Source: Gemmatimonadota bacterium
GTDB lineage: Bacteria > ARS69
DNA: 64,000 nt
Direction: 5' to 3'
Assembly (NCBI GenBank): GCA_030747075.1
Contig: JASLLL010000001.1
Span: 78,868-142,867, forward strand
Shown: positions 1-64,000 of the stretch, one piece after another
Layout of the letters: every line of letters starts with the position of its first letter
Position numbering within the stretch: position 1 is the first letter of the stretch
Notes under the pieces: model-generated
Databases searched by the model: none
Seen by the model: the letters and a program-made list of their open reading frames with translations, nothing else
What the model was told of the DNA's origin: nothing
Made by a program: the position numbers and the translations under genes

Positions 1-1144
1 GGACATACCGCCCCGAGGCGGGCTCGAAGGTGTCGAGCGTCACCGGGGGAAACTCCGACACCCCCCCCACCGACGGCACCAGGATGAACTCCCAGACCTT
101 CTCCCCCCGGATGACGCCGTCCTCCGCGTGCGAGCGTTCCGTGGAGCTGGACTCGTAGACCTTGAATCCCGGCATTTCGGGAAGGGCCGGCGCGGGGATC
201 ACCTTCACATTGCCCTCTCCCGCCAGGCGCACGCTGAGGGTCACCGGTTCCCCGGCGGCCACCGTGTCCCGGTCCAGCGTCGCCGCCAACTGGAACTGCC
301 CCACTGCTCCGGAGAACTCCTCCGGCTTCCCTGCCGCAGGCAACGGCTGGACATGAACCGTGATGGAGTCCGTCGCAAGCTGTACACTCCGCCCGCCCCG
401 CATGAATCCGAAGAGATCGCGGCGGCTTCGGTACCGGTCTTCCAGCGTCGCATTCAGCGTTGCCGGGGCAATCCCGTACTCCCCGTCACCTGTCGGGAAA
501 AGCGCAACGCGCACTCGCTCCGCGATGTACCGCTGCCCCTCCAGCAGAACCTCGGTGGCCTGGGACGAATCCAGTTCCTCCGCCCAGAATCCCTCGAAGC
601 CCGGCTGCGCGTAGTGTGGCGTTCCCAGAAGGCGCACGCGACGCAGGAATGTGAGCGTGTAGGTCACCTGCTGATTCACGAAGGGCGTCTCCGGCTCCGC
701 GCGAGCCGTAACAATGAGATCCCGCCCGGACGACGACGGCGGGCGCTCGTCTCCCAGCTTTGGCGACGCGGACGCGGAGGAACCGGGACGCACCGCCTCC
801 ACCGTGATGGTGTTGCTCCGGAAGACCTCGTCTCCTCTTGCCGCAGTCGCGGGTCCCAGCACGATGCGCCCGGCCTTCGTCGGAACCATCAGGAAGCGCG
901 TCGTGCGACTGGCGGTCATGCTCCCGTTGATGTAGGAGAAGTTGCGCGACTTGTACCGGCTGGCAATCTCCACTCCCGGAGAGGCCGGAAGTTCCGGGCC
1001 GGGGAGCTTCTTCACGCCTTCGCCGCGAACCTCCACGACGACCGTGAACTGCTGCCCGACCACGACACGCTCACGGTCAGCGGACAAGACGACCTCCAGG
1101 GCCGCCGCTCCCGTCGCCATGGCTGTGATCAGCAGAACCACCAT
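1..1144 (-). CDS. BatD-like oxygen-tolerance protein, 3'-truncated at the window edge
   Basis: Not in the ORF track because it has no stop inside the window. My own translation of the minus strand from an ATG at ~1144 gives MVVLLITAMATGAAALEVVLSADRERVVVGQQFTVVVEVRGEG... then KLPGPELPASPGVEIASRY..., which is BatD-family-like. It lies directly downstream of BatC in Bat-operon order. The Arg-rich + strand ORF 128..1588 is its antisense shadow. Confidence 0.55.
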   Translation of the reverse strand, partial: MVVLLITAMATGAAALEVVLSADRERVVVGQQFTVVVEVRGEGVKKLPGPELPASPGVEIASRYKSRNFSYINGSMTASRTTRFLMVPTKAGRIVLGPATAARGDEVFRSNTITVEAVRPGSSASASPKLGDERPPSSSGRDLIVTARAEPETPFVNQQVTYTLTFLRRVRLLGTPHYAQPGFEGFWAEELDSSQATEVLLEGQRYIAERVRVALFPTGDGEYGIAPATLNATLEDRYRSRRDLFGFMRGGRSVQLATDSITVHVQPLPAAGKPEEFSGAVGQFQLAATLDRDTVAAGEPVTLSVRLAGEGNVKVIPAPALPEMPGFKVYESSSTERSHAEDGVIRGEKVWEFILVPSVGGVSEFPPVTLDTFEPASGRYV

Positions 1145-1172
1145 CGCAGGGAAGCGAGGGGAGAGCCGCGGG

Positions 1173-1985
1173 CTACCAGTCCTGCGCGTCCGCACCGAGT
1201 TCCTCCCCTTCCTGAATGTTCAACTGCTCCAGCACCTTCAGTTCCTCCGTCTCGATCGCGTTCAGCAGGCGCTCGGCATCTTCCCGCGACAACTGCTCCT
1301 CGCGCGGACGGTCCTGCTGTGAGTGCTCCTCCTCGCCCTCTCCGGGTTCCTCCGGCGGCGGAGACTCCTCCGTCTCCTCTTCGCCGGGGTTCTCCGTCTC
1401 GGGTGGAGGTTCCCCCTCCTCGGAATCTCCGGAATCCTCGGAGTCGTCTTCGTTCTCCTCCGACTCCTGCTCCTGCGGGTCGTCCTGTTGCTGCTGCTCT
1501 TGTTGCTGCTGCTCCTCCAGTCGCCGGACGGCGATCTCCAGATTCCGCCGCGCGTCCGGGTTCCCGGGGTCGATGTCCAGGCTCTTGAGGTACGCTTCAA
1601 TGGCGCCCTGCGCATCGTCCCCGCCAAGCAGCACATTGCCCAGATTGTAGAGCGCCCCGGAACGAACGGCTTCGTCCTCCGCCGCGGCGGCCGCAAGGAA
1701 TGCGTCGCGGGACTGTTCGTCGTCCCCCGTCTTTGCGAGAAGAACGCCGCGATTGAAATCCGGAACGGGACTCCCGGGATCGATGCGTGCCGCTTCCGCA
1801 TAGTGCGAGAGAGCGAGCGCCGCCGAGGCACTGTCCGCCGCGCCCGCTTCCGCGGCGGCCCGGTTCCCCTTCGCCACCTGTTCGTGCAGCGACCCGAACG
1901 GCGACCATCCGGCCGAGAGAAGCGCCACGACCGGCAGCAGCAAGCTCGACGAAAACCCCCTACGCAAAGCGTCCCTCCCAGTCAT
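1173..1985 (-). CDS. BatC-like TPR-repeat protein with an acidic Glu/Asp/Gln-rich tail
   Basis: TPR-like segments (AEAARIDPGSPVPDFNRGVLLAKTGD..., YNLGNVLLGGDDAQGAIEAYLKSLDIDPGNPDARRNL) are followed by a poly-Q/E/D low-complexity tail. The ORF extends to 2042, but the likely start is the ATG at ~1985 (MTGRDALRRGFSSSLLLPVVALLSAGWS, an N-terminal TM/signal segment), which overlaps the BatB stop. Confidence 0.7.
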   Translation of the reverse strand: MTGRDALRRGFSSSLLLPVVALLSAGWSPFGSLHEQVAKGNRAAAEAGAADSASAALALSHYAEAARIDPGSPVPDFNRGVLLAKTGDDEQSRDAFLAAAAAEDEAVRSGALYNLGNVLLGGDDAQGAIEAYLKSLDIDPGNPDARRNLEIAVRRLEEQQQQEQQQQDDPQEQESEENEDDSEDSGDSEEGEPPPETENPGEEETEESPPPEEPGEGEEEHSQQDRPREEQLSREDAERLLNAIETEELKVLEQLNIQEGEELGADAQDW

Positions 1986-2994
1986 GGCTGCGGCGAACGC
2001 GCTCCGGAAGCACGAGGTCCACCAGAAGCAGGAGCAGCGCAATGGCCAGTGGTACCTGGAACCGCGGCTCGAACTGCGTGAACTTCCGCGACGCCACTTC
2101 GCGCTCCTCGATCCCGGCGATCTCTTCGTGGATGCGGTCCAGTTCCAGTTCTCCCCTCGTCGCGTGATGATAACTGCCGCCGGTGATTGACGCGATGCGC
2201 TCCAGCACTTCCTCGTCCAGCGCGGTCATCACGATCTCTCCCGATCGGTCCTTCTTGTATGCCACTCCGGAAGGATCGTCGTCCGGCATCGGGATGGGTT
2301 CTCCGGCACCGGACCCGATGCCGATCGTGAAGATCCTGATTCCGCGACGAGCCGCCTCCTCCGCGGCTTGCACCCCTCCACCGGACGGGTCGTCCCCGTC
2401 GGTGACGAGCACGAGCGCCCGGTGCTTGTCGTCCTGAACTTCGGAACCGAACGCCGAGAGCGCCGAGCGAATGGCTGCTCCGAGATTGGTGCCGGGGCGC
2501 GAGACGGAGCGAATGTCGAGTACCTCCAGAAACATGCGCGCCGCGCCGTAGTCCAGCGTCAACGGGCACTGGAGGTGCGCACCCCCGGCGAAGGCCACCA
2601 ACCCGACGCGATCCCCGTCCAGCCGATCGAGGAATGCGGACACTTCGCGCCGTGCCTTCCCGAGACGCGAAGGGGCGACATCGCGGGCCATCATCGACAG
2701 CGATGTGTCGAGCGCAATCAAGAGGTCGATCCCCCGACGCTTCACCGTCACCTCGCGGCTCCCGACACGAGGACCGGCCAACGCAAACGCAATCAGGACA
2801 AGCGCCGTTCCCTGAAGCACCGCCTTCCAGCGGCGGCGTGACGGGCTCAAGCCCTGCGCGAGGCGCGCCGCGAGATCATCGGAGAGGAGTTGCCGCCGGG
2901 CGCGATCCGCCGAACGGAACGCCGCGCGAAAGAAAAGCGGAATCAGCGGCGCCAACCACAGCGCGTGCAGGACTTCCGGGCGAGAGAACTTCAT
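1960..2994 (-). CDS. BatB-like von Willebrand factor A domain membrane protein
   Basis: Carries a VWA MIDAS motif (LIALDTSLSMMARDVAPSRL...VGLVAFAGGAHLQCPLTLDY...LVLVTDGDDPSG). An N-terminal TM segment follows the internal Met (MKFSRPEVLHALWLAPLIPLFF). The start ATG overlaps the BatA stop in an ATGA arrangement. Confidence 0.75.
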   Translation of the reverse strand: MKFSRPEVLHALWLAPLIPLFFRAAFRSADRARRQLLSDDLAARLAQGLSPSRRRWKAVLQGTALVLIAFALAGPRVGSREVTVKRRGIDLLIALDTSLSMMARDVAPSRLGKARREVSAFLDRLDGDRVGLVAFAGGAHLQCPLTLDYGAARMFLEVLDIRSVSRPGTNLGAAIRSALSAFGSEVQDDKHRALVLVTDGDDPSGGGVQAAEEAARRGIRIFTIGIGSGAGEPIPMPDDDPSGVAYKKDRSGEIVMTALDEEVLERIASITGGSYHHATRGELELDRIHEEIAGIEEREVASRKFTQFEPRFQVPLAIALLLLLVDLVLPERVRRSHDWEGRFA

Positions 2995-3981
2995 GGCAGC
3001 ACCCGAAGCCGCGTATGCGCCAGCAGCATCTCCAGGAGCAGGAGGAGCAGCGCGGGAAGCGCGGCCCACCGAAATCGTTCGTGCGCTCGTTCGAATCGCT
3101 TCACCTGGAACTTCGTTCGCTCCAGATCCAGAATCCGCGCATAGATTCCAGCCAGCGCGTCGGGGTCGGTTGCGCGGAAGTACTCGCCGCCGGTCACGGA
3201 TGCGATTCCCCGGAGCGTCTCCTCATCGAGCTTCGTCATCGCGATGGACCCGTCCGCGTTCCGTGCGAGGATCTTCCCGTAGACCGGGTGCACGATCGGA
3301 ATGGGAGCGCCACCCTCCTTGCCGACGCCGATGGTGTAGACGCGAACTCCGAACGCTTCCGCCACCTTTGCGGCGGTGGACGGGTCGATCTTCCCGGCGT
3401 TGTTCTCCCCGTCTGTCAGCAGGATGACCACCTTGCTGTGCGCCGCTGAATCCCGGAGACGGCTGACGCTGTTCGCCAGTGCGGTGCCGATGGCCGTCCC
3501 GTCTTCGATGGAGCCGATCGACACGCCCTCCAGCAGATTTCGCAGGACACCATAGTCCAGCGTCAATGGGCACTGCGTGTATGCCTGCCCCGCAAAGACA
3601 ACAAGCCCCACGCGATCGTTGGAGATCATGTCGAGAAACTCGCCGACGACATTCTTCGCCACGCGGAGACGGTTCTTCGGCTTGAAGTCCTCCGCCTGCA
3701 TGGAACCGGAGACATCGAGTGCCAGCATGATGTCGATGCCTTCGGTCAGAATCTCCTCTTCCCGCTCCACAATCTGCGGACGCGCCACCGCCACGGCCAG
3801 CAGGACGAGCGCCAGAATCCGCAGCACAGGAAGGGCGCGACGGGCACGCACCCGGAGGGAGGGACCCGCAACCGCCAGAGGCGCGGTAAACGAATAGCGC
3901 ACGGCCGCCCGCAAGCGGAGATTCCGGCGAAGCACAAACAGGCCCGCCGCCAGGATCGGAAGAAGCGCCCACAGCGCCATG
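2991..3981 (-). CDS. BatA-like von Willebrand factor A domain membrane protein
   Basis: The 597-aa ORF has a ~268-aa Arg/Gly-rich N-terminal extension that overlaps the upstream gene and is not protein-like. The real start is the internal Met, MALWALLPILAAGLFVLRRNL (TM segment). The VWA MIDAS motif is present (IMLALDVSGSMQAEDFKPKNRL...VGLVVFAGQAYTQCPLTLDY...VILLTDGENNAG), and there is a C-terminal TM segment. Confidence 0.75.
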
Positions 3982-3994
3982 GGGTCCCGGAAGG

Positions 3995-4942
3995 TCACGC
4001 CGACACCTCCCGGGCGACCGGCGTGGTATCCAGAACGACGCGCCGTGTCTCCGCGTGGACCTCCCGTGCCTCGGACTCCGGCGGGCACGCCTTCGCGAAC
4101 TTCACGAGATCGGCATGGCGCAACATGGAGAGCACGCGTCCGCGAATCGCGTCCGGAATCGGCGCGCGGCGAAGGTGGGGCAGCAGGTCGGCAGTGGTCG
4201 TCTCCAGCGCGGGCACGCCATACCGCTCTTCCAGATAAAGTCGGAGCGCGGCCGTCACCTCCACATACTGCCGCTGGATGCGCCCGGCCGAAACATGGTC
4301 CGCCCCGGCAATCCGGTCCAGCTCCTCCAGCGCCGTCTCCCAGGCGGGGCGCAGGGGAACGCGCACGCGGGGAGGGCGCGGTTCTGCCACCTCGCGCGCG
4401 CGCCGCCGCCGAATGATGCGCCACGCCACAGCCGCCGCCGCAAGAAGCAGGACGATCAGCACCACGGGAACGCGCCAGTCTCTGGGAACGCTGAGCGCGG
4501 GAAGAAGCGGCGAGGGCGCCGGGGCGGCCGCGCTGTCGGACGGCGTGGACAGGTTGGAAGCAACCGTGACGCGCACCTCCTTCGTCCGCACCTCCGTGAC
4601 GCTTCCATCCGGTCCGCGTGCCACCAGCGGGAGGGACGGGAAGCCCACCTCCCCCGGACTCATCGGCACGAACTCCATCCGAACGGCACTCTCCGCGTGT
4701 CCGTCGCTCGCGGGGACCGCCCTTGCCGAGCGAAGCCGGAACGGGGCCGCCTCGGTCGCCTCGGTCGGAGGCACAATCGCCCACTCGGGGAACTCCGGTA
4801 GATCGGCCGTCACCAGCAGGCGGCCACCGACCGCCACATGCGTGGTGTCAATCCGGGTCCGCGCAATCTCCGGCACGCCTTCAGCCCACGCGGGGAGTGC
4901 CGCAAGAGCCAGAAGCGCAAGCGCCCGCAGCATCTTCCTCAT
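3995..4942 (-). CDS. Hypothetical membrane protein of the Bat operon (DUF4381-like position and architecture)
   Basis: N-terminal signal peptide MRKMLRALALLALAALPAWA; a central TM helix followed by a basic stretch (VVLIVLLLAAAAVAWRIIRRRRARE). It sits between DUF58 and BatA, as in characterised Bat operons. Its ATG overlaps the DUF58 stop (ATGA). Confidence 0.55.
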   Translation of the reverse strand: MRKMLRALALLALAALPAWAEGVPEIARTRIDTTHVAVGGRLLVTADLPEFPEWAIVPPTEATEAAPFRLRSARAVPASDGHAESAVRMEFVPMSPGEVGFPSLPLVARGPDGSVTEVRTKEVRVTVASNLSTPSDSAAAPAPSPLLPALSVPRDWRVPVVLIVLLLAAAAVAWRIIRRRRAREVAEPRPPRVRVPLRPAWETALEELDRIAGADHVSAGRIQRQYVEVTAALRLYLEERYGVPALETTTADLLPHLRRAPIPDAIRGRVLSMLRHADLVKFAKACPPESEAREVHAETRRVVLDTTPVAREVSA

Positions 4943-5820
4943 CTCGACAGCTCCCGTTCCCGGCGACGGAAGAACGCCCGGAGCGGTTCCGCGTAGGGGC
5001 GATCGGTCGTGACTTCCACGGCATCCACACCGTACTTCCGAAAGAGCGCCGTCCGGTCGTCGTGGTCGCGGCGGCGACGACGGCGAACCGCTTCTCTCAC
5101 GCGAGCCTCCGAAAGGTCCACAACACGCTCGTCGCCCGTCTCCGCGTCGCGAACATGCACCAGACCCACAGGCGGGATATCATTCTCCGCCGGGTCGGTG
5201 ATGGTGATTGCAATCAGGTCGTGCCGCCGGTTCGCAACTCGAAGCGGCCGTGAATAATCAGGAGAGGCAAAGTCGGACAGCAGGAAGACGACCGCCTTTC
5301 GCGGGATCACACGGGACAGATACTCCAGTGCCCCACCGACATCGGTCCCGCGACCCTCCGGCTGGAAGAAGAGCATCTCGCGAATGACGCGCAGCACATG
5401 CTTCTTCCCCTTCTTGGGCGGAATGAACAGTTCGATCCGATCCGTGAAGATGATCGCGCCGACCTTGTCGTTGTTTCGTATTGCGGAAAACGCGAGCACC
5501 GCCGCCATCTCCGCCGCAACCTCGCCCTTCATGCGTGCCACGCTTCCGAAGTCCAGCGAGCGCGATGCATCCACCAGAAACATCACCGTCTGTTCCCGTT
5601 CCTCCACGAACTTCTTCACATGCGGCTGCCCGGTGCGCGCCGTCACATTCCAGTCGATGGATCGGATGTCGTCGCCGTGCAGGTATTCGCGCACTTCCGC
5701 GAACTCCATGCCGCGCCCTTTGAAGACGCTGCCATACTCTCCCGCGAACACATCGTTCACAAGCGAGCGGCTTCGGATTTCGATGGCCTCGACGGCCTGG
5801 AGAATCTCTCGTGGAATCAT
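4939..5820 (-). CDS. DUF58 domain protein (MoxR-associated, VWA-like)
   Basis: DUF58 signature region EYGSVFKGRGMEFAEVREYLHGDDIRSIDWNVTARTGQPHVKKF, then a VWA-like stretch MFLVDASRSLDFGS. It is located directly downstream of the MoxR ATPase. Confidence 0.8.
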   Translation of the reverse strand: MIPREILQAVEAIEIRSRSLVNDVFAGEYGSVFKGRGMEFAEVREYLHGDDIRSIDWNVTARTGQPHVKKFVEEREQTVMFLVDASRSLDFGSVARMKGEVAAEMAAVLAFSAIRNNDKVGAIIFTDRIELFIPPKKGKKHVLRVIREMLFFQPEGRGTDVGGALEYLSRVIPRKAVVFLLSDFASPDYSRPLRVANRRHDLIAITITDPAENDIPPVGLVHVRDAETGDERVVDLSEARVREAVRRRRRRDHDDRTALFRKYGVDAVEVTTDRPYAEPLRAFFRRRERELSR

Positions 5821-5838
5821 GACGAACTCCGGCCGCTG

Positions 5839-6831
5839 CTACGGAACCTCGATGGTGTCGAAGATCCTGTTCACAACATCCTCGGAGGTCGTCTCCTCCG
5901 CCTCCGCCTCGTAGGTCAGGATGACGCGATGGCGAAGCACATCTCTTCCGATCGCGCGGACATCGTCGGGAGTGACATAGCCGCGTCGCGCCAGAAATGC
6001 GTGCGCCTTTGCCGCGAGAACCAGATAGATCGTGGCGCGCGGAGAGGCTCCGTACTCGATGAGATCCGCCAGTTCGGACAGCCCATGCTCTGCCGGTTCG
6101 CGAGTTGCGTGGACAAGGTCCACGACATAGTTCTCCACCTTCTCGTCCATGTAGATGTCGCGGACCACGCCGCGAGCGCGGATCAGTTCCGCCTTCCCGA
6201 CTGCCTTCCCCGGCATCTCCACGGGCCGACCCGTCTGTCGCCGGAGAATCTCCCGTTCTTCTGACTTTCCCGGGTAACCCACAATCACCTTCAGCATGAA
6301 GCGATCCACCTGCGCCTCCGGCAGCGGGTAGGTCCCCTCCTGCTCGATGGGGTTCTGTGTGGCCAGCACAAGGAACGGTTCGTCCAGCGGGTAGGTGGTC
6401 TCCCCGATCGTGACCTGCCGTTCCTGCATGGCCTCCAGAAGCGCGGACTGTACTTTCGCGGGGGCGCGGTTGATCTCGTCGGCCAGAATCACATTCGCGA
6501 AGATCGGTCCCTTCTTCGGGAGGAATGTCCCCTGCTTCTGGTCGTAGATCAGCGTACCGACCAGATCCGCCGGAAGGAGGTCCGGCGTAAACTGAATCCG
6601 ATGAAAGTCCGCCTCGACGAGCGAAGCCAGCGTACTCACCGTAAGGGTCTTTGCGAGTCCCGGGACCCCTTCCAGAAGAACATGGCCATCCGCGAGAAGC
6701 GCCACAAGAAGTCTCTCCACCATGGTGGTCTGCCCGACAATCACCCGCCCCATCTCATGCTGAACCCTCTCGACGAACGCGCTCTCGGCGTGGATGCGTT
6801 CGTTGAGTGCCTCAATGTCCGCGACTGCCAC
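5839..6831 (-). CDS. MoxR-family AAA+ ATPase
   Basis: Walker A GVPGLAKT and Walker B ILADEINRAPAKVQSALLEAMQERQVTIG are present, with end-to-end MoxR-like sequence. The start is a GTG. Confidence 0.9.
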   Translation of the reverse strand: MAVADIEALNERIHAESAFVERVQHEMGRVIVGQTTMVERLLVALLADGHVLLEGVPGLAKTLTVSTLASLVEADFHRIQFTPDLLPADLVGTLIYDQKQGTFLPKKGPIFANVILADEINRAPAKVQSALLEAMQERQVTIGETTYPLDEPFLVLATQNPIEQEGTYPLPEAQVDRFMLKVIVGYPGKSEEREILRRQTGRPVEMPGKAVGKAELIRARGVVRDIYMDEKVENYVVDLVHATREPAEHGLSELADLIEYGASPRATIYLVLAAKAHAFLARRGYVTPDDVRAIGRDVLRHRVILTYEAEAEETTSEDVVNRIFDTIEVP

Positions 6832-6888
6832 GATCCCGAACTCCTTTCACTGAATCCAGTTGTCTGCCATGCCACTCGATGCGGGAAC

Positions 6889-8589
6889 TCAGCCCTCGTC
6901 CGTGGCGATCTCTCTCTGCTGTGTTTCCACTCCGGCGAGCGCACGCGCAAAAGCCTCTGTGTCGAGAATCAGATCCACCGCCGCCTGCGCCTGCGTGTCG
7001 TTACGGAGGATCGCGCTGTACATGCCCGCTGTTCCGTGCACCTTGGAGAGAATCTCCCGCTCAAGAGCAAAGGCCACATACTCGGCGTTTCGATCGAAGT
7101 CGCGACCCTTCTCCAGTTCAAACCGGGCGCCCAGCCCTTCCAGCGCGGAGAGCGTTTCGGCGTCGTATTCCTCTTTTTCCAGAAGGTCACGCAGGCGCGT
7201 CAGTTCCATCTCGGCGGCCGTTTCGTACTCAAGGTCCTGCGTCTCCAAAAACGCACGGAACTCCTTCACCAGACTCTCACCCACGCGGAAGTCTGTGGGG
7301 ATCTCCTTCTCTCTCGCAATGAAGTCCACCGCAAAATGGAAGATGTGATTCTGTTGCTCCAGTTCAAATCCGAACCGGGTGCGATAGTCCCCTTCCATCT
7401 CGATGTCCGGAACAATACCGCCGTCATCCCCCGCGTCTTCGTCCGCGTCCTCGTCTTCCTCTGCGTCCTCCGACGGTTCCTCCGGGACGGCCTCCGCGTC
7501 CAGCGGGTCCTTCCCGTTGATCAGTCCGGTGGTGTCGCGCTGAAGACAACGCCCCGATGGCGTGTACCACCGCGCCGTGGTGAGCTTCAGGTTGGCTTCC
7601 GGACTCATCGGGAGAAGTGTCTGCACCAGTCCCTTGCCGTATGTCGGCTCCCCGAGAATGACCGCCCGGTCGCTGTCCTGAAGCGCACCCGCGACAATCT
7701 CCGACGCACTCGCCGTCGACCCGTTCACCAGAATCACCACGGGAATCCCGTCCGGGAATACCGTGTTCGAAGAGGAGCGGAACTCGCGACGATCCCGTTC
7801 CGACCTCCCCTGCGTGTAAGCGATCAACTCCCCCTTGGGCAGGAACATCTCCGAGACGGAAACCGCCTGCGTCAGAAGGCCACCATGATTCCAGCGAAGG
7901 TCGAAGACGATGCCCCGCGCGCCCTGATCCAACAGGTCGCGGAGCGCGGCCTCCACTTCTTCTCCGGTGTCTTCGCTGAATCGTGACAGACGCAGATAGC
8001 CAATGTCGTCACGGACAATCCGCGCGTCGGGGACGGAGTTCAGTTCGATCACATCCCGCACGATCGTCACTTCGAACGGCGCGGGTTCACCCTTGCGCCG
8101 GATGGTGATGGTGACTTCCGTGCCCTTGGGTCCGCGAAGAATGGACGCCGCCTCCGCGGTGGTGATCCCGTGCGTGCTCTCCTCTTCGATCGCGACGATC
8201 TGATCTCCGGCTCGAATGCCCAGCTTGAATGCGGGCGTTCCTTCGATGGGGGAAACCACCGTCAGCCAATCGTCGCGGATGTCGATCGAGATCCCGATCC
8301 CGCCATACTTGCCCTGCGTCTCCAGCATCAGGCGGTCGAACTGCTTCTTCTCCATAAAGTTCGTGTGCTGGTCCAGCGAGCCCAGCATCCCCTCGATGGA
8401 GGCGCGAATCAGATCTCCGGAGTCCACTTCGTCGACATACTGGTCGAATACGGCCACAAGAACTTTGTTGTAGACCTTGATGTCGTTGAAGATGTTGCGG
8501 GCGGCCTGGGTGCGCGTGGTCACCGCCACCACTGCCGCAACAACGAGAAGCGGCACAATCACACGGAATACATGACGGCGGCGGATCAT
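6889..8589 (-). CDS. Carboxy-terminal processing protease (S41 family, PDZ domain) with a long acidic C-terminal extension
   Basis: PDZ region (GGIGISIDIRDDWLTVVSPIEGTPAFKLGIRAGDQIVAIE) and S41 catalytic region (GIVFDLRWNHGGLL...LVNGSTASASEIVAGALQD...GEPTYGKGLVQT). The likely start is the internal Met MIRRRHVFRVIVPLLVVAAVVAV (TM/signal) at ~8589; the ORF extends to 8691. Confidence 0.85.
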   Translation of the reverse strand: MIRRRHVFRVIVPLLVVAAVVAVTTRTQAARNIFNDIKVYNKVLVAVFDQYVDEVDSGDLIRASIEGMLGSLDQHTNFMEKKQFDRLMLETQGKYGGIGISIDIRDDWLTVVSPIEGTPAFKLGIRAGDQIVAIEEESTHGITTAEAASILRGPKGTEVTITIRRKGEPAPFEVTIVRDVIELNSVPDARIVRDDIGYLRLSRFSEDTGEEVEAALRDLLDQGARGIVFDLRWNHGGLLTQAVSVSEMFLPKGELIAYTQGRSERDRREFRSSSNTVFPDGIPVVILVNGSTASASEIVAGALQDSDRAVILGEPTYGKGLVQTLLPMSPEANLKLTTARWYTPSGRCLQRDTTGLINGKDPLDAEAVPEEPSEDAEEDEDADEDAGDDGGIVPDIEMEGDYRTRFGFELEQQNHIFHFAVDFIAREKEIPTDFRVGESLVKEFRAFLETQDLEYETAAEMELTRLRDLLEKEEYDAETLSALEGLGARFELEKGRDFDRNAEYVAFALEREILSKVHGTAGMYSAILRNDTQAQAAVDLILDTEAFARALAGVETQQREIATDEG

Positions 8590-8739
8590 CAGGCTCGACT
8601 CCCTCCCCGGACTCGCGAATGCGGCCGGATGCGGACCATGAGTAACGGACCGGGCACGCCCGCGCGAAACCCGTTCCGGGAGATTTACCAACCCCGCTCG
8701 ACCGGAAAAGTGCCCTCGGTCGGGCGGGGAATCCGAGGT

Positions 8740-9387
8740 TTATTCGCGGTCCCGGGCAGCCATTTTCTCGGCGTGGTCGATGTCCTCCAGGGCACCCTTC
8801 GCGAAGAAACTCACCAGTTCGGAAGAACTCCCGGCCGCCTTTTCAAGGTGGGGCCGTGCCACCGGATCCCCAAACCACCCCAGCGCAAACGCCGCATCCA
8901 TGCTGACGAGTTCCTCGTCCGACCCCAGCGTCTCGATGAGGTGGGGGATGGCCTTGCGGCCTTCCTCCGCGAGAATCGGGGTGTCCTGCGTTCGGGCCAC
9001 GGCACGACACGCCATGGCTCGTGTGGACGCTTCCGGATCCTCCTGCAAGAGGCGAATGACCGGATCAATCCACCGCGGGTCGTCGATGTAGCTCACGGTG
9101 TGCATGGCATACTCGCGAACGGGAGTACGGCTGTCGCCCATCAGATCCACCAGTGCGGGAACGCTCTCGTTGCCGATGATCCTCAACTCGAAGAACATCC
9201 GATTCCGCATGGGGTCGTTGCCTTCCAGGATGGCCGTCACCATCGTCTCGATGGCCGTGGCGATCGCGGCCGCGGTATCCTCTGTCTCGTCCTGCGCGGG
9301 AGCGGGGGCCGTTGTCCCGCTCAGCGCGAACAGACACGCCCCAAGGACGAGAGTGGTCGCAAAACGGGGAATCCTCATCATCTCCAT
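8740..9387 (-). CDS. HEAT-repeat (PBS-lyase-like) secreted protein
   Basis: Signal peptide after the internal Met (MEMMRIPRFATTLVLGACLFALSG), then repeated HEAT-like units (VPALVDLMGDSRTPVREYAMHTV..., IPHLIETLGSDEELVSMDAAFALGWFGDPVARPHL). Confidence 0.55.
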   Translation of the reverse strand: MEMMRIPRFATTLVLGACLFALSGTTAPAPAQDETEDTAAAIATAIETMVTAILEGNDPMRNRMFFELRIIGNESVPALVDLMGDSRTPVREYAMHTVSYIDDPRWIDPVIRLLQEDPEASTRAMACRAVARTQDTPILAEEGRKAIPHLIETLGSDEELVSMDAAFALGWFGDPVARPHLEKAAGSSSELVSFFAKGALEDIDHAEKMAARDRE

Positions 9388-9433
9388 CCCTCCGGGTACC
9401 CGGGTTTGACGCCCCCTTGAAGCGGGGGCTGCA

Positions 9434-10204
9434 TCAGTTTCCTGCGGCGCTTGCCGCTCTCCGAACATCCTCTACCGTCTGCCGCACATACCATGACGGA
9501 TCCTTGGCCCCGGCACGAAACGCCTGTTCCACGGCTTCGTGTCCCAACCAGCGCGAGAGAGACTGAAACGCGGCATCCCGCACCACCCACTCCGAATCCG
9601 CCGCGGCACGCAGGAGAAGTTCCCGCGAGCGACGGGATCGGGACTCGGCCAGCCCCTCGGCCGTCAGACTCCGAATGGCCGGAGAGGGGTCGCCCAGACT
9701 CTTCAGCACGAGATCGTAACCCGATTCCTCTCCAATGAGAAACAGCGAGATCCCCGCGTGGGCTCTTTCAAAAGCGTCGCCCGTCAGCGCAACTCCTCGA
9801 AGAGCGGACTGTGCCTCACTCTCCCCCATGCGCCCCAGCGCACGAATGAGCAGGATTCGATGGTATCGATCCGCGAAGGTGTCCGGCTCCGTGCCCGCCA
9901 GCGACGCTTCCAGTTGGCGCAGAAGGGGGGCCGTCGCGCGGGAATCACCGATTCTCCCGAGCGCACGAATGGCCCCGGCGCGAACATCGCGAGCGGGGTC
10001 CTCCAGAAGGGGCAGCAGGGAATCCACGGCGGCCGAACCGAGCGGGATCAGTTCCTCGACCGCCGCATCCGCCGTGAGGACATCTTCCGACCGAAGGTGC
10101 CGGAGCCCGTCGTCAAGCGGACTCCCGACCGCAGGCCGGACGCTCCCGCCGCACACCGTGAGAATCACGACCATGCAGACGGGTGAGAAACGCTGAGGCG
10201 GCAT
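9434..10204 (-). CDS. HEAT-repeat protein
   Basis: HEAT-like repeats (AVDSLLPLLEDPARDVRAGAIRALGRIGDSRATAPLLRQL; PAIRSLTAEGLAESRS...DSEWVVRDAAFQSLSRW). The likely start is the internal Met MPPQRFSPVCMVVILTVCGG at ~10204; the upstream part of the 356-aa ORF is Arg/Pro-rich and not protein-like. Confidence 0.5.
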   Translation of the reverse strand: MPPQRFSPVCMVVILTVCGGSVRPAVGSPLDDGLRHLRSEDVLTADAAVEELIPLGSAAVDSLLPLLEDPARDVRAGAIRALGRIGDSRATAPLLRQLEASLAGTEPDTFADRYHRILLIRALGRMGESEAQSALRGVALTGDAFERAHAGISLFLIGEESGYDLVLKSLGDPSPAIRSLTAEGLAESRSRRSRELLLRAAADSEWVVRDAAFQSLSRWLGHEAVEQAFRAGAKDPSWYVRQTVEDVRRAASAAGN

Positions 10205-10514
10205 CACGAGAGGCCTCTCCGGGCGGTAAGTGGGCGGTTTCCGGACACGAGCCCGGACGGTAGCAACCCCCCGGGAAGGGGTCAAGAAGCCCGCCGGTCG
10301 GAAGTGGCCGCAGCAGAGTGTGGCGGGAAGCGCGGACGAGGCCGCGTTTCGTGGCAGGCTCGTCGCGAGGGTTTGCCCGGTGGTGGATGGCAAGAAGTCG
10401 GGGCGGGATCGACCGGAGGCGGGGCAAAAGCCCCGTCGAGGATCGATACCGCCCCGAATGCGCAGCCAGGCGCCGCCGGGAGAAGCCGCAGCAGAGCCTG
10501 CCACGAAACGCGGC

Positions 10515-10712
10515 CTACAAGTAGGGCAGGATCACATTCATCCGCTTCTCGTCGCCTTCGTCCAGGACGCCGAGGCGGCGAAGCTGTCGAATCCGCTTGG
10601 GAGATTTCTTCGTCAGGATATGGTTCTTGAAGCCCTTTTTGTGGCGGAGCTTCCCGGTGCCGGTGCGCTTGAAACGCTTCGCGGCACTTCGGTTGGTCTT
10701 CATCTTCGGCAT
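10515..10712 (-). CDS. rpmI: 50S ribosomal protein bL35
   Basis: A 65-aa, very basic protein, [46 protein letters not shown]..., characteristic of bL35. Confidence 0.85.
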
Positions 10713-10733
10713 TTCCGCCTCCGGTTGCGCCCT

Positions 10734-10931
10734 CTACAGCTTGCTGTGCTGGAGGACTTTCTCGCAGCACTCGGCTGCGGCCTGTCCATTGTTGAACTTC
10801 ATCCCGCAAACGCGACAACGGTGATCTCCGCCGACGCGCCCTTCCTCCACAGCCTTCCGGAGGAGGAGTTCATAAGTACTGTTGGTGCGGTCCTTCTCCA
10901 GTATCGAAGTGTCCTTCTCGCGAATCATCAT
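10734..10931 (-). CDS. Small Cys-rich hypothetical protein (possible zinc-ribbon)
   Basis: A ~65-aa ORF (MMIREKDTSILEKDRTNSTYELLLRKAVEEGRVGGDHRCRVCGMKFNNGQAAAECCEKV) with a CxxC...CC arrangement. It is GC-poorer than its neighbours and sits between rpsU and rpmI. I do not recognise the family. Confidence 0.3.
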   Translation of the reverse strand: MMIREKDTSILEKDRTNSTYELLLRKAVEEGRVGGDHRCRVCGMKFNNGQAAAECCEKVLQHSKL

Positions 10932-11038
10932 CACTCCCTTCACGGAGTCCCACCCCACGGACCATACCGCCTTCTCTGGAGCGCTGTTCGGCGCGATGCA
11001 TGTCGGTGCTCTGGAAAAGGCGCGCTCTCAAGTCTCTC

Positions 11039-11233
11039 TTATCTCTTCTTGCGGGCGGCCTGCCTGCGCCGCTTCTCCGCCTTGAGTGCCTTCTTTCTCT
11101 TTCGTTCGGAGGGCTTCAGGAATCGGCTGCTCTTCTTGATGTCCTGAATGACCCCTTCTTTTTCACACTTCTTCTTGAAGCGCTTGAGAGCCCGTTCGAT
11201 CGACTCATTGTCCTTCACCTTGATCAGCGGCAT
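11039..11233 (-). CDS. rpsU: 30S ribosomal protein bS21
   Basis: MPLIKVKDNESIERALKRFKKKCEKEGVIQDIKKSSRFLKPSERKRKKALKAEKRRRQAARKKR is a classic bS21. The real start is the internal Met; the ORF's N-terminal extension to 11338 is not protein-like. Confidence 0.85.
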   Translation of the reverse strand: MPLIKVKDNESIERALKRFKKKCEKEGVIQDIKKSSRFLKPSERKRKKALKAEKRRRQAARKKR

Positions 11234-11568
11234 AGAAACTGAACCTTCCGGTAAACGGTACACCGAAGTCCGGGGGCCAGCCTGAACCAGCGCCCACACT
11301 ACGACGACTCGCCTTGGTTTTTCCTGACTTGCACACAATCGGTCGCGAGAGTATGCACTTGGCCTTTCTGGTTGTCAAGTTCCCCCCATTCCCATCTTCG
11401 GATGCGACGGAACCTCGTGTCGCATTGCACCTGCGTCGGAACCGGCGGCCGCTGGTTTGGTCGCTCGGCGACTGCCGGGCGGTTCCCCGGGGGACGCGCG
11501 AACGGGGAGCGGGCAGATTGCAGATTGCCCCCCCGGCAAACCTCAGACCACGGTGCAGGTCTGCCATC

Positions 11569-11597
11569 TTGACAGGCACAGGCGGTATTCCTAACAT
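11569..11597 (+). promoter_or_regulatory. Putative sigma-70 promoter for the sigma-54 activator gene
   Basis: TTGACA, a 17-nt spacer, then TAACAT, about 35 nt upstream of the ATG at 11631, inside a 400-nt divergent intergenic region shared with rpsU. Confidence 0.35.
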
Positions 11598-11630
11598 GGG
11601 CGGGTTCTCAGCCTGATTCCGGAGGTCGAT

Positions 11631-13154
11631 ATGGCAGGCAGCACCCTTCTCCTGGCCGGGCCGTTCCCGGATTGGACCGACTTCGCTCGGGAGGCCATCG
11701 CTGAGGGCTGGAATGTGACACGGGTGGAGTCGGGCGCAGAGGCTCTCCGACAACTCCGCGACGCCCCTCCGGACATCGCCCTTTTCCCGGTGGAACTCCC
11801 GGACGGACCCGCGCGGAACCTCATCACACTGGGAAAACGCGAGGGATTGCAAACCGACTTCGTGCTTCTGGCGCCCGAGAACGGTTCAGGCCGGGCGGAA
11901 CTCCTCGCTGAGGGAGCGGAAGATGTCCTCGACGCGACCACCCCCCATGAGCGGCTCCTGGCCCGACTCGACAGCCTTCGCCAGCGACGACGCCTCATCA
12001 ACGACCTGGAACTGACGGTTCGGGATCCCGCCATGCTGGAGATCTTCGAGCGCGTGCTTCGAGCCGCACCGCTGAAGGTCACGGTGCTCATCACGGGGGA
12101 GAGCGGCACCGGGAAGGAAGTGCTCGCTCAGGCCATCCACCGGGCCAGTGATCGTGCGGACGGGCCGTTCGTCGCCGTGAATGTCGGCGCACTCCCCGCG
12201 AATCTCCTGGAGTCGGAACTCTTCGGTCATGAGAAGGGGGCCTTCACGAGCGCGGACGGGCGGCGGATCGGTCGATTCGAGTTGGCCGATGGAGGGACGC
12301 TCTTTCTCGACGAGATCGGAGAGATGGCCACCGAGGCGCAGGTGAACCTCCTGCGCGTGTTGGAGGAGGAACGGTTTCTGCGCGTGGGCGGATCGAAGCC
12401 GGTCACCGTGGACACCCGGATCGTCGCGGCCACCAACCGCGATCTGGAGGAAGAGGTCCGCGCCGGGCGGTTCCGCAGGGATCTCTACTACCGGCTCAAT
12501 GTCGTCCACTTCCATGTGCCGCCTCTCCGGGAAAGGCGAGGAGAGATTCCCGCGCTCTTGCGGAACTTCGCGGACCGGACCGCCGCGCGACACGGGCTGG
12601 ACTTCCCGGGGTTCACGCCCGAAGCGCTCGACGCGCTGGAGACCTACGAGTGGCCCGGAAATGTCCGCGAACTCCGGAATCTGGTGGATGGAATGATCGC
12701 GCTCCGCCCGGAGAAGCCCGTGGAAGCCGCCGACCTCCCACCCCATGTTCTCCACGAAGCCGCGAGGCAGCGCCATCTGCCGGCGCTCCCGTCGGATCGT
12801 ACTCGGGAGGAGCGCGAGTTCATCATTCAGTCACTGCTGGCTCTACGGGCGGAAGTGGCCGGAATCCGGGAGCTGATTCTGGCCGGGGCGACGGGGCGCA
12901 CTCCGGTGCCTCCGGGATTCACCCCGCCGTACGGGCCCGCGGGCGGTCCCGTCTATCCGACCGGACCGGTTCGCGTAGAGGAGGACCGGGCTGACGAAGC
13001 CGGGTCTCTTGCCGACATGGAGCGCCACGCCGTGGAGCGGGCCTTGCGGGAGTCCGCGGGGAACCGGCGGAGGGCCGCTCGCGCGCTGGGCATCAGCGAA
13101 CGAACCCTCTACCGGCGCATCCGGGACTTCGGCCTTACCGAGTCCGGCGACTGA
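11631..13154 (+). CDS. Sigma-54-dependent transcriptional activator (NtrC/Fis family) with a degenerate receiver domain
   Basis: AAA+ sigma-54 interaction domain (Walker A GESGTGKE; [15 protein letters not shown], a GAFTGA variant; arginine finger and DEIGEM Walker B) and a C-terminal Fis-type HTH ([24 protein letters not shown]). The N-terminal ~120 aa are receiver-like but lack the conserved Asp pair and phospho-Asp ([11 protein letters not shown]; [12 protein letters not shown]). Confidence 0.9.
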
Positions 13155-15930
13155 CCCTCTTTCGCCGCGCGGGCTTCTTCTTCTTTCGGGCGGGCGCGGC
13201 ACTCCGGTTGCGAAGCTCCGCCTGCGCGGCGGCCAGCCGTGCCACCGGAACACGGAACGGCGAGCAACTCACATAGTCGAGACCCAGCCGGTGGCAGAAG
13301 TCGATCGTGGCCGGGTCTCCCCCGTGTTCGCCACAGATCCCCACCTTCATGCCCGCACGAACCGCCCGGCCCTTCTCCACGGCGATCTCCAGGAGCTGGC
13401 CCACGCCGTCCACATCCAGCGTCGCGAACGGGTCCGCCGGGAGGATGCCCTGATCCACATAGTCGGGCAGGAACCGCCCGGAATCATCCCGGGAGAGACC
13501 GAATGCGGTCTGCGTGAGATCGTTCGTCCCGAAGCTGAAGAACTCCGCGTGTCCGGCGATCTGATCTGCCGTCAGCGCGGCGCGGGGAACCTCGATCATC
13601 GTGCCGACCAGATACGGAACCCGCATCTTCCGGCGGGCAAACACCTCTTCCGCCACCTTCCGAACGACCCCCTCCTGCAGCCGCAACTCCTCACTGTGCC
13701 CCACAAGCGGGATCATGATCTCCGGCCGGACGCGCATCCCCTTCTTCTTCACATCGCAGGCCGCCTCCAGAATGGCCCGGGCCTGCATCTCCGTAATCTC
13801 CGGATACGCAATCCCCAGCCGACATCCGCGATGCCCCAGCATCGGGTTGAGTTCCTTCAGCATCTCCACGCGCCCGGCCAGCACGGCGGGCTTCACGCCC
13901 AGCTTCCGCGCCAGTTCCGCGATCTCCCGCTTTCCGTGCGGAAGGAACTCGTGGAGCGGCGGATCCAGCGTGCGAATGGTGACAGGTTGCCCGCCCATCG
14001 CCCGGAAGATGCCGCGGAAGTCCTTCCTCTGGAGCGGCAGAAGTTTGGCCAGCGCCTTCCGGCGAGTGGCGGCATCCGGCGCGAGAATCATCTCCCGGAC
14101 GGCGGTGATCTTGGGTTCGCCGAAGAACATATGCTCCGTCCGGCACAGCCCGATCCCCTCGGCGCCGAACTCGACGGCGATCTTCGCCTGCCCCGGTTGA
14201 TCCGCGTTTGTTCGGATTCCCAGACGGCGCAGATCGTCCGACCACTTCATGACGCGACTGAAGATGGTGTGGTCCGACGACCCCGACCGGGGAGCCTTCC
14301 GCCCTTTTTCCACCGCACGCACCACATCGGACGGGTGCGTGTCCAGATGCCCCAGCATGACCTCACCGGTGGTGCCGTCGATGGAGATCCAGTCTCCCTC
14401 GCGGAGGACACGACCCTCTGCGCGGAGGGTGCGCTTGCGATAGTCGATGTCCAGATCGCCGCAACCGGCGACACAGACCTTTCCCATCTGGCGCGCCACC
14501 AGCGCCGCGTGCGAAGTCATCCCGCCGCGCGCGGTCAGGATACCGACCGCGGCGTTCATTCCGCGGATGTCCTCCGGGGAGGTCTCGATCCGCGTGAGAA
14601 TGACCGCCTCCCCGCGAGCTGCCCACTCCTCGGCATCCTCCGCATTGAACACCACGCGTCCGGACGCCGCGCCCGGCCCCGCCGGCAGCCCCTTCGCCAG
14701 AAAGCTCCCGTCCGTCAGTGCCGTTCGCTTGGCAGCCGGGTCGAACCCGGGAGCCAGGAACTGCTCGATGTGGTCCGGATCGATCCGTGTGATCGCTTCG
14801 TCCCGAGTGATGAGCCTCTCCGCCACCATCGCCACGGCAATCCTCACGGCCGCCGTACCCGTTCGCTTTCCGGACCGCGTCTGGAGCATCCAGAGATGGC
14901 CGTTCTGGACGGTGAACTCCACATCCTGCATGTCCCGATAGTGCTTCTCCAGCGTCTTCTGAATCCGGAGGAGCTGGCGGTACACCCGGGGCATGATCTC
15001 CCGCAAGTCCTCGATGGGGTGCGGCGTGCGGATACCCGCCACGACATCCTCGCCCTGCGCATTCACGAGAAACTCGCCGTAGAACCGCTTCTCTCCGGTT
15101 GCCGGATCCCGCGTGAAGGCAACGCCGGTGGCGCAGTCCTCTCCCATGTTCCCGAAGACCATGGCCTGCACATTGACGGCGGTTCCCCAGTCGGCGGGGA
15201 TGTGGTTCAACGCGCGGTACGCATCGGCGCGGTCGTTCATCCAACTGCCGAACACCGCTCCGATGGCGCCCCAGAGCTGCTCGTCAGGATCCTCCGGGAA
15301 CGGATGGCCGGTGCGCTTCCGGATGGCACGCTTGAACTGCGCGACGAGATCTTTCAGATCCTCCGCCGACAGTTCGGTGTCCTGTGCCACGCCGCGCAGC
15401 CGCTTCTTCTTCTCCAGAAGCTCCTCGAAGGGGTCTGCATCGTCCGGCGACTCCGGGCGGAGCCCGAGAACCACATCTCCGTACATCTGCACGAAGCGGC
15501 GGTAGCTGTCGTAGGCGAACCGCGGGTTGCCGGTTCGGGCGATGAGTCCCTGCACCGTTTCATCGTTCAGTCCGAGGTTCAAAACCGTGTCCATCATTCC
15601 CGGCATGGAGACGCGCGCGCCCGAACGCACGGAGAGCAGGAGCGGGCGGTCCGCGCTTCCAAAGGTGGCACCCATGGCCTTCTCGACACGGGCCAGCGCC
15701 CGCGACACTTCCCGCCGAAGGGTGGAGGGGTACCGCTTCCGATTCTTGTAGTAGGCCGAGCAAACTTCTGTGGAGATCGTAAACCCTGCGGGAACGGGAA
15801 GGCCGAGATGCGTCATCTCCGCCAGATTCGCGCCCTTGCCGCCCAGAAGATTCTTGTCGGCGGCGCGACCTTCGGCCTTTCCGTCCCCGAAGTAGTACAC
15901 ATCTTTCCTGCGTGCTGGCATGGGACTCAT
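13135..15930 (-). CDS. ppdK: Pyruvate, phosphate dikinase
   Basis: PPDK-like over its full length (ATP-grasp N-terminus [10 protein letters not shown]; phosphohistidine domain [22 protein letters not shown]; PEP-utilising C-terminus [18 protein letters not shown]). The likely start is the internal Met [15 protein letters not shown] at ~15930. It overlaps the convergent regulator gene by ~20 nt. Confidence 0.9.
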
Positions 15931-16114
15931 TCCTTCCGCGCCACCCTCCGAGTACAGGCGGCGGTTTGTCGCTGATGAAAACCCGTTGGACCCGGAAAAC
16001 TCCCAAGCTACCCCAATCCCCCGGGGCGGGCAATCGATTCGACCGGGAGCGGCTCCCGGCCGCCGCGTGCATCCCACCGGCGACACCCGGCGGCAGAGTC
16101 GGTAGTCTCCGGCC

Positions 16115-17878
16115 ATGATGCGTCGTCTGATTCTCCCGCTGGGGATCCTGCTCTTCGCGCTGACGATTCGCGCGGGCCACCTCGCGGACTATCGCCACTC
16201 TCCGGCGTTCGTGGCTCCGCTGATCGACGCGCAGGTCTACGACCGGCTCGCGAGGCGGGTGGCGCAGGCAGGCCCGGGGGTGCTGGAGACGCCGTTCTAT
16301 CAGCCCCCGCTCTATCCGCTTCTCCTGGGCGCGGTCTATGCCTCGGCCGAAGGCCACCCGATGGCGCCGAGGATCTTCCAGTCGCTACTGGGGGTGGGCA
16401 CGGTCGGGCTGCTGCTTCTTCTGACTCCGCTGGCCGGAGGGCGCCGGCGGGCGGCGTACTGGGCAGCGTTCCTGTTGGCGGGCTATGGCCCCGCGCTCTA
16501 CTTCGAGGGCGAACTCCTTCCGGTAACCCTGGTGCTGACGACTTCCACGGCCGCCATCCTCCTTTTCCTGGCGGCGGACGGCCCTTCGGCAAGGCGCTGG
16601 CACCTTCCCCTGGCCGGGCTTCTGCTGGGCCTGTCGATCGCCACGCGCCCCACCGGCATCCTGCTGGCGGGAGCGGCAGCGGCGTGGTGGGTCGCGCCCC
16701 GGGGTGCGCGACTGGCGCGAACCCGCGCGCTTCTTCCGGCGGCCGCCCTCCTTCTGGCGATGGTTCTCCCGTTCACGGCGGCCAACCGGTATCGCGGCGG
16801 GGAGACGGTGCTCATCTCCACAAACGGCGGCATCAATCTCTATCTGGGGAATGGAACCGGCGCCGACTCGCTGTCCGCCATCCAGCCGGGGGCGGCGTGG
16901 GAGCGGCTGCAGCGAATGCCGCTGGCGGACGGCGTGCGTACGCCCGGTGCGGAGTCCCGCTGGTGGATGCGGCGCGCATGGTCGGAGGCGGGGGCGGATC
17001 CTGCCGCGTGGGCCGCGAACCTCTGCCGGAAGGCGGCCCGCCTGCTCGATGCGCGGGAGCCTCCACGCAATACGGACATGGAGGCGTGGCGACGCGACTC
17101 ACGCGTGCTCTCACTGCCGCTGGCCTCCTTCGCACTGGTGGCACCGCTGGCGATGGCAGGCCTCCTTCGCGGAGGACTGCGCGGGCGCTCGCGCGCTCTC
17201 CTGCTGCTGGCGCTCGGGGCTGTCGCCGCGCAGAACCTCCTCTTCTTCCCGGCGGCGCGATACCGGCTGGAGGCGGTGCCGTTGCTGTGCGTGTTCGCCG
17301 GTGCGGGAATCGATGGAATCCTCACGCGCCGGTGGACGCGGCGCGATCTTCCGCGGTGTGGCCTTGCCGTGGCCGCGGTCGCTGCCGTGGTATGGGCGGA
17401 CCTCACCGGCGGTCGCGAGATGAACCTCACGCGAACGGCCATCAACCGGGGGGTTGCACTGCGCGAAGCAGGCCGAGCGCGCGAGGCGGAAGCAGCATTC
17501 CGCAACGCACTTCGCGCCGACCCCCACGACCCCGACGCGCACCGATGGCTGGCGGAAACGCTCCTGGCCCGCGAAGACGCGACCGGGGCACTGCGCCACT
17601 TCGACGCCGCGCTGATCGCCGCTCCGGACTATGTCCGGGTTCTCCTCGGGCGGGCGCAGGCGGCGGAGCTGGCCGGCGTATCCGGGGCGGAGGACGCATA
17701 CCGCCGTGCGCTGGCCGTGGATCCGTACTCGACGGATGTTCGCCTCAACTATGGCGTGTGGCTGGCCCGGGCCGGACGAAGGGACGAGGCGCAAGAGATG
17801 TTCCGGTCGGGCCTGGAGCTGGAACCCGGGGACACCCGATTCTCCACGAACCTCCGACGCCTGCGGTCCGGGCTGTGA
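16115..17878 (+). CDS. GT-C fold glycosyltransferase (PMT_2/ArnT-like, GT39/GT83) fused to C-terminal TPR repeats (TMTC-like)
   Basis: About 11 predicted TM helices with PMT_2/ArnT-type N-terminal features ([32 protein letters not shown]...[12 protein letters not shown]). The C-terminal ~190 aa are TPR repeats ([42 protein letters not shown]...). Confidence 0.75.
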
Positions 17879-17921
17879 TATTATCTCCGCTCATTTGTCC
17901 CCGTTGAAGGAGTGGTGAACC

Positions 17922-20888
17922 ATGCTTGCCGCGTTTCTTCTCGCATTCGCCACGGGCGTCGCATTCCCGGCCTGGCAGGAAATGGCCGCCCGCGCCTGCG
18001 GCACATTCCCGCAGGTATCCTGGGGGCTTCTTGCGCTCGGCGGCGCCAGTCTTGCGGCCGGAATCCTGAGCGCAAGCCCGGCGCGGGGAAGGTTCGCACC
18101 GCCGCTGCTGCTCCTGATTCCCGCTGCGGCGGCTGCGGGAATCGGCCTGCTGACGGCGGCAACCGGATCGCTTCTCACACTCTTCGGCCTTCCCATGAAC
18201 GCGGCGCCGGCTGCCAGAGCGGTGGGAAGCATCCTTGCCGCGCTCCCCTTTCTGGGACTCCCCGCATTCCTGCTCGGAATGGCGAGTGGGCAAGCGGTCG
18301 CTGCCCGGTTGAGTGCGATCGTCCCTGCCGCGGCGGCCGGGGTTCTCGCGGCGATGGCCGCGGAGTGGGCCTTTGCTCCCGGACTGGCCCAGCGCGGAAT
18401 CCATGCCGCCGTGCTTCTGGTGGCGGCCGCGGCAGCGCTCCGGTGGGCACCCACCACAGATGCGGAAGGCCGCGCGCAGGCCGAAGACCGGGGCGACGGG
18501 CTGGCTCTCGCATCCGCCGCGTGCGTGCTCGCTGCGGGTGCGGTGGCACTGCACCTGCTTGCAGCCGGGAACCTCCGCCTCCTTCTGGCGGATTCCCTCG
18601 GCGGAGTACCGCTCATTCCCACGATGACCGCCCTCGGGTGGATGCTCGGCGGCGCTCTCGGCATCCTCTTCGCGCGGTGGCTCGGACGCGCCGGAATCCC
18701 GTGGGCCGGAGTCGCGCTGACTCTGGCGGCGGTCGCCACGCTCCGCGCAACCGGCAGTCTCCCGAAGGACATCTACCTGCTCCAGACCGTGATGGTCGAC
18801 CACCCCGGTCCGGACGCCCTCCTCCACTGGGCCACGCCGAGAGTCGCGCGGCTGGTCCTTCCGCAGGCGGTCCTTTCGGGGATGGCGTTTTCTCTCCTTC
18901 CGGGAAGCATCCCGAGACCGACCCGGACCCGGGCGGTCGGACTGCTGACGCTTGCGGGAACTCTGGGCGCACTGATTGCCCTGGCCGCCGTCGGGATGAC
19001 GCTTCCGCGCGCGGGCCTCGACACGGTTCTCCGGGGAGCCGCGTTCACAATCGCCCTCCTCGGCATACTGCTGACCCTTCTGTCCGCCTCCCCCCGAAGG
19101 CGCACTCTCCGCATCGGCGTCGGAGTGGTGGGTCTGCTCGCAGTCCTCTTCGCACATCAGGCCACGCCCGTGCCCAGGACCACGGAACTACTGGTGGAAC
19201 GGTCCATGCTCGTGACTCGCTCCTCCGGCACCGCGGCCCAGACGAGCTGGCTCACCCTTCATCACGACGAACTCTCCGGGTCAGTCTCCGTCGCCCGGCG
19301 CGGAGGCGTGCGGCGCATTCTGACCAACGGGCGCTTCGAAATGGCGACCGCATCCGCCCGCAAGAGCCATGCGATGCTCGCGCATGTCCCGCTGCTCCTC
19401 CACGCCAAGCCGGAGCGCGCGCTTCTGCTGGGGGCGGGCAACGGGATTGCCCTGGCCGCCATCATGACGCATCCGCTGGAAGAGGTGGCGTGCGTGGATG
19501 TCTCCCGCGCCCGCTTCCATGCGCTCGCCCAGCTCGGCGGAGAGACCGAGGCCGCACTGCGCGACCCACGCCTTTCCGTCATCCCCGGGGACCCCGCCGC
19601 AGTGCTCCGGCGCGCGGACCCGTTCGATGTCATTCTCTCGACCATGGCGGGACGGTGGTCTGCGCTCGCCGCGCGCACCTCGTCGGTGGAGTTCTACTCA
19701 CTCGCCCGTGACCGGCTTCGTCCGGACGGGCTCTTCTGCCAGTGGATTCCCGCACTCAGCCTGAGCCGGGACGGGCTGGAAGCGGTGCTCGCGACCGCCG
19801 CCGCCGTGTTCCCGCGCGTGGAGATCTGGGAGGCTTCGGAGGGAGATCTCCTTCTTCTGGCAAGCCGGACGCAATCTGCGGCACGAGATCTGCGCCCCCT
19901 TCTCGCGGGTTACGGGGAACCCGCGGTCGCCGCGAGCTGCCGTCGGTCCTGGATTGGCGATCCCGTGACGCTTCTCTCGCACTTCCTCGTGTCCGACGCG
20001 ACCGTACGGCGCATCTCCCAGACGGCACCGGGACGACACACGCTGGACTCCCGGACTCTCACTCGCGAAGAAACCGCACGGCGCCTCCACGGTCGGCTCG
20101 TGAATCCCGTGGCCGGGCTCGCAGCCATCAGGGACGATGCCCTGGCCACCTACGCGGGAAACCCCGGCGACGGATTCCCGGAGGCTCTGCGCATCGCAGT
20201 CCGGGCACGCGATCTGGAACATGAGGGGCGCGCCATCGAACGGGACGGGGAAGCGCTCGATGCCGTTGAGAAGTACGAGGCTGCGCAGGAAATGAACCCG
20301 AATGACCCGTCGCTTCGGCGCTCGCTCGCATCCGTTCACAATGACATCGGCATGGCCTACGCCGGGCGGAATGCCTTCACGGCCGCCCACCACAACTTCC
20401 GCACGGCCATGGAAACGGACACCACTTTCGCGCTGGCCTTTGCGAACATGGGGCACCTGCTGATTCAGAACAACAACATGGAGTATGCGCTCTCGGTCAC
20501 GCACGAAGCCACGAAGCTGGATCCGGAGAACGAGATCTACTGGGCACAGATGGGCCGCATCATGAAGCGCAACACTCGCTATGAAGAGGCGATTCCCTTC
20601 TTCGAAAAGGCATTGCAAAGGAACCCGGACTATGTCATCGCCATTCAGGAGTATGTGGACTGCACCCTGGCCGTGCAGGACATTCCCGATCTTCTGTGGG
20701 GAATCCGGACGCTCAAGAGGGCATTGGAGGTCGATCCGGGGAATCGGGAGATCCGGACGCGCATCACGCGATACGAAGACGCCCACAAGCGGCACTTCCG
20801 TTCCGACGAATCCGCTGTGCCGTCCGCCTCGCCCGACTCCGCGCGAGGTTCCGCCGCGCCGGACTCCGGTGCCCGGCGCGCGGGCTAG
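17922..20888 (+). CDS. Polytopic membrane protein fused to a spermidine-synthase-like (aminopropyltransferase-fold) domain and C-terminal TPR repeats
   Basis: N-terminal ~430 aa form a multi-TM region. The middle is spermidine-synthase-like (LLLGAGNGIALAAIMTHPLEEVACVDVS...DVILSTMAGRW...GLFCQWIP). The C-terminal part is TPR (MNPNDPSLRRSLASVHNDIGMAYAGRNAFTAAHHNFRTAMETD...). Confidence 0.7.
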   Translation: MLAAFLLAFATGVAFPAWQEMAARACGTFPQVSWGLLALGGASLAAGILSASPARGRFAPPLLLLIPAAAAAGIGLLTAATGSLLTLFGLPMNAAPAARAVGSILAALPFLGLPAFLLGMASGQAVAARLSAIVPAAAAGVLAAMAAEWAFAPGLAQRGIHAAVLLVAAAAALRWAPTTDAEGRAQAEDRGDGLALASAACVLAAGAVALHLLAAGNLRLLLADSLGGVPLIPTMTALGWMLGGALGILFARWLGRAGIPWAGVALTLAAVATLRATGSLPKDIYLLQTVMVDHPGPDALLHWATPRVARLVLPQAVLSGMAFSLLPGSIPRPTRTRAVGLLTLAGTLGALIALAAVGMTLPRAGLDTVLRGAAFTIALLGILLTLLSASPRRRTLRIGVGVVGLLAVLFAHQATPVPRTTELLVERSMLVTRSSGTAAQTSWLTLHHDELSGSVSVARRGGVRRILTNGRFEMATASARKSHAMLAHVPLLLHAKPERALLLGAGNGIALAAIMTHPLEEVACVDVSRARFHALAQLGGETEAALRDPRLSVIPGDPAAVLRRADPFDVILSTMAGRWSALAARTSSVEFYSLARDRLRPDGLFCQWIPALSLSRDGLEAVLATAAAVFPRVEIWEASEGDLLLLASRTQSAARDLRPLLAGYGEPAVAASCRRSWIGDPVTLLSHFLVSDATVRRISQTAPGRHTLDSRTLTREETARRLHGRLVNPVAGLAAIRDDALATYAGNPGDGFPEALRIAVRARDLEHEGRAIERDGEALDAVEKYEAAQEMNPNDPSLRRSLASVHNDIGMAYAGRNAFTAAHHNFRTAMETDTTFALAFANMGHLLIQNNNMEYALSVTHEATKLDPENEIYWAQMGRIMKRNTRYEEAIPFFEKALQRNPDYVIAIQEYVDCTLAVQDIPDLLWGIRTLKRALEVDPGNREIRTRITRYEDAHKRHFRSDESAVPSASPDSARGSAAPDSGARRAG

Positions 20889-22006
20889 CCAGCCAACCGC
20901 GCGACCGCGTCTCCTGCTTCTGTCGTGGTGGCGGATCCGCCCATATCGTAGGTGCGGACCTTTCCTTCGGCGATGACCCCGGCCACGGCACGCTTCACTC
21001 GCTCCGCCTTGTCGGTTTCGCCCAGCCAGTCCAGCATCATCTGGGCGGAGAGGAACATGGCCATCGGGTTCACTTTGTTCTGCCCGGCGTACTTGGGAGC
21101 GGAACCGTGCGTCGGTTCGAAGACGGCGCACGACTCTCCGATGTTCCCACTCGCCGCGAAACCCAACCCGCCCACCAACTGCGCGCAAAGGTCCGAGATG
21201 ATGTCGCCGAAGAGGTTGGAGCAGACGATGACTCCATAGGTCTCCGGGTTCTTCACCAGCCACATGGCCATGGCGTCGATGTTCGTCTCCCAGAGTTCCA
21301 CGCCGGGAAACTCCTTCGCCACCTCGCGGGCTTCCCGCACCATGAGCCCGGAGGTTTCCCGCAGCACATTGGGCTTCTCGACAACGGTGACGGACGGATA
21401 GCCCTTCTCCTTCGCGAAGGCGAATGCATCGCGGATGATCCGGCGTGCTCCCTCGCGAGTGATGATCCGGCACGCGATCGCCATGTCCCCGGAGGCCACG
21501 GAGTCGAACTTCTTCATCGCCGGGCTTTCGGCGGCAAGCGCTTCCCGGACACCGTCCGGAACGGGGTGGAACTCGACGCCCGCGTAGAGGCCCTCGGTGT
21601 TTTCCCGAAAGACGACCAGGTCGATGCCCTCGCGGTAGTTCAGCGGGTTCCCGGGGAACGCGAAGCACGGGCGGCGGTTGGTTCGCAGGCCGAACTCCTG
21701 GCGCAGTCGCACGATCGGGCTGCGGTAGACAAGCCCCTTGCCGCGAAGCTCCGGGTTCAACGCTTCTTCGGCCTCTTCCTTCGGTAGCGAGGTAATGGCG
21801 CCGAACAGTGCGGCATCCGTACGCCGCAGGAGGTCCAGGGTTCGATCCGGAAGCGGGTCCCCTTCCGATTTCCAGAACTCCCAGCCGATGTCTCCATGCT
21901 CGTACTCGGCATCAAAGCCCACGGCGTCCAGCACGGTCCGCGCCGCATCCATTACCTCGACCCCGATCCCGTCTCCGGGAAGCCATGCAATCCGGTGCTT
22001 CGCCAT
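20885..22006 (-). CDS. Isocitrate/isopropylmalate dehydrogenase family protein (NAD(P)-dependent beta-decarboxylating dehydrogenase)
   Basis: IAWLPGDGIGVEV N-terminal motif; central NLFGDIISDLCAQLVGGLGFAASGNIG; family-wide similarity. The exact substrate (isocitrate, 3-isopropylmalate, tartrate or homoisocitrate) cannot be decided from sequence alone. Confidence 0.85.
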   Translation of the reverse strand: MAKHRIAWLPGDGIGVEVMDAARTVLDAVGFDAEYEHGDIGWEFWKSEGDPLPDRTLDLLRRTDAALFGAITSLPKEEAEEALNPELRGKGLVYRSPIVRLRQEFGLRTNRRPCFAFPGNPLNYREGIDLVVFRENTEGLYAGVEFHPVPDGVREALAAESPAMKKFDSVASGDMAIACRIITREGARRIIRDAFAFAKEKGYPSVTVVEKPNVLRETSGLMVREAREVAKEFPGVELWETNIDAMAMWLVKNPETYGVIVCSNLFGDIISDLCAQLVGGLGFAASGNIGESCAVFEPTHGSAPKYAGQNKVNPMAMFLSAQMMLDWLGETDKAERVKRAVAGVIAEGKVRTYDMGGSATTTEAGDAVARLAG

Positions 22007-22067
22007 GACCCTTCTCCCTTGGTCAGCGGGAAGTCCCCTGCCGACGCTGCAGATTTCCGTCGTTCCA

Positions 22068-22106
22068 GGAAGATGAGGGGGGACCTGGCGCCCCCCCTCA
22101 TCTTCC
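22068..22106. terminator. Perfect 15-bp GC-rich hairpin between convergent/adjacent gene ends (putative bidirectional terminator, no U-tract)
   Basis: ggaagatgagggggg, then acctggcg(c), then cccccctcatcttcc: a perfect inverted repeat in the 113-nt gap between the dehydrogenase start and the upstream operon end. Confidence 0.35.
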
Positions 22107-22118
22107 GCTTGCCAACCG

Positions 22119-23543
22119 TCAGCGGGCGATCACCATCTTGCCGGTCTGCCCGAAGTCCGCTCCGTCCTCCAGGATTCCCTCAATCCGATAGAGGTAGACT
22201 CCCGGCGCGATCGCTTCTCCCCGATCTGTCTCCAGATTCCACGCCACCGTCGTGGGCGAAGTACTGCGCGGGTTTCCTGGACCGTGGGAGAAGGTGGCGA
22301 CGAGTTCCGCCGACACACTGAACACCTGGATATCACAGGTCGGAGGAAGGTTTGTGAAGACCACCTTTGCTTCCCCCTCTTCCCAGGGGGCCGACCCCAT
22401 GTAGGGGTTGGGCACCACGAAGGCCTCCATGCTCTGGACCCGTGAATCCCGCCCGGGGTAGAGAACTTCCGTGGCCGGGCTGATGCCCTCGTAGACCTCG
22501 TTCTGCTCATTCCCGAGAAACCCGAGGTCGAACACCGTCACACGGTACTTGTACGGGAAGTCCCGATGGATGTTCCGGTCCTCCAGATGGAACGACCGGA
22601 TTGCCGGGTCGTAGTCCAACGACAGCATGGAGGAGGAGTCCACATCCGCAAAGGTGTACCGGCTGGCGCAGGGTATGATCTCCCCGAGGAGCGTGAAGGA
22701 ATCCAGGTCCGGAAGATCTGAGCGCCAGATGTGGTAGCCCGCGAGCGCTTCCACATCGAAGTCCACCTTCCCGGTGGGCGGGAACAGGTAGTTTGCGGAC
22801 CAGATGGCCGTCTCTCCCGAAGAGACCGGACCCTCCTGGAGAGAAATCTCCATCCCGTCCATGATGGCGTAAGCGTCTCCGGCTGCCGTGATCGACAGTT
22901 CCAGCGTCTCTTCCGGAATAGTCGCCTCTTCCGGCAGTGGGCCGGTGACGAGAACCTGAAGCGTGTCCGCCAGCGAGGCCACCGTGTTGAGCGCCACGAT
23001 CTGGTAGTCCGCGTAAGGATAGCTGGTGGTGCAGAGGCCTCGAACGGTGACCAACCCCCCCCCCAGTCCGGTGGTTGGTTGATGCACATTGGATGAAAAG
23101 CGAACGCTCAGCCCCGTGCCATACTCGGAATTCAACGCATAGCCGGTCTCTGCATAGCGGGTGCTCAGTGTTTCGGCAGTTACGGGGAATCCGGTACCCG
23201 CCGTCTGATCGAAATACTCCACAAACACCTCGGTGACCAGGCCGATGCCACTGTCTTGCGGCTTTCGGGTAATGCGAACGCGAGAATCACAATCTCCTGC
23301 GTAGTCACCGTCAACGGTCACGGTAGAGCTGGAGTCGGGGTCCCAGCTCCCATAGTAGAAGTTGCCGTAGTCTCTTCCTGCGACTTGAGGCGCTTCCTCC
23401 CAGGTCAACACCACGGAGTTGGGGCGAGAGGAGGAGGCGCTTTCTATCGAGGGCAGAGCCAGGTTCTGCGCCGCGAGGTCAACCGGTGCGGACAGCGCAA
23501 ACACAAGGGCCGCGACGGAAGAGGTGTGGCGAGCATTCATCAT
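22119..23543 (-). CDS. Secreted protein with a Por/T9SS-type (FlgD-Ig-like) C-terminal domain
   Basis: Signal peptide MMNARHTSSVAALVFALSAPVDLAAQ. The C-terminal ~70 aa match the pattern of T9SS C-terminal sorting/FlgD-Ig-like domains (VFSVSAELVATFSHGPG...VAWNLETDRGEAIAPGVYLYRIEG...GKMVIAR). The stop overlaps the upstream gene's ATG (ATGA). Confidence 0.6.
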   Translation of the reverse strand: MMNARHTSSVAALVFALSAPVDLAAQNLALPSIESASSSRPNSVVLTWEEAPQVAGRDYGNFYYGSWDPDSSSTVTVDGDYAGDCDSRVRITRKPQDSGIGLVTEVFVEYFDQTAGTGFPVTAETLSTRYAETGYALNSEYGTGLSVRFSSNVHQPTTGLGGGLVTVRGLCTTSYPYADYQIVALNTVASLADTLQVLVTGPLPEEATIPEETLELSITAAGDAYAIMDGMEISLQEGPVSSGETAIWSANYLFPPTGKVDFDVEALAGYHIWRSDLPDLDSFTLLGEIIPCASRYTFADVDSSSMLSLDYDPAIRSFHLEDRNIHRDFPYKYRVTVFDLGFLGNEQNEVYEGISPATEVLYPGRDSRVQSMEAFVVPNPYMGSAPWEEGEAKVVFTNLPPTCDIQVFSVSAELVATFSHGPGNPRSTSPTTVAWNLETDRGEAIAPGVYLYRIEGILEDGADFGQTGKMVIAR

Positions 23544-25588
23544 GGGTGGGTCTCTCCAAAGTCGTCAAGAACCGCCACCAGGAAATCCCTGAACGCTCCG
23601 CGGTCCACGAAGTAGGGATGAAGCGCGAGAAACACAGCATTGCCGTTGAGTCCCGGACCCTTGAGCCAGCGGAGACCTACGGCGTCCTGCGTGTCATCCT
23701 TCGCGTAGATCGGCTCCAGCACACCGTCGGAAACATCCATTCGGAGAATCAATCCCTGGTCGAAGTAACTGAACGCCCGGACATTCGGACCATGCGTCCA
23801 GCTCAGTGGGTCGAAGTGGAGATCCGGGTAGGGGTTGACACCCTCGGTGATGAGCGACCGGGCCACCCGCATCCCGGACTCCTCGTCAATGTGTGCGGAT
23901 GTTTGTGAGGACTGAACCATCTCTATGCCCAGGCGCGTGTATGCGAAGTGCGGAACATAGGTGGTATCCGTGACCGTCGTGATGAACTGGACCGGATATT
24001 CCTGCGGCGCTGTCTCAAACCCCGTCTCCAGCTTCTCGAAGAAGATCATGGCCTGCGTCGGGGTGTGACCGCAAATGAAGAGGTTCCCCCCGCTGCCCAG
24101 ATAGGAACTCAGAACATTCGGAAGATCCAGGAAGTACCGACTGAGTACGGTCTGGTCATCACCGCTGAAGATGTCCCCTCCGTGGAACCAGAAGGTACTG
24201 GACGCATTGTTCATCAGACTCACCGAGGGAGGCTCTGATCCTTCCGTCTCCCAGACGCGGTAGTTGACTCCGGTGAACATGGACTCGATCCAGGCACGCT
24301 CCATGTCGGGGTAGAACCAGGGCCATGCGGCGTCTGCCTCGCCGGTCTGTAGCGGGACCGTGTCGAGAACAATCAGTACAAACCGTTCGGCGGAAGGAAC
24401 AAACCGTGGCCCGTCAAAGACTTCAAAGCGGGCCTCGAGCGTCGTGGTGGCCCCGCCCCGATCCACCGCGCGGACCCAGAAGCTGTGAACTCCCTCGTCC
24501 GGGTACCAGAAGACCTCGGGTTCCCCGGGAGCCGTCTCCGGAAACGATGTCCTCGTGATGGAATACGGCTCCCAGTCGAGGGAGTCCTCCACAGAGTAGG
24601 TGTATCCGGCAACCGGCAGCGTGTTGGGCCTCTGGGTCCCAAGCCAGCGGAACCGAACGCCCTCCGCCCCGAAAATCTCCCGCGAAGTCGTCTGGTTCCC
24701 GGAACGCCAGCTTCCTGCGGAGTTGGAAGTCAGCGAGAGGTTGGGGCCGGAAACAAACTCGGAGATGTTAAATATCCGCCCGTTGGCCGGCGAGGTCAGG
24801 ACCTTCTCCACGGCACCGGCATTGTCCACGGCGCGGACAGCGAATAGATACTGGCCCACCGGAACATCCGTGAAGGTCACGGTGTCGACTTCTGTCTCCT
24901 GCCAGACGAGGTTCTCTGTGTATCCCCCTGCCGGGTCCGGGAAGAAGGTGAGCGTGTCGACCCAGGCGAGAACTTGCCCCATGCTCGGGTTCTCCACGCC
25001 TCCATCCATGGCGTAGTAGCTGAAGAGGAGAAGTGCGTATCGGTAGTACTCCACAACTCCGTCGTCATCATTACCTTCCCACTGGAAGTCCAGTCTCTGC
25101 GGCCAGGAGGCGTTCTGACCCGGCCCATAGGATATCTCGGTGTAGGGAGCGACCGTCTTGGAGTTGAAGCTCCGCACTGCCGGGTAGGGATCTACTGTTC
25201 CCTCGTTGTCCACGGCCCTCACATAGAAGGTGTGATACTCCTCATAGACGGAGTCCTGGGGAGATCCCGTGCCCGGAAGCGGTTCCACACAGCAGACTTC
25301 CGCTGCGGACAGTGTGAAGAGACTGTCGTTTGTGTAGATGGGGCCTTCCCAGTTGTCAGGAGACTCCCAGGAAATCTCGTAGTGATCGACAAAGCCGTCC
25401 TGGTCCCATCCGAACCAGAAGAGTTCCACTGCGAAACCTGTGTCCAGCGCTTCGGGCGGACCGGCGGAGACTTGCGTGTTCGGTGCCTGGTTGGGAAGCA
25501 GCGATCCACCCTCTCCATCGCATCCGGCACCCACTGCCCCGATGAGAAGCAGCATCGTGAGCGACCGCAGTGAGTCAGGAAGTCTCAT
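23540..25588 (-). CDS. Lipoprotein with tandem fibronectin-III-like repeat modules
   Basis: Lipoprotein signal (LTMLLLIGAVGAGC). It carries the recurring FN3 F-G strand-like motif Y/FxVRAVDxxG (FYVRAVDNEGTVDPYP; FAVRAVDNAGAVEKV; FWVRAVDRGGATTT) about every 100-150 aa. Confidence 0.65.
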   Translation of the reverse strand: MRLPDSLRSLTMLLLIGAVGAGCDGEGGSLLPNQAPNTQVSAGPPEALDTGFAVELFWFGWDQDGFVDHYEISWESPDNWEGPIYTNDSLFTLSAAEVCCVEPLPGTGSPQDSVYEEYHTFYVRAVDNEGTVDPYPAVRSFNSKTVAPYTEISYGPGQNASWPQRLDFQWEGNDDDGVVEYYRYALLLFSYYAMDGGVENPSMGQVLAWVDTLTFFPDPAGGYTENLVWQETEVDTVTFTDVPVGQYLFAVRAVDNAGAVEKVLTSPANGRIFNISEFVSGPNLSLTSNSAGSWRSGNQTTSREIFGAEGVRFRWLGTQRPNTLPVAGYTYSVEDSLDWEPYSITRTSFPETAPGEPEVFWYPDEGVHSFWVRAVDRGGATTTLEARFEVFDGPRFVPSAERFVLIVLDTVPLQTGEADAAWPWFYPDMERAWIESMFTGVNYRVWETEGSEPPSVSLMNNASSTFWFHGGDIFSGDDQTVLSRYFLDLPNVLSSYLGSGGNLFICGHTPTQAMIFFEKLETGFETAPQEYPVQFITTVTDTTYVPHFAYTRLGIEMVQSSQTSAHIDEESGMRVARSLITEGVNPYPDLHFDPLSWTHGPNVRAFSYFDQGLILRMDVSDGVLEPIYAKDDTQDAVGLRWLKGPGLNGNAVFLALHPYFVDRGAFRDFLVAVLDDFGETHP

Positions 25589-27081
25589 CGCCGTTCTCCT
25601 TCCCGGATCTGCCCGGACACGGGAGAAGATTCCCGAATGAGTCCCGAGACCACCTGGAACTCAAGAGAATCCGGTTCCGAGGGTCGGCGCTCCAGACTTG
25701 GATCCAGTGTCTGGATGATCAGCAGGGCCGTGCCGAGATTCCCCGAGGTAAAGACATGTTCGATGAAAAGACTGTCCGGATCCATCAGAACCGCCTGCGA
25801 AAACGACGGGTCGAAGGAGAACCTCCAGCGATAGGTCAGGCTGTCGGGATCGCTGTCCAGATCGTCCCCCTCAAACAGGAACCACGCAGGCTGGCCGATC
25901 TCAATGCTCGATGTGGGAACCATGACCGCGTTTGTGTCTGCCGGATCCGTGTGCGTCGCCGCCGTGATGGTCACGCTTGGGCGGTAGTTGACATGCAGGG
26001 GGATCACATCGAGTGGCGTTTCCATCTGCCCGTAGATATCACGCCCGCTCACCGTGAAAGATCGGGGATCGGCGGAGGTCGACGGAATGGACGGAACCAG
26101 GGAGTCGCAGGTCTCTACGGTTGGGAGGCCTGTCCCCTGGAAGTTCCACACATAATCCACGACGGGCCCGTCCACATCGGTGGAAGACCAGCAGAAACTC
26201 ATCGTCCCGCCCATGGGGATGGTGTCCTGAATCCCGCCAAACCCATCTTCATAGTAGGTCTCCAGCGTATCGTTCAGCCAGGGGCGTGCCAGTCTGTAAA
26301 CAATGGACGAGCGATCGATGGTGGTCACTGGATCGAAGTTTGAGTGGACCAGGAAACGCGCCGGCGTATCTGAGACAGCACCCGCATCATCCACTGCATT
26401 GACCACCACGGTGTGCGTACCCGGTGTCAAATCTTCCCGGGCGAGTGTGGTGTCGAATCGGTCGTGCTCATGAACATCTTCGGCATTGACCTGGGATGTC
26501 CAGCTGACGACTTCCCCATCGGCATCGGTGCCCGTCCAGGAAATCTCCATGTCACTGAAGACCTCCATGGTGTCGCCATCGTTGAACACCCGCGGAACCC
26601 CGTTCACCTTGAAGGACTCCGGAAGGAAGATCACCTCCGGGGTGTCCGTCGTGAATGCGAGAAAGCGAACGGTATCCGGAGTGGCATCCTGCTTGTTGCC
26701 GTTATCCACAGACCGGATGAAGAAGGTGTGCGCACGGCTTCCGACATCGTCCACCTGAAACAGGAAGACGCTGTCGGTCAGGGCGGTCCAGTGCCACATC
26801 TCCGCCTCGGATGTGTCGTCCATGGCGAAGCGGAAACCATCTACGGTTCCGTCCGGATCCTCTCCACGCCAGTAGAGGTGGGCGCGGTAGTAATAACTGT
26901 CCGGGTTGTCCGGATCCGCCGACTCATCCGGCCCCTGTACAATGAAGGTCTCCGGCGGGAGGTTCCGGTCGATCAAGGCGATGTCCTCTCGCTCGCACCC
27001 GCCTACGACAATCCCTGCCAGGACGACGGCCAGCGCGGCAAGGCGCCACCAACCAGAATATTGTGCCCGCTGCAACTTCAT
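25585..27081 (-). CDS. Lipoprotein paralog with fibronectin-III-like repeat modules
   Basis: Lipoprotein signal (LAALAVVLAGIVVGGC). It carries the same repeat motif (FFIRSVDNGNKQDATP; VVVNAVDDAGAVSDTP) and is Asp-rich. Its stop overlaps the upstream gene's start. Confidence 0.65.
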   Translation of the reverse strand: MKLQRAQYSGWWRLAALAVVLAGIVVGGCEREDIALIDRNLPPETFIVQGPDESADPDNPDSYYYRAHLYWRGEDPDGTVDGFRFAMDDTSEAEMWHWTALTDSVFLFQVDDVGSRAHTFFIRSVDNGNKQDATPDTVRFLAFTTDTPEVIFLPESFKVNGVPRVFNDGDTMEVFSDMEISWTGTDADGEVVSWTSQVNAEDVHEHDRFDTTLAREDLTPGTHTVVVNAVDDAGAVSDTPARFLVHSNFDPVTTIDRSSIVYRLARPWLNDTLETYYEDGFGGIQDTIPMGGTMSFCWSSTDVDGPVVDYVWNFQGTGLPTVETCDSLVPSIPSTSADPRSFTVSGRDIYGQMETPLDVIPLHVNYRPSVTITAATHTDPADTNAVMVPTSSIEIGQPAWFLFEGDDLDSDPDSLTYRWRFSFDPSFSQAVLMDPDSLFIEHVFTSGNLGTALLIIQTLDPSLERRPSEPDSLEFQVVSGLIRESSPVSGQIREGERR

Positions 27082-27172
27082 GTTTTCTCACACCTTACGC
27101 CGCCCGATCCGGGCAGATTCCCAACTTGCCAAGGCACCCCGGGGTGCCCACAAGACCGCCGAAGGAAAAACC

Positions 27173-29047
27173 CTACGGCGTGAATGTCAGTTCCCACACA
27201 TTCCACACGCCAACGCCCCAGGGCTCTGCTTCCAGATACAGTTCATCGAACTGATTGGAAGGACAGTCCGTCATGGAGACGAGAAGCGTCCATGACGCGG
27301 TGTCCGCGCTCCTGATCCAACTGGGGTGGAATACCTGGCGTGAACAGCTGAAGTTGTCCGAACTGCCGGGCGTCGGAACGAGAACCGGATCACCGACCGG
27401 CACCATGTTCGAAAGTTCCTGCACGAACAGCTTCCATGTGTCGGTGTCATTACTGACATATGCCAGATACTGCGTGCCATCGGGCATCGTCTCCGAGAGC
27501 GTCGGCCACTGAATCGGGCTCGGGCTTCCCAGGACGGGAGAAAGAAATGCCTTCGCTCCGGATGTGTCCAGTTCCCAGATCGTCGAGACATCCGACGATG
27601 CCCTGTAGAAGTCCGCCAGAAGTCCGGGGTGATCCTCGATCCTCGAAGCGTCGCTGCCAACCCGGGCCACGCGTACGGAACCCACGCCCGGCGAACCGCG
27701 CTTCACAAAGGTGCGACCGGATCCTGACATGTCAAAGTCAATACTGGTCGTCTCTCCCGGGGACAACTGGAGTGTCACGGTGTCAGCCACCGCACCCCGA
27801 TCCGCGATCACGGTAAAGTCCTCCAGATAGGCCTCGACCACCTCTCCGAAGGCGTCCACCTGGAAGGGAAGGATGCACTCATAGACGAGGTATTCGCCCG
27901 GGTTGTTTACGATCCCCACAAGGGGAAAGTCCTCACTCGTCACCCGGCCGTCATCGCGAGTCCAGAAGACATTGGTGGCTCCCTCATTGGATGTGATCTG
28001 CAGCACGGAACGCACCAGGCGGAAGACAAGGTCCACGACCATGTCGTCATTGGGATTCACGACGATCTCTTGAGTGAGCACGGTGTCACAGTAGGTCACC
28101 TGCGTGCTGTCCAGGAACCGGGAGTCCCTGCGGGCACCCAGGAGAAGAGTTCCGCCCGTTCCCACAGGGACGGACTGAAGAAGCCCGGGCGTCATGAGCG
28201 TGTCCGGACCCATGAGGATGGGGTAGGTGGGCTCCAGAAGGTCCAGGTCGCGAAAATAGACATAACTGGCGCTCTCCAGTGTGTCCGGGGGGACGACGGA
28301 GTCATCCACCTCCCAGGACCGCACGGAGATGTCGGCCACGCCCACCCGGTTCTGAGACTGAAAGAGCCTGGTGCCATCCGAGGAGACCGAGGGATGCCGA
28401 TCCACATAGGACTCCGAGGTGGCAAAAGAGGGGGGCGGAAATGTCCACTGCGTGAGAACCCCGGGAGCTCCGATGTCCACGCTGAATACCTTCTGGTCCC
28501 GCACCAGGAGAAGCGTGGTCTCGTCAGCCCATGCGGGATCCCGCACATCGGTGGCGACCATCGTGAAGCCGGACAGCACCGGAGCTTCGGTGGACGAAAC
28601 CGCGATGTCTACCGTCCACACTTCATAGTGTCCCGCGAGGCTCATGTGCGTGAATGCAATCCGGGTTCCGGAGGGCGACCACCGGGGGCGAAGGTTCAAC
28701 CCCGGGCCCATGTCGTTGTCGGTCAACTGAAACCGCATTCCATCCGAGCGCCTGAGCAGCCAGAGGTCTTCGTCGGTTTCCCGGTTCTCGTCCGGCGCCC
28801 CGGGGTCTTTTCGTATGGTGCTGTATGCGATGAAGTCCGAGTTGGCCGGATGCGCGTTCGCGTACCTCCCGAGGTCTGTCGTGAGCTTCACCCAGTTGTC
28901 GCAGTCGCGACAGGTGACCGGCACATCGTCACCCGTTTCCGAGCAACCGGTGGCCACGAAAGCCAGAGCGAAGACCGCAACAAACCAGACGCGCGTATGC
29001 CGAGTAATGGAGCGATTCACGAGTTTCACGCCTCCGCAAACGGGCAT
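27173..29047 (-). CDS. TolB-like beta-propeller lipoprotein
   Basis: The real start is probably the internal Met at ~29047 (MPVCGGVKLVNRSITRHTRVWFVAVFALAFVATGC, lipobox ATGC). The first ~104 aa of the 728-aa ORF are Arg/Pro-rich and not protein-like. PD40/TolB-like blades are present (PRWSPSGTRIAFTH; DRHPSVSSDGTRLFQSQ). Confidence 0.6.
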   Translation of the reverse strand: MPVCGGVKLVNRSITRHTRVWFVAVFALAFVATGCSETGDDVPVTCRDCDNWVKLTTDLGRYANAHPANSDFIAYSTIRKDPGAPDENRETDEDLWLLRRSDGMRFQLTDNDMGPGLNLRPRWSPSGTRIAFTHMSLAGHYEVWTVDIAVSSTEAPVLSGFTMVATDVRDPAWADETTLLLVRDQKVFSVDIGAPGVLTQWTFPPPSFATSESYVDRHPSVSSDGTRLFQSQNRVGVADISVRSWEVDDSVVPPDTLESASYVYFRDLDLLEPTYPILMGPDTLMTPGLLQSVPVGTGGTLLLGARRDSRFLDSTQVTYCDTVLTQEIVVNPNDDMVVDLVFRLVRSVLQITSNEGATNVFWTRDDGRVTSEDFPLVGIVNNPGEYLVYECILPFQVDAFGEVVEAYLEDFTVIADRGAVADTVTLQLSPGETTSIDFDMSGSGRTFVKRGSPGVGSVRVARVGSDASRIEDHPGLLADFYRASSDVSTIWELDTSGAKAFLSPVLGSPSPIQWPTLSETMPDGTQYLAYVSNDTDTWKLFVQELSNMVPVGDPVLVPTPGSSDNFSCSRQVFHPSWIRSADTASWTLLVSMTDCPSNQFDELYLEAEPWGVGVWNVWELTFTP

Positions 29048-29225
29048 GGGGGGACGCACCCGACCGCCGGGATGGGTCCCCGAAAAGCGGAGCCGACTAT
29101 ACGCAGCGCGCTGGAAAGGTGTCAAGCGGCGGAACGACTGCGCCCAAACCCGCAACTGCGGATTCTTCAAGTGATTGCGACCTGTTCCCCACGGGTTCCC
29201 CGACCCGCCCGGACGGGGAGGCGGG

Positions 29226-31667
29226 CTACTCTGTCGAAGGAGGAGGGGCCCGCGCCTCGCGCCGGGCGTCCAGCACATCCGGATCTCCGCCCTTTTCCAG
29301 ATAGAGGTCGAACAACGGGGCGGCCCCTTCGGGATCTTCGAGGAGAAACTCCCGCACAAGCCCCTGTGTCAGGTAGGGTTCGGGATTGCTCGGATCGGCC
29401 CGAGAAGCCCTCTGAAGGCTCGCGTGCGCCTCCTCACCCTTGCCCAGCATGGCCTGCGTGCGCCCCAGATACAGGAACACCCCCGGGAGGCGCGGTTCCG
29501 CCTCCGCCGCGCGCAGAAAGGCGTCCTCCGCACCCACCGCCTCTCCGGCCTCCAGCAGCAGCAGTCCCAGCCCGCGCGAGGCCTCCGGGCAGGCGTCTCC
29601 CCTCTCGAACAGCCTGCGATAAAGGTCGATGGCTGCCGCGACATTCCCCTTCAGCCGTGTCAGCTCCGCCAGGCGGTAATCCTCGTCGCTCTCGAAGCAC
29701 CCGCCCGCTCCGGCTTCACGAAGTCGCCCCAAATCCTCGATAAACAGCATGTAGCGTCCCATCTGGGCGCGTGCGGAGTCGTTGTGAGGTGCCTGCCAGC
29801 GGTCGTTGTACTCGCGGACCGCCAAGAACTCCCTGCGGGCTCCTTCCACATCTCCCAGCCAGAGAAGCTCCGCCCCCAGCGCGGAATGCCCGAGCAGGTA
29901 GCGAGGTTCCACGGCCACCGCCTGTCGAAGGGCTTCGGCCGCCTCTTCATGCCGCCCCAGTTCGGAGAGGATCACGCCCCGGTTGAACGGCGGGCGGTAG
30001 TAGTCGGGGTTGATCTCTTCCGCGCGGCGAATGTGCTCGAGCCCCTCCTCCAGTTGCCCCAGCCGCACCAGGTCCACTCCGAGATTCAGATGGCACTTGT
30101 CGTACTCGGGCTTCAGTTCGAGCGCGGATCGGTAGTGCTCCACGGCGGCCTCGTGGTCTCCTTCTCCGTCAGAGACGATGCCGTGCCGGTAGAGAATCTG
30201 CGCAATCCCCTTGCTTTCGTCCACGCCGTACACATTCGCGCTCATGAAGAGGCCGATCGCGACGGCACCCGCCACCGCACCCGCCCCCTTTGCCCAGGCC
30301 CGCGCCCGAGTCAGAGCGGCCAGTTCCACCAGCGCAACCCCCGCGAAGAGAACGAGCGCGGGCACAATGGGAAGCCGGTAGCGCGCCAGCACGAAGAAGA
30401 CGATCACGCTTGCGGAGTAGAACCCCACGAAGAGGTAGGGCAGCATCCATCGGCGACGACGACGCCAGGACAGCACCATCCCCAGTACGGCCAGCGGCCC
30501 GAGCACCAGGAAGGTGAACGCCGGCCCTCCAATGGCCCGGCTGAAGTGTCGGAAGTAGCCGAAGTGCTCGATCTGCGGGATCTCGTAGGTGGCCCAGAAG
30601 TGATACGCCTTCATGACCATGAGCGACATCCAACGCGCCGGGTCCCCCCCGATTGTGCGCAGCGTCTCCTTCAGGTAGAAGTCGTTGACCTCGGTAAACG
30701 AGAGCCTCCGGCCCGTGACCTTCTCCGCCTCGGTCCGGCACTCCACATCCTTGTGCAGGTCCGCGACGATCTGCCTCGTGACGGCGTGCTCCCCGACACC
30801 TTCCGTGACGAACAGCACAGGAGTCTCGTGGCCACCGCGTGCCATCGGGCCGTTGCCGATGTACAGGTTGAGTCCGCCGTTTGTCGTCAGGAGGGTGGGA
30901 TCGTCGGTCCGTGCGTTGTGGATCGTTGCGGGGGAGATGGCAAGAAGCGTTCCCGCCGTCAGTACGAGTGCGCCGGGCAGGCCGCGCCGGAGATTCGCGA
31001 GTGCGGGCGAAAACTCCCGGCCCCACGCACATGCCAGCCAGAGGAACGCCGCGGGAGCAAAGAGCAGAATGTTCCCGCGACCCAGCGCATACACGCCCAT
31101 GACGAACCCGGCGGCAAAGGCGTGCGACAGCGACGACCGGCGGGCTGCATCGTGCAGCAGCAGCAGAAGGGAAGCTGCGAGGAAGACGGTGAGGGTCGGA
31201 TAGAGAATCGAGGTGGAGTAGTAGATCAGCGGGCCGTAGAGCGCGACCATCGCGGAGCACGCCATCGCGAGATTCCGCCCGCCGAAACGGCGACCCAGAC
31301 CGTGCGCCACCACCACGGTCGCGACGGAAAGCCCAATCTGCAGAAAGCGCACCATCCATAACCCTGGCCCGAAGAAGTAGTGCACCAGCGCGAGAAGGTG
31401 CGGATAGAGCGGCCCCATGAAGTACGGATCGCTTCGCTGAATCCCTCCCGCCAGAATGGCGCCCGCCCAGTCTTCGTAGTACTTCGAGTCCAGCCCCAGA
31501 AAGTCGAACCAGGAGTGCGCACGCATCGAGTGCCAGTGAATCAGCCGAAGCGCGGACGCCACCAGTACCGCGCCCCACAACCACGACCGTTCGAGGAGGC
31601 TCGTGGGCGAACGGTCCGCCGGGGAGGCTGTGGGCGGGTTTTGGGTCGCTTTACTGGTCACCGTCAT
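29226..31667 (-). CDS. GT-C fold glycosyltransferase (PMT_2/ArnT-like) fused to C-terminal TPR repeats (TMTC-like), paralog of 16115..17878
   Basis: N-terminal ~450 aa form a multi-TM region with PMT_2-type features (GLDSKYYEDWAGAILAGGIQRSDPYFMGPLYPHLLALV). The C-terminal ~330 aa are TPR (ILYRHGIVSDGEGDHEAAVEHYRSALELKPEYDKCHLNLG...). Its start codon is 4 nt downstream of the YfhO-AlkP ORF stop. Confidence 0.75.
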   Translation of the reverse strand: MTVTSKATQNPPTASPADRSPTSLLERSWLWGAVLVASALRLIHWHSMRAHSWFDFLGLDSKYYEDWAGAILAGGIQRSDPYFMGPLYPHLLALVHYFFGPGLWMVRFLQIGLSVATVVVAHGLGRRFGGRNLAMACSAMVALYGPLIYYSTSILYPTLTVFLAASLLLLLHDAARRSSLSHAFAAGFVMGVYALGRGNILLFAPAAFLWLACAWGREFSPALANLRRGLPGALVLTAGTLLAISPATIHNARTDDPTLLTTNGGLNLYIGNGPMARGGHETPVLFVTEGVGEHAVTRQIVADLHKDVECRTEAEKVTGRRLSFTEVNDFYLKETLRTIGGDPARWMSLMVMKAYHFWATYEIPQIEHFGYFRHFSRAIGGPAFTFLVLGPLAVLGMVLSWRRRRRWMLPYLFVGFYSASVIVFFVLARYRLPIVPALVLFAGVALVELAALTRARAWAKGAGAVAGAVAIGLFMSANVYGVDESKGIAQILYRHGIVSDGEGDHEAAVEHYRSALELKPEYDKCHLNLGVDLVRLGQLEEGLEHIRRAEEINPDYYRPPFNRGVILSELGRHEEAAEALRQAVAVEPRYLLGHSALGAELLWLGDVEGARREFLAVREYNDRWQAPHNDSARAQMGRYMLFIEDLGRLREAGAGGCFESDEDYRLAELTRLKGNVAAAIDLYRRLFERGDACPEASRGLGLLLLEAGEAVGAEDAFLRAAEAEPRLPGVFLYLGRTQAMLGKGEEAHASLQRASRADPSNPEPYLTQGLVREFLLEDPEGAAPLFDLYLEKGGDPDVLDARREARAPPPSTE

Positions 31668-31673
31668 GGCTCC

Positions 31674-34600
31674 TTATTGAACATAACCGAGCGATCGGAG
31701 TTGCTCCTCCACGGATCGGTCGTTTCCGGTCGTGCCGGATGGCCGCGACTCCCCGGGTCGGCGCAGGCCGTCCGTCGGGGTCCCGGAGAAAACCACCGGA
31801 CGCGCGGCGATGCAACCCGAACGAAAGAGATGATCCGCCACACGGCCGGTGTATCGACCCGGAACCGCCTCTCCCAGCAGGTGGAGAACGGTTGGGGAGA
31901 TGTCCGCCAGATTCAGCTCCGCGCGAGCACCCGGCGCGAACGGCGGCCCTGTCGCCGCAAAGTACCCGACCCGTCGATGATAGCCCGAGAACACCTTTGG
32001 CGGAATCGGCACGACCACCGGACCGGCCGGATCCCACGGGATGAGGAGGAACCCCTCGGCTTCGATGGCGCAAACATCCGGCCCGACGCCCTGCCCGAAG
32101 CCGGTACCCGGCGTCCCGGCAAGGTCGTGAACTTCGCGGAAGAGGAGATTGCCACGAGGCCCACGCACTTCCCGAAGATGGCGGACGAACAGAGCGCGCG
32201 CCTCCGCATCCTTGCGCATGAGGTAGAACTCGCCGCCGAAGAGACTCCTCGATCCGGGATTCAGCTCCGCAACTTCCGGCGGGATTCCGGCCAGCAGTGC
32301 GTCACGCGAGATCCCCCGGTACGCCGGGCCGAACCCGTGGTCGGCCAGTACCACCAGTGCGGTTTCTTTCGGAAGGCGGTGGCGCACTTCGCCGAGAACC
32401 TCGTCGCACCATGCGTAAATGTCGCGGACCGCGGTGCGGAGAGGCTCGGGGGCGCCGGGATCGTGGCGGGGGTGCGCGGAATCGTGGAACTTCCAGAGGT
32501 GATGCTGAATGCGATCCGGCACCGTGAACACGATGAACGACAGGTCCGGCGATGCATCGAACAGAAGGTCCAGCCCGATCTCCCGACGCGCCTCCGCCTT
32601 TGCCCGAAGGTCCGCCAGCCACGACAGCTCCTGTCCCGGGGGAGGGAGCCCGGGAAGTTCGTCGCGCGGATATCCGGCCCCCGCCAGAGAGTCCGCGAGG
32701 GAGGGTGGCCAGGTGAGCGGCGCCCCCTCAGGATAGGGAAAGCCCGCGACCATGAAGCCGCGCACCGAGTCCGGCGGGCAGGTCACCGGCACATTGACGA
32801 CCCCCACCGTGCGGCCCGCAGACGCAAGATCCTGCCAGACGGTGGGCGCAAGGCGGTGGGTCGCGTCGATGTACGCGCCACGCGGGTCGCTCCGGTCATC
32901 GCCGACCACCCAGAACCCCCACACGCCATGCGCGGAAGGTTCGACGCCGGTCGTGGCCGTCGTCCATGCGGGCGGGGAAATCATGGGGAGCGTACTGCGC
33001 ACCCCCCCGGCCGCGCCCTCTGCCCGGAGGCGCGCGAAGTTCGGCAGGAGCCCTTCGGCTTCCATCTCCTCCACAAGCCCGGCATCCAGCCCGTCGAATC
33101 CGAGAACGAATACCGGCGCGGGTTTCGCGGCCTCCTGCGCCGCGTTTCCGCCGCACGCGCCCAGAAGGAACGGGAGCACAACGCACGCCGCCACCGACGC
33201 AACCCGGCGGCGCGGGATGCAAAGGAGCGCCCCGGCGGCAAGCAGCCCCGCGATCGAGAGAATGCGCCCCGCCCGCACCGGGATGGGATTGTAAACCATG
33301 CGAACCTCATGCTCCCCCGGCGGGACGACCACCCCGCGCACCACCCCGTACACGGGAAGCACGGGGGCATCGTCACCGTCGATCTCCGCGCGCCACCCGG
33401 GACTGTAGGTGTCCGCAAGCACCAGGAGCCGTTCAGCCGGGGCTTCCGTGACAAGTCTCACCTCGTTCCAGGAGTCGCGCATCATGCGAACCGTCCCGGC
33501 TTCGTCGCTCTCGCTCCCTTCCTCGCCTACGGATCCCACGCCCACCCAGTACGCTTCGCATCCGGGAGCGAACGCCCCCTCGGCAAGCACCGACTCCATT
33601 TCCAGTTCGGACACGCCGTGAGCGCGAGCCACCAGCCGCGCACGGGGAAGCGCCTCTTCGTTGACGAAGACGCGAAATCCCCCGCCCTTGATCTCACGCC
33701 ATCCGCGCGCCGAGAGAGTCTCGGTGCCGACCGCAGCGCGAACGGAAAGCGCATCGAGAACGGGATGCTCCATCGAAGACGCGCGCTCGGGCGCGAGAAT
33801 CCTCCGGCCCGACCAGATCCCGCCGGTGAAGAGTTCCTCCCCCAGCGCGGTCTCCAACGCGTCGCCAACACGACGCTCCGCCAGCGCGTTGTAGCCCTGC
33901 AGGTCGCGCAACCGGAACGGCACATTCGTCGAGGGAGGCAGCACGCCAGAGAGCTTCCCCGCGCGCGCTGCCGGGTGCCGCCCGAATCGGAGGAAGCGTC
34001 CGCCGCCCATGCCCTCGTCCTCCAGCACGCTTCGAAGCGCGGTGATGGACGGCGTCTCGACGAAGACCTCCGAAGGCAGCCGGTCTCCCCGGTAAGGCGC
34101 GGCCAGCGGGTAGAGTTGCACAAGAGCCAGCACGAACGGTGCGGCCGCGACGAGCGGCCGTGCGCCAAGGAGAAACGCGACGCCCGTTCCGGCCGCGAAG
34201 AGTGCCGCGGTGGTCGTCCGCGCGAGAACGGTCGTGGCAAACTCCACGGGGAGCGGCTCCCCCGCGCCCAGAAGAAGCGGAAGGTCCGCGCCCGCCCGAC
34301 GCACCAGCAGCCATCCACCCGCGGCCAGGAGTATCGTGCCGACGCCCGCGACGCGTCGCCAACGCCCATCCGCGCGAAGAAGATCCGCGGCGCCGTATGC
34401 GGCCAGCACGAACTGCGCGACGACCAACAGGTACCCGGCGCGATCCATCCGCGAGAACGAGAACCCGGGGAGGACGGCGTGCGCGAACCGGGCCGGCGGA
34501 GCGGCGAACGCAATCCCGGCAAACGCGACGAACACCGCCGCCCACGGCAGCGCGTCACGGCGCGTGCGGGGATTCGCCACAGCCCAGAGCGCCAGCAGGA

Positions 34601-35606
34601 ATACCGGCGTCGCGGCGGAGATGGTGTTGAGCTGGTGCCGCAGGTAGAAACCATCGCCGCGCGGGAAGAGAAGGCTCCACTCGTCTCCGGTGACGGGCGA
34701 ACCGAAGAAGTTCGGCACGAGGAAGCGGATGGCCTCCACCGGGTGCACGGAACCGGACGCAACCGTGGCAAAGGGCAGCGACGCGCGCGCGGACCGGGAC
34801 GCCAGATCCACGGTCGGGAGAAGTTGCGCGGCGGAGAGCAGGAAGGCCAGCACCCCCGCCGCCGCAAACGCCCCGAGGGTGGGGGCGAGTCGCGGGCGCT
34901 TCGCGGAGTCCGTCGGAAATGCGTACAGGACGATCAGGACCAGCAGGGTCGCATAGATCGTGTGGAAGAAGGTCTGTGGCTGCCCCGCCAGAAAGAGAAA
35001 CGCGCCGACCATGCCCAGCCATGCGCTCTCGCGAAGTCCGGGCCGCGCAAAGACCGAAAGCGCCGCCGCCAGAAACCACGGTGTCCAGGCCGCCGCCGCC
35101 AGAAAGGTCGGCTGGCCGAAGTGCTTGGCGAAGTACTCGTTCAGGCAGAAGGCCGCGGCAGCGCTCAACGCAACAAGCGGGGGGACGCGATGCCGGAGAA
35201 GCAGCAACATGCCCAGGCCGCCCCACGCCGCGTGCAGAAAGAGGAAGAGGCCGAGTTGCCGGGCGGGATCCATCGGGAAGAGCGCCCAGTTTGGGGGGTA
35301 GAGTACGCCTGCCTGCACATCGGCCAGAAACGGCGTGCCCCCGAAGGAGTACGGATTCCAGAGCGGCACTTCGCCGTCCTTCCACGCCGCATGGAGCACG
35401 GCGCGGCGCGGGTAGTACGAGAGGTTGCAGTCCGGGTTGTGCGAAGGGGACCCGACGCTCTCCTTCGGCCCTTCGACTCCCCACGGCAGCCAGCGGTCCA
35501 TCCCGCTCGTCACGGCAACGCGGCCGCCGAAAAGTTCCGGGGCAAAGAACACCGCCGCGAGCACCACGACGACCATGCCGGAGAGCACCAGACGACGGCG
35601 GGTCAT
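31674..35606 (-). CDS. YfhO-like polytopic membrane glycosyltransferase fused in-frame to a C-terminal alkaline-phosphatase-superfamily (type I phosphodiesterase/NPP-like) domain
   Basis: The 1453-aa ORF begins with a ~143-aa Arg-rich non-protein-like extension. The real start is the internal Met MTRRRLVLSGMVVVVLAAVFFAPELFGG at ~35606, which overlaps the upstream gene's stop (ATGA). Residues ~144-890 are YfhO-like (many TM helices; NPYSFGGTPFLADVQAGVLYPPNWALF; terminal TM ILSIAGLLAAGALLCIPRRR). With no stop codon they continue into VASVAACVVLPFLLGACGGN... and an NPP/AlkP-like domain (PVFVLGFDGLDAGL...LPNFARLRAEGAAGG...LPMISPPAWTTATTGVEPSAHGV...LADHGFG), ending ...EEQLRSLGYVQ. The domain junction is near 33357. 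Confidence 0.65.
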   Translation of the reverse strand: MTRRRLVLSGMVVVVLAAVFFAPELFGGRVAVTSGMDRWLPWGVEGPKESVGSPSHNPDCNLSYYPRRAVLHAAWKDGEVPLWNPYSFGGTPFLADVQAGVLYPPNWALFPMDPARQLGLFLFLHAAWGGLGMLLLLRHRVPPLVALSAAAAFCLNEYFAKHFGQPTFLAAAAWTPWFLAAALSVFARPGLRESAWLGMVGAFLFLAGQPQTFFHTIYATLLVLIVLYAFPTDSAKRPRLAPTLGAFAAAGVLAFLLSAAQLLPTVDLASRSARASLPFATVASGSVHPVEAIRFLVPNFFGSPVTGDEWSLLFPRGDGFYLRHQLNTISAATPVFLLALWAVANPRTRRDALPWAAVFVAFAGIAFAAPPARFAHAVLPGFSFSRMDRAGYLLVVAQFVLAAYGAADLLRADGRWRRVAGVGTILLAAGGWLLVRRAGADLPLLLGAGEPLPVEFATTVLARTTTAALFAAGTGVAFLLGARPLVAAAPFVLALVQLYPLAAPYRGDRLPSEVFVETPSITALRSVLEDEGMGGGRFLRFGRHPAARAGKLSGVLPPSTNVPFRLRDLQGYNALAERRVGDALETALGEELFTGGIWSGRRILAPERASSMEHPVLDALSVRAAVGTETLSARGWREIKGGGFRVFVNEEALPRARLVARAHGVSELEMESVLAEGAFAPGCEAYWVGVGSVGEEGSESDEAGTVRMMRDSWNEVRLVTEAPAERLLVLADTYSPGWRAEIDGDDAPVLPVYGVVRGVVVPPGEHEVRMVYNPIPVRAGRILSIAGLLAAGALLCIPRRRVASVAACVVLPFLLGACGGNAAQEAAKPAPVFVLGFDGLDAGLVEEMEAEGLLPNFARLRAEGAAGGVRSTLPMISPPAWTTATTGVEPSAHGVWGFWVVGDDRSDPRGAYIDATHRLAPTVWQDLASAGRTVGVVNVPVTCPPDSVRGFMVAGFPYPEGAPLTWPPSLADSLAGAGYPRDELPGLPPPGQELSWLADLRAKAEARREIGLDLLFDASPDLSFIVFTVPDRIQHHLWKFHDSAHPRHDPGAPEPLRTAVRDIYAWCDEVLGEVRHRLPKETALVVLADHGFGPAYRGISRDALLAGIPPEVAELNPGSRSLFGGEFYLMRKDAEARALFVRHLREVRGPRGNLLFREVHDLAGTPGTGFGQGVGPDVCAIEAEGFLLIPWDPAGPVVVPIPPKVFSGYHRRVGYFAATGPPFAPGARAELNLADISPTVLHLLGEAVPGRYTGRVADHLFRSGCIAARPVVFSGTPTDGLRRPGESRPSGTTGNDRSVEEQLRSLGYVQ

Positions 35607-37162
35607 CGCGGACCCCCGTCGGTTCGGCGAAGTGCGGTTCGCAGCACTGCGGTCCACTCGCGCTCCGCGACGCCGTCTTCGCTCAGGAGCCTGACGGCGC
35701 GGGCGTCGTTCCCGGCGGCCGCCTCCGCGCCGGCGAGCATCCACGCCGCGTGGTGCGCTCCGGCAACCGGGAGGTGTCGCGCCGAACCGAACACGCGTGC
35801 GACACCGAGATGGCGCGGCCCCGGAAGCACATAGACCCCGGCGACCAGCGGCCACGCGCGCACCCACAGGAGAAGCACCACCGTCGCGACCACGACCGAG
35901 CGCCGGAGTATTCCGCGCTCCCGGATTCTCCGGGCGGCAGCGACCGCCGCCACCGCGAGAATGGGAACGAGCGGTTGATGCATTCGCGAGTGCCCGTACA
36001 CGACCATGTGGACGACGAAGTAGACCGCGACCCACGACACCGCCAGCGAACGAAACCGTGACCGCCGCATGGCGGCCAGCCCCACGGGGCCACCGATGAG
36101 GAAAACCACCGACGCCGCCAGCGTGAGAAGCGAAAGCGCGACCGCCGCGCCCGGCGACACCGGCCCGTACCAGTCGCGAAGAAGGTGGCGCGGCAGGAAG
36201 AAATCAGGCGACCAGAACGCCGCCGCCTTCCCCGGCGCGCGAAGCAGGGCGGCGGCCGGGTCCCGCGCCACTTCCTCCATGGCCCGCGCGCGGTACCATC
36301 GGTCGCGGGCAATCCGGGCATCTTCGCCGCGCCCCGCGCCATCGGCGGCCATGCGCCGCTCCACATCTTCCCGCCAGCGCGGATCGGACAGCGGCACGCC
36401 CACGCCATTCCCGGGCGCAAGCCCCACCGACCAGAGCGCGGGCAGCCCTTCGCCCAGGTAGCGGTTGTGCCCGCTCCACAGGTTGAATCCGCCGTTTGCG
36501 TCGATGAGAACGGGTTCGCCCGCCCTCCCGCTGGCGTGCAGGCTCCACGGCGCCACGATCACCACGCCCGCGGCCAGGAGGGCACCCGCGCAGAGGAGGC
36601 GACGACCGCGCGGAGCGGACGCGGCAAGCCACACGGCACTCACCGCGAGAAGCGCAAGCCCCGTCGACCGGGTCAGCGCCGCCGCGCCCAGCAGCGCGCC
36701 CGCCCCGGCCGCGCGAAACGCCCCGCCGCGTCGCGACGCCGCCGGTAGCAACGCGAACGCCGCCAGCGCGAGGAATCCGTAGAGCGTCTCCGACCATAGA
36801 AGATGCGAGAAGGCAATGTGCGACGGATGAAGCGCGACGAGCGCGGAGGCCGCGAGTGCCCCGCGAGTGCCCAGCGGACGACGCGCGACGCGCCACACGA
36901 GCGCCACCGTTCCGACACTCAGGAGCGCCTGAAGAACGCGCACGCCCACGGCCTGCCCGCCGGAGAGCAGAAGCCCCGCCGCCGTGAACCACTGGTAGCC
37001 GGGTGCCCGCCAGAGCGCCGGGCCGCCTTCATCCGAAGCGATCCGGGCGCCGTAGGACAGGAACTCGGTCTCGTCGTAGCGGGGTGTGAGGTCCGCAAAG
37101 AAAACCGCGAGGGCCACGCGAAGGACCAGCGCCCCCGCGAGAATCCCGGCGAGTCCTCTCAC
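35603..37162 (-). CDS. ArnT/PMT_2-like GT-C fold membrane glycosyltransferase (no TPR)
   Basis: About 12 TM helices with ArnT/PMT_2-like N-terminal features (LTPRYDETEFLSYGARIA...LHPSHIAFSHLLWSETLYGF). The first ~99 aa of the 618-aa ORF are not protein-like. The likely start is an in-frame GTG at ~37162 that overlaps the GT2 stop (GTGA), giving MRGLAGILAGALVLRVALAVFF. Confidence 0.7.
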   Translation of the reverse strand: MRGLAGILAGALVLRVALAVFFADLTPRYDETEFLSYGARIASDEGGPALWRAPGYQWFTAAGLLLSGGQAVGVRVLQALLSVGTVALVWRVARRPLGTRGALAASALVALHPSHIAFSHLLWSETLYGFLALAAFALLPAASRRGGAFRAAGAGALLGAAALTRSTGLALLAVSAVWLAASAPRGRRLLCAGALLAAGVVIVAPWSLHASGRAGEPVLIDANGGFNLWSGHNRYLGEGLPALWSVGLAPGNGVGVPLSDPRWREDVERRMAADGAGRGEDARIARDRWYRARAMEEVARDPAAALLRAPGKAAAFWSPDFFLPRHLLRDWYGPVSPGAAVALSLLTLAASVVFLIGGPVGLAAMRRSRFRSLAVSWVAVYFVVHMVVYGHSRMHQPLVPILAVAAVAAARRIRERGILRRSVVVATVVLLLWVRAWPLVAGVYVLPGPRHLGVARVFGSARHLPVAGAHHAAWMLAGAEAAAGNDARAVRLLSEDGVAEREWTAVLRTALRRTDGGPR

Positions 37163-37887
37163 CGATTGCCCCGAAGAACGATGCTCACCCACATGCTCGC
37201 AATCTCGCGAAGCGTGGAAAGCACATGGCTCGGGCGAACCGTGGACTCTCCCGCTTCGCGCGGGAAGTGCCGCACGCCGATTTCGGTCATGCGCATCTTC
37301 TGGCGCGAGGCCTTTGCGAGAATCTCCGTGTCGACGAAGAACTTGTCCGACTCGATGTGGATCGTGTCGAACACTTCGCGGCGGAAGAGCTTGAAGGCAC
37401 AGTCCACATCGCGGACGCGGATGCGGAAGAGAATCCGCACAAGCAGGTTGTACCCCCACGACAGGATGAGCCGGGAGAGGGGGTCGAACCGGTAAATGCG
37501 AAAGCCGCAGACGATCTCGTAGTCGTCGATGGCGGCCAGGAAGTTCTTGATCTCGCGAATGTCGAACTGGTTGTCCGCGTCGGTGTAAAACACCAGCGGC
37601 ATGGCGGCCCCGCCGAACCCGGTGGCCAGCGCCTTCGCATAACCCCGGTTGGTCTCGTGAACAAGCGTTCGCAGTTTCGGGACTTCCTCGCGAAGACCTT
37701 CGAGAATCTCTCCGGTGCGGTCGGCGCTTCCATCGTCCACAACGATGACTTCGTAATCCTCGAAGCGGAACTCCCGCAGCACGGAGTCTACCGAGCGCAC
37801 CTGCCGCTCAATGCTCTCTTCTTCGTTGTACGCGGGAAGAACCACCGAGATCTTTCGCCCGACACCGGGCGGGGGTCTGTCAGCCAA
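37159..37887 (-). CDS. GT2-family polyprenol-phosphate sugar transferase (DPM1/CsbB/GtrB-like)
   Basis: ISVVLPAYNEEESI...YEVIVVDDGSADRT...NRGYAKAL...DADNQFD, with a C-terminal amphipathic/TM tail. This is typical of the GT2 enzymes that make polyprenol-P-sugar donors for GT-C transferases. Confidence 0.85.
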   Translation of the reverse strand: MADRPPPGVGRKISVVLPAYNEEESIERQVRSVDSVLREFRFEDYEVIVVDDGSADRTGEILEGLREEVPKLRTLVHETNRGYAKALATGFGGAAMPLVFYTDADNQFDIREIKNFLAAIDDYEIVCGFRIYRFDPLSRLILSWGYNLLVRILFRIRVRDVDCAFKLFRREVFDTIHIESDKFFVDTEILAKASRQKMRMTEIGVRHFPREAGESTVRPSHVLSTLREIASMWVSIVLRGNR

Positions 37888-39625
37888 GGTACCCGATCCC
37901 CCGAAGCCGGTTGCGGATCTCCTCCCGCTCCGACTCGCTCATGTGATGATCCTCGCCGGTGCCGCCCTCCCCCGCCGGGGGGGCGCCACGCACCGGACGC
38001 TCCTTCATTTCGGCTTCCGTGAACACACTTTCCAGCACACGCCCGTCAAAGTCCGACGGAATCCCCAGGCCCAGATGGTGGAGGATCGTCGGCGCGACAT
38101 CCAGAAGCCGTCCGCCCCGGAGCACCGCTCCCCGGCGAACCCCGTCGCCCGCCGCGAAGAAGATCCCGTTCATCCGATGGTCTCCTGAGTTTCCGTACAC
38201 CGGTTCGATGAATCGGTTCGAGGTAAAATCCACCGTACCCAACGCCTTGTTCCGCATGTCCACAGGAAGGAAGGTGATCTCCGGCGCACGGTGGACGAAC
38301 GGGCCGTCGTAGAGGTCCCCGGCGCGGTGAATCTCCCCGATGAGCGGTTCGCCGGTATTCGGGTCCTGAAGCGCCCGCAGTTCGCGGATGACTTCTTCCG
38401 TCACGCGCTCCGCCTCTTCGCCCGGCTCCACCGACCCGCTCGGTTCGCGGCCCCGCAGGTTGAGGAAGATCTGCCCGTAGTTCCCCTTGGAGTAGGCCGT
38501 GCTCCGCGACCAGTCCACATCGTCCAGCGACAGGAACACGCGATTGATCCGGCGAAGGAGACGCACGCGCGTCCCCACGCCCGAGGCAAGGCGCATCCGC
38601 GCGAACCCGAGCTTCATGGAGATCCGGTAGCCAAGCGCGGGGGTGAGTCCCATCTCGAAGAGCGCGCGCCGGGCAAAGGTCAACAACCCCGGCTTCAGCC
38701 GCAGGAACCCCTTCTGCAACAGCCAGACATTGAACACGAAGAAGCGATGGATGGGGCCGAACCCGTGGTCGGAGAGCACCACGGTGGTCGCGTCCGGGGC
38801 GGCCGCCATCCACTCGCCGACGACGGCGTCCACGCGCCGGAAGTAGTCCACGCACCGGTCGCGGCAGATCAGCGCCTCCGCGGGGTCGTGCTCCGGGTGG
38901 CTCGGGTCGAGAATGTGCCAGAGTTCGTGGCCGAAGCGGTCCGTGCCCCAGACATGGAGCATCGCGAAGTCCCACTCCTTCTCCGTCAGAAGCCAGTGGT
39001 ATGCGCGACGGTTCGCCTCCAGCACGCGGTCCAGTTCATCGAGCACCGGGGCGGCGTTCCCCTTTCGGTACACCTCGACATGATAGAGCTGGTAGGGACC
39101 GGTCGCTTCCTCGATCTCGGCGAGCAGTTCCGGCGGCCAGGTGAAGTCGCGGTTTCCCATCGGCGTGAGGAAATCACCCACGAGATTCCCGCGCACCGGA
39201 GACGGCGGGTAGGTGACCGGCACGCCGACGACCAGCACCTTCTTCCCCGCCTCGGAGAGAATCTCCCACAGCGTCTTCCCCGCGCGGGCAGCGGAGTTCA
39301 CGGGGACTTCGTCAAAGCTCCCCGGCTCGCGGAGAAAGAACTCGAAGACGCCATGCCGCCCGGGGTTCTTGCCGGTCATGAAGGAACACCACGCGGGCGC
39401 GGTCACCGGCGGAATGATCGATTCCAGCGGACCGGACACGCCCTCGTCGCGGAGCCGCGCGAGATTCGGCATGGTGCCGTCGTCCAGCCACGGCCCGATC
39501 AGATCCAGTGTGGCGCCGTCGAGCGCGATGGCGAGAACGCGGCGGGACACGACTATTCCGGCTGGAGGTACACGGGGCTCGACCAGGCCATCCCCCCGTA
39601 CTCGTCCATGCCGCGCAGGTAGCAC
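37880..39625 (-). CDS. Alkaline-phosphatase-superfamily protein (type I phosphodiesterase/nucleotide pyrophosphatase-like), paralog 2
   Basis: VLAIALDGATLDLIGPWLDDGTMPNLARLRDEGVSGPLESIIPPVTAPAWCSFMTGKNPGRHGV (Thr nucleophile, PF01663-like); LSDHGFG; C-terminal tail ...EEIRNRLRGIGYLG. No signal peptide. An alternative GTG start at ~39550, 4 nt after the DUF3604-like gene's stop, would remove the 72-nt overlap. Confidence 0.75.
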   Translation of the reverse strand: MLPARHGRVRGDGLVEPRVPPAGIVVSRRVLAIALDGATLDLIGPWLDDGTMPNLARLRDEGVSGPLESIIPPVTAPAWCSFMTGKNPGRHGVFEFFLREPGSFDEVPVNSAARAGKTLWEILSEAGKKVLVVGVPVTYPPSPVRGNLVGDFLTPMGNRDFTWPPELLAEIEEATGPYQLYHVEVYRKGNAAPVLDELDRVLEANRRAYHWLLTEKEWDFAMLHVWGTDRFGHELWHILDPSHPEHDPAEALICRDRCVDYFRRVDAVVGEWMAAAPDATTVVLSDHGFGPIHRFFVFNVWLLQKGFLRLKPGLLTFARRALFEMGLTPALGYRISMKLGFARMRLASGVGTRVRLLRRINRVFLSLDDVDWSRSTAYSKGNYGQIFLNLRGREPSGSVEPGEEAERVTEEVIRELRALQDPNTGEPLIGEIHRAGDLYDGPFVHRAPEITFLPVDMRNKALGTVDFTSNRFIEPVYGNSGDHRMNGIFFAAGDGVRRGAVLRGGRLLDVAPTILHHLGLGIPSDFDGRVLESVFTEAEMKERPVRGAPPAGEGGTGEDHHMSESEREEIRNRLRGIGYLG

Positions 39626-41055
39626 CAGGTCGGCTCGGTGACCGGGAGCGTCTCGGCCGTGATCTCCACGACATCGATGTCCTCGCCTTCCGGCATGAGC
39701 GCGGCGATCGGCCCGTCCGGCCCGACGACCTCGATCCGCATCCAGCGCGTCATCGACCCGAGCGAACCGTAGATGGCCGCGACATGGCCACTCGGCACGC
39801 GAAGGTCCGAACCCATCTGGTGCCCGTCGACGGTGAACTCCAGCAGGTAACGACGGCCGGAGGTGGCGTAGCAGCGACGCTCACGAAGCGCGTCCAGCAC
39901 GGCCTCGCGGGTCAGTTCCTTTGCGAGAACGGCGGTCAGCCCGACAGGCCAGATGCTGTCCCCGGTGCGAATGCCCATGGGGTTGCCGGGTTGCGTCGAG
40001 CGAATGTCCCCGGTGCCGATGAAGCCCACGCGCGCCCCGGAGGCGAGAAGGTCCTTCGCGTAGGGACCGGGCGCGTCTCCGGTGTCCGGCGGGCGCGGAA
40101 GCCCGGCCGATTCAAACATCCCGAGCGACGAAACCACTTCCACCAGCCCCTCCCGCGACGGGGCTACGGAGGCGGGATCCACGGCGGGACGCGTCGTGGT
40201 TCCGGGCGGGTGCGGCACCGCGAGGATGGCACCGTCAGGAAGCGCGGCGGCGAGTTTCTCCGGTGTGTCGAATCCGGCCGCGTTCGACCACAACCGCTCC
40301 GGCGGCCCCGGGAGAAGCACGAGGCGATCCCCATACTCCCCGGACGCCCAGCGGAAACCATGCAGCGGGATGAAGTCTCCCGGGCGGTGGAGATCGTCGA
40401 GGACGCTGCCTTCGATCTCCATCCACGCCTCTTCGTCGAGCGCCTTTTCGATGGACGCGTCATAGTCCGAATCCGTCAACGCCGCGAAGTCCAATAGCCC
40501 CACGCCGCGCGCGTACCAGAAATAGACGGCGGGCGCGTGGTTCCCCGCGCCGAGGTCGCTCACGCCGCTCAGGTCACCCCAGTAGATCCGGTAGTCGGGA
40601 TCCGTCTGGACGACGAAGGCGTTCGCTTCCGCCGACACGGTGTCCTCCGGAACGAGGCCGCGCAGGTTCTGTACGCCCGGAAGCTCAAAGACGAGGCCTT
40701 CCATCAGGTAGAAACCGTCTTCGTCCGGCTCCCAGGAAGCGCGGTCCATCTTCTGGAACGGGTTCTCGGCGGAGGCTTCCACGCGAAACCCGCCTTCGAA
40801 GTCGTAGTCCGGCGCGCCAACCTGCGTCACGACGCGCATCTTGAGGTCGACTTCTTCGCCCGCCTTCACGATGGACGGGATCACGAGATGGACATAGGTA
40901 CCCACTTCCGTCACGGGCACGGAGGGGCCTGCCGATTCGGTTCCGCCCTCCGACGGGACGGCGGCATCCTCGGTGCCTTTGCCGCATCCGGGGAGAAGGA
41001 GAGCCAGCGCGACGAGCCATGCCGTCGCGACGGTTGTTGTTCCACCGTGCATCAT
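39553..41055 (-). CDS. Lipoprotein, DUF3604-like (my family assignment is uncertain)
   Basis: Lipoprotein signal (LVALALLLPGCG). No catalytic motif I can recognise; the segments RCYATSGRRYLLEF and AVPHPPG are reminiscent of DUF3604/PHP-like secreted proteins. Coding potential looks good throughout. Confidence 0.5.
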   Translation of the reverse strand: MMHGGTTTVATAWLVALALLLPGCGKGTEDAAVPSEGGTESAGPSVPVTEVGTYVHLVIPSIVKAGEEVDLKMRVVTQVGAPDYDFEGGFRVEASAENPFQKMDRASWEPDEDGFYLMEGLVFELPGVQNLRGLVPEDTVSAEANAFVVQTDPDYRIYWGDLSGVSDLGAGNHAPAVYFWYARGVGLLDFAALTDSDYDASIEKALDEEAWMEIEGSVLDDLHRPGDFIPLHGFRWASGEYGDRLVLLPGPPERLWSNAAGFDTPEKLAAALPDGAILAVPHPPGTTTRPAVDPASVAPSREGLVEVVSSLGMFESAGLPRPPDTGDAPGPYAKDLLASGARVGFIGTGDIRSTQPGNPMGIRTGDSIWPVGLTAVLAKELTREAVLDALRERRCYATSGRRYLLEFTVDGHQMGSDLRVPSGHVAAIYGSLGSMTRWMRIEVVGPDGPIAALMPEGEDIDVVEITAETLPVTEPTWCYLRGMDEYGGMAWSSPVYLQPE

Positions 41056-41090
41056 CCGGATTCCTCCCGGCCCGTGGGCCGCGTGTCCTG

Positions 41091-42422
41091 TCAGTCGAGA
41101 TACCCCAGTGCGCGAAGCCGGGACACAATCTCCGCGTCCACCGGGGAGGCAACGGGCGCCCCTCCGCGCTCTCGATCCACTTCCGGCTCCCAGGAGGGAA
41201 TCTCCTGAACGGGATGTCCAAAGAGGTGTTCCTCTTCGAAGAGATCCAGCGCGGGGCTTCCGTCCATGTCCGTCGCCACCGGCAGCCCGGAAGCATAGAG
41301 GAGGGTTGGCGTGAAGTCGACCACCGACGCCGGGGGCAGAAGGCCTTCGCGGAGCCCCGGCCCGTCACTGAGAAGAATGCCGCTGGAGCGATGCCACCCG
41401 GAACTGGTGGCTCGCGCGGGGTCGCGGTTTTCGCGAAACCCGTGGTCCGACAGAATAAAGAGCCGCGTGGGCTCCTCCTCGCGGGCGAGGACGCCGGTGA
41501 GGATATCGTCGACGGAGCGGTACGCGCTCTCGATGCTGAGTCCGTAGGCCGCCACTTCGGCGGGGTCCACCTTGCCGAGAGCGTAGGTGTCCGGCTCCAT
41601 GTACTTCCAGAACCGGTGACCCACGACATCCACCGACCCGAAATAGAGAAACTCCACATCCGCGCGTTCCGCCGGCTGTGAACGGTCCGCAAGGTGGTGG
41701 TAGATGCGTTCGTAGGTGCGGTCGCTGGCCCACGACCAGCGCATGCCCTCCAGCGATCGGGCGGCGTCGGGCGATGGCGCACGGGGAAGGGGAACGCCGG
41801 TGAAGCGCGCGGCGAGTTCATGGTCGCCAATGGAATCGGGGCGCGTCTTCAGCGCGGACAGCTCCTCTTGAAGCCCGGGCGGCCAGACTTGATCGCGGAT
41901 GCCTTCGACGAAGGTGCCCTTCAGCGGACGGCTGGCCTTGTCGCCGCTCCATCCCGCAAAAAAGGGCGTGTACGAAGAGATCATCACGCCATTCACCGGC
42001 TCCGCGGGCCAGGTGGCCAGCCAGCCGTACACGCCCACCGTGCGATCGCGTGCGGAGAGGATGTTCCAGGCAGCGGCGACGCGGCGCTGGTTGGAGGTGA
42101 CAGGCTGAATGGAGCCGTCTTCGCCGCGCGTCACGAAGTGGTGGATGCCGTGGCGCTCGGGGAGGACGCCGGTGGCGGCGGTGGTCCAGATGGTGGGCGA
42201 GAGGCGCTCGGGAATGAGCGACACGAGCGTTCGCCGGGAACCCGTGCGGAGGATGCGCTTCATGGCGGGGAGCTTCCCCTGCCGCACGAGCGGGAGCGCG
42301 CGGTCCCAGTCCGCGCCGTCGATCCCGAAGACGATGACGCGCGGGGCGGGGTTGTCGCCTCCACCGGAACATCCGGCCGCGAAGAGGAGCGCGGCGGCGA
42401 GCGGAAGCGACAAGCGCCTCAC
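41091..42422 (-). CDS. Alkaline-phosphatase-superfamily lipoprotein (type I phosphodiesterase/NPP-like), paralog 3
   Basis: The likely start is a GTG overlapping the glyS stop (GTGA), giving [21 protein letters not shown] (lipobox). RVIVFGIDGADWD...LVSLIPERLSPTIWTTAATGVLPERHG (Ser nucleophile); LSDHGF; C-terminal tail ...AEIVSRLRALGYLD. Confidence 0.75.
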   Translation of the reverse strand: MRRLSLPLAAALLFAAGCSGGGDNPAPRVIVFGIDGADWDRALPLVRQGKLPAMKRILRTGSRRTLVSLIPERLSPTIWTTAATGVLPERHGIHHFVTRGEDGSIQPVTSNQRRVAAAWNILSARDRTVGVYGWLATWPAEPVNGVMISSYTPFFAGWSGDKASRPLKGTFVEGIRDQVWPPGLQEELSALKTRPDSIGDHELAARFTGVPLPRAPSPDAARSLEGMRWSWASDRTYERIYHHLADRSQPAERADVEFLYFGSVDVVGHRFWKYMEPDTYALGKVDPAEVAAYGLSIESAYRSVDDILTGVLAREEEPTRLFILSDHGFRENRDPARATSSGWHRSSGILLSDGPGLREGLLPPASVVDFTPTLLYASGLPVATDMDGSPALDLFEEEHLFGHPVQEIPSWEPEVDRERGGAPVASPVDAEIVSRLRALGYLD

Positions 42423-44514
42423 GCGGCGCCACGCTCCGGAGGGGAGATCCTCGACAGATCCGCAAGCCCGGCGAAGCGGTCCGCGATGCGCCCGAGAAGC
42501 CGGAGGCGGTTCCGGCGGACGGCATCGTCGTCGGTGAGGACCATGACGGAGTCGAAGAAGTGGTCGATGGGTCCGCGAAGGCTGGCCAGCCCGGCGAGCG
42601 CTTCCGCGTAGCGGCACTCCTCTTCGGCGCGGCCGACTTCCGCGTCCACCGCGGCGAACGCGTCGAAGAGGGCGGTCTCGGCGTCTTCGGTGAGAAGATC
42701 GCGCTCCGGGGCGCCTTCGGCCGACTCCTTCTTCAGAATGTTCCGCGCGCGCTTGAACCCGGCGGCAAGGGCCTCGAAGTCATCGCGGCTCGTCCTCCGC
42801 ATGGCGGTGAGCGCTTCCGTGCGCGCGCGCGCATCCACGGGATTCCCGCCGGAGGACGCGACGACGGCGGCGGCCACATCGGCATCGAACCCTTCTTCCG
42901 CGAGATGCCCGGCCAGCCGGTCGCGCACGAAGGCGGAGGCTTCCGCGACGACGGTGTCCGGATCCGCAAGGAGGCCGCCGTAGAGATCCGCGGCGGCGCG
43001 GATGAGTGACCCGACGCGCTCGGCGAGATTGCGGTCGAGGAGGATGCGGATGACGCCGATCGCCCCGCGGCGGAGCCCGTGGGGATCCTTCGATCCGGTG
43101 GGCTTCAGCCCGGCGCCCCAGACTCCGACGAGCGTGTCGATCCGGTCCGCAAGCGCAATCGCCGCTCCGGCGGGGGACGCGGGAAGCCCGTCTCCGGCGT
43201 GGCGCGGGAAGTACTGCTCCTCGATGGCGGCGGCGACCTCGTCCGGTTCGCCGCACGCGCGCGCGTATTCCTTTCCGATGGTGCCTTGAAGCGCGGTGAA
43301 CTCCTTGCCGTCACGGATCATCTCCGTGGTGAGGTCCGTCTTGGAGAGAAGCGCGGCGCGATCGGTGGTCTGTTCGGCGTCGGGGAAGTGCGCCGAGGCG
43401 ATGGACACGGCAAGCTTGCGCACGCGGTCCGTCTTGTCACCGAGTGATCCGAACCCGCGCAGCCAGACGATGTCCGCAAGCCGGGGGACTTTCTCCTCCA
43501 GCGTGGTGCGGCGATCCTCCGTCCAGTAGAACCGTGCGTCGTCGAGGCGCGCGCGGAGAACGCGTTCGTTGCCGTCGCGCACCTGCGCGGGGTCGCCCGG
43601 CTCTCCGTTCAGCACGCAGAGGAACCGGGGCAGGAGCTTTCCGTCCGGCCCGGCGACCACGAAGTACCGCTGGTGCGAACGCATGGCGGTGCGAATCACG
43701 ATCTCGGGAAGCCGGAGGAACTCGTCGTCGAAGGAGCCGGTGAGCGCGTGTGGCGTCTCCACAAGGCAGGCGACCTCCTCAACGAGCGCGGCATCCGGCA
43801 CGAGGGTCCCGCCCGCGTCGCGAGCGGCGTCCGCGAGAAGCGCCGCGATCCGCTCTTCGCGAAGGGCTGCGTTCGGCACCACGCGCCCCTTCGCGAGGGA
43901 ATCCGCGTAGTCTGCGGGGGAGCGCATCTCGAACGGACCGGGGCCGAGCAACCGGTGACCGAAGGTCGCGCGGCCGGTCTGGACACCTTCGATCGAAAAG
44001 GGCACGACCTCCCCGCCCAGAAGCGCCACCAGCCAGCGGATGGGCCGGGCGAAACGGAAGCGGTCCGGCCCCCAGCGCATCGTCTTCGGAAAGACGATCG
44101 CGGCCGTGGCCGCGGGGAGTGCTTCGGCCAGAAGGTCCGCGGTGCGCCGCCCGGGAGTGGTGACGGTCGCGCCGACATACGGCCCCTTCTCCGTCTCCAC
44201 CTTGACGAGGTCGGCGACGGCCAGCCCGCGGCCCTTCGCGAACCCTTCCGCCGCTTTCGTCGGGGTGCCGTCCCCGGCAAAGGCGGCCTTCCACGGCGGA
44301 CCGGTGACCTCTTCCACGCGATCCTCCTGCGACTCCGGGAGACCGGTGATGGAAAGCGCGAGGCGGCGCGGGGTGTAGTCGACGGAGAGGCTGCGGAAGG
44401 GGAGCGCCGCGCCGGTCAGGAACGCGCGCACCTCCGACTCCAGCCCGCGCGCGGCGGGAGCCAGGTAACCGGCGGGAATCTCTTCGGTACCGATCTCGTA
44501 GAGCAGGTCGGCGT

Positions 44515-44518
<4 letters not shown>
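42419..44518 (-). CDS. glyS: Glycine--tRNA ligase beta subunit
   Basis: [26 protein letters not shown]... is a typical GlyS N-terminus, with similarity across the whole length. It is immediately downstream of glyQ with a 4-nt overlap. Confidence 0.9.
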
Positions 44519-45393
<875 letters not shown>

Positions 45394-45585
45394 GGTCCGG
45401 CTCCTCCGAATGGCGAGGGAGTATAGCGGAATCCGGCGGTGTGGGAAGAGGCGCGTGGGGGGTGCCGGAACCGGCCAGGCGACCGCGCGCGGGAAGGCCC
45501 GCAACCGCAAGCCGGGTGCGCCGTGAGGCGGGCGTGAGGAATCGGCAGCCTTGTCGAAGCGACCGGGGCAGACTAGACTGGTGCC

Positions 45586-45906
45586 ATGATCTGGCGATTC
45601 CGCTCTTCTTTCCGGTCACCCACGGCTCTCCGCGTCGCGGCGTTGCTGCTTCTCATTGCGGGTGTCGCCTGTGAAGCGGGACACCTCGAGCACCATGTCG
45701 GCGATGTCGGCCACCAACCCGGCTCAACCGACCCGGAGCATCACGCCTGCTGTGTCCTTCACGGCGTGGATGCCGTAGGGGACACCCCCCGGTTCACGGA
45801 CGAACTGGTCGTGCTGGGCCGCGCGCGCGTCGCGTCGCCCGAGCGCCTCCCCGAGTTCGACGGACCGCGCCTCCCGGACTCCCGCGCGCCTCCGACCGCC
45901 TCCTGA
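45586..45906 (+). CDS. Small His-rich secreted hypothetical protein (possible metal-binding)
   Basis: Signal-like N-terminus ([18 protein letters not shown]) followed by [11 protein letters not shown]...[13 protein letters not shown]. It lies upstream of the zinc-uptake genes. Coding status is uncertain. Confidence 0.3.
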
Positions 45907-45987
45907 CGCGCAAGGAAACACGAGCATGACCGCCGTGGGCCAGACCGGTCCCTGCGGCGTCTATCTTGTTGTCTGGAGGAGACTGTT

Positions 45988-47088
45988 ATGAAGACGACTC
46001 TGCTTGTCGCCGCCATCCTGTCCCTGACCGTCAGCGCCGCGCTCGGCGCGTCGTCCACGGCCACGGGCGTGTCCAACGACATGAACCCGGCCATCAGCTT
46101 CAATGCCCTGTTTCTGGGGCAATGGAACGACGGCTCATCCACCGCCGACGAAAACTTCGCCAGGCTCCAGGAGGCGGAGGTCCAGTTCACCTCGGCAGTC
46201 GATCCGTTCTGGGCCGCCGATGTGGTGGTGGCCTTCCATCCCGCCCACGATCACGAAGACGGTGAGGGGCATGGCCTGGAGACCGACCTGGAGGTCGCCG
46301 CGCTGACCAGCACCGCCATGCCCGCCGGCCTGGGCCTGACCCTCGGCCGCTTCTACCTGCCCGTCGGCCGCCACGCCATGCTGCACACTCACCAGTACCC
46401 CTTCGCCCGGGCGCCTCTGGCCCAGCGCCGGATCCTCGGGGACCACGGCCTGAGCGAGGTGGGTGCCGCGGTCGACGCCTCACTGCCCCTTCCCTGGTGG
46501 TCGGAGGTGATGGTGTACGGTGTGAACGGTGACGCGGAGATCTTCAACCCCCATGAGGACGCGCTTGTCGTCGGCGCCCATTGGTCGAACCTCTTCGATC
46601 TGGGCGACGACGCCACCTTCGAACTCGGCGGGTCGTACCTGAGCGGGCCGGGTGCTCCGCACGAAGACGAAACCGGCAATCTGGCGGTCGCCGGATTCGA
46701 TGCCACATGGAAATGGACTTCTTCGGCGAAATCCCACGGCCCTGCCGCCGAGGTGTCCGTGGAGGCCTACCTGCCTGATGCCGAGCATGGCGAGGCGAAC
46801 CCCGTGGGCTGGTTCGCTCTCGCCCGGTACCGCGTCCACCGCGACTGGTGGGTGGGCGCCGGCTGCGGGGAAGTGGACGGGGCGCTCGAACACGACCACG
46901 AGAAGGAGGACGGGGAACGGGCCGACTGGACCGAGTGGAAGGCCGCCGTCACCTATGCGCCCAGCCACTTCAGTTCCTTGCGTGGCGAGGTGTCGCGCAC
47001 CGGGAAGACCGGCGGCGAAGCGGCGAATCTGCGAGCCTCGGTGCAGTGGAACTTCACGATCGGGTCGCACCCGGCGCACCTGTACTAG
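45988..47088 (+). CDS. Secreted/outer-membrane hypothetical protein with His/Asp/Glu-rich segments
   Basis: Signal peptide MKTTLLVAAILSLTVSAALGA. It has alternating amphipathic beta-strand-like segments, metal-binding-like patches (FHPAHDHEDGEGHGLETD; EHDHEKEDGERADW) and a C-terminal aromatic residue. It sits immediately upstream of znuA. Confidence 0.5.
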   Translation: MKTTLLVAAILSLTVSAALGASSTATGVSNDMNPAISFNALFLGQWNDGSSTADENFARLQEAEVQFTSAVDPFWAADVVVAFHPAHDHEDGEGHGLETDLEVAALTSTAMPAGLGLTLGRFYLPVGRHAMLHTHQYPFARAPLAQRRILGDHGLSEVGAAVDASLPLPWWSEVMVYGVNGDAEIFNPHEDALVVGAHWSNLFDLGDDATFELGGSYLSGPGAPHEDETGNLAVAGFDATWKWTSSAKSHGPAAEVSVEAYLPDAEHGEANPVGWFALARYRVHRDWWVGAGCGEVDGALEHDHEKEDGERADWTEWKAAVTYAPSHFSSLRGEVSRTGKTGGEAANLRASVQWNFTIGSHPAHLY

Positions 47089-47097
47089 GAGGACGCC

Positions 47098-48033
47098 ATG
47101 ACGCGCATCATCCATGCCCTTCCGCTTCTGCTCCTCGCGGTCGCGCCGCTCTCTCCCGATGTCGCGGAAGCCGGCCTGAGAGTCGTGGCCACCACTTCGG
47201 ACCTTGGTGATCTCGCCCGGCTCGTGGGCGGCGACGATGTCGAGGTTTCGGTGCTCTGTCCCGGCTCGACCGACCCCCATTACCTGTCGGCCAAACCCAG
47301 CCTGGCCCGCAAGCTTGGCAAGGCTGACCTGCTCGTCTACAACGGTCTCGAACTGGAGATCGGCTGGCTGCCCCGCCTCATCCGCAAGGCGCGCAACCCG
47401 AAGGTCCGTCCTGGAGCCGACGGCGAGTTGGACTGCTCCTCGGCCCTGACGGAGGTCCTGGGTGTGCCGCACGATCATGTCGACCGCGGCCACGGCGACA
47501 TCCACGCCCTGGGCAACCCCCACTACACCCTCGACCCCCGCGCCATGGTGCGAGTGGCCCGGCATATGGCCGCACGCATGGGTGAACTCGACCCCGACCA
47601 CGCCGCGGCCCATGCCGCTCGCGCCGACTCCTTCGCCCGGGTCATTCGCGGCAGGCTGGCCGGGTGGGAAGCGGACATCGCCCCGGCCCGGGCGGGGCAT
47701 GTGCTTCTCTACCATCAGACTTGGGCCTACCTGGTCCACTGGCTCGGCCTCGATGTGTATGGAGAGATCGAGCACCGTCCGGGCATCACGCCGTCACCCC
47801 GGCATGTGCAGGAGATGATTGACCGGGGCCGGGAACTGGGTGATGTCATCGTGGTGGCGGCCACCTGGAGCCATATCGATGTGGCCCGCCGCGCCGCCCA
47901 CCGCATGGGCGCGCCCCTGGCCGTTCTGCCGGCGTCCACGGGTGCGGTGGATGGCGTCGACAGCTACCTGCACCTCATCGACGCGATCGTAAAGGGGCTG
48001 GCGACAGCCGCGGCGGAAGGAGCCGGCTCATGA
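47098..48033 (+). CDS. znuA: Zinc ABC transporter substrate-binding protein (TroA/ZnuA family)
   Basis: Signal peptide; cluster-9 SBP similarity across the whole length; a His-rich loop (VPHDHVDRGHGDIHALGNPHY) typical of ZnuA. Confidence 0.85.
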   Translation: MTRIIHALPLLLLAVAPLSPDVAEAGLRVVATTSDLGDLARLVGGDDVEVSVLCPGSTDPHYLSAKPSLARKLGKADLLVYNGLELEIGWLPRLIRKARNPKVRPGADGELDCSSALTEVLGVPHDHVDRGHGDIHALGNPHYTLDPRAMVRVARHMAARMGELDPDHAAAHAARADSFARVIRGRLAGWEADIAPARAGHVLLYHQTWAYLVHWLGLDVYGEIEHRPGITPSPRHVQEMIDRGRELGDVIVVAATWSHIDVARRAAHRMGAPLAVLPASTGAVDGVDSYLHLIDAIVKGLATAAAEGAGS

Positions 48034-48848
48034 GCGGCTTTCTCGAAATGATGGCGGCCCCGGTCGTCCTGGCCCTGGTTCTGGTGGCCATGCACTCCCA
48101 TCTGGGGTGGCATGTGGTGCGTCGGGGGGTGATCTTCGTGGATATCGCCCTGGCGCAGGTGGCAGCCTTCGGCGTGGCGGTCTCGCTGATCCTCGGCGGC
48201 GAGATCGGTTCCGACATGACCCACTTCATCGCGCTGGTCACCACCTTCCTGGGCGCCGGCCTGATCGCCTTGAGCCGCACCCGCGGCGACCGGGTGCCCC
48301 AGGAAGCGTACATCGGCATCATCTATGTCGTGGCCAGCGCCTCGATGATCCTGGTGCTCACTCAGGTACCCCACGGTGGCGAAGAGATCCGCCACCTGCT
48401 CGTGGGTGCCATCTTGTGGGTCACCTGGCCGGTCGTCGTGAAGACGGCGGTGCTGTACGCGGCCCTCGGCGGCCTGCTGTGGCTCTGGCGCGTTCCGCTC
48501 TGTCGCATCTCCACCGACTCGGAGGGGGCCCGCCGCAACCGTCTCCACGTCGGCTGGTGGGATCTGGTGTTCTACGCGATCCTCGGCACCGCCGTGACCT
48601 CGAGCGTACAGGTAGCCGGGGTGCTGCTGGTGTTTGCGTTGCTGGTGGTGCCTACGGTGATGGCGGCGAGGCTCTTCCCGGCCAACCGGGTCCAGTTCGT
48701 CTACGCGATGGGCGTGGGAGTACTGGCTGTGGTGGCCGGATCCGCAGTGAGCTATGTGGCCGACCTGCCAACGGGGGCGGCCATCGTATGCGTGTTCGGA
48801 GGGTTCCTCGTGATCCAACTGCTCGCGGAGAGAGTCGTGCGGCGCTGA
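48030..48848 (+). CDS. znuB: Zinc/manganese ABC transporter permease (ZnuB-like)
   Basis: Eight or more TM helices with ABC-3 permease similarity. It overlaps the znuA stop by 4 nt. No ATPase gene follows. Confidence 0.85.
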   Translation: MSGFLEMMAAPVVLALVLVAMHSHLGWHVVRRGVIFVDIALAQVAAFGVAVSLILGGEIGSDMTHFIALVTTFLGAGLIALSRTRGDRVPQEAYIGIIYVVASASMILVLTQVPHGGEEIRHLLVGAILWVTWPVVVKTAVLYAALGGLLWLWRVPLCRISTDSEGARRNRLHVGWWDLVFYAILGTAVTSSVQVAGVLLVFALLVVPTVMAARLFPANRVQFVYAMGVGVLAVVAGSAVSYVADLPTGAAIVCVFGGFLVIQLLAERVVRR

Positions 48849-48943
48849 TCTCACTCCGGGCGACGGGTGATCAAGGCGCTGTGCGCTGGCACGGGGCGGT
48901 CGGTTCCTCTTGTCAAGATGCCGGGGAATGGCCGCGGGGGGAC

Positions 48944-49978
48944 TCAGTCCAGAATCACCAGCCCGTGCTCCACAATCAGGAGCGAATCCGCCCGCACCCG
49001 CCCGGTCGCATCCACATGGAGTGATCGCGGAAAGGGAACCACCCCGCGGTCCTCCCCATCCTCGCCGCCATTCCCGTCCCCCCCGGCAATGAACAGCCAG
49101 GTCGCCCGCGCGTCCGCCTCCTCCGCCGTGGGTGCAATGGCGGTCGCGCTCCTCGACCCGCGCGCGGGCCAACCCGATCTCGGGTCAAGAATGTGATGGT
49201 GGCGCACTCCGTCCACTTCCACAAAGCGCTCGTAGTCGCCGCTGGTTGCCACGGCCGCGTCCTCCAGTTCGAAGTGTCCCAGAAGCTCCCCCGCCCGGCG
49301 CGGGTGCCGGATGCCGATCCACCACCGGCGGCCGGGTCGCTTGCGTCCCGACGCGAAGACATCGCCGCCCGCGTTCAGCAGGAAGTCGCGAAGCCCGCGT
49401 TCACGAAGCACCGCCGCCGCGCGATCCACCGCGTATCCCTTTGCGATCGCGCCCAGGTCCACGCGCGTCACCGCGGACGGCAACCGCACGGTCCCCGCTG
49501 CCGCGTCCATCACCACCGCGCCCGCACCCACGCCCGGCAGGAGGGCCGCCACTTCCGCCGCCTCCGGGACGCGCGCGTCATGGTCGCCGAAACCCCACAG
49601 CGCGGTGAGCGCACCCACGGACACATCGAAGAGCCCGCCGGAACGCGCGCGATACTCCCACGCGCGCGCGATCACGCCGAACGCCTCCGGCCCGACCGGT
49701 ACCGCCTCCCCGCCCGCCGATTCATTCAGCGCGGCGATGTCGCTCCCGTCCCCTTCCGTATGAAGCAGCGCCTCCACGCGTTCCATCTCCAGGAACGCTT
49801 CCAGGAGTGCGGCGCGCGCGTGCGATTCGTCTTCCGCGAGAACGGTCGCTTCGACGAGCGTGCCCATGAGGATTCTGCTGACGGAGACTTCGACGCGCTC
49901 CGGCCCGGCCGCCACGGGCCGCGCCATCATCAGCGCGACGACCACCACGCCCACGGCCGCCCGCGTCAGCGCGCGCAT
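48944..49978 (-). CDS. apbE: FAD:protein FMN transferase (ApbE family)
   Basis: ApbE hallmark DLGAIAKGYAVD, with GDYERF and HHILDPRSG. The internal Met start MRALTRAAVGVVVVALMMARPVAAG gives a signal peptide. Confidence 0.85.
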   Translation of the reverse strand: MRALTRAAVGVVVVALMMARPVAAGPERVEVSVSRILMGTLVEATVLAEDESHARAALLEAFLEMERVEALLHTEGDGSDIAALNESAGGEAVPVGPEAFGVIARAWEYRARSGGLFDVSVGALTALWGFGDHDARVPEAAEVAALLPGVGAGAVVMDAAAGTVRLPSAVTRVDLGAIAKGYAVDRAAAVLRERGLRDFLLNAGGDVFASGRKRPGRRWWIGIRHPRRAGELLGHFELEDAAVATSGDYERFVEVDGVRHHHILDPRSGWPARGSRSATAIAPTAEEADARATWLFIAGGDGNGGEDGEDRGVVPFPRSLHVDATGRVRADSLLIVEHGLVILD

Positions 49979-49979
49979 G

Positions 49980-51158
49980 TCAGAACCGCACCCGGTACCC
50001 GATGCTGGTGACGATCGCATGGAGATCCGTGCGCCGCGTGAACCAGTCCGGCGTGTCCGTGCGGCGGTGGTACCATGCGACGCTCGCGTTCAGGTCCACA
50101 CCCTCGCGCCCGATCACCGGCAGGTCGCCAAAGAGTCCGCCGCCCGCGCGTACCGTGAGTTCCACTTCGCGCGAATCCCCGGAATCCAGCTTGGAGTCCA
50201 CCGTCATGAACTCCTCCGGCGCGTCATACGATTCGCGGAAGAAGTCCGCGCGCGTCTGCCGGTAGTACCGTCCGCCGATCCCGAGGGTCACAAGTCCGTC
50301 GCGGAAGTGCCTGCGAAGGAGCGCGCTTGCCGTGTTCGACTCCACGCTCCACGAGTCCCAGTAGAACCGGTAGCCCACCTGCAACGACATCCCGTCCGCG
50401 ATCATCCGGTTCACGCGAGCGCCCACCGCCTTCCGTCGCCGCCGGTCCGGCGACGCGGGTTCGTACCGGCGCGCCGACGCGTGGTCGGGATAGACAATCG
50501 TCACAACCTGATAGGGATCGGACAGGAAGCCGCTCATGTCCGTGTACGACAACTCCGCCTGCGCGATCGTTCGCCTCCCCAGAATGCGGGAGACGCCCGC
50601 GCTCAGCGTCGTCACGGTCTTGTCCCTTCGCCAGTCACGCGTCTGGGGGAAACTCTCGTCGCGGCTCCGCACAAACCCCACGCTCAGTTCCGTGTTCTTG
50701 CGGTGGAACGGATGCGACGCGCGCGCCGCAATCGTGGCGGAGGTGTAGTCGTGCTCGGTGCTGAAGAGCACATTCAGCGACGCCGTCCCCTCTCCCACAA
50801 GCCCGGTCACGCCGAGCCCGGCTTCCTGGCGAAGTTCGTCGGGGGAGTCGTCCGCGCCGCCGCCTTCGTTCGTGGTCGCCGAAGTCACGCCGTCCACATC
50901 GAACCGGCTTCGCATGGAGGCGGCGGAGATCGCGTCCACCAGATAGCGCGCGGAGACGCTCACCGACTCCGACACCCGGCGCGACGCCGACACGGTCGGA
51001 TAGACGATGCCCACGCGGTAGGTGTCGAAGTACCCGTTGAACGAAACCTGCACTTCGTCCCCGGGAAGTTCCTGCGCGTTCGCGGGGCCGAGGGCGGGCA
51101 TCGCCGCCAGAGACGCCACCGCAACCCGCGCAAGGAGACCCGTCACCCGCACCCGCAC
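49980..51158 (-). CDS. DUF3570-family outer-membrane beta-barrel protein
   Basis: Signal peptide (cleavage after ...GPANA|Q); alternating beta-strand pattern; C-terminal ...SIGYRVRF (aromatic terminus). It sits in the conserved position between DUF4266 and ApbE. Confidence 0.7.
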   Translation of the reverse strand: MRVRVTGLLARVAVASLAAMPALGPANAQELPGDEVQVSFNGYFDTYRVGIVYPTVSASRRVSESVSVSARYLVDAISAASMRSRFDVDGVTSATTNEGGGADDSPDELRQEAGLGVTGLVGEGTASLNVLFSTEHDYTSATIAARASHPFHRKNTELSVGFVRSRDESFPQTRDWRRDKTVTTLSAGVSRILGRRTIAQAELSYTDMSGFLSDPYQVVTIVYPDHASARRYEPASPDRRRRKAVGARVNRMIADGMSLQVGYRFYWDSWSVESNTASALLRRHFRDGLVTLGIGGRYYRQTRADFFRESYDAPEEFMTVDSKLDSGDSREVELTVRAGGGLFGDLPVIGREGVDLNASVAWYHRRTDTPDWFTRRTDLHAIVTSIGYRVRF

Positions 51159-51370
51159 CCTCCGCTCTGCGCGCCGGTCGCCCCCGCCGAGCCTTCCCGG
51201 TAGTCGCGGTGGTGTTCTCGCACGCCCTTGTCGATGGCGTTCTCGTCAAAGACCATGATGGGGTCGGACAGCGTCTCGCGCTCCCACGGTTGCACCGTCG
51301 CGCACCCGGAAAGGGCGACCGCGGCGGCCAGCACCAGCGCCACTCCCCTCCGGCGTCTCCGTTTACTCAT
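51143..51370 (-). CDS. DUF4266-family small lipoprotein
   Basis: The internal Met start gives MSKRRRRRGVALVLAAAVALSGCATVQPWERETLSDPIMVFDENAID...GGCGCG. It has the lipobox LSGC, the conserved VQPWERE motif and a C-terminal GGCGCG, all typical of DUF4266. The 146-aa ORF's N-terminal part is an overlap artefact. Confidence 0.75.
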   Translation of the reverse strand: MSKRRRRRGVALVLAAAVALSGCATVQPWERETLSDPIMVFDENAIDKGVREHHRDYREGSAGATGAQSGGCGCG

Positions 51371-51905
51371 CCGCCGCATCCGCCGCATCCTCCGCAGCAT
51401 CCTCCGCAACATCCTCCGCGAGAAGAGCGGCGATCTCCCGCTCATACTCCGCCCGGTCCGACTTGCGAAAACCCGTGTGGCGGCTTCGCACGATCCCCGC
51501 GCGGTCGACGAGCACGGTCGTCGGCATTCCCTCCAGAGCGTAGAGCGGGGGGGTCGCGTGGTCCGGGTCATACGCGATGACAAACGGCGGCTCCCCCCCG
51601 ACGCGCTTCAGAAACGCGTCGGCCTTCTTCCGGTCCGTGTCGAGGTTGACCGCGACGATCTCAAGCCCGTGGTCGTTGTGCTTTTCGTACAGCTCCACGA
51701 GCACCGGGAACTCAATCCGGCACGGCTTGCACCAGCTCGCCCAGAAGTCGACCAGCACAACGCGGCCACGCAGGTCGGAGAGGTGAACGACCGAGTGGTC
51801 GTCTTGGGAGATGACAAAGTCCGGCGCGGCCTCCCCGGGCGAGGCGGGCGAAGCCAGCGCGGGCGCGGCGGCCAGGAAGGCGATCACCACGGCGGCCCGG
51901 ATCAT
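51363..51905 (-). CDS. TlpA-like periplasmic thiol:disulfide oxidoreductase (thioredoxin fold)
   Basis: Signal peptide; VLVDFWASWCKPCRIEFP (CxxC); C-terminal Ala/Glu/Asp-rich tail. Confidence 0.85.
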   Translation of the reverse strand: MIRAAVVIAFLAAAPALASPASPGEAAPDFVISQDDHSVVHLSDLRGRVVLVDFWASWCKPCRIEFPVLVELYEKHNDHGLEIVAVNLDTDRKKADAFLKRVGGEPPFVIAYDPDHATPPLYALEGMPTTVLVDRAGIVRSRHTGFRKSDRAEYEREIAALLAEDVAEDAAEDAADAADE

Positions 51906-52573
51906 GGCGCGAACCCCGGCGCGTCGCGTCCGCCCCCGCCGGAGGGCGCGATCGTGAAGGTGAGTCCGTCAGCGTGGCGCCCCCGGTCATCCCGCACGCG
52001 CACGAAGAAGCCCGGGCCGTGCCCCCAGTCCGCGCGGACCTCCGGAACCTCGAGAACGCCGTCGGAGGGCGCGTCGTTCAAGAGCGTTGCGATGAGCACG
52101 CTCGCGTCCCCGTCCACCCGTCGCAGGTCCACCGTGAAGCGGTCCGCGGGCGGCCCCACCCATTCGACGAGGCGCCCCACACCCTGCGGCCACTCCACCG
52201 CCTCGCCGAAGGGGTAGGTGATCTGGATCGTCTCGAAGTCCGGATCGTCCCACTCCACTCCGTGGCACTGATAGCACGACGGCGCGTAGGTCTCGATGAG
52301 TTCCTCGCTCTCGCGGGTCTTCGCGATCGCCCAGCCCCCGCGAAGGTTCGCGTGATGGCAGTGGTAAGCGAAGCAGGAGTTGCCATGCACAAAAGGCTCC
52401 TCCGCACCCGCCTTGTGGAACGCGCCGTTCTCCGATTCGTCGTGGTCGGGTGGGATGGGTGCGCCGGGTTCCGTGACCGAGGAGAGACACGCGGGCAGAA
52501 GACCCGCCAGAAAGACGCACGCCGTCGCGAACGCAACGGACCGGCGCGTTGGGATGGGTGATCTTCCGTGCAA
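51902..52573 (-). CDS. Cys-rich lipoprotein with CxxCH-like motifs (possible c-type haem or metal site)
   Basis: The likely start is a TTG at ~52573, preceded by GGAGGA with a 6-nt spacer, giving MHGRSPIPTRRSVAFATACVFLAGLLPAC (lipobox). It contains NSCFAYHCHH (Cx4CH) and SCYQCHG (canonical CxxCH), followed by a beta-rich domain. It is the first gene of the TlpA-DUF4266-DUF3570-ApbE operon, and its stop overlaps the tlpA start. Confidence 0.5.
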   Translation of the reverse strand: MHGRSPIPTRRSVAFATACVFLAGLLPACLSSVTEPGAPIPPDHDESENGAFHKAGAEEPFVHGNSCFAYHCHHANLRGGWAIAKTRESEELIETYAPSCYQCHGVEWDDPDFETIQITYPFGEAVEWPQGVGRLVEWVGPPADRFTVDLRRVDGDASVLIATLLNDAPSDGVLEVPEVRADWGHGPGFFVRVRDDRGRHADGLTFTIAPSGGGGRDAPGFAP

Positions 52574-52646
52574 GCGTCGTCCTCCGGGTCGAGTCGCGTG
52601 AATGTAGGGGAAACGATGGCGCGTGGGAAGCGTGGAGCCTGTGCGC

Positions 52647-53498
52647 TCAGCGGCCGTAAGCGGCAAAGGCCGCCCAGTAGAGCGGGTGATTCCAGTCTTC
52701 GCGAACCGCACGCCCCGCCGCCGCCAGTGCCGCGGGAACATCCCGCGACCCCCGCGAGGCGTATTCTTCGTAGAACGCCTCCATGATCCGGCGGGAGGCT
52801 TTGTCGTGCGCGCGCCACTGACTCGCCACCAGACTCCGCGCGCCCGCGCCGAGAAACCCCAGCGCAACGCCGGTCACATCATCGCCACGGCCGGTGAAGG
52901 TCAGCCCCGTGTCGCACGCGCTCAGGACGACCAGCTCCGCGCGCAATCGCTTCTCCTGAATGTCCGCAAGGAACAGCGCGCCGTCCCCGGTGGTGATCCG
53001 CGAGAAGGCGGGGTTGTCGTCGCGGAAGGACCCGTGCGCGCTCAGGTGAACCGTGCGAGCGTGCGGGATGCGGTCGAGCAGTTCGGCTGTCGTCGGGTCG
53101 AAGAGGACGCGCGTCTTTGCCGAAGGAAAGTGCGCGGCGGCGGTCTGTACTTCGCGGCGAACCTCCGGCGGGCCGCTCCGAACCGTGGCGGCGAAGAGGT
53201 GCTCCGCATCGCGCGGGATGCTCCGGCGACGGCGGCCGAGCACGCTTCCGCGCGGGCGGCGGACGCCCTCCGGTGTGTACTTCCTCCGCGCGACGAGCGA
53301 TGCGGGCGACACCGCCACCGGGCGACTCGTTCGCATACGGTAACCCGAGGGGCACGCAAAAGGCCCCTCGAGGACCCGTTCCACCGGATTCAGACGGTCA
53401 GGTTCCCAATTCTCCAAAGAGAGTCGGGTTTCTCCCCCGAGCCTGACCGACAACGAATACACAACCCTGTGTGGAACGGAGTCCCCAAGAGGCCCCAT
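52647..53498 (-). CDS. Standalone CHAT-domain (caspase-like) protease
   Basis: C-terminal CHAT signature with catalytic His (TVHLSAHGSF) and Cys (LVVLSACDTG), plus GFLGAGARSLVASQWRAHD and HPLYWAAFAAYG. The 352-aa ORF would run into the GC-poor promoter region, so the start is more likely the internal Met MGPLGDSVPHRVVYSLSV at ~53498 (about 283 aa). No TPR or other partner domain is present. Confidence 0.55.
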   Translation of the reverse strand: MGPLGDSVPHRVVYSLSVRLGGETRLSLENWEPDRLNPVERVLEGPFACPSGYRMRTSRPVAVSPASLVARRKYTPEGVRRPRGSVLGRRRRSIPRDAEHLFAATVRSGPPEVRREVQTAAAHFPSAKTRVLFDPTTAELLDRIPHARTVHLSAHGSFRDDNPAFSRITTGDGALFLADIQEKRLRAELVVLSACDTGLTFTGRGDDVTGVALGFLGAGARSLVASQWRAHDKASRRIMEAFYEEYASRGSRDVPAALAAAGRAVREDWNHPLYWAAFAAYGR

Positions 53499-53670
53499 CT
53501 GAGAGGAAGTAGCCTGCCCCCGGCTCCCTGATACAGAAATCCCGCTCCGGGCTTCATTTTTTCCGACCCCTGCGCAAGCCCACCGGGCGAGGGCCGACGC
53601 GCAAGCCCACCCCCTCCGATCCGCCCCTCCGTCTCGCATGGCGGCCAGGGGCGGGTGTGTGGATATTACT

Positions 53671-53699
53671 TGACAGTGTGACCCGCTACTGCTAAATAT
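53671..53699 (+). promoter_or_regulatory. Putative sigma-70 promoter for the 148-aa hypothetical gene
   Basis: TTGACA, a 17-nt spacer, then TAAATA. It lies within the GC-poor ~285-nt divergent region between the CHAT gene and the hypothetical gene, followed by GGAGGG (SD) and an ATG at ~53783. Confidence 0.4.
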
Positions 53700-53782
53700 C
53701 CGCACTGGTCGCGTCTGTTTGTGTGCCCCACGCGAGAGACTTGGCTATTTGGCGCATTTTCCTGCGATCCGGAGGGTTCCCC

Positions 53783-54229
53783 ATGATCTCCCTGCCCCTC
53801 TTCCGCGAAGACCCGATCTCAGACGCGGAGCATGAAGCCTGCCTTCGGACCTTTGGGCTCCGCTACTTCGACCGGGTGCTTCCCATTGTCTCCTCCAGTT
53901 CTCTTTGCCCCCGGGGCCGAATGACCCCCGGCGACGGGGCGCAGCTGTATGTCTTCCGCTCGCCGGGTTCGGCGAGGAAGAACCGCGGGGTGGTGTTCCA
54001 TCTCCAGCGGACGCCGGACGACGGATGCGTGGAGGTCGCGTTCAGGCCGTGGAAGGATGGCACGCTACCGGTGACGCCGGAGGTGTGGCAGGAGCTGGGG
54101 CCGGACTCGCGGCGGCCCGGGAGGACGGGGTGGCGCGGGTTTCGCGTCGAGACGCGGGAGGATGTCAGCCGCGCCATCGGGATGGCGGAAACGGCGGCGG
54201 AGCGGTTTGACCAGCTGTGGGGGAAGTGA
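53783..54229 (+). CDS. Hypothetical protein (148 aa), divergent partner of the CHAT protease
   Basis: ATG preceded by GGAGGG with a 6-nt spacer (MISLPLFREDPISDAEHEACLRTFGLRYFD...). Composition is protein-like with no recognisable domain. The ORF listed from 53723 includes promoter sequence. Confidence 0.45.
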   Translation: MISLPLFREDPISDAEHEACLRTFGLRYFDRVLPIVSSSSLCPRGRMTPGDGAQLYVFRSPGSARKNRGVVFHLQRTPDDGCVEVAFRPWKDGTLPVTPEVWQELGPDSRRPGRTGWRGFRVETREDVSRAIGMAETAAERFDQLWGK

Positions 54230-54526
54230 GGGGGCGGGTGACCGGTCGGGGACGATATCTCTTGATGAATGCCCCGACCCGCTGATACTGATGTTTGTCT
54301 GTTGAGTGAACCCGCGATGTTATTGTGGAATGTCTCCATCGCCCTCGGGCGATGGCCCCATTGAAGCAGACGGAGAGCCCGCCCGCCGCGCCGGAGTCGC
54401 CGGAATACGGCGAGCCGGACCCGCAGGGGGGCCTCTTCGATTGAGGGCTCCCTTGACGGTTGGTGCCGTTGCGGGGAGGAAAAACCCCATTTCGAGCGCG
54501 GATCGTAAAGTCGGGCTTGCGCAAGA

Positions 54527-54562
54527 CCGCCGCAACTGGCCATCCATAGCCAGTTGCGGCGG
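54527..54562. promoter_or_regulatory. Perfect 14-bp inverted repeat upstream of abiEi (candidate autoregulatory operator)
   Basis: ccgccgcaactggc, then catccata, then gccagttgcggcgg. It is ~35 nt upstream of a TTGACA...TAGTTT promoter-like element at ~54595-54623. AbiEi-type antitoxins are known to autoregulate via inverted repeats. Confidence 0.4.
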
Positions 54563-54596
54563 TCCAGCGCATTGAGACACCCCCGGGAGCCCGCAC

Positions 54597-55451
54597 TTGA
54601 CACAGAGCGCTCAAAGACGTAGTTTTCTCCCCATGAACGGAGCGGAGCGTAAAGTGACCACGCAGGAGTTCTTCTCCCGGCACCCGGTCTTCTCGCTTGA
54701 CCGGGCCGTGCGGGAGCTGGCCCCGGCGGGGGAACGGGACAGAACGCGGGAGCGCCTGCGCTACCACCTCGACCGGGGCACGCTGAAACTCCTGGCCCGT
54801 GGGCTCTATGCCGTCGTTCCGGCGGGGGTCACGCCCGATGGCTTTCAACCGGACGCATTTCAGGTCGCTGCTGTCGAGCGCCCCGATGCCCTGTTCTGCC
54901 ACCACAGCGCCCTCGAACTTCTCGGGGCGGCTCATTCCACCTGGCGCGATTACACCGTCTTCACCGCACGGCGGCGCAAGGACCTCCAACTCGGGGACGC
55001 GCGCATCCGCTTCCTGCAAATCCCCGCCGCCATGAAGGGCGAGGAGGAGCAGCCCCTCGGGTCACGCCGGATCGAGCACCGGGGGAAGTTGCTGGCATGC
55101 ACCGGACCGGAACGGACCCTGGTCGAAGGGTTTCGCCGCCCTTCTCTGGTGGGTGGCCATGAGGAGTTGCTGGCTTCGGCAGGCGGCTTCACCGCCTTGG
55201 ACCTGGACCTGCTCGAAGAGGTGCTCCGGCGCTATGGCGCCGCCAAGCTCTGGGCCGCCACCGGCTGGTTTCTCGAGCGTTTCCGAAACCGCTTTCATGT
55301 CTCGGAGGCTGTACTGAGGCGGTGGGAGAAAGAGGTGCCAGCCTCCCCCCAGTATCTCGAACGAAGGCGGCGGGGCGGCCAGTTCTTCCGGCGTTGGAAT
55401 CTGGTCGTAGCGCGCGAGCTGGAGCAGACCGGAGGACCCGATGAGCCCTAG
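54597..55451 (+). CDS. abiEi: AbiEi-family antitoxin/transcriptional regulator (type IV TA / abortive infection)
   Basis: About 280 aa, with an N-terminal wHTH-like region (FFSRHPVFSLDRAVRELA...RLRYHLDRGTLKLLARGLYAV) and a C-terminal AbiEi_4-like region. It overlaps the downstream nucleotidyltransferase gene by 11 nt, as in abiEi/abiEii pairs. An alternative start at ~54633 is possible. Confidence 0.7.
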   Translation: MTQSAQRRSFLPMNGAERKVTTQEFFSRHPVFSLDRAVRELAPAGERDRTRERLRYHLDRGTLKLLARGLYAVVPAGVTPDGFQPDAFQVAAVERPDALFCHHSALELLGAAHSTWRDYTVFTARRRKDLQLGDARIRFLQIPAAMKGEEEQPLGSRRIEHRGKLLACTGPERTLVEGFRRPSLVGGHEELLASAGGFTALDLDLLEEVLRRYGAAKLWAATGWFLERFRNRFHVSEAVLRRWEKEVPASPQYLERRRRGGQFFRRWNLVVARELEQTGGPDEP

Positions 55452-56406
55452 CCTCGAGTATCTCGAGCGCTGCGCTGCCGATAGTGGATTCGCGGTGGCG
55501 ACCCTGGAGAAGGTCGCGCGTCTGGGGGAGTTCGCCGGCGATGTGGGGCGGCATGCGTTTCTCAAGGAAGCTCTCGTCCTCAAGGGTGGCACGGCCCTCA
55601 ACCTGGGCTACAGGACCCCGACTCGGCTCTCGGTCGATCTCGATTTCAACTACATCGGGGCTGCGGATCGCTCGGCAATGCTGGAGGACCGCCCCCGGGT
55701 GGAGCAAGCCGTAATCGAGCTTGCCCGACGATCCGGCTACCGCGTCCAGCAATCCGCCGATGCCTTTGCCGGACGCAAGATCTACCTCGACTACCGTTCC
55801 GCTTCCGGCCCGCAGGATCGTATCGAGGTGGACCTTAACTTTCTCTTCCGGACTCCCTTCGTCCCGACCGTTCGGCGTGAACTGTGGCAACCAGGAGAGC
55901 TGGACAGGCCTTCGCTTCCCTGCGTCGGGGACGATGAACTGCTCGCTGGCAAGCTGCTCGCCCTAGTGGAACGCTGCGCCGCCCGCGACGCCTGGGATGT
56001 GGCCAACCTGGCTCCCGATCTTGTGGAGTGTCTTGGGCAGCCGACTTTTCGTGCGCGTTTCGTGGCGATCGCCGGGACGCTGGACCACCCCCTTGGGACC
56101 TACGGTCGAGAGCGGCTCGAAACACAGTTGACCCAACAGGAGGTGGAGGAGCGGCTGCTGCCGATGCTGGCCCAAGGCCGGAGCGTGGAAGCTGGCGAAC
56201 TCGTTACCGCCGCCTGGCAGCGGCTGGGCGCACTGCTCGCTCTTCGCCCGGAGGAAACGCTCTACATGAACGAACTGGCGGAGGGTCGCCTGGCCCTTGA
56301 GGGGCTGTTCGACGGCGACCAGGAGGAGATCGGTCGGTTCGCTCAACACCCGGCGCTACGCTGGAAAGTTCTCAACGTCCGTCGGCACCGCAAGGGAGCA
56401 TCCTGA
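55441..56406 (+). CDS. abiEii: AbiEii/AbiGii-family nucleotidyltransferase toxin (DUF1814)
   Basis: Hallmark LKGGTALNLGY...RLSVDLDFNY (GS-x-D-x-D nucleotidyltransferase motif) and family-wide similarity. Confidence 0.85.
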   Translation: MSPSLEYLERCAADSGFAVATLEKVARLGEFAGDVGRHAFLKEALVLKGGTALNLGYRTPTRLSVDLDFNYIGAADRSAMLEDRPRVEQAVIELARRSGYRVQQSADAFAGRKIYLDYRSASGPQDRIEVDLNFLFRTPFVPTVRRELWQPGELDRPSLPCVGDDELLAGKLLALVERCAARDAWDVANLAPDLVECLGQPTFRARFVAIAGTLDHPLGTYGRERLETQLTQQEVEERLLPMLAQGRSVEAGELVTAAWQRLGALLALRPEETLYMNELAEGRLALEGLFDGDQEEIGRFAQHPALRWKVLNVRRHRKGAS

Positions 56407-56409
56407 ACC

Positions 56410-56598
56410 ATGGCCCTCAATCCGATCGTCTATACCGAAAAGGTGGTGCGCAGCTTCCTGCGCTACCAGAGAGGTGGTCCCACTTTCTTGGACAGCCCGG
56501 CGGCCAAGCTAAGGTGGACTCCACCAGCAAGCTGGGGTTGGATGAAACACAACATGATACTTGTATCTCAGGAACCCGCTGGTCCATGTTCAGGTTGA
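56410..56598 (+). pseudogene. 5' fragment of an unidentified gene (N-terminus MALNPIVYTEKVVRSFLRYQ...), apparent remnant
   Basis: ATG 4 nt after the abiEii stop. The first ~30 aa look like a genuine conserved N-terminus, then the frame degenerates and terminates inside a short AT-richer stretch just before the convergent malQ. No downstream continuation in any frame. Confidence 0.3.
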
Positions 56599-56690
56599 TC
56601 TGGTCCTATTTCGGGAGGCGTCGAACATAGCGTTGCACCATTCGACCCGTCGGCTTCGCGGTCGGCCCGATGGTGAACGCCACACCCCCC

Positions 56691-58226
56691 TCACCCCCGG
56701 TCCGCGCGGCGCGTCTCCTCCGCCAGTCGCGCGGCTTCCGCCTCCCCGAACGCGCCCTCGGCCATGCGCCATCCCCAGTTCCCCCCGGCGACCCCGGGCC
56801 GGTTCATCCGCGCGTCGCTCCCCAGCCCCAGCACATCCTGCATCGGCACAATCACCGTCTCCGCCACCGATTCCATCAGCACCCGGATGGCGTCCCAGTG
56901 AATCTCCCGCCCGTCCCCGCCGGTGCGCCGGAGCAACGCATCCCGCTCCGTCGCCGCCTCTTCCGGCGACCGTGCCGCCTCGTCCGGGGTGCCTGAGAAC
57001 CACCCGGCGATCGTGTCGTTGTCGTGCGTCCCGGTGTACACCACGGAGTTCGCCTCATGGTTCTCCGGGGCGTGCTCGTTCTCCGCGGGGTCTCCTCCAA
57101 ACCCGTACTGCAGAATCCGCATCCCCGGAAAGCCGAACCGCCGCCGCAACTCCACCACCTCTTCCGTGATGAAGCCCAGGTCCTCCGCCACCACCGGCAC
57201 CTCCCCCAGCGCGTCCCGAAGTGCGTCAAAGAGCGCCGCGCCCGGCCCGGGCACCCAGCGCCCCCCCGCGGCCGTCTCCGCACCCGCCGGCACTTCCCAG
57301 TGCGCTTCGAACCCTCGAAAGTGGTCGATCCGCACCACATCGAACAGCCCCAGCGCACTCCGCATCCTCTCCACCCACCACGCGAACCCGCCCTTCGCCA
57401 TCTCGTCCCAGCGGTAGAGGGGGTTCCCCCACAGCTGCCCCGTTTCGCTGAAGTAGTCGGGCGGAACACCGGCGACCCCCGTCGGGCGGCCCGCCGCATC
57501 CAGCAGGAAGCCGTCCCGATGCACCCAGACATCGGCGCTGTCGTGCGCGACGAAAATCGGCAGGTCCCCCATCACCCGGATCCCGACCCCGCGCGCGTGC
57601 GCCCGAACCGCGTCCCACTGCCGGAAGAAGAGGAACTGCGCGAACGCCACTCGCTCGACCGATTCCGCCAGCCGGTCTCCTGCCGCCGCCACCGCCGCCG
57701 CGTCCCGGTCGCGCAGTTCCACGGGCCACTCGGTCCACGCCGCCCCCCCGTGCGCCTCCTTCAGCGCCGCAAAGAGCGCGTAGTCGTCCAGCCACGCCGC
57801 CTCTCTTCCGCGAAACGCCTCCCATGCGCGTCGCATCTCCCCGCCGCCCGCGCCCTCCCGGAACCGCGCGTGCGCCCCGGCAAGCACCGCCGCCTTTCGC
57901 CCAATGACCGCGCCGTAGTCCACGCGCGCCGCCGCGCCACCATCCCCTCCCGCCCACTCCCGCGCCTCACCCTCCGGCAAGAGCCCCTCCGCCCGCATCC
58001 CCTCCTCTGACACCAGAAGCGGATTCCCCGCAAACGCGCTGAAGCACTGGTACGGGGAGTCGCCAAAGCCGGTCGGCCCGAGCGGGAGCACCTGCCACAC
58101 CGTCTGCCCCGCCTTTGCGGCACGCGACAGAAACGCAAGCGCCGCCTCTCCCAGCGTCCCGATGCCACCCGCACCCGGGAGCGATGTCGGATGCAGCAGC
58201 ACCCCGCTCTCTCTTCGACCGAACAC
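56691..58226 (-). CDS. malQ: 4-alpha-glucanotransferase (amylomaltase, GH77)
   Basis: GVLLHPTSLPGAGGIGTLG; VLPLGPTGFGDSPYQ; DVVRIDHFRGFEAHWEV; YTGTHDNDT are conserved GH77 motifs. The start is probably a GTG at ~58226, preceded by GGAGG with a 6-nt spacer. The ORF's upstream 65 aa are not protein-like. Confidence 0.85.
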   Translation of the reverse strand: MFGRRESGVLLHPTSLPGAGGIGTLGEAALAFLSRAAKAGQTVWQVLPLGPTGFGDSPYQCFSAFAGNPLLVSEEGMRAEGLLPEGEAREWAGGDGGAAARVDYGAVIGRKAAVLAGAHARFREGAGGGEMRRAWEAFRGREAAWLDDYALFAALKEAHGGAAWTEWPVELRDRDAAAVAAAGDRLAESVERVAFAQFLFFRQWDAVRAHARGVGIRVMGDLPIFVAHDSADVWVHRDGFLLDAAGRPTGVAGVPPDYFSETGQLWGNPLYRWDEMAKGGFAWWVERMRSALGLFDVVRIDHFRGFEAHWEVPAGAETAAGGRWVPGPGAALFDALRDALGEVPVVAEDLGFITEEVVELRRRFGFPGMRILQYGFGGDPAENEHAPENHEANSVVYTGTHDNDTIAGWFSGTPDEAARSPEEAATERDALLRRTGGDGREIHWDAIRVLMESVAETVIVPMQDVLGLGSDARMNRPGVAGGNWGWRMAEGAFGEAEAARLAEETRRADRG

Positions 58227-58408
58227 GCTTCCCCTCCTGCACGCTCCAAAGCCCCGCCGGGTCTCGCACCCGCCCGCAACGGGAGCGCACGATAGATCCC
58301 TCCCCGCGCTTCCGCAAGTTGTGACAGTATGGTCGGCATCCGAACCGCGTGGTACTCTATCGTCGGATGTTCGCCTGTTGTCGCAAGACCGCCTTACCTG
58401 GAGCGCCC

Positions 58409-58885
58409 ATGCGCTTGGCAACCGACCTCCTTCTTTCGTACTTCGATGAATCCCGCTTCGTCCCCGCGCTCCGTGCCCGCAGCAAGAAGGGCGTCATCAA
58501 GGAACTCGCGGGGGCGCTCTCCGTGGACCCGGACATTCGCCACCCGGACATTCTGCTGGAAGCGCTCACCTCCCGAGAGTCGCTCGGCTCGACCGGCATC
58601 GGAAAGGAAGTCGCCATCCCGCATTCGCGCACGCTCTCCGTGCCCAGACTGAAGGTGCTGCTGGCTCGCTCGAAGAAAGGCGTGGACTGGGAATCTCCGG
58701 ATCAGAAAGCGGTACGCCTTTTCTTCCTGGTGGTCGCCCCGCCGCAGGAGAAGAACAATGTCTACCTGCCGCTTCTCGGTTCTCTCGTGAGCGCCATGCA
58801 GGACACGAAGAGTCGAGATGCCATCCTTGGCGCGAAGAACTTCGACGACGCAATGGCCGCACTCAGGGAGGCTTTCCGTGGCTGA
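58409..58885 (+). CDS. ptsN: PTS EIIA-type (fructose/mannitol/nitrogen family) regulatory protein, PtsN-like
   Basis: The internal Met start gives MRLATDLLLSYFDESRFVPALRARSKKGVIKELAGALS...STGIGKEVAIPHSRT (phospho-His region)...LFFLVVAP, typical of EIIA-Ntr. Confidence 0.7.
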   Translation: MRLATDLLLSYFDESRFVPALRARSKKGVIKELAGALSVDPDIRHPDILLEALTSRESLGSTGIGKEVAIPHSRTLSVPRLKVLLARSKKGVDWESPDQKAVRLFFLVVAPPQEKNNVYLPLLGSLVSAMQDTKSRDAILGAKNFDDAMAALREAFRG

Positions 58886-59216
58886 AGGTGGCACTCACAA
58901 GCTGGCCGCGCTTCAGGACATCGACCTGATGATCCGGGAGCGCAAGAAAGAGGAGGAGCTGGGCTTCTCCACGGCGGGGATCGAGAACCTGGAGAAAGCC
59001 CGCGCGAAGCTCGTGAAGTCGGTCTCTCCCCGGGATCTCCGCAACTACGACCGCCTCTCCCGAAGATACGACCGGGCGGTCTCCCCGGTGATCGGAAACT
59101 CCTGTCTGGCCTGTTCCATGGCGGTCCCCACCTCCAAGCGCCGGGAAGGGGAAGACCGCCGGACGCAGACGCTCGTCACCTGCGAGAGCTGCGGACGGAT
59201 TCTCTTCTTCGTGTAG
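58878..59216 (+). CDS. Coiled-coil/zinc-ribbon protein (COG1579-like C4 Zn ribbon)
   Basis: KLAALQDIDLMIRERKKEEELGF...NSCLACSMAVPT...LVTCESCGRILFFV has two CxxC pairs. The start is uncertain (GTG/TTG near 58878); it overlaps the end of ptsN. Confidence 0.45.
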   Translation: MAEGGTHKLAALQDIDLMIRERKKEEELGFSTAGIENLEKARAKLVKSVSPRDLRNYDRLSRRYDRAVSPVIGNSCLACSMAVPTSKRREGEDRRTQTLVTCESCGRILFFV

Positions 59217-59241
59217 GGGGGGGTCCGGCATCCGGCCGGAT

Positions 59242-59667
59242 CTACCCGCGCGCGCCCAGAACGCCGCGAGCCTTCTTCCGGTAGGCGGCGTACTCGGAAT
59301 ACCGCTCCGCAAGAAGACGCTCTTCGTGCCGCGACTTCCACACCACCACCGCCACGCCGGCAATCCCCGCGCCGATCATCGGCCAGCTCGGGCGCAGGAG
59401 GACCAGCGAGACCGCCACCAGCGCGAGGCTCGTGTACATCGGATGTCGAAACCGGCCGTAGACCCCGCCGGTGACCAACCGGCCGTCGGGACGCGGGTCG
59501 GGACGCACCCGGAATGTCGGGCGAATCGTCACAAACCCCGCCGTCACCAGTGCCGCGGCCGCAACCAGCAGCAGGCAACCCAAGGCGTCCGCCGCCGGGT
59601 GGTTCGGCCAGAGCCGGTCCTTGGGCCCTGGAAAGAACGCGGCGATCATTCCCGCCATCGTCACCAT
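59242..59667 (-). CDS. Isoprenylcysteine carboxyl methyltransferase (ICMT)/PEMT-family membrane methyltransferase
   Basis: Four TM helices; LVTGGVYGRFRHPMYTSLALVAVSLVL; C-terminal EERLLAERYSEYAAYRKK. These are ICMT/phospholipid methyltransferase family signatures. Confidence 0.7.
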   Translation of the reverse strand: MVTMAGMIAAFFPGPKDRLWPNHPAADALGCLLLVAAAALVTAGFVTIRPTFRVRPDPRPDGRLVTGGVYGRFRHPMYTSLALVAVSLVLLRPSWPMIGAGIAGVAVVVWKSRHEERLLAERYSEYAAYRKKARGVLGARG

Positions 59668-59740
59668 CTGAAGTGTCACATAGCGCACGATTCCCCCTCC
59701 CGTGGTCCGATGGTAGCATGGCCGCCCGGAGAGGAGCGTC

Positions 59741-61132
59741 ATGAACGGAAACGCCGACACTTTCGCCCCGTTCGAGGAGCGAATGCGCGACGAGGGACTT
59801 CCCGTCGTCGCGATCGATACCTTCCGCCACTACCACGCGCTCCTCCGGGCGGGAGACACCGGGTTGCTCTCCGCGGCGGACATCGACCCGGTGGACGCGC
59901 TCCCCGCCAGCACGGACCTCTCCGGCCATGCGGACGCGGGGGTGGCCGCGCTCGACCGGGCGGTGATTCTCAAGCTGAACGGCGGTCTCGGCACCGGCAT
60001 GGGGATGACCCGGGCAAAGAGCCTGCTCCCGTTGAAGGGCGGGCTCACTTTCCTCGACATCATCGCCCGGCAGACGCTTCATCTGCGAGCGGAACACGAC
60101 GCGCGCGTTCCGCTGGTTCTCATGAACAGCTTCCGCACGCGTGCGGATTCGCTGGATGCCCTCGCGGCGTACCCGGACCTGCCCGCGGGAGTCCCGGCCG
60201 ACTTCCTCCAGCACAAGGTGCCCAAGGTTCTCGCGGACGACCTCTCCCCCGCGGTCCATCCGCCCGATCCCACGCTGGAGTGGTGCCCTCCCGGCCACGG
60301 CGACATCTACCCCGCGCTCGCCACCTCGGGAATGCTCGACGCGCTCCTGGCCGCCGGTTACCAGTACGCGTTCGTCTCCAACTCCGACAACCTCGGCGCC
60401 GTGTTGGATCTGGACATTCTCGGGTGGTTCGCCGACGAGAACATCCCGTTCCTCATGGAGGTCTGCGACCGAACCCCGGCGGACCGCAAGGGCGGACACC
60501 TTGCGCGGACGAAGGACGGACGACTGGTGCTGCGCGAGGTCGCTCAATGCCCCGAAGAAGAGATGGACGATTTCCAGAACATCGCCCGGCACCGCTTCTT
60601 CAACACGAACTCGCTCTGGGTGAACCTCCCCGCGCTGGCGGAGACACTCCGCGAGCGGCGCGGTGTCCTCCCGCTGCCGATGATCGTGAACGCCAAGACG
60701 CTCAACCCGGCGGACCCGGCCTCTCCCGCGGTCTTCCAGCTGGAGACCGCCATGGGCGCGGCCATCTCGGTCTTCGAGGGGGCGCGGGCGTTGCGCGTTC
60801 CGCACCATCGCTTCGCGCCGGTCAAGACGACGAACGACCTCTTCGGCATTCTCTCCGACGCATGGACGCTGACCGAAGACCACCGTGTCATCCCGGACCC
60901 CGCGCTGGGGGATGCCCCCCCGCTCATCACGCTGGACGCGAAGCACTACCGCTTCGTGGACCAGCTTCGAGAGCGAATCCCGCACGGCCCGCCGTCGCTT
61001 CGCGAGTGCCGGAAGCTGACGATCCGCGGCGATGTGCGCTTCGGGCGCCATGTGACGATCCGCGGAGAGGTGACGCTGGATGCGGGCGACACCGTCCGGG
61101 AGGTTCCCGACGGGGAGGTGATCTCCTCCTGA
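59741..61132 (+). CDS. UTP--glucose-1-phosphate uridylyltransferase, eukaryotic-type UDPGP family
   Basis: ILKLNGGLGTGMGMTRAKSLLPLK is the hallmark of PF01704. Also VPLVLMNSFRT and FVSNSDNLGAVLD, and a C-terminal left-handed beta-helix-like region. Confidence 0.85.
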   Translation: MNGNADTFAPFEERMRDEGLPVVAIDTFRHYHALLRAGDTGLLSAADIDPVDALPASTDLSGHADAGVAALDRAVILKLNGGLGTGMGMTRAKSLLPLKGGLTFLDIIARQTLHLRAEHDARVPLVLMNSFRTRADSLDALAAYPDLPAGVPADFLQHKVPKVLADDLSPAVHPPDPTLEWCPPGHGDIYPALATSGMLDALLAAGYQYAFVSNSDNLGAVLDLDILGWFADENIPFLMEVCDRTPADRKGGHLARTKDGRLVLREVAQCPEEEMDDFQNIARHRFFNTNSLWVNLPALAETLRERRGVLPLPMIVNAKTLNPADPASPAVFQLETAMGAAISVFEGARALRVPHHRFAPVKTTNDLFGILSDAWTLTEDHRVIPDPALGDAPPLITLDAKHYRFVDQLRERIPHGPPSLRECRKLTIRGDVRFGRHVTIRGEVTLDAGDTVREVPDGEVISS

Positions 61133-61203
61133 CGCGCGCGACACGCTCCCCCTCTCCGCCGCTTCACGCACTCCCGCGCCTTCTCCGCGCGGCCTGCGGC
61201 GGC

Positions 61204-62325
61204 GTGGCATGGGCGGCCACGCTGCTCCTCGGGCGCGCTCCCGGCCTTGCCGAATCCGCCGCGGCCGCAGCCTCCGCCCTCTCCTCCGCACTCGCGCGGG
61301 TGAGCGGCCTCGTTCCCTTTGCGCTGTCGGAATGGGTGATCGCCGCGTTCCTGCTTCGCCAGTTCTGCGGGGCGGCGCGGGGGGGGTACGCCGTCGTGCG
61401 CGGGAGGCGCTCCGCACGAAACGCCGCCGGGTGCGGTGCGCTTCGGCTGGCGTCGGACATCGGGGTGGCCGTGACGCTCTTCTACCTTCTGTGGGGGGTC
61501 CACTACGCCCGCGCCCCCCTCCCGGAGCGGCTGGACTGGGTCGAACCGGGTGCCGCCACCGCCGGGGCGGACCTGCCGGAGTTGGGCGCGCTCGCGAAGA
61601 GGTTCCTGGAGGCGACGAATGCCGCCTATCTCCAGCTCCACGGCACGGAGGACGCCGGCGCCCCCACGCCACGCCCCCCGGACGGCGCAACGCTTCACGC
61701 CGCGCTGGAGTCGGGTTGGGCCGAAGCGGCCGACCGCCTCGGGCTTCCCGGACGGGAGGCGCGTCCCGCCGGGCGCGTCAAGCGGCTCCTCGCAAGCGGC
61801 ATGCTCGACCGGTTGGGGATCACCGGCTTCTACTTCCCGTTCACCGCGGAAGCGAACGCCAACCGCGGCATTCCGGCCGTCACGCTCCCCGTAACGCTGG
61901 CGCACGAGACCGCGCACCGCCGGGGTTTCGCCTCCGAGGACGAAGCCAACTTCATCGGCTTTCTGGCCGCGTGGCACGCGCCCGATGCCCTCGCGCGGTA
62001 TGCCGCCGCGCTCTTCGCGCACCGGCAGACGCTTTCCGCGCTGGCGGCGGTGGACCCGGACGGCGCGCATGTGCTGGCGGAGGGAAGAAGCCCCGGCGTC
62101 CAGCGCGATCTCGACGACCGCGCGGCCTACTGGAGGCAGTTTCGCGGGCGCGCGCGAACGGCCGGACGCCGCGTGAACGACGCCTACCTGCGCACGAACC
62201 GCGTGGAGGGTGGTGTCCGCAGCTACGGCCGGAGCGTGGCGCTCATCGTGGAGTGGTCACGACGGGAGCCGGACTCCGGCCCGCGCGCCTACGACGAGGG
62301 CGACTCTTCCACCCGGTTTCGATAG
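61204..62325 (+). CDS. DUF3810-like membrane-anchored HExxH protein (putative zinc metallohydrolase)
   Basis: This is the C-terminal part of the 999-aa composite ORF 59326..62325. Only this segment is protein-like (TM segments LSEWVIAAFLLRQF and IGVAVTLFYLLWGVHYARAPL...; GITGFYFPFTAEANANRGIP...LAHETAHRRGFASEDEANFIGFLA, containing HExxH). The start was chosen as the in-frame GTG at ~61204 and is uncertain. Confidence 0.5.
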   Translation: MAWAATLLLGRAPGLAESAAAAASALSSALARVSGLVPFALSEWVIAAFLLRQFCGAARGGYAVVRGRRSARNAAGCGALRLASDIGVAVTLFYLLWGVHYARAPLPERLDWVEPGAATAGADLPELGALAKRFLEATNAAYLQLHGTEDAGAPTPRPPDGATLHAALESGWAEAADRLGLPGREARPAGRVKRLLASGMLDRLGITGFYFPFTAEANANRGIPAVTLPVTLAHETAHRRGFASEDEANFIGFLAAWHAPDALARYAAALFAHRQTLSALAAVDPDGAHVLAEGRSPGVQRDLDDRAAYWRQFRGRARTAGRRVNDAYLRTNRVEGGVRSYGRSVALIVEWSRREPDSGPRAYDEGDSSTRFR

Positions 62326-62915
62326 AGCTTGCGATCGGCGACCGTGGCCATCTTGTCCACATCGAGGTCCATTCCCAAGAAGTCGCGAATCCGTTCCGCC
62401 TGACCGCGCGGGTCGTCCAGCACCGACCGGTAGGGAAGGTCCAGCTTCTCCAGATAGTCCCGACGCGAGATGAAGAACTCCACCTGCTGGAGGTGCTTTT
62501 CATACAGCTCCGTCATGCGGGCGTCCTCGGTCTCGCTCGATTCCTCCCGATTCGTCAGCATCTTCGCCTGCGATGCCAGCACTTCGGGAATCGGGCGGCG
62601 CATGAAGAGGATCTTGTACCGGTTCTCGGGGGGGAGGTCTTTCAGGAGGAAGGAGATGATCTTGACGGCCTTGCCGCGCGCCTCCACGAGCCATCCCTTG
62701 TCGCCGCCTTTGTCCAGCTCCTTCACCTTCTCCAGTTCGTAGTAGCCCTTCGGGTTGTCATCGTCGGCGGTGCGGATGCCGTCCTGCATAATCTCCACCC
62801 CTCCGGCATCCAGCATCTTCATCGCCATCGAGGTGCCGGAGCGCGGAAGCCCCGAGATAATCACGATCGGGTCTCCAGGACCCTTGCCCAGTATCCTTGA
62901 AATCCACGACGCCAT
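62289..62915 (-). CDS. Sulfotransferase-family protein (PAPS-dependent)
   Basis: The internal Met start is preceded by GGAGGAGG, giving MASWISRILGKGPGDPIVIISGLPRSGTSM (5'-PSB P-loop) ...RYKILFMRRPIPEVLAS (3'-PB-like), about 208 aa. The first 184 aa of the 392-aa ORF are Arg-rich and not protein-like. Confidence 0.75.
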   Translation of the reverse strand: MASWISRILGKGPGDPIVIISGLPRSGTSMAMKMLDAGGVEIMQDGIRTADDDNPKGYYELEKVKELDKGGDKGWLVEARGKAVKIISFLLKDLPPENRYKILFMRRPIPEVLASQAKMLTNREESSETEDARMTELYEKHLQQVEFFISRRDYLEKLDLPYRSVLDDPRGQAERIRDFLGMDLDVDKMATVADRKLYRNRVEESPSS

Positions 62916-63165
62916 CCTGTCCTCCTCCGATAGGTGTTCTCTTCCGTCATCGATCTCTCGGGGGCGTTTCTTGAGCCGGGAGAGGGTACCGCACGCGGTG
63001 CCGCGAGTCCAAGAGAGACGCTCCTTTGGAATGGCGCGGCGGCCGGTCTTCGGGCTAGACTGCTCGCCGGACTGTGATGAGGCCGAATCGGGCGACCTTT
63101 CCCTTATCCGCAACGCCCGCACCGCCGAAACTCTGGAGAGCCACTTCCGCGGAGGGAACCGCCCC

Positions 63166-64000
63166 TTGATCTGCACGGGACACTCAAAGGAACGCCCGAC
63201 CCGGACCGGGTTCGTCGCGGCGCTTGGCGTGCTTTGCGCGGTTCTGGCGGCCTCGTCCCCGGCGGAGGCGTACATCGGTCCCGGTGCGGGGATCGCGCTT
63301 GCGTCTTCGTTCCTGGTGTTCTTCACGACGATCGTGCTGGCGATTCTCGCCATCCTCGCGTGGCCCTTCCGGCTTCTGTGGCGGCTCCTCTTCCGAAAGA
63401 ACCGCGCAAAGCCCCGCATCCGGCGGTTGGTGGTCGTCGGGTTCGACGGGCAGGATCCCCGCATCACCGACCGCCTGCTCGCGGAAGGGAAGCTCCCGAA
63501 CTTCCGGAAACTCGCCGACGCGGGCTGCTACCACTCGCTCCGCAGCACCTTCCCGTCCGTGTCGCCGGTCGCGTGGTCCTCCTTCTCCACCGGGACGCAC
63601 CCCGCGAAGCACAACATCTTCGACTTCCTCGACCGGGATCTCCGCACCTACCTCCCGCTCCTGTCGTCCACGCACATCGGCGGGATCGAGAAGTTCTTCC
63701 GCCTGGGCAAGTGGCGCATCCCCCGGCACAAGCCGGAGATCCGCCTTCTTCGCAAGTCGAAGCCCTTCTGGACGATCCTCGGGGAGCGCGGCATCTGGAG
63801 CACCATCCTCCGGGTTCCGATCACCTTCCCGCCGGACAGGTTCAACGGAGCGCAACTGTCCGCCATGTGCGTCCCCGATCTGCTCGGCACGCAGGGCACC
63901 TTCCTGCTGTTCACCACCCGCCCCGCACAGGAGAAGTTCAAGGAAGGCGGCGTCCGCATTCCGCTGGACGGCGCCCTCGGCGGCAACGCTTACACGACGG
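63166..64000 (+). CDS. Alkaline-phosphatase-superfamily protein (type I phosphodiesterase/NPP-like), paralog 4, membrane-anchored, 3'-truncated by the window end
   Basis: Not in the ORF track because it has no stop inside the window. My translation gives a TM helix (GIALASSFLVFFTTIVLAILAILAWPF), then RIRRLVVVGFDGQDPRITDRLLAEGKLPNFRKLADAGCYHSLRSTFPSVSPVAWSSFSTGTHPAKHNIFDF... (Ser nucleophile). The start is either a TTG at ~63166 (GGAGGG 9 nt upstream) or a GTG at ~63229. Confidence 0.6.
   Translation, partial: MICTGHSKERPTRTGFVAALGVLCAVLAASSPAEAYIGPGAGIALASSFLVFFTTIVLAILAILAWPFRLLWRLLFRKNRAKPRIRRLVVVGFDGQDPRITDRLLAEGKLPNFRKLADAGCYHSLRSTFPSVSPVAWSSFSTGTHPAKHNIFDFLDRDLRTYLPLLSSTHIGGIEKFFRLGKWRIPRHKPEIRLLRKSKPFWTILGERGIWSTILRVPITFPPDRFNGAQLSAMCVPDLLGTQGTFLLFTTRPAQEKFKEGGVRIPLDGALGGNAYTT

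Follow-up and report, generated by a model that had tools for sequence, protein, structure and literature searches.

Three polytopic glycosyltransferases of one GT-C family are encoded in the window, by which we mean the whole 64,000-nucleotide stretch of Gemmatimonadota DNA that was analysed, and it seems to us rather probable that they are periplasm-facing GT-C_A enzymes that would take their sugar from a polyprenyl-phosphate carrier. P1 and P3 end in TPR arrays whose most likely role is to recruit the acceptor; as for Pseudomonas aeruginosa TfpW and eukaryotic TMTC/TMEM260, this would probably be an exported protein. The same reading, drawn from folds, conserved residues and the order and recurrence of genes, would have P3 act together with the products of its gene cluster and P1 form a two-gene unit with P2, an apparently MFS-like 13-helix membrane protein.

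16115-17878, forward strand: P1, 587 aa; GT-C_A domain (PMT_2/ArnT-like, aa 1-435), then about four TPRs (aa 438-585)
29226-31667, reverse strand: P3, 813 aa (811 aa in one NCBI record); GT-C_A domain (aa 1-483) and about nine TPRs
35603-37162, reverse strand: third GT-C enzyme of the same family, without TPR, 519 aa; loop 1 reads RYDETEF

Folds and conserved residues of the GT-C family

The reading frames of P1, P2 and P3 are confirmed by independent gene calls and by database proteins of identical sequence (P0001, P0093, P0298), have a coding-type GC3 of 0.78-0.81 and retrieve dozens of homologues each, with E values reaching 1e-120 and below. The PMT_2/ArnT-like domain with C-terminal TPRs that an earlier note had described in P1 and P3 is borne out by Pfam for both proteins and, for P1, by an AlphaFold2 model (pLDDT 95.4) with 11 TM helices, a long TM7-TM8 loop of 110 aa and the TPR domain; Arg-rich loops alternate as expected for an N-in, C-out protein, and the TPRs of both proteins, each time preceded by an 11-helix domain, are predicted to lie in the periplasm. 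P1 and P3 are paralogues (29% identity over 562 aa, E 4e-32), and the TPR-less enzyme aligns with the family profile A3 over 387 columns (hhalign probability 99.8%, E 7e-29). PMT_2 matches 25 of 28 family members; it scores 52.1 bits (E 1.1e-13) in the TPR-less enzyme and 31-32 bits in P3, which exceeds the cut-off (TPRs at about aa 485-800), but 24.5-25.3 bits in P1 (aa 63-220), just below the cut-off of 26.1, and this shortfall counts against the reading we prefer. Foldseek with the P1 model returned STT3, AglB and Pmt4 at TMq 0.38-0.44, ranked behind TPR matches.

The family alignment reveals the invariant residues D38, G168, G245, N246, P296, E315, R382 and R384, all present in P3 too; D38 (the loop-1 Asp), R382 and R384 are invariant across 28-53 sequences. 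Among solved structures the family profile finds ArnT alone (5ezm, E 4.9e-6), through a match spanning only the first seven helices and the region equal to TM9-TM10 of P1; this match pairs D38 with D55 and Y383 with Y345, respectively the catalytic and the phosphate-contacting residue of ArnT (GT83, undecaprenyl-phosphate-L-Ara4N:lipid A transferase, PDB 5ezm/5f15). The loop-1 acid on which the earlier note had hinged its assignment is thus in place, but the DE motif it foresaw is not, since loop 1 reads DA or DS in P1 and P3, neither DD nor DE; the family has a signature of its own, which consists of NGGxNxYxGN within the TM7-8 loop and of RYR following TM9. D38 could serve as the catalytic base, and the lipid phosphate might be held by the RYR motif together with K306 and E315 of the TM7-8 loop. 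ArnT differs from P1 and P3 in its 13 TM helices, its small periplasmic domain, its lack of TPRs and its acceptor, lipid A; that the nearest solved relative by sequence acts on a lipid rather than a protein is a further point against the preferred reading.

The architecture had been equated with that of the eukaryotic O-mannosyltransferases TMTC1-4 (CAZy GT105), a resemblance that holds for layout and predicted topology and fails for kinship. TMTC1-4 are reported to begin on the cytoplasmic side, to cross the membrane with 11 TM helices and to expose their C-terminal TPRs on the outer side (PMC7801869); they share with P1 and P3 the GT-C_A/PMT clan, the helix number, the far-side C-terminal TPRs and, at the level of the family, ArnT as nearest solved homologue and several paralogues per genome (PMC7801869). 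However, DUF1736, the TMTC marker, is matched by neither P1 nor P3 at a threshold as lax as E<=10, nor by any of 28 family members at E<=0.1; P1 and P3 lack both the DUF1736 loop and the DD motif. Given the lack of these two features, the huge size of the family (17,600 clusters at E<=1e-30) and the bacterial precedent of TfpW, the layout is best described as TMTC-like without TMTC membership: P1 and P3 fall within a bacterial family that is very large, uncharacterised and separate from the TMTC family.

TfpW, the type IV pilin D-arabinofuranosyl transferase of P. aeruginosa group IV strains, is an N-in protein of 646 aa with 11 TM helices and a periplasmic TPR, whose best template is ArnT; pilin glycosylation requires TfpW, and TfpW in turn depends for its activity on an acidic motif in loop 1 (bioRxiv 10.1101/2020.04.19.049825). 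It resembles P1 and P3 in layout, ArnT template and acidic loop 1, a likeness drawn by description, and it acts on an exported protein, thereby lending a bacterial precedent to the earlier suggestion that the TPRs mark protein-directed enzymes. It differs in having a DDX motif, against DA and DS, and in that its gene directly follows pilA, whereas the P1 and P3 genes lie elsewhere. A TfpW-sized membrane protein with TPRs at locus L008 shows no profile similarity to the P1/P3 family. In distant relatives the GT-C-TPR gene is surrounded by genes for FG-GAP/ASPIC proteins and for CHU_C-domain proteins that are cargo of type IX secretion.

The P3 gene cluster and the neighbouring exported proteins

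P3 and the TPR-less GT-C form a co-directional, translationally coupled cluster with two further genes:

31674-35606, reverse strand: fusion protein, 1310 aa; polytopic YfhO-like membrane part joined to a domain of the alkaline-phosphatase superfamily (Phosphodiest)
37159-37887, reverse strand: GT2 glycosyltransferase, 242 aa (Glycos_transf_2, E 1.9e-28)

The GTG start of the TPR-less gene overlaps the GT2 stop (GTGA), its own stop overlaps the start of the fusion gene (ATGA), and the latter stops 6 bp ahead of P3; the long ORF 31674-36035 has its true start at 35606, as the gene upstream is in fact encoded in a different frame, by ORF 35603-37459. The fusion protein has a C-terminal YfhO match, a Phosphodiest match at E 8e-28 (Pfam) and weak PgfM2/PgfM1 matches, and at locus L092 its YfhO-like and phosphatase-type parts are two separate genes (818 and 505 aa). 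The cluster is kept at an orthologous locus of 55% identity, and P3 orthologues as a whole stand at 52-63%. The third PMT_2 GT-C and the GT2 gene were absent from the earlier reading of the window.

The best NCBIfam matches of the GT2 are ArnC (3e-22), PgfS, dolichyl-phosphate hexose transferase, AglJ and PpgS, all under their equivalog cut-offs, which makes it a candidate polyprenyl-phosphate sugar synthase; it would make the lipid-linked sugar for the cluster, in which P3 may work with the GT2, the TPR-less paralogue and the YfhO-like GT-C with its phosphotransferase-type domain. An ArnC-like GT2 is a further likeness to the ArnT system, and in three-component extracytoplasmic systems and the Streptococcus mutans Pgf system a GT2 of this type is likewise encoded with GT-C enzymes. 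The likeness to Pgf consists of weak matches to PgfS and PgfM2/PgfM1 within one cluster, all far under family cut-offs; the P3 cluster differs in its three different GT-C genes and its alkaline-phosphatase-type domain and, unlike three-component systems, no GtrA-like flippase was found in it.

It is possible, if rather unlikely, that the enzymes modify a lipid or glycan instead (lipid A or core, capsule/exopolysaccharide, a teichoic-acid-like polymer), with the TPRs as a scaffold in the periplasm that connects to machinery for export or assembly. YfhO of B. subtilis and Listeria glycosylates teichoic acids, and such enzymes join the sole solved-structure match (ArnT), the ArnC-like GT2 and the fused or adjacent alkaline-phosphatase-type domains, as in LtaS/EptA-like enzymes, in arguing for this alternative. 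Polysaccharide export scaffolds also use periplasmic TPRs, and the weak matches to the TPR scaffolds BcsC, PgaA and PilW lean the same way, those to BcsC and PgaA weighing against protein acceptors. However, PMT_2/ArnT enzymes that act on lipids or glycans are not known to carry TPR arrays, those GT-C-TPR enzymes that have been characterised (TfpW, TMTC, TMEM260) are all protein-directed, and several paralogues per genome among secreted cargo genes suit acceptor-specific protein enzymes.

The four exported-protein genes downstream of P3 had been put forward as lipoproteins of FN3/Ig-like repeats and obvious substrates:

29096-29125, reverse strand: sigma-70-like promoter match (TTGACA-18-TATAGT, 11/12), between P3 and the first lipoprotein gene
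27173-29047, reverse strand: predicted lipoprotein (lipobox VATGC), 624 aa; weak PD40/TolB-like beta-propeller signal
25585-27081, reverse strand: predicted lipoprotein (lipobox VVGGC), 498 aa; one PKD/Ig-like domain (PKD 26.8 bits)
23540-25588, reverse strand: predicted lipoprotein (lipobox GAGC), 682 aa; three F.VRAVD..G motif copies, no Pfam match at E<=1
22119-23543, reverse strand: secreted protein, 474 aa; signal peptide of the ordinary type

Lipoboxes are present in three of the four and a PKD domain in one, but the fourth has an ordinary signal peptide and no FN3 model matches any of them, a single PKD and one weak PD40 repeat being all that was found. The motif F.VRAVD..G, with about five occurrences among the exported proteins, would fit Ig-like modules, and the C-terminal 70 aa of the 22119-23543 protein bear a weak likeness to the C-terminal domains of type IX secretion (PorU C-terminus, E 1.7e-4). 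That P1 and P3 are bacterial TMTC members which O-mannosylate Ig-like/FN3 domains of these proteins is improbable. The identical layout and predicted topology, the 178-bp gap between P3 and the co-directional exported-protein genes (an order kept in relatives at 52-63% identity), the PKD/Ig-like domain and the repeated beta-sandwich-type motifs speak for it; they are set against the missing DUF1736, the DA or DS of loop 1 in place of DD, the undetected FN3, the restriction of homologues of the four genes to the syntenic close lineage, the solitary state of distant P3 relatives (n=2) and the promoter-like site ahead of the lipoprotein genes, a consensus match only (one site, where 50 shuffles gave 0.0 on average). 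The co-occurrence across genomes that had been proposed as a check is confined to that close lineage, and a substrate role for the four proteins is unsupported.

P2 and its pairing with P1

17922-20888, forward strand: P2, 988 aa; about 13 TM helices (aa 2-414), spermidine-synthase fold (aa 443-650), helical linker and TPRs (about aa 796-964)

This arrangement is seen in an AlphaFold2 model (pLDDT 78.8) and upholds the fold and TPRs described earlier, with about 13 helices rather than 12 and without the catalytic acids. Pfam places Spermine_synth at aa 483-634 (47 bits) and Foldseek aligns P2 to SpeE structures at TM-scores of 0.65-0.75, yet all three signature acids of the aminopropyltransferases are replaced (D101N, D170T and D173G, aligned to T. 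maritima SpeE). The wider P2 family carries GxGxG and SEPSNPW where signature residues stood, and P2 itself has lost the E and N that its family keeps at the D170 and D173 positions. Because the catalytic residues are lost, the label spermidine-synthase-like is valid at the level of fold only, and the domain is inactivated-looking.

That P2 is a genuine membrane-anchored polyamine aminopropyltransferase, adjacent to P1 by coincidence, would accord with the Spermine_synth score, with PRK03612 (NCBIfam, E 3.6e-17) and with SpeE structures as its best fold and profile matches. We regard this as highly improbable in view of the replaced acids, of NCBIfam scores far under their cut-offs (62 against 472 and 26 against 40), of its repeated adjacency to a GT-C-TPR gene in separate clades, and of the fungal NHMT, in which a missing G-loop acid is the sign of an enzyme that does not transfer aminopropyl groups (PMC10349129); judged by its residues, P2 cannot be an ordinary aminopropyltransferase. 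NHMT (AN4663) has a polytopic membrane anchor, modifies secreted proteins and has its G-loop acid replaced (PMC10349129), and like P2 both it and the METTL13 C-terminal domain, spermidine-synthase-like protein methyltransferases, combine this fold with such a replacement; the P2 family profile also matches METTL13 (5wcj, E 2.8e-5). NHMT, however, lacks TPRs and has seven TM helices found in fungi alone, whereas P2 has about 13 MFS-like helices (its homologues match MFS_1), and P2 differs from both proteins in additionally lacking its family's E and N. More likely, P2 would be a partner of P1, as a methyltransferase-type or purely binding module or as a donor or cofactor transporter.

The soluble part of P2, spermidine-synthase-fold domain and TPRs, is probably periplasmic, a placement derived from counting helices in a model of medium confidence and from a charge bias of modest size, K+R being heavier on the N-terminal flank of the last TM helix (2.44 against 1.80; 31 of 50 sequences). 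A SAM-type cofactor site kept in the periplasm is difficult to rationalise.

The start of P2 lies 43 bp past P1; at the other end, its stop and the convergent Iso_dh gene overlap. The pairing is missing in most distant loci, including eight of the 14 loci of the otherwise identical Latescibacterota cluster, and the enzyme family therefore does not require P2. In the close clade P1 and P2 adjoin in the window and in all eight related loci with enough flank (L001, L002, L009, L011, L012, L013, L015 and L017), in the Latescibacterota/Gemmatimonadaceae clade in 6/14 loci, and in addition at one Myxococcota locus. The pair thus recurs across several phyla yet is facultative; wherever the two genes are adjacent they are co-directional without exception, and this recurrent adjacency in separate clades favours the functional link between P1 and P2 that had been surmised from their shared TPRs, the coupling, physical or functional, being what we infer from it.

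Family placement of the GT-C proteins P1 and P3

P1 and P3 are new members of an already known kind, the bacterial enzymes in which a GT-C domain is followed by C-terminal TPRs, and the window also encodes P2, in which a polytopic membrane domain is joined to a spermidine-synthase-fold domain and TPRs.

16115-17878 (+): P1, 587 aa; PMT_2 24.5-25.3 bits; C-terminal TPRs
17922-20888 (+): P2, 988 aa; Spermine_synth 47 bits; TPRs
29226-31667 (-): P3, 813 aa; PMT_2 31-32 bits; TPR array longer than that of P1

All three reading frames proposed in the earlier note are real genes: in a window of about 66% GC their third-position GC of 0.78-0.81 is of coding type, they are identical to the database proteins P0001, P0093 and P0298 (from MAGs labelled Gemmatimonadota/Gemmatimonadetes), and independent gene calls in an NCBI assembly agree with them. 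Their nearest relatives occur in species-level genomes labelled Candidatus Eiseniibacteriota, Gemmatimonadota or simply 'bacterium'. Against the Pfam gathering cut-off for PMT_2 (PF13231), 26.1 bits, P1 falls just under and P3 above, as does the protein at 35603-37162 (52.1 bits).

The structure of P1 predicted with AF2 (homologue alignment of 53 sequences) is very confident (pLDDT 95.4, pTM 0.93): the membrane domain has 11 TM helices, the first outer loop carries two short helices, TM7 and TM8 are joined by a helical loop of 110 residues, and residues 438-585 form about four TPRs; Arg-rich loops alternate along the protein, and the TPRs would lie on the non-cytoplasmic side. P1 and P3 are 29% identical over 562 residues (E 4e-32), which marks them as paralogues, and have in common the signatures TNGG(I/L)NLY(L/I)GNG and FF..ARYRL..VP. 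When the GT-C domains were searched one sequence at a time against PDB sequences, nothing matched; only a profile of 28 isolated N-terminal domains reached a solved relative, and that sole relative is ArnT (5ezm, E 4.9e-6). In the profile alignment the family-invariant D38 corresponds to the ArnT loop-1 Asp D55 (DEGRY), and Y383 of an invariant R-Y-R motif to ArnT Y345; in the published ArnT structure these residues bind the sugar and the undecaprenyl phosphate. Loop 1 reads LIDAQVYD in P1 and GLDSKYYED in P3, with DA as the family consensus: the first Asp is invariant, and the second acidic position holds Ala in P1 and Ser in P3. The earlier note had named the absence of an acidic loop-1 motif as grounds for abandoning its reading; because the catalytic Asp is present, those grounds do not arise, and the assignment to the GT-C class stands.

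A more specific claim, that P1 and P3 belong with the TMTC enzymes, which O-mannosylate cadherin-type beta-sandwich domains from Dol-P-Man, fares differently. TMTC1-4 are defined by 11 TM helices, a cytoplasmic N-terminus and luminal TPRs, together with a loop-1 DD motif and a DUF1736 segment in the TM7-8 loop; their nearest structure is ArnT, and 'homologues even among prokaryotes' have been mentioned (PMC7801869). Like TMTC (GT105), P1 combines an 11-TM GT-C domain with C-terminal TPRs, on a presumably equivalent side of the membrane, so that the two groups share both layout and clan. However, searches as permissive as E<=10 left P1 and P3 without a DUF1736 (PF08409) match; at E<=0.1 the 28 family members gave no DUF1736 match either, although 25 of them match PMT_2, and loop 1 is not DD. 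Failing two defining features, P1 and P3 are TMTC-like in architecture but not TMTC: the enzyme class and layout given in the earlier note were right, whereas the family membership was not. Nor do they show the defining features of PMT (GT39), since P1 reaches only 17 bits against a PMT (PF02366) cut-off of 22.7 and P3 has no match, no MIR domain was detected in either, and the loop-1 DE motif is confined to the TPR-less paralogue at 35603-37162.

Compared with ArnT (GT83), P1 aligns at the catalytic loop-1 Asp and at the lipid-phosphate-binding residue but differs in layout, its 11 TM helices and TPR tail standing against the 13 TM helices and TPR-less C-terminal periplasmic domain of ArnT. 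ArnT transfers to lipid A, and the main rival to a protein-directed activity is that P1 and P3 likewise act on a glycan or lipid. Pointing instead to proteins, TfpW of P. aeruginosa (646 aa) has a cytoplasmic N-terminus, spans the membrane with 11 TM helices, carries its TPR domain in the periplasm, finds its best template in ArnT, and is required for pilin arabinosylation (bioRxiv 10.1101/2020.04.19.049825). By its published description it is matched by P1 in the 11 TM helices, the predicted periplasmic TPRs and the ArnT-like core; the tfpW gene lies directly 3' of a pilin gene, whereas no pilin gene stands beside P1 or P3. By analogy, TfpW is a closer functional precedent than TMTC, and the most likely activity of P1 and P3 would be periplasmic sugar transfer from a polyprenyl-phosphate donor to acceptors recruited by the TPRs, these being probably exported proteins.

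The family is very large. Of 1.84 billion cluster representatives (50% identity), the GT-C profile retrieves 17,600 when the threshold is E<=1e-30 and 56,735 when it is E<=1e-10. Most of the 150 best matches measure 560-960 aa, a length that corresponds to the GT-C domain with a C-terminal extension. At least 485 confirmed matches in one-genome-per-species contigs are spread over Latescibacterota (several per genome), Gemmatimonadota, Eiseniibacteriota, Myxococcota (including cultured Archangium), Kiritimatiellia, Victivallales, Acidobacteriota, Zixibacteria, Sumerlaeota and Phycisphaerales; a metagenome scan with P3 returned TPR matches only. Besides TfpW, our literature search found no characterised bacterial enzyme of this layout. 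Were these enzymes protein O-glycosyltransferases, a large share of envelope protein glycosylation would have gone unexplored outside the Bacteroidota and Proteobacteria models. Archangium offers cultured carriers for experiments.

The fold and topology of P2

The earlier note described P2 as a membrane domain of about 12 TM helices followed by an aminopropyltransferase fold and TPRs, a layout that its AF2 model (pLDDT 78.8) bears out except that the TM helices number about 13 and extend to residue 414; within residues 443-650 a beta-rich N-terminal subdomain precedes a Rossmann domain, and a helical linker and the TPRs follow. Like SpeE, P2 has the spermidine-synthase fold including the N-terminal beta domain: Foldseek TM-scores are 0.65-0.75 against many spermidine synthases, and a profile of the soluble-domain family reaches E 1e-33 with SpeE structures and E 2.8e-5 with METTL13. 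The resemblance does not extend to the catalytic residues. Aminopropyltransferases use three acids to select dcSAM and to deprotonate or bind the amine; unlike SpeE, P2 lacks both the acid of the GGG(D/E)G loop and the two Asp of the DSTDP motif. When P2 is aligned to T. maritima SpeE, GGGDGG becomes GAGNGI and IIIDSTDP becomes ILSTMAGR, with D101, D170 and D173 replaced by N507, T574 and G577. Syntenic orthologues carry similar non-acidic residues (lineage pattern (S/H)(T/Q)x(A/S)G); in the wider family the signature motifs read GxGxG and SEPSNPW. A comparable case is the fungal NHMT, a spermidine-synthase-fold enzyme that loss of the G-loop acid marked as a non-spermidine-synthase (PMC10349129). 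Since all three signature acids are replaced, P2, judged from its residues, is a spermidine-synthase-fold protein but not a credible spermidine synthase.

The TM region gives no match to MFS_1 at E<=1, and P2 scores 26.1 bits against NCBIfam NF037959 (fused MFS/spermidine synthase), below the 40-bit cut-off; the homologues in loci L018 and L007 do match MFS_1, over about the first ten helices. P2 thus reads as a divergent relative of the NF037959 proteins. The MFS core ends in the cytoplasm, and a 13th helix would therefore place the soluble part in the periplasm. In agreement with this, Arg clusters precede TM11 (RPTRTR) and TM13 (PRRRTLR), and across the family K+R around the last helix averages 2.44 upstream and 1.80 downstream, a modest bias that is upstream in 31 of 50 sequences. 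A periplasmic location is hence favoured, though not settled.

P2 is most readily understood as an accessory membrane protein whose spermidine-synthase fold has been re-purposed. The literature yielded nothing on fused MFS/spermidine synthases or on a link to pilus genes, the fungal NHMT analogy aside, and the family to which P2 belongs consists of uncharacterised membrane proteins routinely mis-annotated as spermidine synthase. These results correct the annotation of the window: P1 and P3 should not be listed as TMTC orthologues, nor P2 as a spermidine synthase.

Recurrence of the P1-P2 pair

P1 and P2 are separated by 43 bp, and the pair has a divergently oriented PPDK gene on one side and a convergently oriented Iso_dh gene on the other. 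Run over 88 fetched loci, a P2-family HMM places a P2-like gene next to, and co-directional with, a GT-C-TPR gene in every locus of the close clade with enough flank (L001, L002, L009, L011, L012, L013, L015, L017), in five of Latescibacterota (L018, L028, L047, L053, L077), in one of Gemmatimonadaceae (L021) and in one of Hyalangium (L026); in L005 and L060 the two genes are a few kb apart. Paired genes fall in three separate clades of a neighbour-joining tree of GT-C domains, yet in the Latescibacterota/Gemmatimonadaceae clade the P2-like gene is present in only 6 of 14 loci of an otherwise identical cluster. The link is therefore recurrent but facultative, and this pairing with the MFS-SpeE-like family is the one element that may repay experimental work. 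In order, the Latescibacterota/Gemmatimonadaceae cluster encodes a PPIase-TPR protein, a TPR protein, a TPR+FG-GAP+ASPIC protein, an F5/8C+CHU_C type IX cargo, a 900-aa protein, the GT-C-TPR enzyme, two further CHU_C cargo proteins and one of 306 aa. It comprises about ten genes and was seen in L018, L021, L028, L033, L038, L043, L049, L050, L052-L054, L063 and L077; the protein of about 900 aa, which has no family match, is always directly 5' of the GT-C gene.

P2-family genes also occur in type IV pilus loci of Stenotrophomonas rhizophila and one other genome, between pilB or pilin genes and pilR/pilS. MFS-spermidine-synthase-like proteins of about 1000 aa are encoded inside such clusters at L007 8001-11033 and L008 8001-10973, the latter followed 3' by two pilins, a 647-aa membrane protein, GT2 and GT4. 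The 647-aa protein is TfpW-sized and has a weak TPR signal; as a member of the GT-C family it was rejected (hhalign probability 0.4%).

It is conceivable, if improbable, that P1 and P2 together make up a periplasmic module of two enzymes for modifying exported proteins, with P1 a TPR-guided GT-C O-glycosyltransferase, P2 a TPR-guided spermidine-synthase-fold transferase and bacterial counterpart of the fungal NHMT, and the MFS-like domain of P2 carrying a cofactor or lipid-linked donor across the membrane. Were this so, the MFS-SpeE-like family, including its members in pilus loci of Xanthomonadales-type genomes, would constitute a class of extracytoplasmic protein-modifying enzymes that has gone unrecognised.

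Upstream, a sigma-54 activator lacking a receiver domain (11631-13154, +) shares synteny with PPDK-P1-P2 throughout the close relatives, and sigma-54 activators also lie near the distant relatives in L004, L007 and L008. A sigma-54 promoter 5' of P1, suggested by this neighbour, was discarded, there being no -24/-12 site; matches window-wide were no more than chance.

The P3 cluster and the adjacent exported proteins

Three genes 5' of P3 on the same strand have overlapping or near-touching stop and start codons.

37159-37887 (-): GT2, 242 aa
35603-37162 (-): TPR-less PMT_2 GT-C protein, 519 aa; PMT_2 52 bits; loop 1 RYDETEF
31674-35606 (-): YfhO-like membrane protein with a Phosphodiest (alkaline-phosphatase-superfamily) domain, 1310 aa

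The best named matches of the GT2 protein (ArnC, PgfS, dolichyl-phosphate hexose transferase, AglJ and PpgS), all below their equivalog cut-offs, make it a candidate polyprenyl-phosphate sugar synthase. The TPR-less GT-C protein aligns with the family profile at an hhalign probability of 99.8%, and the YfhO-like-Phosphodiest protein has weak PgfM2/PgfM1 matches. Extracytoplasmic glycosylation systems combine a lipid-sugar synthase with GT-C enzymes (PMC11127046), a pattern that the P3 cluster follows with its candidate synthase; no GtrA-type flippase was seen in the cluster. Gene order is kept whole in an orthologous locus, L092, at 55% identity. In one compact, testable cluster the window brings together a putative donor synthase, three distinct GT-C enzymes, exported proteins and a phosphotransferase-type domain.

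Some details of this cluster merit mention. The ORFs 35603-37459 (-) and 31674-36035 (-) overlap in different frames; the first 143 codons of the latter (1453 aa), Arg-rich with 40 K/R, are a shadow of the 519-aa PMT_2 gene, and the true start of the YfhO-like gene is at 35606, in an ATGA overlap. In L092 (5949-9998) the YfhO-like and Phosphodiest parts are two genes, of 818 and 505 aa, which reflects either a lineage-specific fusion or a fission. At 37880-41364 (-), directly 5' of GT2, lie a second Phosphodiest protein and a CehA/McbA-type metallohydrolase (DUF3604), both present in L092.

On the 3' side of P3 are four exported proteins (22119-29047, -), which the earlier note took for FN3/Ig-repeat lipoproteins and obvious candidate substrates. 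Lipoboxes are present in three of the four, and the remaining one has a signal peptide; the domain matches are one PKD domain and one PD40 repeat, and FN3 models gave no match even at E<=1. The earlier note's observation holds in its core, while its details are wrong or unsupported. The choice of substrates found no support: homologues of these genes are confined to the syntenic close lineage, two distant P3 relatives are solitary, and a promoter match separates the genes from P3. Being exported and adjacent, the four proteins are possible acceptors, though not singled out as such.

The promoter match is sigma-70-like (TTGACA-18-TATAGT, 11/12; 29096-29125, -) and falls within the 178 bp that separate P3 from the first lipoprotein gene; shuffled sequence gave none, and this gap holds no terminator-like site. 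In the fourth exported protein (22119-23543, -), residues 402-472 weakly match the C-terminal domain of the type IX sortase PorU (E 1.7e-4), which hints that this protein may be type IX cargo.

Follow-up and report, generated by a model that had tools for sequence, protein, structure and literature searches.

What pathway is encoded by the minus-strand run of glycosyltransferase and phosphoesterase genes that follows glyQ and glyS in this uncultured bacterium? The window, the whole 64-kb stretch of DNA that was analysed, had been read in a first-pass annotation as carrying an extracytoplasmic glycosylation cluster with a CsbB/YfhO-type pair.

A conserved array of glycosyltransferases and phosphoesterases

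The gene map bears out a tight minus-strand array from glyQ (45393) down to 29226, and ORF and start-site calls give 9 ORFs (10 ancestral genes) where about 11 co-directional genes had been counted:

44515-45393 (-): glyQ, first array gene (ORF, start site, RBS; homologs with PF02091)
42419-44518 (-): glyS (ORF and start-site calls)
41091-42422 (-): NPP1 lipoprotein, PF01663 Phosphodiest
39553-41055 (-): DUF3604 / CehA-McbA-like metallohydrolase lipoprotein, PF12228
37880-39550 (-): NPP2, PF01663 Phosphodiest, no signal peptide
37159-37887 (-): GT2, Glycos_transf_2, 242 aa
35603-37162 (-): ArnT-like GT-C (PMT_2), 519 aa
31674-35606 (-): YfhO::NPP3 fused ORF, YfhO part then NPP3 part
33207-35606 (-): YfhO-family GT-C part of the fused ORF, residues 1-800
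31674-33206 (-): NPP3 part of the fused ORF, residues 801-1310
29226-31667 (-): PMT_2+TPR GT-C, 813 aa, last gene of the tight array

Overlaps, previously described at almost every junction, are present at five of the eight (in order ATGA, GTGA, 8 nt, GTGA, ATGA); at the remaining three the genes are 35, 2 and 6 nt apart. The first two join glyS to glyQ (ATGA) and the glyS stop to the NPP1 start (GTGA), the 8-nt overlap of NPP2 and GT2 is conserved in relatives, and the ArnT-like gene overlaps the GT2 stop (GTGA) with a start that agrees with relatives. A promoter scan found a weak sigma-70-like site ahead of glyQ (45447..45420, 9/12). The best reading of glyQ to PMT_2/TPR is one conserved operon.

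The whole array order recurs in five relatives (L001, L002, L003, L005 and L083; YfhO identity 46-56%) and, rearranged, in a sixth (L084; YfhO 34% identical). The adjacency of glyS and the cluster is kept in L001, L002, L005, L083, L084 and L093, and also in L113, L126, L130, L153 and L155. This synteny supports the array as a conserved functional unit and, judged from gene order, the array is not a chance juxtaposition.

Domain assignments and a species-specific fusion

The domain calls were checked by Pfam profile search of the array proteins, and each of the proposed YfhO, PMT_2, GT2 and Phosphodiest assignments was upheld. Phosphodiest was matched by NPP1 (1.3e-20), NPP2 (3e-38) and NPP3 (9e-28), Glycos_transf_2 by GT2 (1.6e-28), and PMT_2 by the ArnT-like protein (1.3e-13) and the PMT_2+TPR protein (4e-7), the latter also matching TPR families (best 2e-21). 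The YfhO part matches YfhO at 8e-8 in a C-terminal stretch only, a weak match that we accept because PF09586 is found in all 13 aligned YfhO members (best 3.5e-30); Asp59 in its first loop is invariant, and its last transmembrane helix spans residues 779-797. The ArnT-like protein has at least seven hydrophobic segments by hydropathy, with the motif YDETEF after TM1, while the PMT_2+TPR protein, whose TPR region is C-terminal in a TMTC-like architecture, has orthologs at every syntenic locus.

Active-site alignment shows that the six metal ligands and the Ser/Thr nucleophile are all retained in NPP1, NPP2, NPP3 and NPP5, and the catalytic site is predicted to be complete in every NPP paralog. 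NPP1, which begins with the lipobox LFAAGC, and the NPP3 part both have a conserved Ser nucleophile and conserved metal ligands. The lipoprotein at 39553-41055 (lipobox LLPGC) matches DUF3604 (PF12228) at 1.3e-8 over a short stretch only and NF038032 at 6e-15, below that model's cut-off; PF12228 is present in its orthologs, a search against PDB sequences gave no match, and we assign it a putative PHP-type phosphoesterase role. The periplasmic NPPs have no polytopic membrane domain. Such a domain is a feature of the lipid-donor phosphotransferases LtaS, EptA and GacH, and its absence makes a transferase role for the periplasmic NPPs doubtful.

The previously noted YfhO::AlkP fusion is real but species-specific. 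YfhO and NPP3 are two genes in relatives, and comparison of the junction with L001 and L002 shows that the stop codon and spacer have been deleted in frame here; the same fusion occurs in at least four independent MAG proteins. The fused ORF keeps the former lipoprotein signal peptide, VASVAACVVLPFLLGAC (Cys818, about 33153-33155), and hydropathy of the junction indicates a hairpin (residues 779-797 and 802-820) with a consistent topology. By these comparisons the fusion arose recently, when two adjacent genes merged in frame, and is restricted to a single species-level lineage; it argues that YfhO and NPP3 physically cooperate.

NPP2 and GT2 are the most conserved pair

NPP2 is an enzyme of NPP fold that lacks both a signal peptide and a transmembrane segment; its model (pLDDT 89.5) best matches the folds of Xac NPP, ENPP1/3/6 and PhnA. 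Across 32 NPP2 homologs D11, T50, D204, H208, D261, H262 and H458 are invariant; these include the nucleophile, Thr50, and all metal ligands. The family has a specific insertion of ~100 aa. NPP2 is the most conserved cluster protein, 71-73% identical to relatives and 52-55% to Acidobacteriota, and the GT2 family is 61-78% identical across lineages. By hydropathy the 242-aa GT2 has no transmembrane helix or signal peptide. It carries the motifs DDGS and DAD, and among PDB sequences it matches ArnC (2e-20), DPMS (5e-16) and, more weakly, GtrB. The 18 best Foldseek matches of its AF2 model (pLDDT 82.6) are ArnC, DPMS and GtrB (TM 0.67-0.80), consistent with a polyprenyl-phosphate glycosyltransferase-like fold.

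An orthologous GT2 lies within 1 kb after NPP2 on the same strand at 40 of 53 informative loci, Acidobacteriota included, and the genes co-located with the pair are PF03706 (29/37 loci), GT-C (28/37) and further NPP paralogs (19/37), locus counts that overstate independence because they take in some near-identical metagenome contigs. In Acidobacteriota the pair is usually followed by genes for an MprF-like flippase and for GT-C enzymes, and the adjoining GT-C at loci of this type is PMT_2-like. L167 and L168 carry a minimal three-gene NPP2-GT2-PF03706 module with no GT-C genes next to it. The most conserved pair of the cluster is thus NPP2 and GT2, not GT2 and YfhO. A CsbB/GtrB-like architecture does not fit a GT2 that lacks transmembrane helices and whose constant partner is NPP2 rather than YfhO, and the label "extracytoplasmic" fails for NPP2 and GT2. 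GT2 and YfhO are nevertheless generally associated, as had been proposed: of 76 distant YfhO genes, 49 have a GT2 no more than 10 kb away. Also upheld is the overall scheme, in which a lipid-phosphate-sugar synthase supplies GT-C enzymes in the periplasm.

Lipoprotein genes downstream of the array

A gap of ~180 nt separates the array from the following genes:

27173..29029 (-): PD40/beta-propeller-like lipoprotein, weak PD40 match; syntenic with the cluster in relatives
25585-27081 (-): PKD-like secreted protein/lipoprotein, almost no Pfam signal; syntenic in relatives
23540-25588 (-): lp3, secreted/lipoprotein, almost no Pfam signal; syntenic in relatives
22119-23543 (-): sp4, secreted/lipoprotein, almost no Pfam signal

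The gap holds a sigma-70-like consensus match from the promoter scan (TTGACA-18-TATAGT, 11/12, 29096..29125, minus strand), and the lipoprotein genes, though syntenic, appear to be served by a promoter of their own. The PD40-like lipoprotein, which has a 22%-identical homolog downstream of the cluster in L149, is a possible acceptor or accessory protein.

Comparison with known systems

Lipid A and core remodelling involves ArnC and ArnT and, in Rhizobium, RgtE with RgtA-D and the phosphatases LpxE/LpxF. The array resembles these systems in having one GT2 synthase, of which ArnC is the closest solved relative, for several ArnT-like GT-C enzymes, and periplasmic phosphatases that strip phosphates from the acceptor are a further likeness. 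However, homologs of ArnA, ArnB and ArnD are absent from the window, its phosphoesterases are of NPP/PHP rather than PAP2 type, and hints of a link to LPS are confined to other lineages, where lpxC lies directly upstream of the module (L167, L168, L124) and a GT9 homolog is found at 9 loci.

Eukaryotic GPI-anchor assembly (DPM1, PIG-M/V/B, PIG-N/O/G) uses a Dol-P-Man synthase without a transmembrane helix, three GT-C mannosyltransferases acting in turn, and three PF01663-domain phosphoethanolamine transferases that decorate the added sugars. The analogy extends only to the parts: the bacterial NPPs do not have a PIG-N-type membrane domain, and there are no inositol-lipid or transamidase genes here.

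The enzymes here are of the NPP family (PF01663), lipoproteins or cytoplasmic, whereas SccH and GacH belong to the sulfatase/LtaS family and carry a membrane domain at the N-terminus. SccN/P+SccM/Q+SccH and GacI/J/K/L+GacH likewise unite lipid-phosphate-sugar synthases and several GT-C enzymes in one cluster with an alkaline-phosphatase-superfamily enzyme, which in streptococci puts a phospho-group on the added sugar (PMC11754754, PMC8035078). GacI, too, is a GT-A that lacks transmembrane helices and depends on a partner protein (PMC8035078), but the GT2 partner here is an enzyme and not a small membrane protein. The CsbB-GtcA-YfhO and GtlA-GtcA-GtlB systems of Bacillus, Staphylococcus and Listeria serve teichoic acid glycosylation (PMC5836110, PMC8035078). 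They share the scheme of a GT-A/GT2 lipid-phosphate-sugar synthase feeding a YfhO- or PMT_2-family GT-C outside the cytoplasm. This array departs from them in several respects: its GT2 lacks transmembrane helices, a GtrA-type flippase is absent, three GT-C enzymes stand in place of a single one, and there are four NPP-type proteins as well as one PHP-like protein. Its host is probably a diderm and shows no sign of LTA.

TMTC1-4 and PMT O-mannosyltransferases resemble the PMT_2+TPR protein at the Pfam level only, with a PMT-clan GT-C domain followed by non-cytoplasmic TPR repeats (PMC7801869), but here there is no MIR domain and the setting is a bacterial operon with phosphoesterases. Related loci recall the synthase-modifier-flippase operons gpgSDF (Pseudomonas GlcN-PG) and hexSDF (C. 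difficile), in that one operon holds a glycosyltransferase and a modifying enzyme, both cytoplasmic, together with a UPF0104/PF03706 flippase (PMC12713373). GpgS, however, is a GT4 and its modifier a deacetylase, and the window has three extra GT-C genes and no flippase gene.

A proposed pathway and its alternatives

With moderate confidence, we propose that the array encodes a putative multi-component polyprenyl-phosphate-sugar glycosylation pathway with three periplasmic GT-C enzymes and partnered phosphoesterases. At the cytoplasmic face GT2 would use a nucleotide sugar to glycosylate a lipid phosphate, which the fold and homology of the enzyme suggest is most likely polyprenyl phosphate. 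NPP2 would be its obligate, translationally coupled partner, probably at the membrane through its specific insertion, and may either edit a lipid-linked intermediate or precursor or tether GT2. The lipid-linked sugar would then be flipped, in other lineages perhaps by the product of the adjacent MprF-like (PF03706) gene; no flippase gene, PF03706 included, was recognised in the 64-kb window. The ArnT-like, YfhO and PMT_2+TPR enzymes would, by family membership, pass the sugar to one or more periplasmic acceptors, and the periplasmic NPP1, NPP3 and DUF3604 lipoproteins may act on the same acceptor or on the donor, by removing phosphate or phosphodiester groups or by adding phospho-substituents beside the sugars. 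As acceptor we weakly favour an LPS-like envelope glycolipid or glycan, with lipoproteins as the main alternative; the LPS hints (lpxC, GT9) come from other lineages, not this one. There are precedents for multi-component systems that include a transmembrane-less GT-A with a partner protein (PMC8035078) and for GT-C enzymes clustered with the glycerol-phosphate transferase SccH (PMC11754754). In the literature we found no precedent for a cytoplasmic NPP enzyme in such glycosylation pathways. The pathway would be envelope decoration of a known type, but in an undescribed phosphoesterase-rich form.

Protein O-glycosylation is an unlikely alternative, in which the GT-C enzymes, above all the TPR-bearing one, modify secreted proteins or lipoproteins from a polyprenyl-phosphate-sugar donor, as in actinobacterial Pmt, eukaryotic TMTC1-4 or streptococcal Pgf systems. 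The four proteins just downstream (22119-29029) would be the likeliest targets; their genes are syntenic in L001, L002, L005 and L083, with the distant homolog after the cluster in L149, but they are set off by the gap and its strong promoter-like site and are absent from Acidobacteriota-type loci with the same core module. The PMT_2+TPR protein has the TMTC architecture (PMC7801869) but no MIR domain, and the sole NCBIfam match of the YfhO part, PgfM2, is very weak (E 1.7e-4, C-terminal 60 residues) and uninformative on specificity. Four or five phosphoesterases would also be left unexplained. Less probable still is that NPP2, GT2 and an MprF-like flippase form a gpgSDF/hexSDF-like unit that makes and exports a modified membrane glyco(phospho)lipid, the GT-C genes being separate or a secondary addition. 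The minimal modules of L167 and L168 fit this, as does the view of PF03706 as a translocator of phospholipids (bioRxiv 10.1101/2022.03.11.483950); the three-part logic is shared with gpgSDF (PMC12713373), and the GT2 fold matches that follow the polyprenyl-phosphate enzymes are glucosyl-3-phosphoglycerate synthases, whose pathway runs from synthase to phosphatase. Yet GT2 is clearly nearer ArnC, DPMS and GtrB than any other GT2, and GT-C genes, co-located in 28/37 loci and here three in number and translationally coupled to the pair, need a lipid-phosphate-sugar donor for which the cluster has no other synthase; PF03706 is, besides, missing from the window.

We consider it improbable that the NPP and DUF3604 proteins are phosphate-scavenging ectoenzymes or lipid-carrier recycling hydrolases that merely share the operon without building the product. 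NPP-family members are typically hydrolases, these are lipoproteins without membrane domains, and the host is presumably marine, judged from MAG names, which makes a shortage of phosphate plausible. There are also dedicated hydrolases that release undecaprenyl phosphate from lipid-linked sugars (PMC11898649), but recycling enzymes would still belong to the pathway. Moreover, NPP and GT genes stay interleaved in the same order even between deeply diverged lineages, the cytoplasmic NPP2 is tied to GT2 through the 8-nt overlap, and this species has an in-frame fusion of one NPP to YfhO.

Other genes of the window

The domain identities assigned earlier to peripheral genes were confirmed:

2-6831: Bat operon
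16115-17878: second PMT_2+TPR
59242-59760: PEMT/ICMT
59741-61132: UDPGP (UGPase)
62289-62900 (-): sulfotransferase
from about 63256: fourth Phosphodiest (NPP4)

The UGPase, sulfotransferase, ICMT and NPP4 genes, proposed earlier as possible suppliers or modifiers of substrates, sit 14-20 kb from the cluster, with the unrelated genes Znu, ApbE, AbiE and MalQ in between.

Gene map and transcription units

The G+C content of the window, 60-71%, makes spurious ORFs common, and the gene map draws on G+C by codon position, on an inspection of the start sites and on a comparison with relatives. It gives a minus-strand array that begins with the glycyl-tRNA synthetase genes and continues with phosphoesterases (NPP1, NPP2 and NPP3, paralogs of the PF01663 Phosphodiest family) and glycosyltransferases:

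44515-45393, minus strand, glyQ
42419-44518, minus strand, glyS
41091-42422, minus strand, NPP1
39553-41055, minus strand, DUF3604-like gene
37880-39550, minus strand, NPP2
37159-37887, minus strand, GT2
35603-37162, minus strand, ArnT-like PMT_2
31674-35606, minus strand, fused YfhO::NPP3 ORF
29226-31667, minus strand, PMT_2+TPR

Five of the eight junctions are overlaps (ATGA, GTGA, 8 nt, GTGA, ATGA), and 35, 2 and 6 nt separate the genes at the remaining three. Terminator-like sites inside the array do not exceed those of shuffled sequence in a terminator scan (18 vs 12.8 ± 3.2). PMT_2+TPR is separated by ~180 nt from a further four genes on the same strand (22119-29029), which encode secreted proteins or lipoproteins. 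Within this gap, at 29125..29096, the sigma-70 consensus is matched at 11/12 positions; a weaker sigma-70 match lies upstream of glyQ. We read this as two predicted transcription units, one from glyQ to 29226 and a second for the lipoprotein genes. Since no Rfam family, and no tRNA, was found anywhere in the window, there is no T-box before glyQS.

The four downstream proteins are conserved and almost without Pfam signal, with one weak PD40 and one weak PKD match; the PKD-like protein and its neighbor lp3, as distant paralogs, share 25-27% identity in the N-terminal region. PDB sequence searches gave nothing useful for the DUF3604-like protein, the secreted protein sp4, the PD40 lipoprotein or the YfhO profile.

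Domains and active sites

A first-pass annotation, made from the sequence alone, had described the array as an extracytoplasmic glycosylation supercluster with a CsbB/YfhO-type pair, ArnT-like and TMTC-like GT-C enzymes and NPP-like paralogs. Pfam backs all of its domain assignments: Phosphodiest in NPP1, NPP2 and NPP3 (E-values 1e-20 to 3e-38), DUF3604, Glycos_transf_2, PMT_2 in two proteins, TPR and YfhO. The match of the window’s own YfhO protein to PF09586 is short (34 bits), and all 13 of the 13 aligned YfhO relatives match this family, the best at 3.5e-30. The PMT_2+TPR protein matches PMT_2 at 3.5e-7 and TPR families at roughly residues 483-766 (best E 2e-21), and no MIR domain was found in it.

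GT2 (PF00535, 1.6e-28) is a glycosyltransferase of the polyprenyl-phosphate type (ArnC/GtrB/DPMS-like). The closest solved sequences are ArnC (2e-20) and Pyrococcus DPMS (5e-16), with GtrB weaker, and the best 18 PDB matches of its AlphaFold model (pLDDT 82.6) in Foldseek are ArnC, DPMS and GtrB, followed by glucosyl-3-phosphoglycerate synthases. The sequence bears the nucleotide and DXD motifs (DDGS, DAD), and by hydropathy there is no hydrophobic segment or transmembrane helix in its 242 aa. From the conserved coupling of the two genes, NPP2 may be the membrane partner of GT2; a transmembrane-less GT-A enzyme that depends on a partner is a known variant, as in GacI/GacJ (PMC8035078).

The NPP2 model (pLDDT 89.5) has the NPP fold, with Xac NPP and ENPP1/3/6 as top Foldseek matches. 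None of 32 NPP2 homologs has a signal peptide, and the nucleophile, which aligns with Thr64 of PhnA, and the six metal ligands are invariant in all 32. NPP2 may bind the membrane through a conserved insertion of about 100 residues, in which hydrophobic and basic side chains abound. NPP1, NPP3 and NPP5, an additional paralog of some relatives, are lipoproteins with Ser as nucleophile, and across three genomes the Ser/Thr nucleophile and the six ligands of the two-metal site are kept in NPP1, NPP2, NPP3 and NPP5. Pairwise tblastn identities among the paralogs reach only 24-35%, which marks them as old duplicates. All of them, cytoplasmic or lipoprotein and including the orthologs in the homologous loci L001 and L083, end in a (R/K)LRxLGY(L/V)x motif, which in the NPP2 model lies just after the C-terminal helix 539-551:

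41091-41120, C-terminus of NPP1
37880-37910, C-terminus of NPP2
31674-31700, C-terminus of NPP3

The three GT-C enzymes, two PMT_2 proteins and YfhO, have 7 to 11 hydrophobic segments each by hydropathy and carry the acidic first-outer-loop motif of this class. YDETEF and LDSKYY follow TM1. The two PMT_2 proteins have D-E/D-S motifs just past the first transmembrane helix, and YfhO has the invariant Asp59 at the same place.

Conservation of the array and of the NPP2-GT2 pair

The gene neighborhood recurs in full in five loci from other genomes or metagenomes (L001, L002, L003, L005 and L083), in the order glyQ, glyS, NPP1, DUF3604, NPP2, GT2, PMT_2, YfhO, NPP3 and PMT_2/TPR, followed by an optional fifth NPP, a PD40 lipoprotein, a PKD lipoprotein and lp3. 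YfhO is 46-56% identical in these loci, and glyQ 82-85% in the four compared (L001, L002, L003 and L005). A variant at 34% identity, L084, has glyQS, NPP2-like, GT2, YfhO, PMT_2, PF03706, YfhO, PMT_2/TPR and NPP, and an Eisenbacteria MAG (L004) has a 46%-identical YfhO in a different gene context. Farther out, among 76 distant YfhO loci spread over many phyla, a GT2 gene lies no more than 10 kb away in 49, and none of the 76 has a homolog of the cluster NPP or PMT_2 proteins.

The fifth NPP, a lipoprotein with 33% identity to its paralog NPP1, is encoded after PMT_2/TPR in some relatives (L001:16496-17836, L083:16408-17724). Its gene is absent from L002 and from the window, where the 29029-29226 gap holds the strong promoter-like site instead.

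The best-conserved proteins of the cluster are NPP2 and GT2, with 71-78% identity to relatives. MAGs labelled Acidobacteriota/Blastocatellia and Eisenbacteria encode full-length NPP2 homologs (52-55% identity), and across these lineages the GT2 family is 61-78% identical and 236-244 aa long in all homologs. We counted loci by an NPP2-profile scan of metagenomes followed by tblastn; because some contigs are near-duplicates, these counts overstate independence. An orthologous GT2 lies directly downstream of NPP2 on the same strand in 40 of the 53 loci with enough downstream sequence, and in 32/35 of those with 50-60% NPP2 identity; once NPP2 identity drops below about 47%, this linkage fades. 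A gene for a PF03706 (MprF-like) flippase lies no more than 6 kb from the pair in 29/37 loci, and the pair is accompanied by a GT-C gene in 28/37 and by further NPP paralogs in 19/37. The pair also occurs in a minimal form, lpxC, NPP2, GT2, PF03706 (L167 and L168). A glyS gene only 40-47% identical to that of the window is immediately upstream in 6/47 loci by a filter that undercounts, and more such loci are seen in the accompanying tblastn run.

In three loci (L159, L162 and L163) NPP2 paralogs of about 45% identity have no GT2 after them, and a homolog of the heptosyltransferase family GT9 follows directly. The order in Acidobacteriota-type contigs (L085, L086 and ~25 soil loci, e.g. L097, L106 and L118) is NPP, NPP, YfhO, Wzx-like flippase, NPP2, GT2, PF03706, then in some a PMT_2-like GT-C and usually a further GT2 and a GT4; the module there looks like part of a polysaccharide locus.

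The glyQS genes lie directly 5′ of the NPP2/GT2 module in the window (42419-45393), in L084 and in L093, L113, L126, L130, L149, L153 and L155, and the join is often a stop/start codon overlap, even where GlyS is only 40-47% identical to that of the window. Either a very old operon arrangement or housekeeping expression of the module would account for this adjacency; nothing evident ties the module functionally to glycyl-tRNA.

The new elements here are the constant NPP2-GT2 pair, the pairing of GT-C and NPP genes, and the breadth of the module. A literature search of incomplete coverage, whose silence is weak evidence, found no published description of any of these, and nothing relevant on the combination of Pfam accessions or on DUF3604.

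The YfhO::NPP3 fusion

The YfhO::AlkP fusion of the first-pass annotation is real, but it is peculiar to this lineage. Of the 120 top database hits for the 1310-aa protein, those with both the YfhO and the Phosphodiest domain are confined to its own 90% cluster, and the others are YfhO proteins of about 800 aa, so we reject the fusion as a family trait. In relatives a separate gene for a Phosphodiest lipoprotein follows YfhO after a spacer of about 45-75 nt; at the window junction the stop codon and spacer are absent, the reading frame is kept, and the former lipoprotein signal peptide is retained inside the fusion (...LLCIPRRR-VASVAACVVLPFLLGAC...). An assembly error can be dismissed because four NCBI MAG proteins share the same 1310-aa fusion with small substitutions, as does an ENA record whose contig is as long as that of one of these MAGs.

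Hydropathy places two adjoining hydrophobic segments in the fusion (residues 779-797 and 802-820) with PRRR between them, a hairpin that would put the YfhO C-terminal domain and NPP3 both on the periplasmic side. Because they are fused in frame, YfhO and NPP3 probably act together, and the natural fusion offers a ready hypothesis and a direct test for a YfhO-NPP complex. An apparent YfhO::NPP2 fusion ORF in the relative L149 was rejected by frame arithmetic as an overlapping-frame artefact of high-GC DNA.

Comparison with known systems

The cluster resembles multi-component transmembrane glycosylation systems in its GT2 of polyprenyl-phosphate type and its polytopic GT-C enzymes, but no dedicated flippase of the GtrA/GtcA, ArnE/F or Wzx kind was recognised in the window. 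Pfam scans of the window’s ORFs, apart from those under 80 aa and a few longer ones, found no flippase family (GtrA and Wzx included), and tblastn with three PF03706 proteins found no homolog in the window. In related lineages a PF03706 gene adjoins GT2; here the flippase gene may lie in another part of the genome. For the same reason the window does not match the gpgSDF/hexSDF operons (synthase, modifier and UPF0104 flippase), a type mirrored only in PF03706-bearing relatives, among them L085, L086 and L167, with GT2 in place of GT4 and NPP in place of the deacetylase (PMC12713373).

The likeness to CsbB/YfhO glycosylation of lipoteichoic acid holds for the YfhO-family GT-C but not for the glycosyltransferase: GT2s of the CsbB/GtrB type have two C-terminal transmembrane helices, whereas the cluster GT2 has none and is nearer ArnC than GtrB. 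The cluster thus fails on GT2 architecture as a member of that specific system, and no PF00884 LtaS-like gene was seen within the 64-kb window. The cluster NPPs belong to the NPP/PF01663 branch of the alkaline phosphatase superfamily by family HMM and catalytic site, and NPP2 also by its fold. The LtaS/GacH/EptA class combines a PF00884 domain with an N-terminal polytopic membrane domain, whereas the cluster NPPs are PF01663 proteins that are lipoproteins (NPP1 and ancestral NPP3) or soluble (NPP2); membership in the LtaS/GacH class fails on both domain family and architecture, which is mimicked only by the species-specific fusion. ArnC-like and ArnT-like (PMT_2) proteins recall the Arn (Ara4N) pathway, but Pfam scans of the window ORFs found no ArnA, ArnB, ArnD or other Arn-pathway family, and membership fails on the missing sugar-modifying enzymes. 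The PMT_2+TPR protein joins a PMT-clan GT-C to TPR repeats as TMTC-type protein O-mannosyltransferases do, and lacks the MIR domain of the PMT type.

Proposed pathway and acceptor

The conserved system is real: the families of its proteins, their intact active sites, the operon-like coupling of the genes, synteny over deep divergence and, in the window, the fusion are all demonstrated. In the pathway we propose, GT2 would make a polyprenyl-phosphate-sugar, NPP2 would assist or edit at the cytoplasmic face, the three GT-C enzymes would use the donor after flipping, and the periplasmic NPP and DUF3604 proteins would process phosphate groups on the same substrate. The periplasmic step could be dephosphorylation followed by glycosylation, as in rhizobial lipid A remodelling, and this order fits the soluble or lipoprotein hydrolase architecture of the NPPs. 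It could also be glycosylation followed by addition of a phospho-group; GPI assembly likewise puts the sugar first and the phospho-group second. This is also the order for streptococcal SccM/SccH (PMC11754754). Known lipid-donor phosphotransferases have polytopic membrane domains that are absent from these NPPs, which favors the hydrolase reading, and we consider dephosphorylation before glycosylation somewhat more likely.

Nothing in the 64-kb window identifies the acceptor. An LPS-like glycolipid or glycan is a possible acceptor, at somewhat less than even chances; the weak hints come from gene neighbors in other lineages, where lpxC adjoins the module in three loci and nine loci carry a GT9 homolog; of the soil loci, 26 have a Wzx-like gene and about 20 have GT4 genes. 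Proteins are a rather unlikely acceptor, hinted at by the TPR domain and the conserved downstream lipoproteins.

A bolder joint reading, which we rate as improbable, would make NPP2-GT2 (with an MprF-like flippase in most lineages) and the paired GT-C/NPP genes a housekeeping envelope pathway that assembles a glycoconjugate carrying phosphate on the diderm inner membrane, at its outer face, with the NPPs as phosphoryl-group transferases or editors beside the GT-C enzymes. It would span at least Acidobacteriota and Eisenbacteria/Gemmatimonadota-labelled lineages, and several deep branches would co-transcribe the module with glyQS. If it were true, the product would be a functional counterpart of glycosylated teichoic acid or the GPI core, and the YfhO::NPP3 fusion a Rosetta stone for the NPP/GT-C partnership.

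Much work exists on lipid-phosphate-sugar-based extracytoplasmic glycosylation in Firmicutes, Actinobacteria and proteobacterial LPS, and to our knowledge there is hardly any on the large diderm phyla that are uncultured or poorly cultured. The locus defines an easily recognised conserved module: an NPP enzyme without signal peptide, a 240-aa GT2 and GT-C/NPP pairs. If the NPPs are truly coupled to the transferases, they would be a new class of enzymatic partner for GT-C pathways and would point to an envelope component so far unknown in Acidobacteriota and their relatives, abundant members of soil and marine communities.

Other genes in the window

Outside the array, Pfam agrees with the first-pass calls of a Bat operon, a second PMT_2+TPR gene, UDPGP, PEMT/ICMT, a sulfotransferase and a fourth Phosphodiest gene. 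The second PMT_2+TPR gene (within 16115-20888, plus strand) is followed by a gene whose 988-aa product combines a spermine/spermidine-synthase-like domain with TPR repeats and which is convergent with a pyruvate phosphate dikinase gene. In the region 59242-63999, a few grouped genes are possibly concerned with lipids or sugars:

within 59242-63999, PEMT/ICMT-like methyltransferase
within 59242-63999, eukaryotic-type UDPGP
61147-62325, DUF3810 metalloprotease-like protein
62289-62900, minus strand, sulfotransferase
within 59242-63999 and running off the window end, fourth NPP-like protein, membrane-anchored

What looks like an inserted defence or mobile patch (52647-56406) separates the cluster from the UDPGP region; it comprises a CHAT-domain protein (52647-53705, minus strand) and an AbiEi/AbiEii toxin-antitoxin pair (54597-56406). 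A 366-aa secreted protein without a Pfam match (45988-47088, plus strand), encoded directly upstream of znuA-like and ABC-3 genes, is possibly an outer-membrane protein of a metal-uptake system.

What the first reader, a model, noticed from the sequence alone, without database searches (positions are those of the whole stretch)
31674..35606. Apparent in-frame fusion of a YfhO-like GT-C membrane glycosyltransferase with an alkaline-phosphatase-superfamily (NPP-like) domain
The YfhO-like polytopic region ends in a TM helix plus a basic stop-transfer sequence (ILSIAGLLAAGALLCIPRRR). With no stop codon it continues into a second hydrophobic segment (VASVAACVVLPFLLGACGG) and a complete NPP/AlkP-like domain of about 560 aa.

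There is no canonical start with a basic n-region for an independent downstream lipoprotein; the only in-frame candidate is an internal GTG that would give MAACVVLPFLLGAC. So either this is a genuine GT-C::phosphotransferase fusion, or a sequencing/assembly frameshift has merged two genes.

A membrane glycosyltransferase fused to an extracytoplasmic AlkP-fold domain is architecturally reminiscent of LtaS/EptA-type enzymes (TM domain plus AlkP-fold phosphotransferase). I am not aware of it being described for YfhO. It could couple glycosyl transfer and phospho-headgroup transfer or removal on one substrate.
Basis: seen in the sequence. Interest (0 to 1): 0.65.

Follow-up and report, generated by a model that had tools for sequence, protein, structure and literature searches.

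The report
Real YfhO–phosphodiesterase gene fusion, lineage-specific
In one marine Gemmatimonadota species two neighbouring genes, a membrane glycosyltransferase and a lipid-anchored phosphodiesterase-like enzyme that are separate in all sampled relatives, have merged into one reading frame; the merger is real, not a sequencing error, but it is an ordinary kind of event that mainly suggests the two enzymes work together.

Summary
Window 31674-35606 (minus strand) is one uninterrupted 1310-codon ORF. Residues 1-~797 are a YfhO-family GT-C glycosyltransferase. Residues 802-818 are a hydrophobic segment ending in a lipobox (LLGAC). Residues ~830-1310 are an NPP/PhnA-type alkaline-phosphatase-superfamily domain with all catalytic residues present.

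It is not an assembly artefact. Six other assemblies carry the same junction without gaps, at 99.3-99.7% nucleotide identity and with their own SNPs.

It is unique to this species-level lineage. All other homologues of either half (41-59% identity) are stand-alone proteins. In the nine closest genomes the two genes are adjacent but separated by a stop codon, and the second gene starts with a normal lipoprotein signal peptide. A search of 1.84 billion representative proteins found no other YfhO+NPP protein.

So the "second hydrophobic segment" is the retained lipoprotein signal peptide. It now forms a helical hairpin with the last YfhO helix and should place the NPP domain in the periplasm, tethered or released by signal peptidase II.

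The fusion is Rosetta-stone evidence that the two enzymes cooperate within a conserved GT2 / GT-C / NPP-like cluster. The chemistry remains inferred. Interest is modest.

The parts
31674..35606 (-). Single 1310-codon ORF: YfhO-like GT-C fused in frame to an NPP-like AlkP-superfamily domain. The start ATG overlaps the stop of the upstream PMT_2 gene (ATGA).
   Evidence: The same 1310-aa protein is annotated in 5 variants from different assemblies.
33216..35606 (-). YfhO-family GT-C glycosyltransferase part (residues 1-797): multi-helix membrane domain (about 1-505), periplasmic beta-rich C-terminal domain (about 520-772) and a final transmembrane helix (779-797). Asp59 is invariant in the first loop.
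   Evidence: Pfam PF09586. 41-57% identical stand-alone YfhO proteins of about 800 aa end at this point. AF2 pLDDT 89.5, pTM 0.91. Foldseek hits AftD 8e-9, AglB, ArnT, STT3, AftA, PglB. D59 invariant in 30 sequences.
33204..33212 (-). Arg799-Arg801 (RRR): short cytoplasmic turn at the fusion point. It is the end of the homology to stand-alone YfhO proteins and doubles as the positively charged n-region of the former signal peptide.
   Evidence: Alignment A1: homologues end 2-35 residues after the equivalent RR. One Arg is nearly invariant in the AlkP signal-peptide alignment.
33153..33203 (-). Retained lipoprotein signal peptide (V802-C818): hydrophobic h-region plus lipobox L-L-G-A-C818. It contains the only internal in-frame start candidate, GTG V805 (33192-33194), which has no SD.
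   Evidence: Hydropathy peak 802-820. Predicted helix 799-816. Cys invariant in 24/24 homologues, which all begin M-(R/K)-hydrophobic-[AG][GA]-C. Coordinates.
31677..33152 (-). NPP/PhnA-type alkaline-phosphatase-superfamily domain (residues 819-1310). Putative metal and nucleophile residues: D838, S877, D1031, H1035, D1089, H1090, H1210. It ends in a conserved tail, LRSLGYVQ-COOH.
   Evidence: Pfam PF01663 98.5 bits. phmmer to phosphonoacetate hydrolase 3szy 4e-9, with the D, nucleophile, DxxxH and DH motifs aligned. AF2 pLDDT 86.6. Foldseek Xac NPP 7.9e-18, ENPP6/5/7/1/3. Residue conservation.
35603..37459 (-). Upstream neighbour: PMT_2-type GT-C glycosyltransferase. Start uncertain: 519 aa in public annotations, 618 aa as the longest ORF.
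37159..37887 (-). GT2 glycosyltransferase (242 aa), candidate polyprenyl-phosphate-sugar synthase of the cluster (counterpart of CsbB/GtrB).
   Evidence: Pfam PF00535 1.6e-28. Same position in relatives.
29226..31667 (-). Downstream neighbour: PMT_2 + TPR protein (813 aa), a third GT-C-type enzyme. It starts 6 nt after the fusion's stop, behind an AAGGAG SD.
37880..39625 (-). Second Phosphodiest (NPP-like) paralogue. No signal peptide is evident, so it is probably cytoplasmic. Same C-terminal LRGIGYLG tail.
39553..41055 (-). DUF3604-like protein within the conserved cluster.
41091..42617 (-). Third Phosphodiest (NPP-like) paralogue, with its own lipoprotein signal (…LLFAAGC) and an LRALGYLD tail.

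Best explanation
This is a genuine, lineage-specific gene fusion. In an ancestor of this marine Gemmatimonadota species, an in-frame deletion or stop-codon loss joined the 3' end of a yfhO-like GT-C glycosyltransferase gene to the gene immediately downstream, which encodes an NPP-like (AlkP-superfamily) lipoprotein. The join lies between the YfhO C-terminal Arg cluster and the hydrophobic core of the lipoprotein signal peptide.

Topology (inferred)
- The last YfhO helix (779-797) runs from outside to inside.
- RRR (799-801) stays in the cytoplasm.
- The former signal peptide (802-817) runs back out.
- The NPP domain therefore ends up at the periplasmic face of the inner membrane, where it sits as a lipoprotein in relatives.
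- The lipobox (LLGA|C818) is intact. The domain may remain tethered to YfhO through the hairpin, or be lipidated by Lgt and cut off by signal peptidase II.

Function (inferred)
- The GT2 enzyme of the cluster loads a sugar on polyprenyl phosphate.
- YfhO and the two PMT_2 GT-C enzymes transfer it to a periplasmic acceptor.
- The NPP-like enzyme makes or breaks a phosphodiester on the same lipid-linked donor or acceptor, for example by releasing polyprenyl phosphate from unused polyprenyl-P-sugar or by trimming or modifying a phosphate-containing glycan.

Shown: the fusion, its reality, its uniqueness, the split state and lipoprotein nature in relatives, both folds, and intact catalytic motifs.
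Inferred: topology, processing, and the chemistry.
For: The fusion exists and is reproducible
- Uninterrupted ORF with both domains.
- The same junction, gapless, is found in GCA_030744955.1, GCA_002686915.1, GCA_030749095.1, ENA ERZ17293991, ENA ERZ27286875 and JGI 3300035204, at 99.3-99.7% nucleotide identity.
- Differences between assemblies are mostly synonymous in both halves, for example 12 synonymous against 5 non-synonymous codons between the window and L021.

Relatives are split
- All other YfhO homologues are about 800 aa and end at the junction.
- All other AlkP homologues are about 505-540 aa.
- In 9/9 of the closest genome loci the AlkP gene lies directly downstream of yfhO, behind a stop codon, and begins with a lipoprotein signal peptide. 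The Cys is invariant in 24/24 sequences.
- In 5 of those 9 loci the two genes are in the same frame with a single stop codon between them, so a fusion is one small step away.

The fusion is unique to this lineage
- phmmer of residues 111-1310 against 1.84e9 representatives found only the query's own cluster covering both halves. The long hits P0220 and P0250 are AlkP-AlkP and AlkP-TPR proteins.

Folds and catalytic residues
- GT-C fold and NPP fold.
- Catalytic motifs aligned to PhnA and conserved.

Context and precedent
- Cluster context GT2 / PMT_2 / YfhO::NPP / PMT_2-TPR, plus two more NPP paralogues.
- The three-component scheme CsbB, GtcA, YfhO is described in PMC11898649. The same paper shows that dedicated hydrolases free UndP from trapped UndP-sugars.
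- Periplasmic partner proteins are known to occur lipid-anchored, free, or fused to their membrane partner; this is described for ABC-importer binding proteins in PMC3971661.
Against: - No read-level, transcript or protein data were available, so whether the product stays as one chain is unknown.
- The lineage is sampled only at about 99% identity, and the next relatives are at about 57%. The age of the fusion and selection for it, as opposed to tolerance of it, cannot be judged.
- SNP counts are small.
- The Pfam YfhO hit in this protein covers only the last 70 residues. Family assignment otherwise rests on homologues and fold.
- A subclade of more distant YfhO relatives (L010, L014, L016; 45-48% identity) has no AlkP gene nearby, so the pairing is not universal.
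- No GtrA/GtcA-type flippase gene was identified in the cluster.
- The proposed substrate of the NPP domain is conjecture. NPP-type enzymes have very diverse substrates.
Confidence: 0.85

Rival explanations
1. One ORF but two mature proteins. The fused precursor is lipidated at Cys818 by Lgt and cleaved by signal peptidase II (LspA) before Cys818. This would yield YfhO with one extra C-terminal helix and a free NPP-like lipoprotein, so the fusion changes only expression (obligate 1:1 synthesis and co-insertion), not architecture.
For: - The lipobox LLGAC and a hydrophobic h-region of normal length are intact. The Cys is invariant in all stand-alone homologues.
- The Arg cluster sits where an n-region would.
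- The inferred topology presents the lipobox at the outer leaflet, as in a normal prolipoprotein.
Against: - No precedent was found in the literature searched for LspA processing of a lipobox some 800 residues into a polytopic protein.
- The lipobox may simply not have had time to decay.
- There are no protein data.
Confidence: 0.3
2. Sequencing or assembly artefact: an indel or a miscalled stop codon has merged two genes that are separate in the living organism.
For: - Every relative at 59% identity or less has two genes.
- The region is 68-72% G+C.
Against: - Seven assemblies including the window, from NCBI MAG, ENA and JGI sources, have the identical in-frame junction with no gaps across 3933 nt. 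The ENA contig names indicate SPAdes- and MEGAHIT-style assemblies.
- They differ from one another by SNPs, including SNPs within the junction segment.
- Neither alternative frame has a nearby stop that would terminate a shifted YfhO.
Confidence: 0.03
3. Internal translation initiation at GTG (V805) makes an independent lipoprotein precursor, MAACVVLPFLLGAC…, alongside or instead of the full-length chain.
For: An in-frame GTG lies 13 codons before the lipobox Cys.
Against: - No Shine-Dalgarno-like sequence lies upstream, whereas the next gene has AAGGAG.
- The resulting signal peptide would lack any positive n-region, unlike all 23 homologues.
- Without a stop codon there is no termination-reinitiation coupling.
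Confidence: 0.1
4. A neutral or mildly harmful accident on the way to gene loss: the fused product is misfolded or inactive.
For: The fusion is confined to one species-level lineage.
Against: - Both halves keep all conserved and catalytic residues.
- Polymorphism is mostly synonymous in both halves.
- There are no frameshifts or stops in any of the seven copies.
- The topology is compatible with correct placement of both domains.
Confidence: 0.07

Closest known systems
YfhO / CsbB / GtcA three-component glycosylation system of Bacillus subtilis (and Listeria GtlB; streptococcal PgfM1/PgfM2)
   Same: - YfhO-family GT-C enzyme: Pfam PF09586 and a GT-C fold.
- It is encoded next to a GT2 enzyme that would make the polyprenyl-P-sugar donor.
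- Same logic of periplasmic or extracytoplasmic sugar transfer (PMC11898649).
   Different: - Diderm Gemmatimonadota host, so the acceptor cannot be assumed to be lipoteichoic acid.
- No GtcA/GtrA gene was seen in the cluster.
- The cluster has two further GT-C enzymes and three NPP-like proteins.
- In this lineage YfhO carries a C-terminal NPP-like domain. NCBIfam similarity to PgfM2 is marginal (18 bits against a 1500 cut-off).
Nucleotide pyrophosphatase/phosphodiesterases (Xanthomonas NPP, ENPP5/6/7) and phosphonoacetate hydrolase PhnA (PF01663)
   Same: - Fold: Foldseek E about 1e-17, TM about 0.6 on the target.
- Sequence: PhnA 4e-9.
- Full set of two-metal-site ligands and a hydroxyl nucleophile.
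   Different: - About 15-18% identity only.
- The nucleophile is Ser877 rather than Thr.
- About 100 extra residues, including inserts and a conserved C-terminal tail.
- Lipoprotein in relatives, membrane-tethered here.
- Substrate unknown.
LtaS / EptA / OpgB and GPI ethanolamine-phosphate transferases (membrane domain + extracytoplasmic AlkP-fold phosphotransferase)
   Different: - In those enzymes the membrane domain belongs to the phosphotransferase itself. Here it is a complete, independent GT-C glycosyltransferase that is a separate protein in all relatives.
- No PF00884 sulfatase-type hit.
- The best structural matches are hydrolytic NPPs.
- Transferase activity is untested.
ABC importers whose substrate-binding protein is fused to the membrane domain (for example OpuA, GlnPQ)
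   Same: An extracytoplasmic partner that is lipid-anchored or free in some organisms is joined to its membrane partner in one polypeptide in others (PMC3971661). By my own recollection, the former signal sequence serves as an extra membrane helix in OpuA.
   Different: - A different protein family and function.
- Those fusions are widespread and characterised. This one is limited to a single lineage.
UshA / UpsH of B. subtilis (enzymes that free undecaprenyl phosphate from trapped lipid-linked sugars)
   Same: A possible functional analogue: a hydrolase that acts on polyprenyl-phosphate-linked intermediates of YfhO-type pathways (PMC11898649).
   Different: UshA is an alpha/beta hydrolase and UpsH a metallophosphoesterase, not AlkP-superfamily enzymes. 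No evidence here for this substrate.

Membership tests
YfhO family (Pfam PF09586), GT-C glycosyltransferases | Significant match to the family profile | tested here: met
   PF09586 scores 31.7 bits against a cut-off of 28.5, but only over residues 714-784. Nearly all of about 120 homologues carry a precomputed PF09586 hit.
YfhO family (Pfam PF09586), GT-C glycosyltransferases | GT-C fold: N-terminal bundle of many transmembrane helices plus an extracytoplasmic C-terminal domain | tested here: met
   AF2 model pLDDT 89.5, pTM 0.91. Foldseek PDB hits: AftD 8.4e-9, AglB, ArnT, STT3, AftA, PglB, Emb.
YfhO family (Pfam PF09586), GT-C glycosyltransferases | Conserved acidic residue in the first extracytoplasmic loop (catalytic Asp of GT-C enzymes) | tested here: inconclusive
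   Asp59 is invariant in 30 sequences. Its position in the loop after helix 1 fits, but its catalytic role was not tested.
YfhO family (Pfam PF09586), GT-C glycosyltransferases | Works with a GT2 polyprenyl-phosphate-sugar synthase and a GtrA/GtcA flippase | tested here: inconclusive
   A GT2 gene lies two genes upstream at 37159-37887. No GtrA-like gene was recognised among the cluster genes examined.
NPP / type I phosphodiesterase family (Pfam PF01663), alkaline-phosphatase superfamily | Significant match to the family profile and the AlkP-core fold | tested here: met
   PF01663 scores 98.5 bits against a cut-off of 23. AF2 pLDDT 86.6. Foldseek Xac NPP 7.9e-18.
NPP / type I phosphodiesterase family (Pfam PF01663), alkaline-phosphatase superfamily | Bimetal site ligands (Asp, Asp-x3-His, Asp-His, His) and a Thr/Ser nucleophile | tested here: met
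   D838, S877, D1031/H1035, D1089/H1090 and H1210 are present and 90-100% conserved. The first four motifs align with those of PhnA 3szy.
NPP / type I phosphodiesterase family (Pfam PF01663), alkaline-phosphatase superfamily | Phosphodiesterase or pyrophosphatase activity | not testable with these tools
   Requires enzymology.
Bacterial lipoproteins (Lgt/LspA substrates) | Lipobox [LVI][ASTVIG][GAS]C preceded by a hydrophobic h-region and a basic n-region | tested here: met
   RRR-VASVAACVVLPFLLGA-C818. The Cys is invariant in 24/24 sequences.
Bacterial lipoproteins (Lgt/LspA substrates) | The signal peptide lies at the N-terminus of the precursor (Cys within roughly the first 15-35 residues) | tested here: not met
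   In this ORF the Cys is residue 818. Stand-alone relatives meet the criterion. The fused product is therefore not filed as a classical lipoprotein; processing is a hypothesis.
LtaS / EptA-type phosphotransferases | Sulfatase-type AlkP domain (PF00884) joined to its own 5-helix membrane domain | tested here: not met
   No PF00884 hit at E<=0.01. The membrane part is a complete YfhO GT-C. The top 50 structural matches are NPPs.

The most novel reading that the evidence does not exclude
The fusion marks a true two-enzyme machine. In Gemmatimonadota, Eisenbacteria and related uncultured lineages, NPP-like lipoproteins would be obligate periplasmic partners of GT-C glycosyltransferases in an undescribed envelope pathway. 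The cluster holds one GT2, three GT-C enzymes and three NPP-like proteins. The pathway would alternate polyprenol-phosphate-dependent glycosylation with phosphodiester formation or cleavage. One reading is a phospho-headgroup-decorated glycan, in loose analogy (recalled from memory, not tested) to GPI-core assembly, where GT-C mannosyltransferases alternate with PF01663-type ethanolamine-phosphate transferases. Another is built-in recycling of the lipid carrier.
Probability: 0.25. Interest if true: 0.6.

Novelty: new variant of a known kind. Interest (0 to 1): 0.3.

Why it matters
Fusions of neighbouring genes are common, and this one is restricted to a single species-level lineage, so on its own it is a small finding. 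Its value is as a pointer. It links a YfhO-type glycosyltransferase to an uncharacterised family of NPP-like lipoproteins that sit next to it in the closest sampled Gemmatimonadota/Eisenbacteria-type genomes. That suggests a periplasmic glycosylation pathway with a phosphodiester step that nobody has studied. It is also a natural test case for what happens to a lipoprotein signal peptide placed in the middle of a polytopic membrane protein.

Tried and rejected
Repeated with residues 111-1310.
- Sequence search of the YfhO half against the PDB: no hit at E<=1. The fold search then gave GT-C enzymes.
- 541-aa cluster members P0205 and P0210: considered as possible evidence for a split gene in close relatives, and rejected. 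Both start at a contig end and read through the junction.
- Long hits P0220 (1104 aa) and P0250 (1351 aa): checked as possible further fusions. They are AlkP-AlkP and AlkP-TPR proteins, not YfhO fusions.
- Look-up of P0209, the variant identical to the window protein: not on record.
- The genome-contig scan did not return the window's own species.
- Literature searches for an internal lipobox or LspA processing of polytopic fusions, and for COG3379: nothing useful.
- Alternative frames at the junction: inspected for a nearby stop that would indicate a frameshift. None found.
- Modelling of domain packing in the full fusion: not attempted, because of the 1200-aa limit and because the tool returns no inter-domain contacts.

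Full report
**Observation**

On the minus strand, window 31674-35606 is one open reading frame of 1310 codons. The ATG is at 35604-35606 and overlaps the stop of the upstream gene as ATGA. The stop is at 31674-31676.

Pfam finds the C-terminal end of the YfhO profile at residues 714-784 (31.7 bits, cut-off 28.5). It also finds a strong Phosphodiest/NPP match at residues 832-1103 (98.5 bits). NCBIfam gives only weak similarity to PhnA and PgfM2.

The last hydrophobic helix of the YfhO part (779-797) is followed by PRRR. After that come, without a stop, VASVAACVVLPFLLGAC818GG and the AlkP-type domain.

Two small corrections apply. The downstream part is about 509 aa, not about 560. The junction lies at window 33153-33218, not near 33350.

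**Is the fusion real?**

The 90%-identity cluster of this protein contains five different full-length 1310-aa variants from different assemblies, plus partial members. The variants differ by 3-5 residues.

I fetched the DNA of six other assemblies:
- GCA_030744955.1
- GCA_002686915.1
- GCA_030749095.1
- ENA ERZ17293991
- ENA ERZ27286875
- JGI 3300035204

All align to the window gene without a single gap, at 99.3-99.7% identity. All read through the junction in frame, and each has its own SNPs, some inside the junction segment.

Two 541-aa cluster members at first looked like a split version. They simply start at contig ends.

Differences between assemblies are mostly synonymous in both halves. 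A private sequencing or assembly error is therefore excluded for practical purposes.

**What do relatives look like?**

- About 120 listed homologues of the N-terminal part (41-57% identity for the closer ones) are stand-alone YfhO proteins of about 800 aa. They end 2-35 residues after the position of the RRR.
- The 84 homologues of the C-terminal part are stand-alone PF01663 proteins, about 505-540 aa where complete.
- Many of the two sets sit on contigs of the same length. In nine genome loci from Gemmatimonadota, Eisenbacteria and unclassified MAGs, the AlkP gene lies directly downstream of yfhO. It is separated by a stop codon and usually 20-240 bp; two loci have about 1-1.3 kb.
- In every case the AlkP gene starts with a textbook lipoprotein signal peptide: Met, one or more Arg/Lys, a hydrophobic stretch, then [A/G][G/A]-Cys. 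In a 24-sequence alignment that Cys is invariant and aligns with Cys818 of the fusion.
- In five of the nine loci the two genes are in the same frame with only one stop codon between them. A read-through fusion is therefore a very small mutational step. Here the absence of any linker between RRR and the hydrophobic core points rather to an in-frame deletion. That deletion would have removed the YfhO tail, the stop, the spacer, the start codon and most of the n-region.
- A phmmer search of residues 111-1310 against 1.84 billion representative proteins found only the query's own cluster covering both halves. The two long hits are AlkP-AlkP and AlkP-TPR proteins.
- More distant YfhO relatives (45-48% identity) lack an AlkP neighbour.

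**What are the two parts?**

The N-terminal 830 residues model with high confidence (pLDDT 89.5, pTM 0.91). The model has a bundle of long helices, a beta-rich C-terminal domain (about 620-772) and a final helix at 775-795. Foldseek against the PDB returns only GT-C glycosyltransferases at the top: AftD, AglB, ArnT, STT3, AftA, PglB and Emb. Asp59, in the loop after the first helix, is invariant.

Residues 789-1310 model at pLDDT 86.6. They match Xanthomonas NPP, ENPP6, ENPP5, ENPP7, ENPP1/3 and autotaxin (E about 1e-17 to 1e-15). By sequence the closest solved protein is phosphonoacetate hydrolase (4e-9), with the metal-ligand and nucleophile motifs aligned.

The canonical residues D838, S877, D1031, H1035, D1089, H1090 and H1210 are present and conserved. 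There is no PF00884 (sulfatase/LtaS/EptA-type) signal.

**Context**

The gene sits in a tightly packed minus-strand cluster after glyQS, in this order:
1. NPP-like lipoprotein (41091-42617)
2. DUF3604-like protein
3. NPP-like protein without a signal peptide (37880-39625)
4. GT2 (37159-37887)
5. PMT_2 GT-C (35603-37459)
6. The fusion
7. PMT_2+TPR GT-C (29226-31667)

The same order, with yfhO and the AlkP gene separate, is seen in a 55%-identical relative.

**How it most likely works**

Shown: two enzymes that are neighbours in relatives are one ORF here. The former signal peptide and lipobox are retained.

Inferred from the positive-inside rule and the models:
- The final YfhO helix brings the chain to the cytoplasm.
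- RRR stays inside.
- The former signal peptide (predicted helical, 799-816) crosses back.
- The NPP domain is periplasmic and membrane-proximal, as in relatives.

The chain may stay intact, giving a tethered bifunctional enzyme. Alternatively it may be lipidated and cut at LLGA|C818 by LspA. I found no precedent for the latter in the literature I searched. An internal start at GTG805 is unlikely: there is no SD and no basic n-region.

The known YfhO logic is as follows. A GT2 enzyme makes polyprenyl-P-sugar, a flippase moves it across the membrane, and the GT-C enzyme transfers the sugar outside (PMC11898649). By analogy, I infer that the NPP-like enzyme acts on a phosphodiester of the same lipid-linked donor or of the acceptor. 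It could release the carrier lipid, in functional analogy to UshA/UpsH in that paper, or it could modify or trim a phosphate-containing glycan.

The general phenomenon is established for ABC-importer binding proteins: an extracytoplasmic partner can be lipid-anchored in some organisms and fused to its membrane partner in others (PMC3971661).

**Comparison and novelty**

Both halves are members of known families: YfhO/GT-C and PF01663 NPP-type AlkP superfamily.

The combination in one chain was not found anywhere else in the databases searched. I found no paper describing it, although the searches were limited. It arises from a conserved gene pair and is confined to one species-level lineage. 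I therefore rate it as a new variant of a known kind, not a new enzyme class.

The LtaS/EptA resemblance is architectural only.

The more interesting lead is the conserved, unstudied partnership between GT-C enzymes and NPP-like lipoproteins in this cluster.

**Verdict**

The fusion is real, but relatives are split and the second hydrophobic segment is a retained lipoprotein signal. Functional coupling is plausible; the chemistry is unknown. Interest 0.3.

Noticed in passing
window 31677-31700, 37883-37906, 41094-41117 (minus strand C-termini): All three NPP-like paralogues of the cluster end with the same C-terminal tail: …EQLRSLGYVQ, …NRLRGIGYLG and …SRLRALGYLD. The motif is nearly invariant in 24 homologues (L515, G519 and Y520 of alignment A2). 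It follows a low-confidence, Ser/Thr/Pro/Gly-rich linker. It might be a docking or sorting peptide, for example for the TPR domain of the neighbouring PMT_2-TPR protein, but the paralogue without a signal peptide carries it too.
   Followed up: partly
window 31380-35834 (+ strand): A 1484-codon ORF lies antisense to the whole fusion gene, and many other long ORFs occur in all frames. These are typical shadow ORFs of about 70% G+C DNA, not genes.
   Followed up: no
window 35603-37459 versus 37159-37887 (minus strand): The longest ORF of the PMT_2 gene (618 aa, GTG) would overlap the GT2 gene by about 300 nt. Public annotations use either 519 or 618 aa, so the true start is uncertain.
   Followed up: no
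window 29226-45510 (minus strand): A conserved cluster lies directly after glyQ/glyS: one GT2, three GT-C-type enzymes (PMT_2, YfhO, PMT_2+TPR), three PF01663 NPP-like proteins (two lipoproteins and one apparently cytoplasmic) and a DUF3604-like protein. The equal number of GT-C and NPP-like genes is striking and unexplained.
   Followed up: partly
L011 8001-12928; L015 1-3866: Some Eisenbacteria/Gemmatimonadetes relatives carry two tandem yfhO paralogues (42-46% identical to the query) and no AlkP gene nearby.
   Followed up: no
L009 9247-10750; L013 10436-11310: In two relatives about 1-1.3 kb of extra sequence separates yfhO from the AlkP gene. There the AlkP gene appears to start with TTG.
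   Followed up: no
P0193, P0197, P0198, P0250; P0259: Other fusions of this NPP-like family exist: with TPR repeats (several), and with DUF2304, a small membrane domain (P0259). This again suggests that these enzymes act in membrane- or TPR-associated complexes.
   Followed up: partly
result list: The word-indexed homologue search with the AlkP half did not return the query's own 1310-aa cluster (P0001). That tool can therefore miss long multi-domain proteins. The exhaustive search was used to settle uniqueness.
   Followed up: yes
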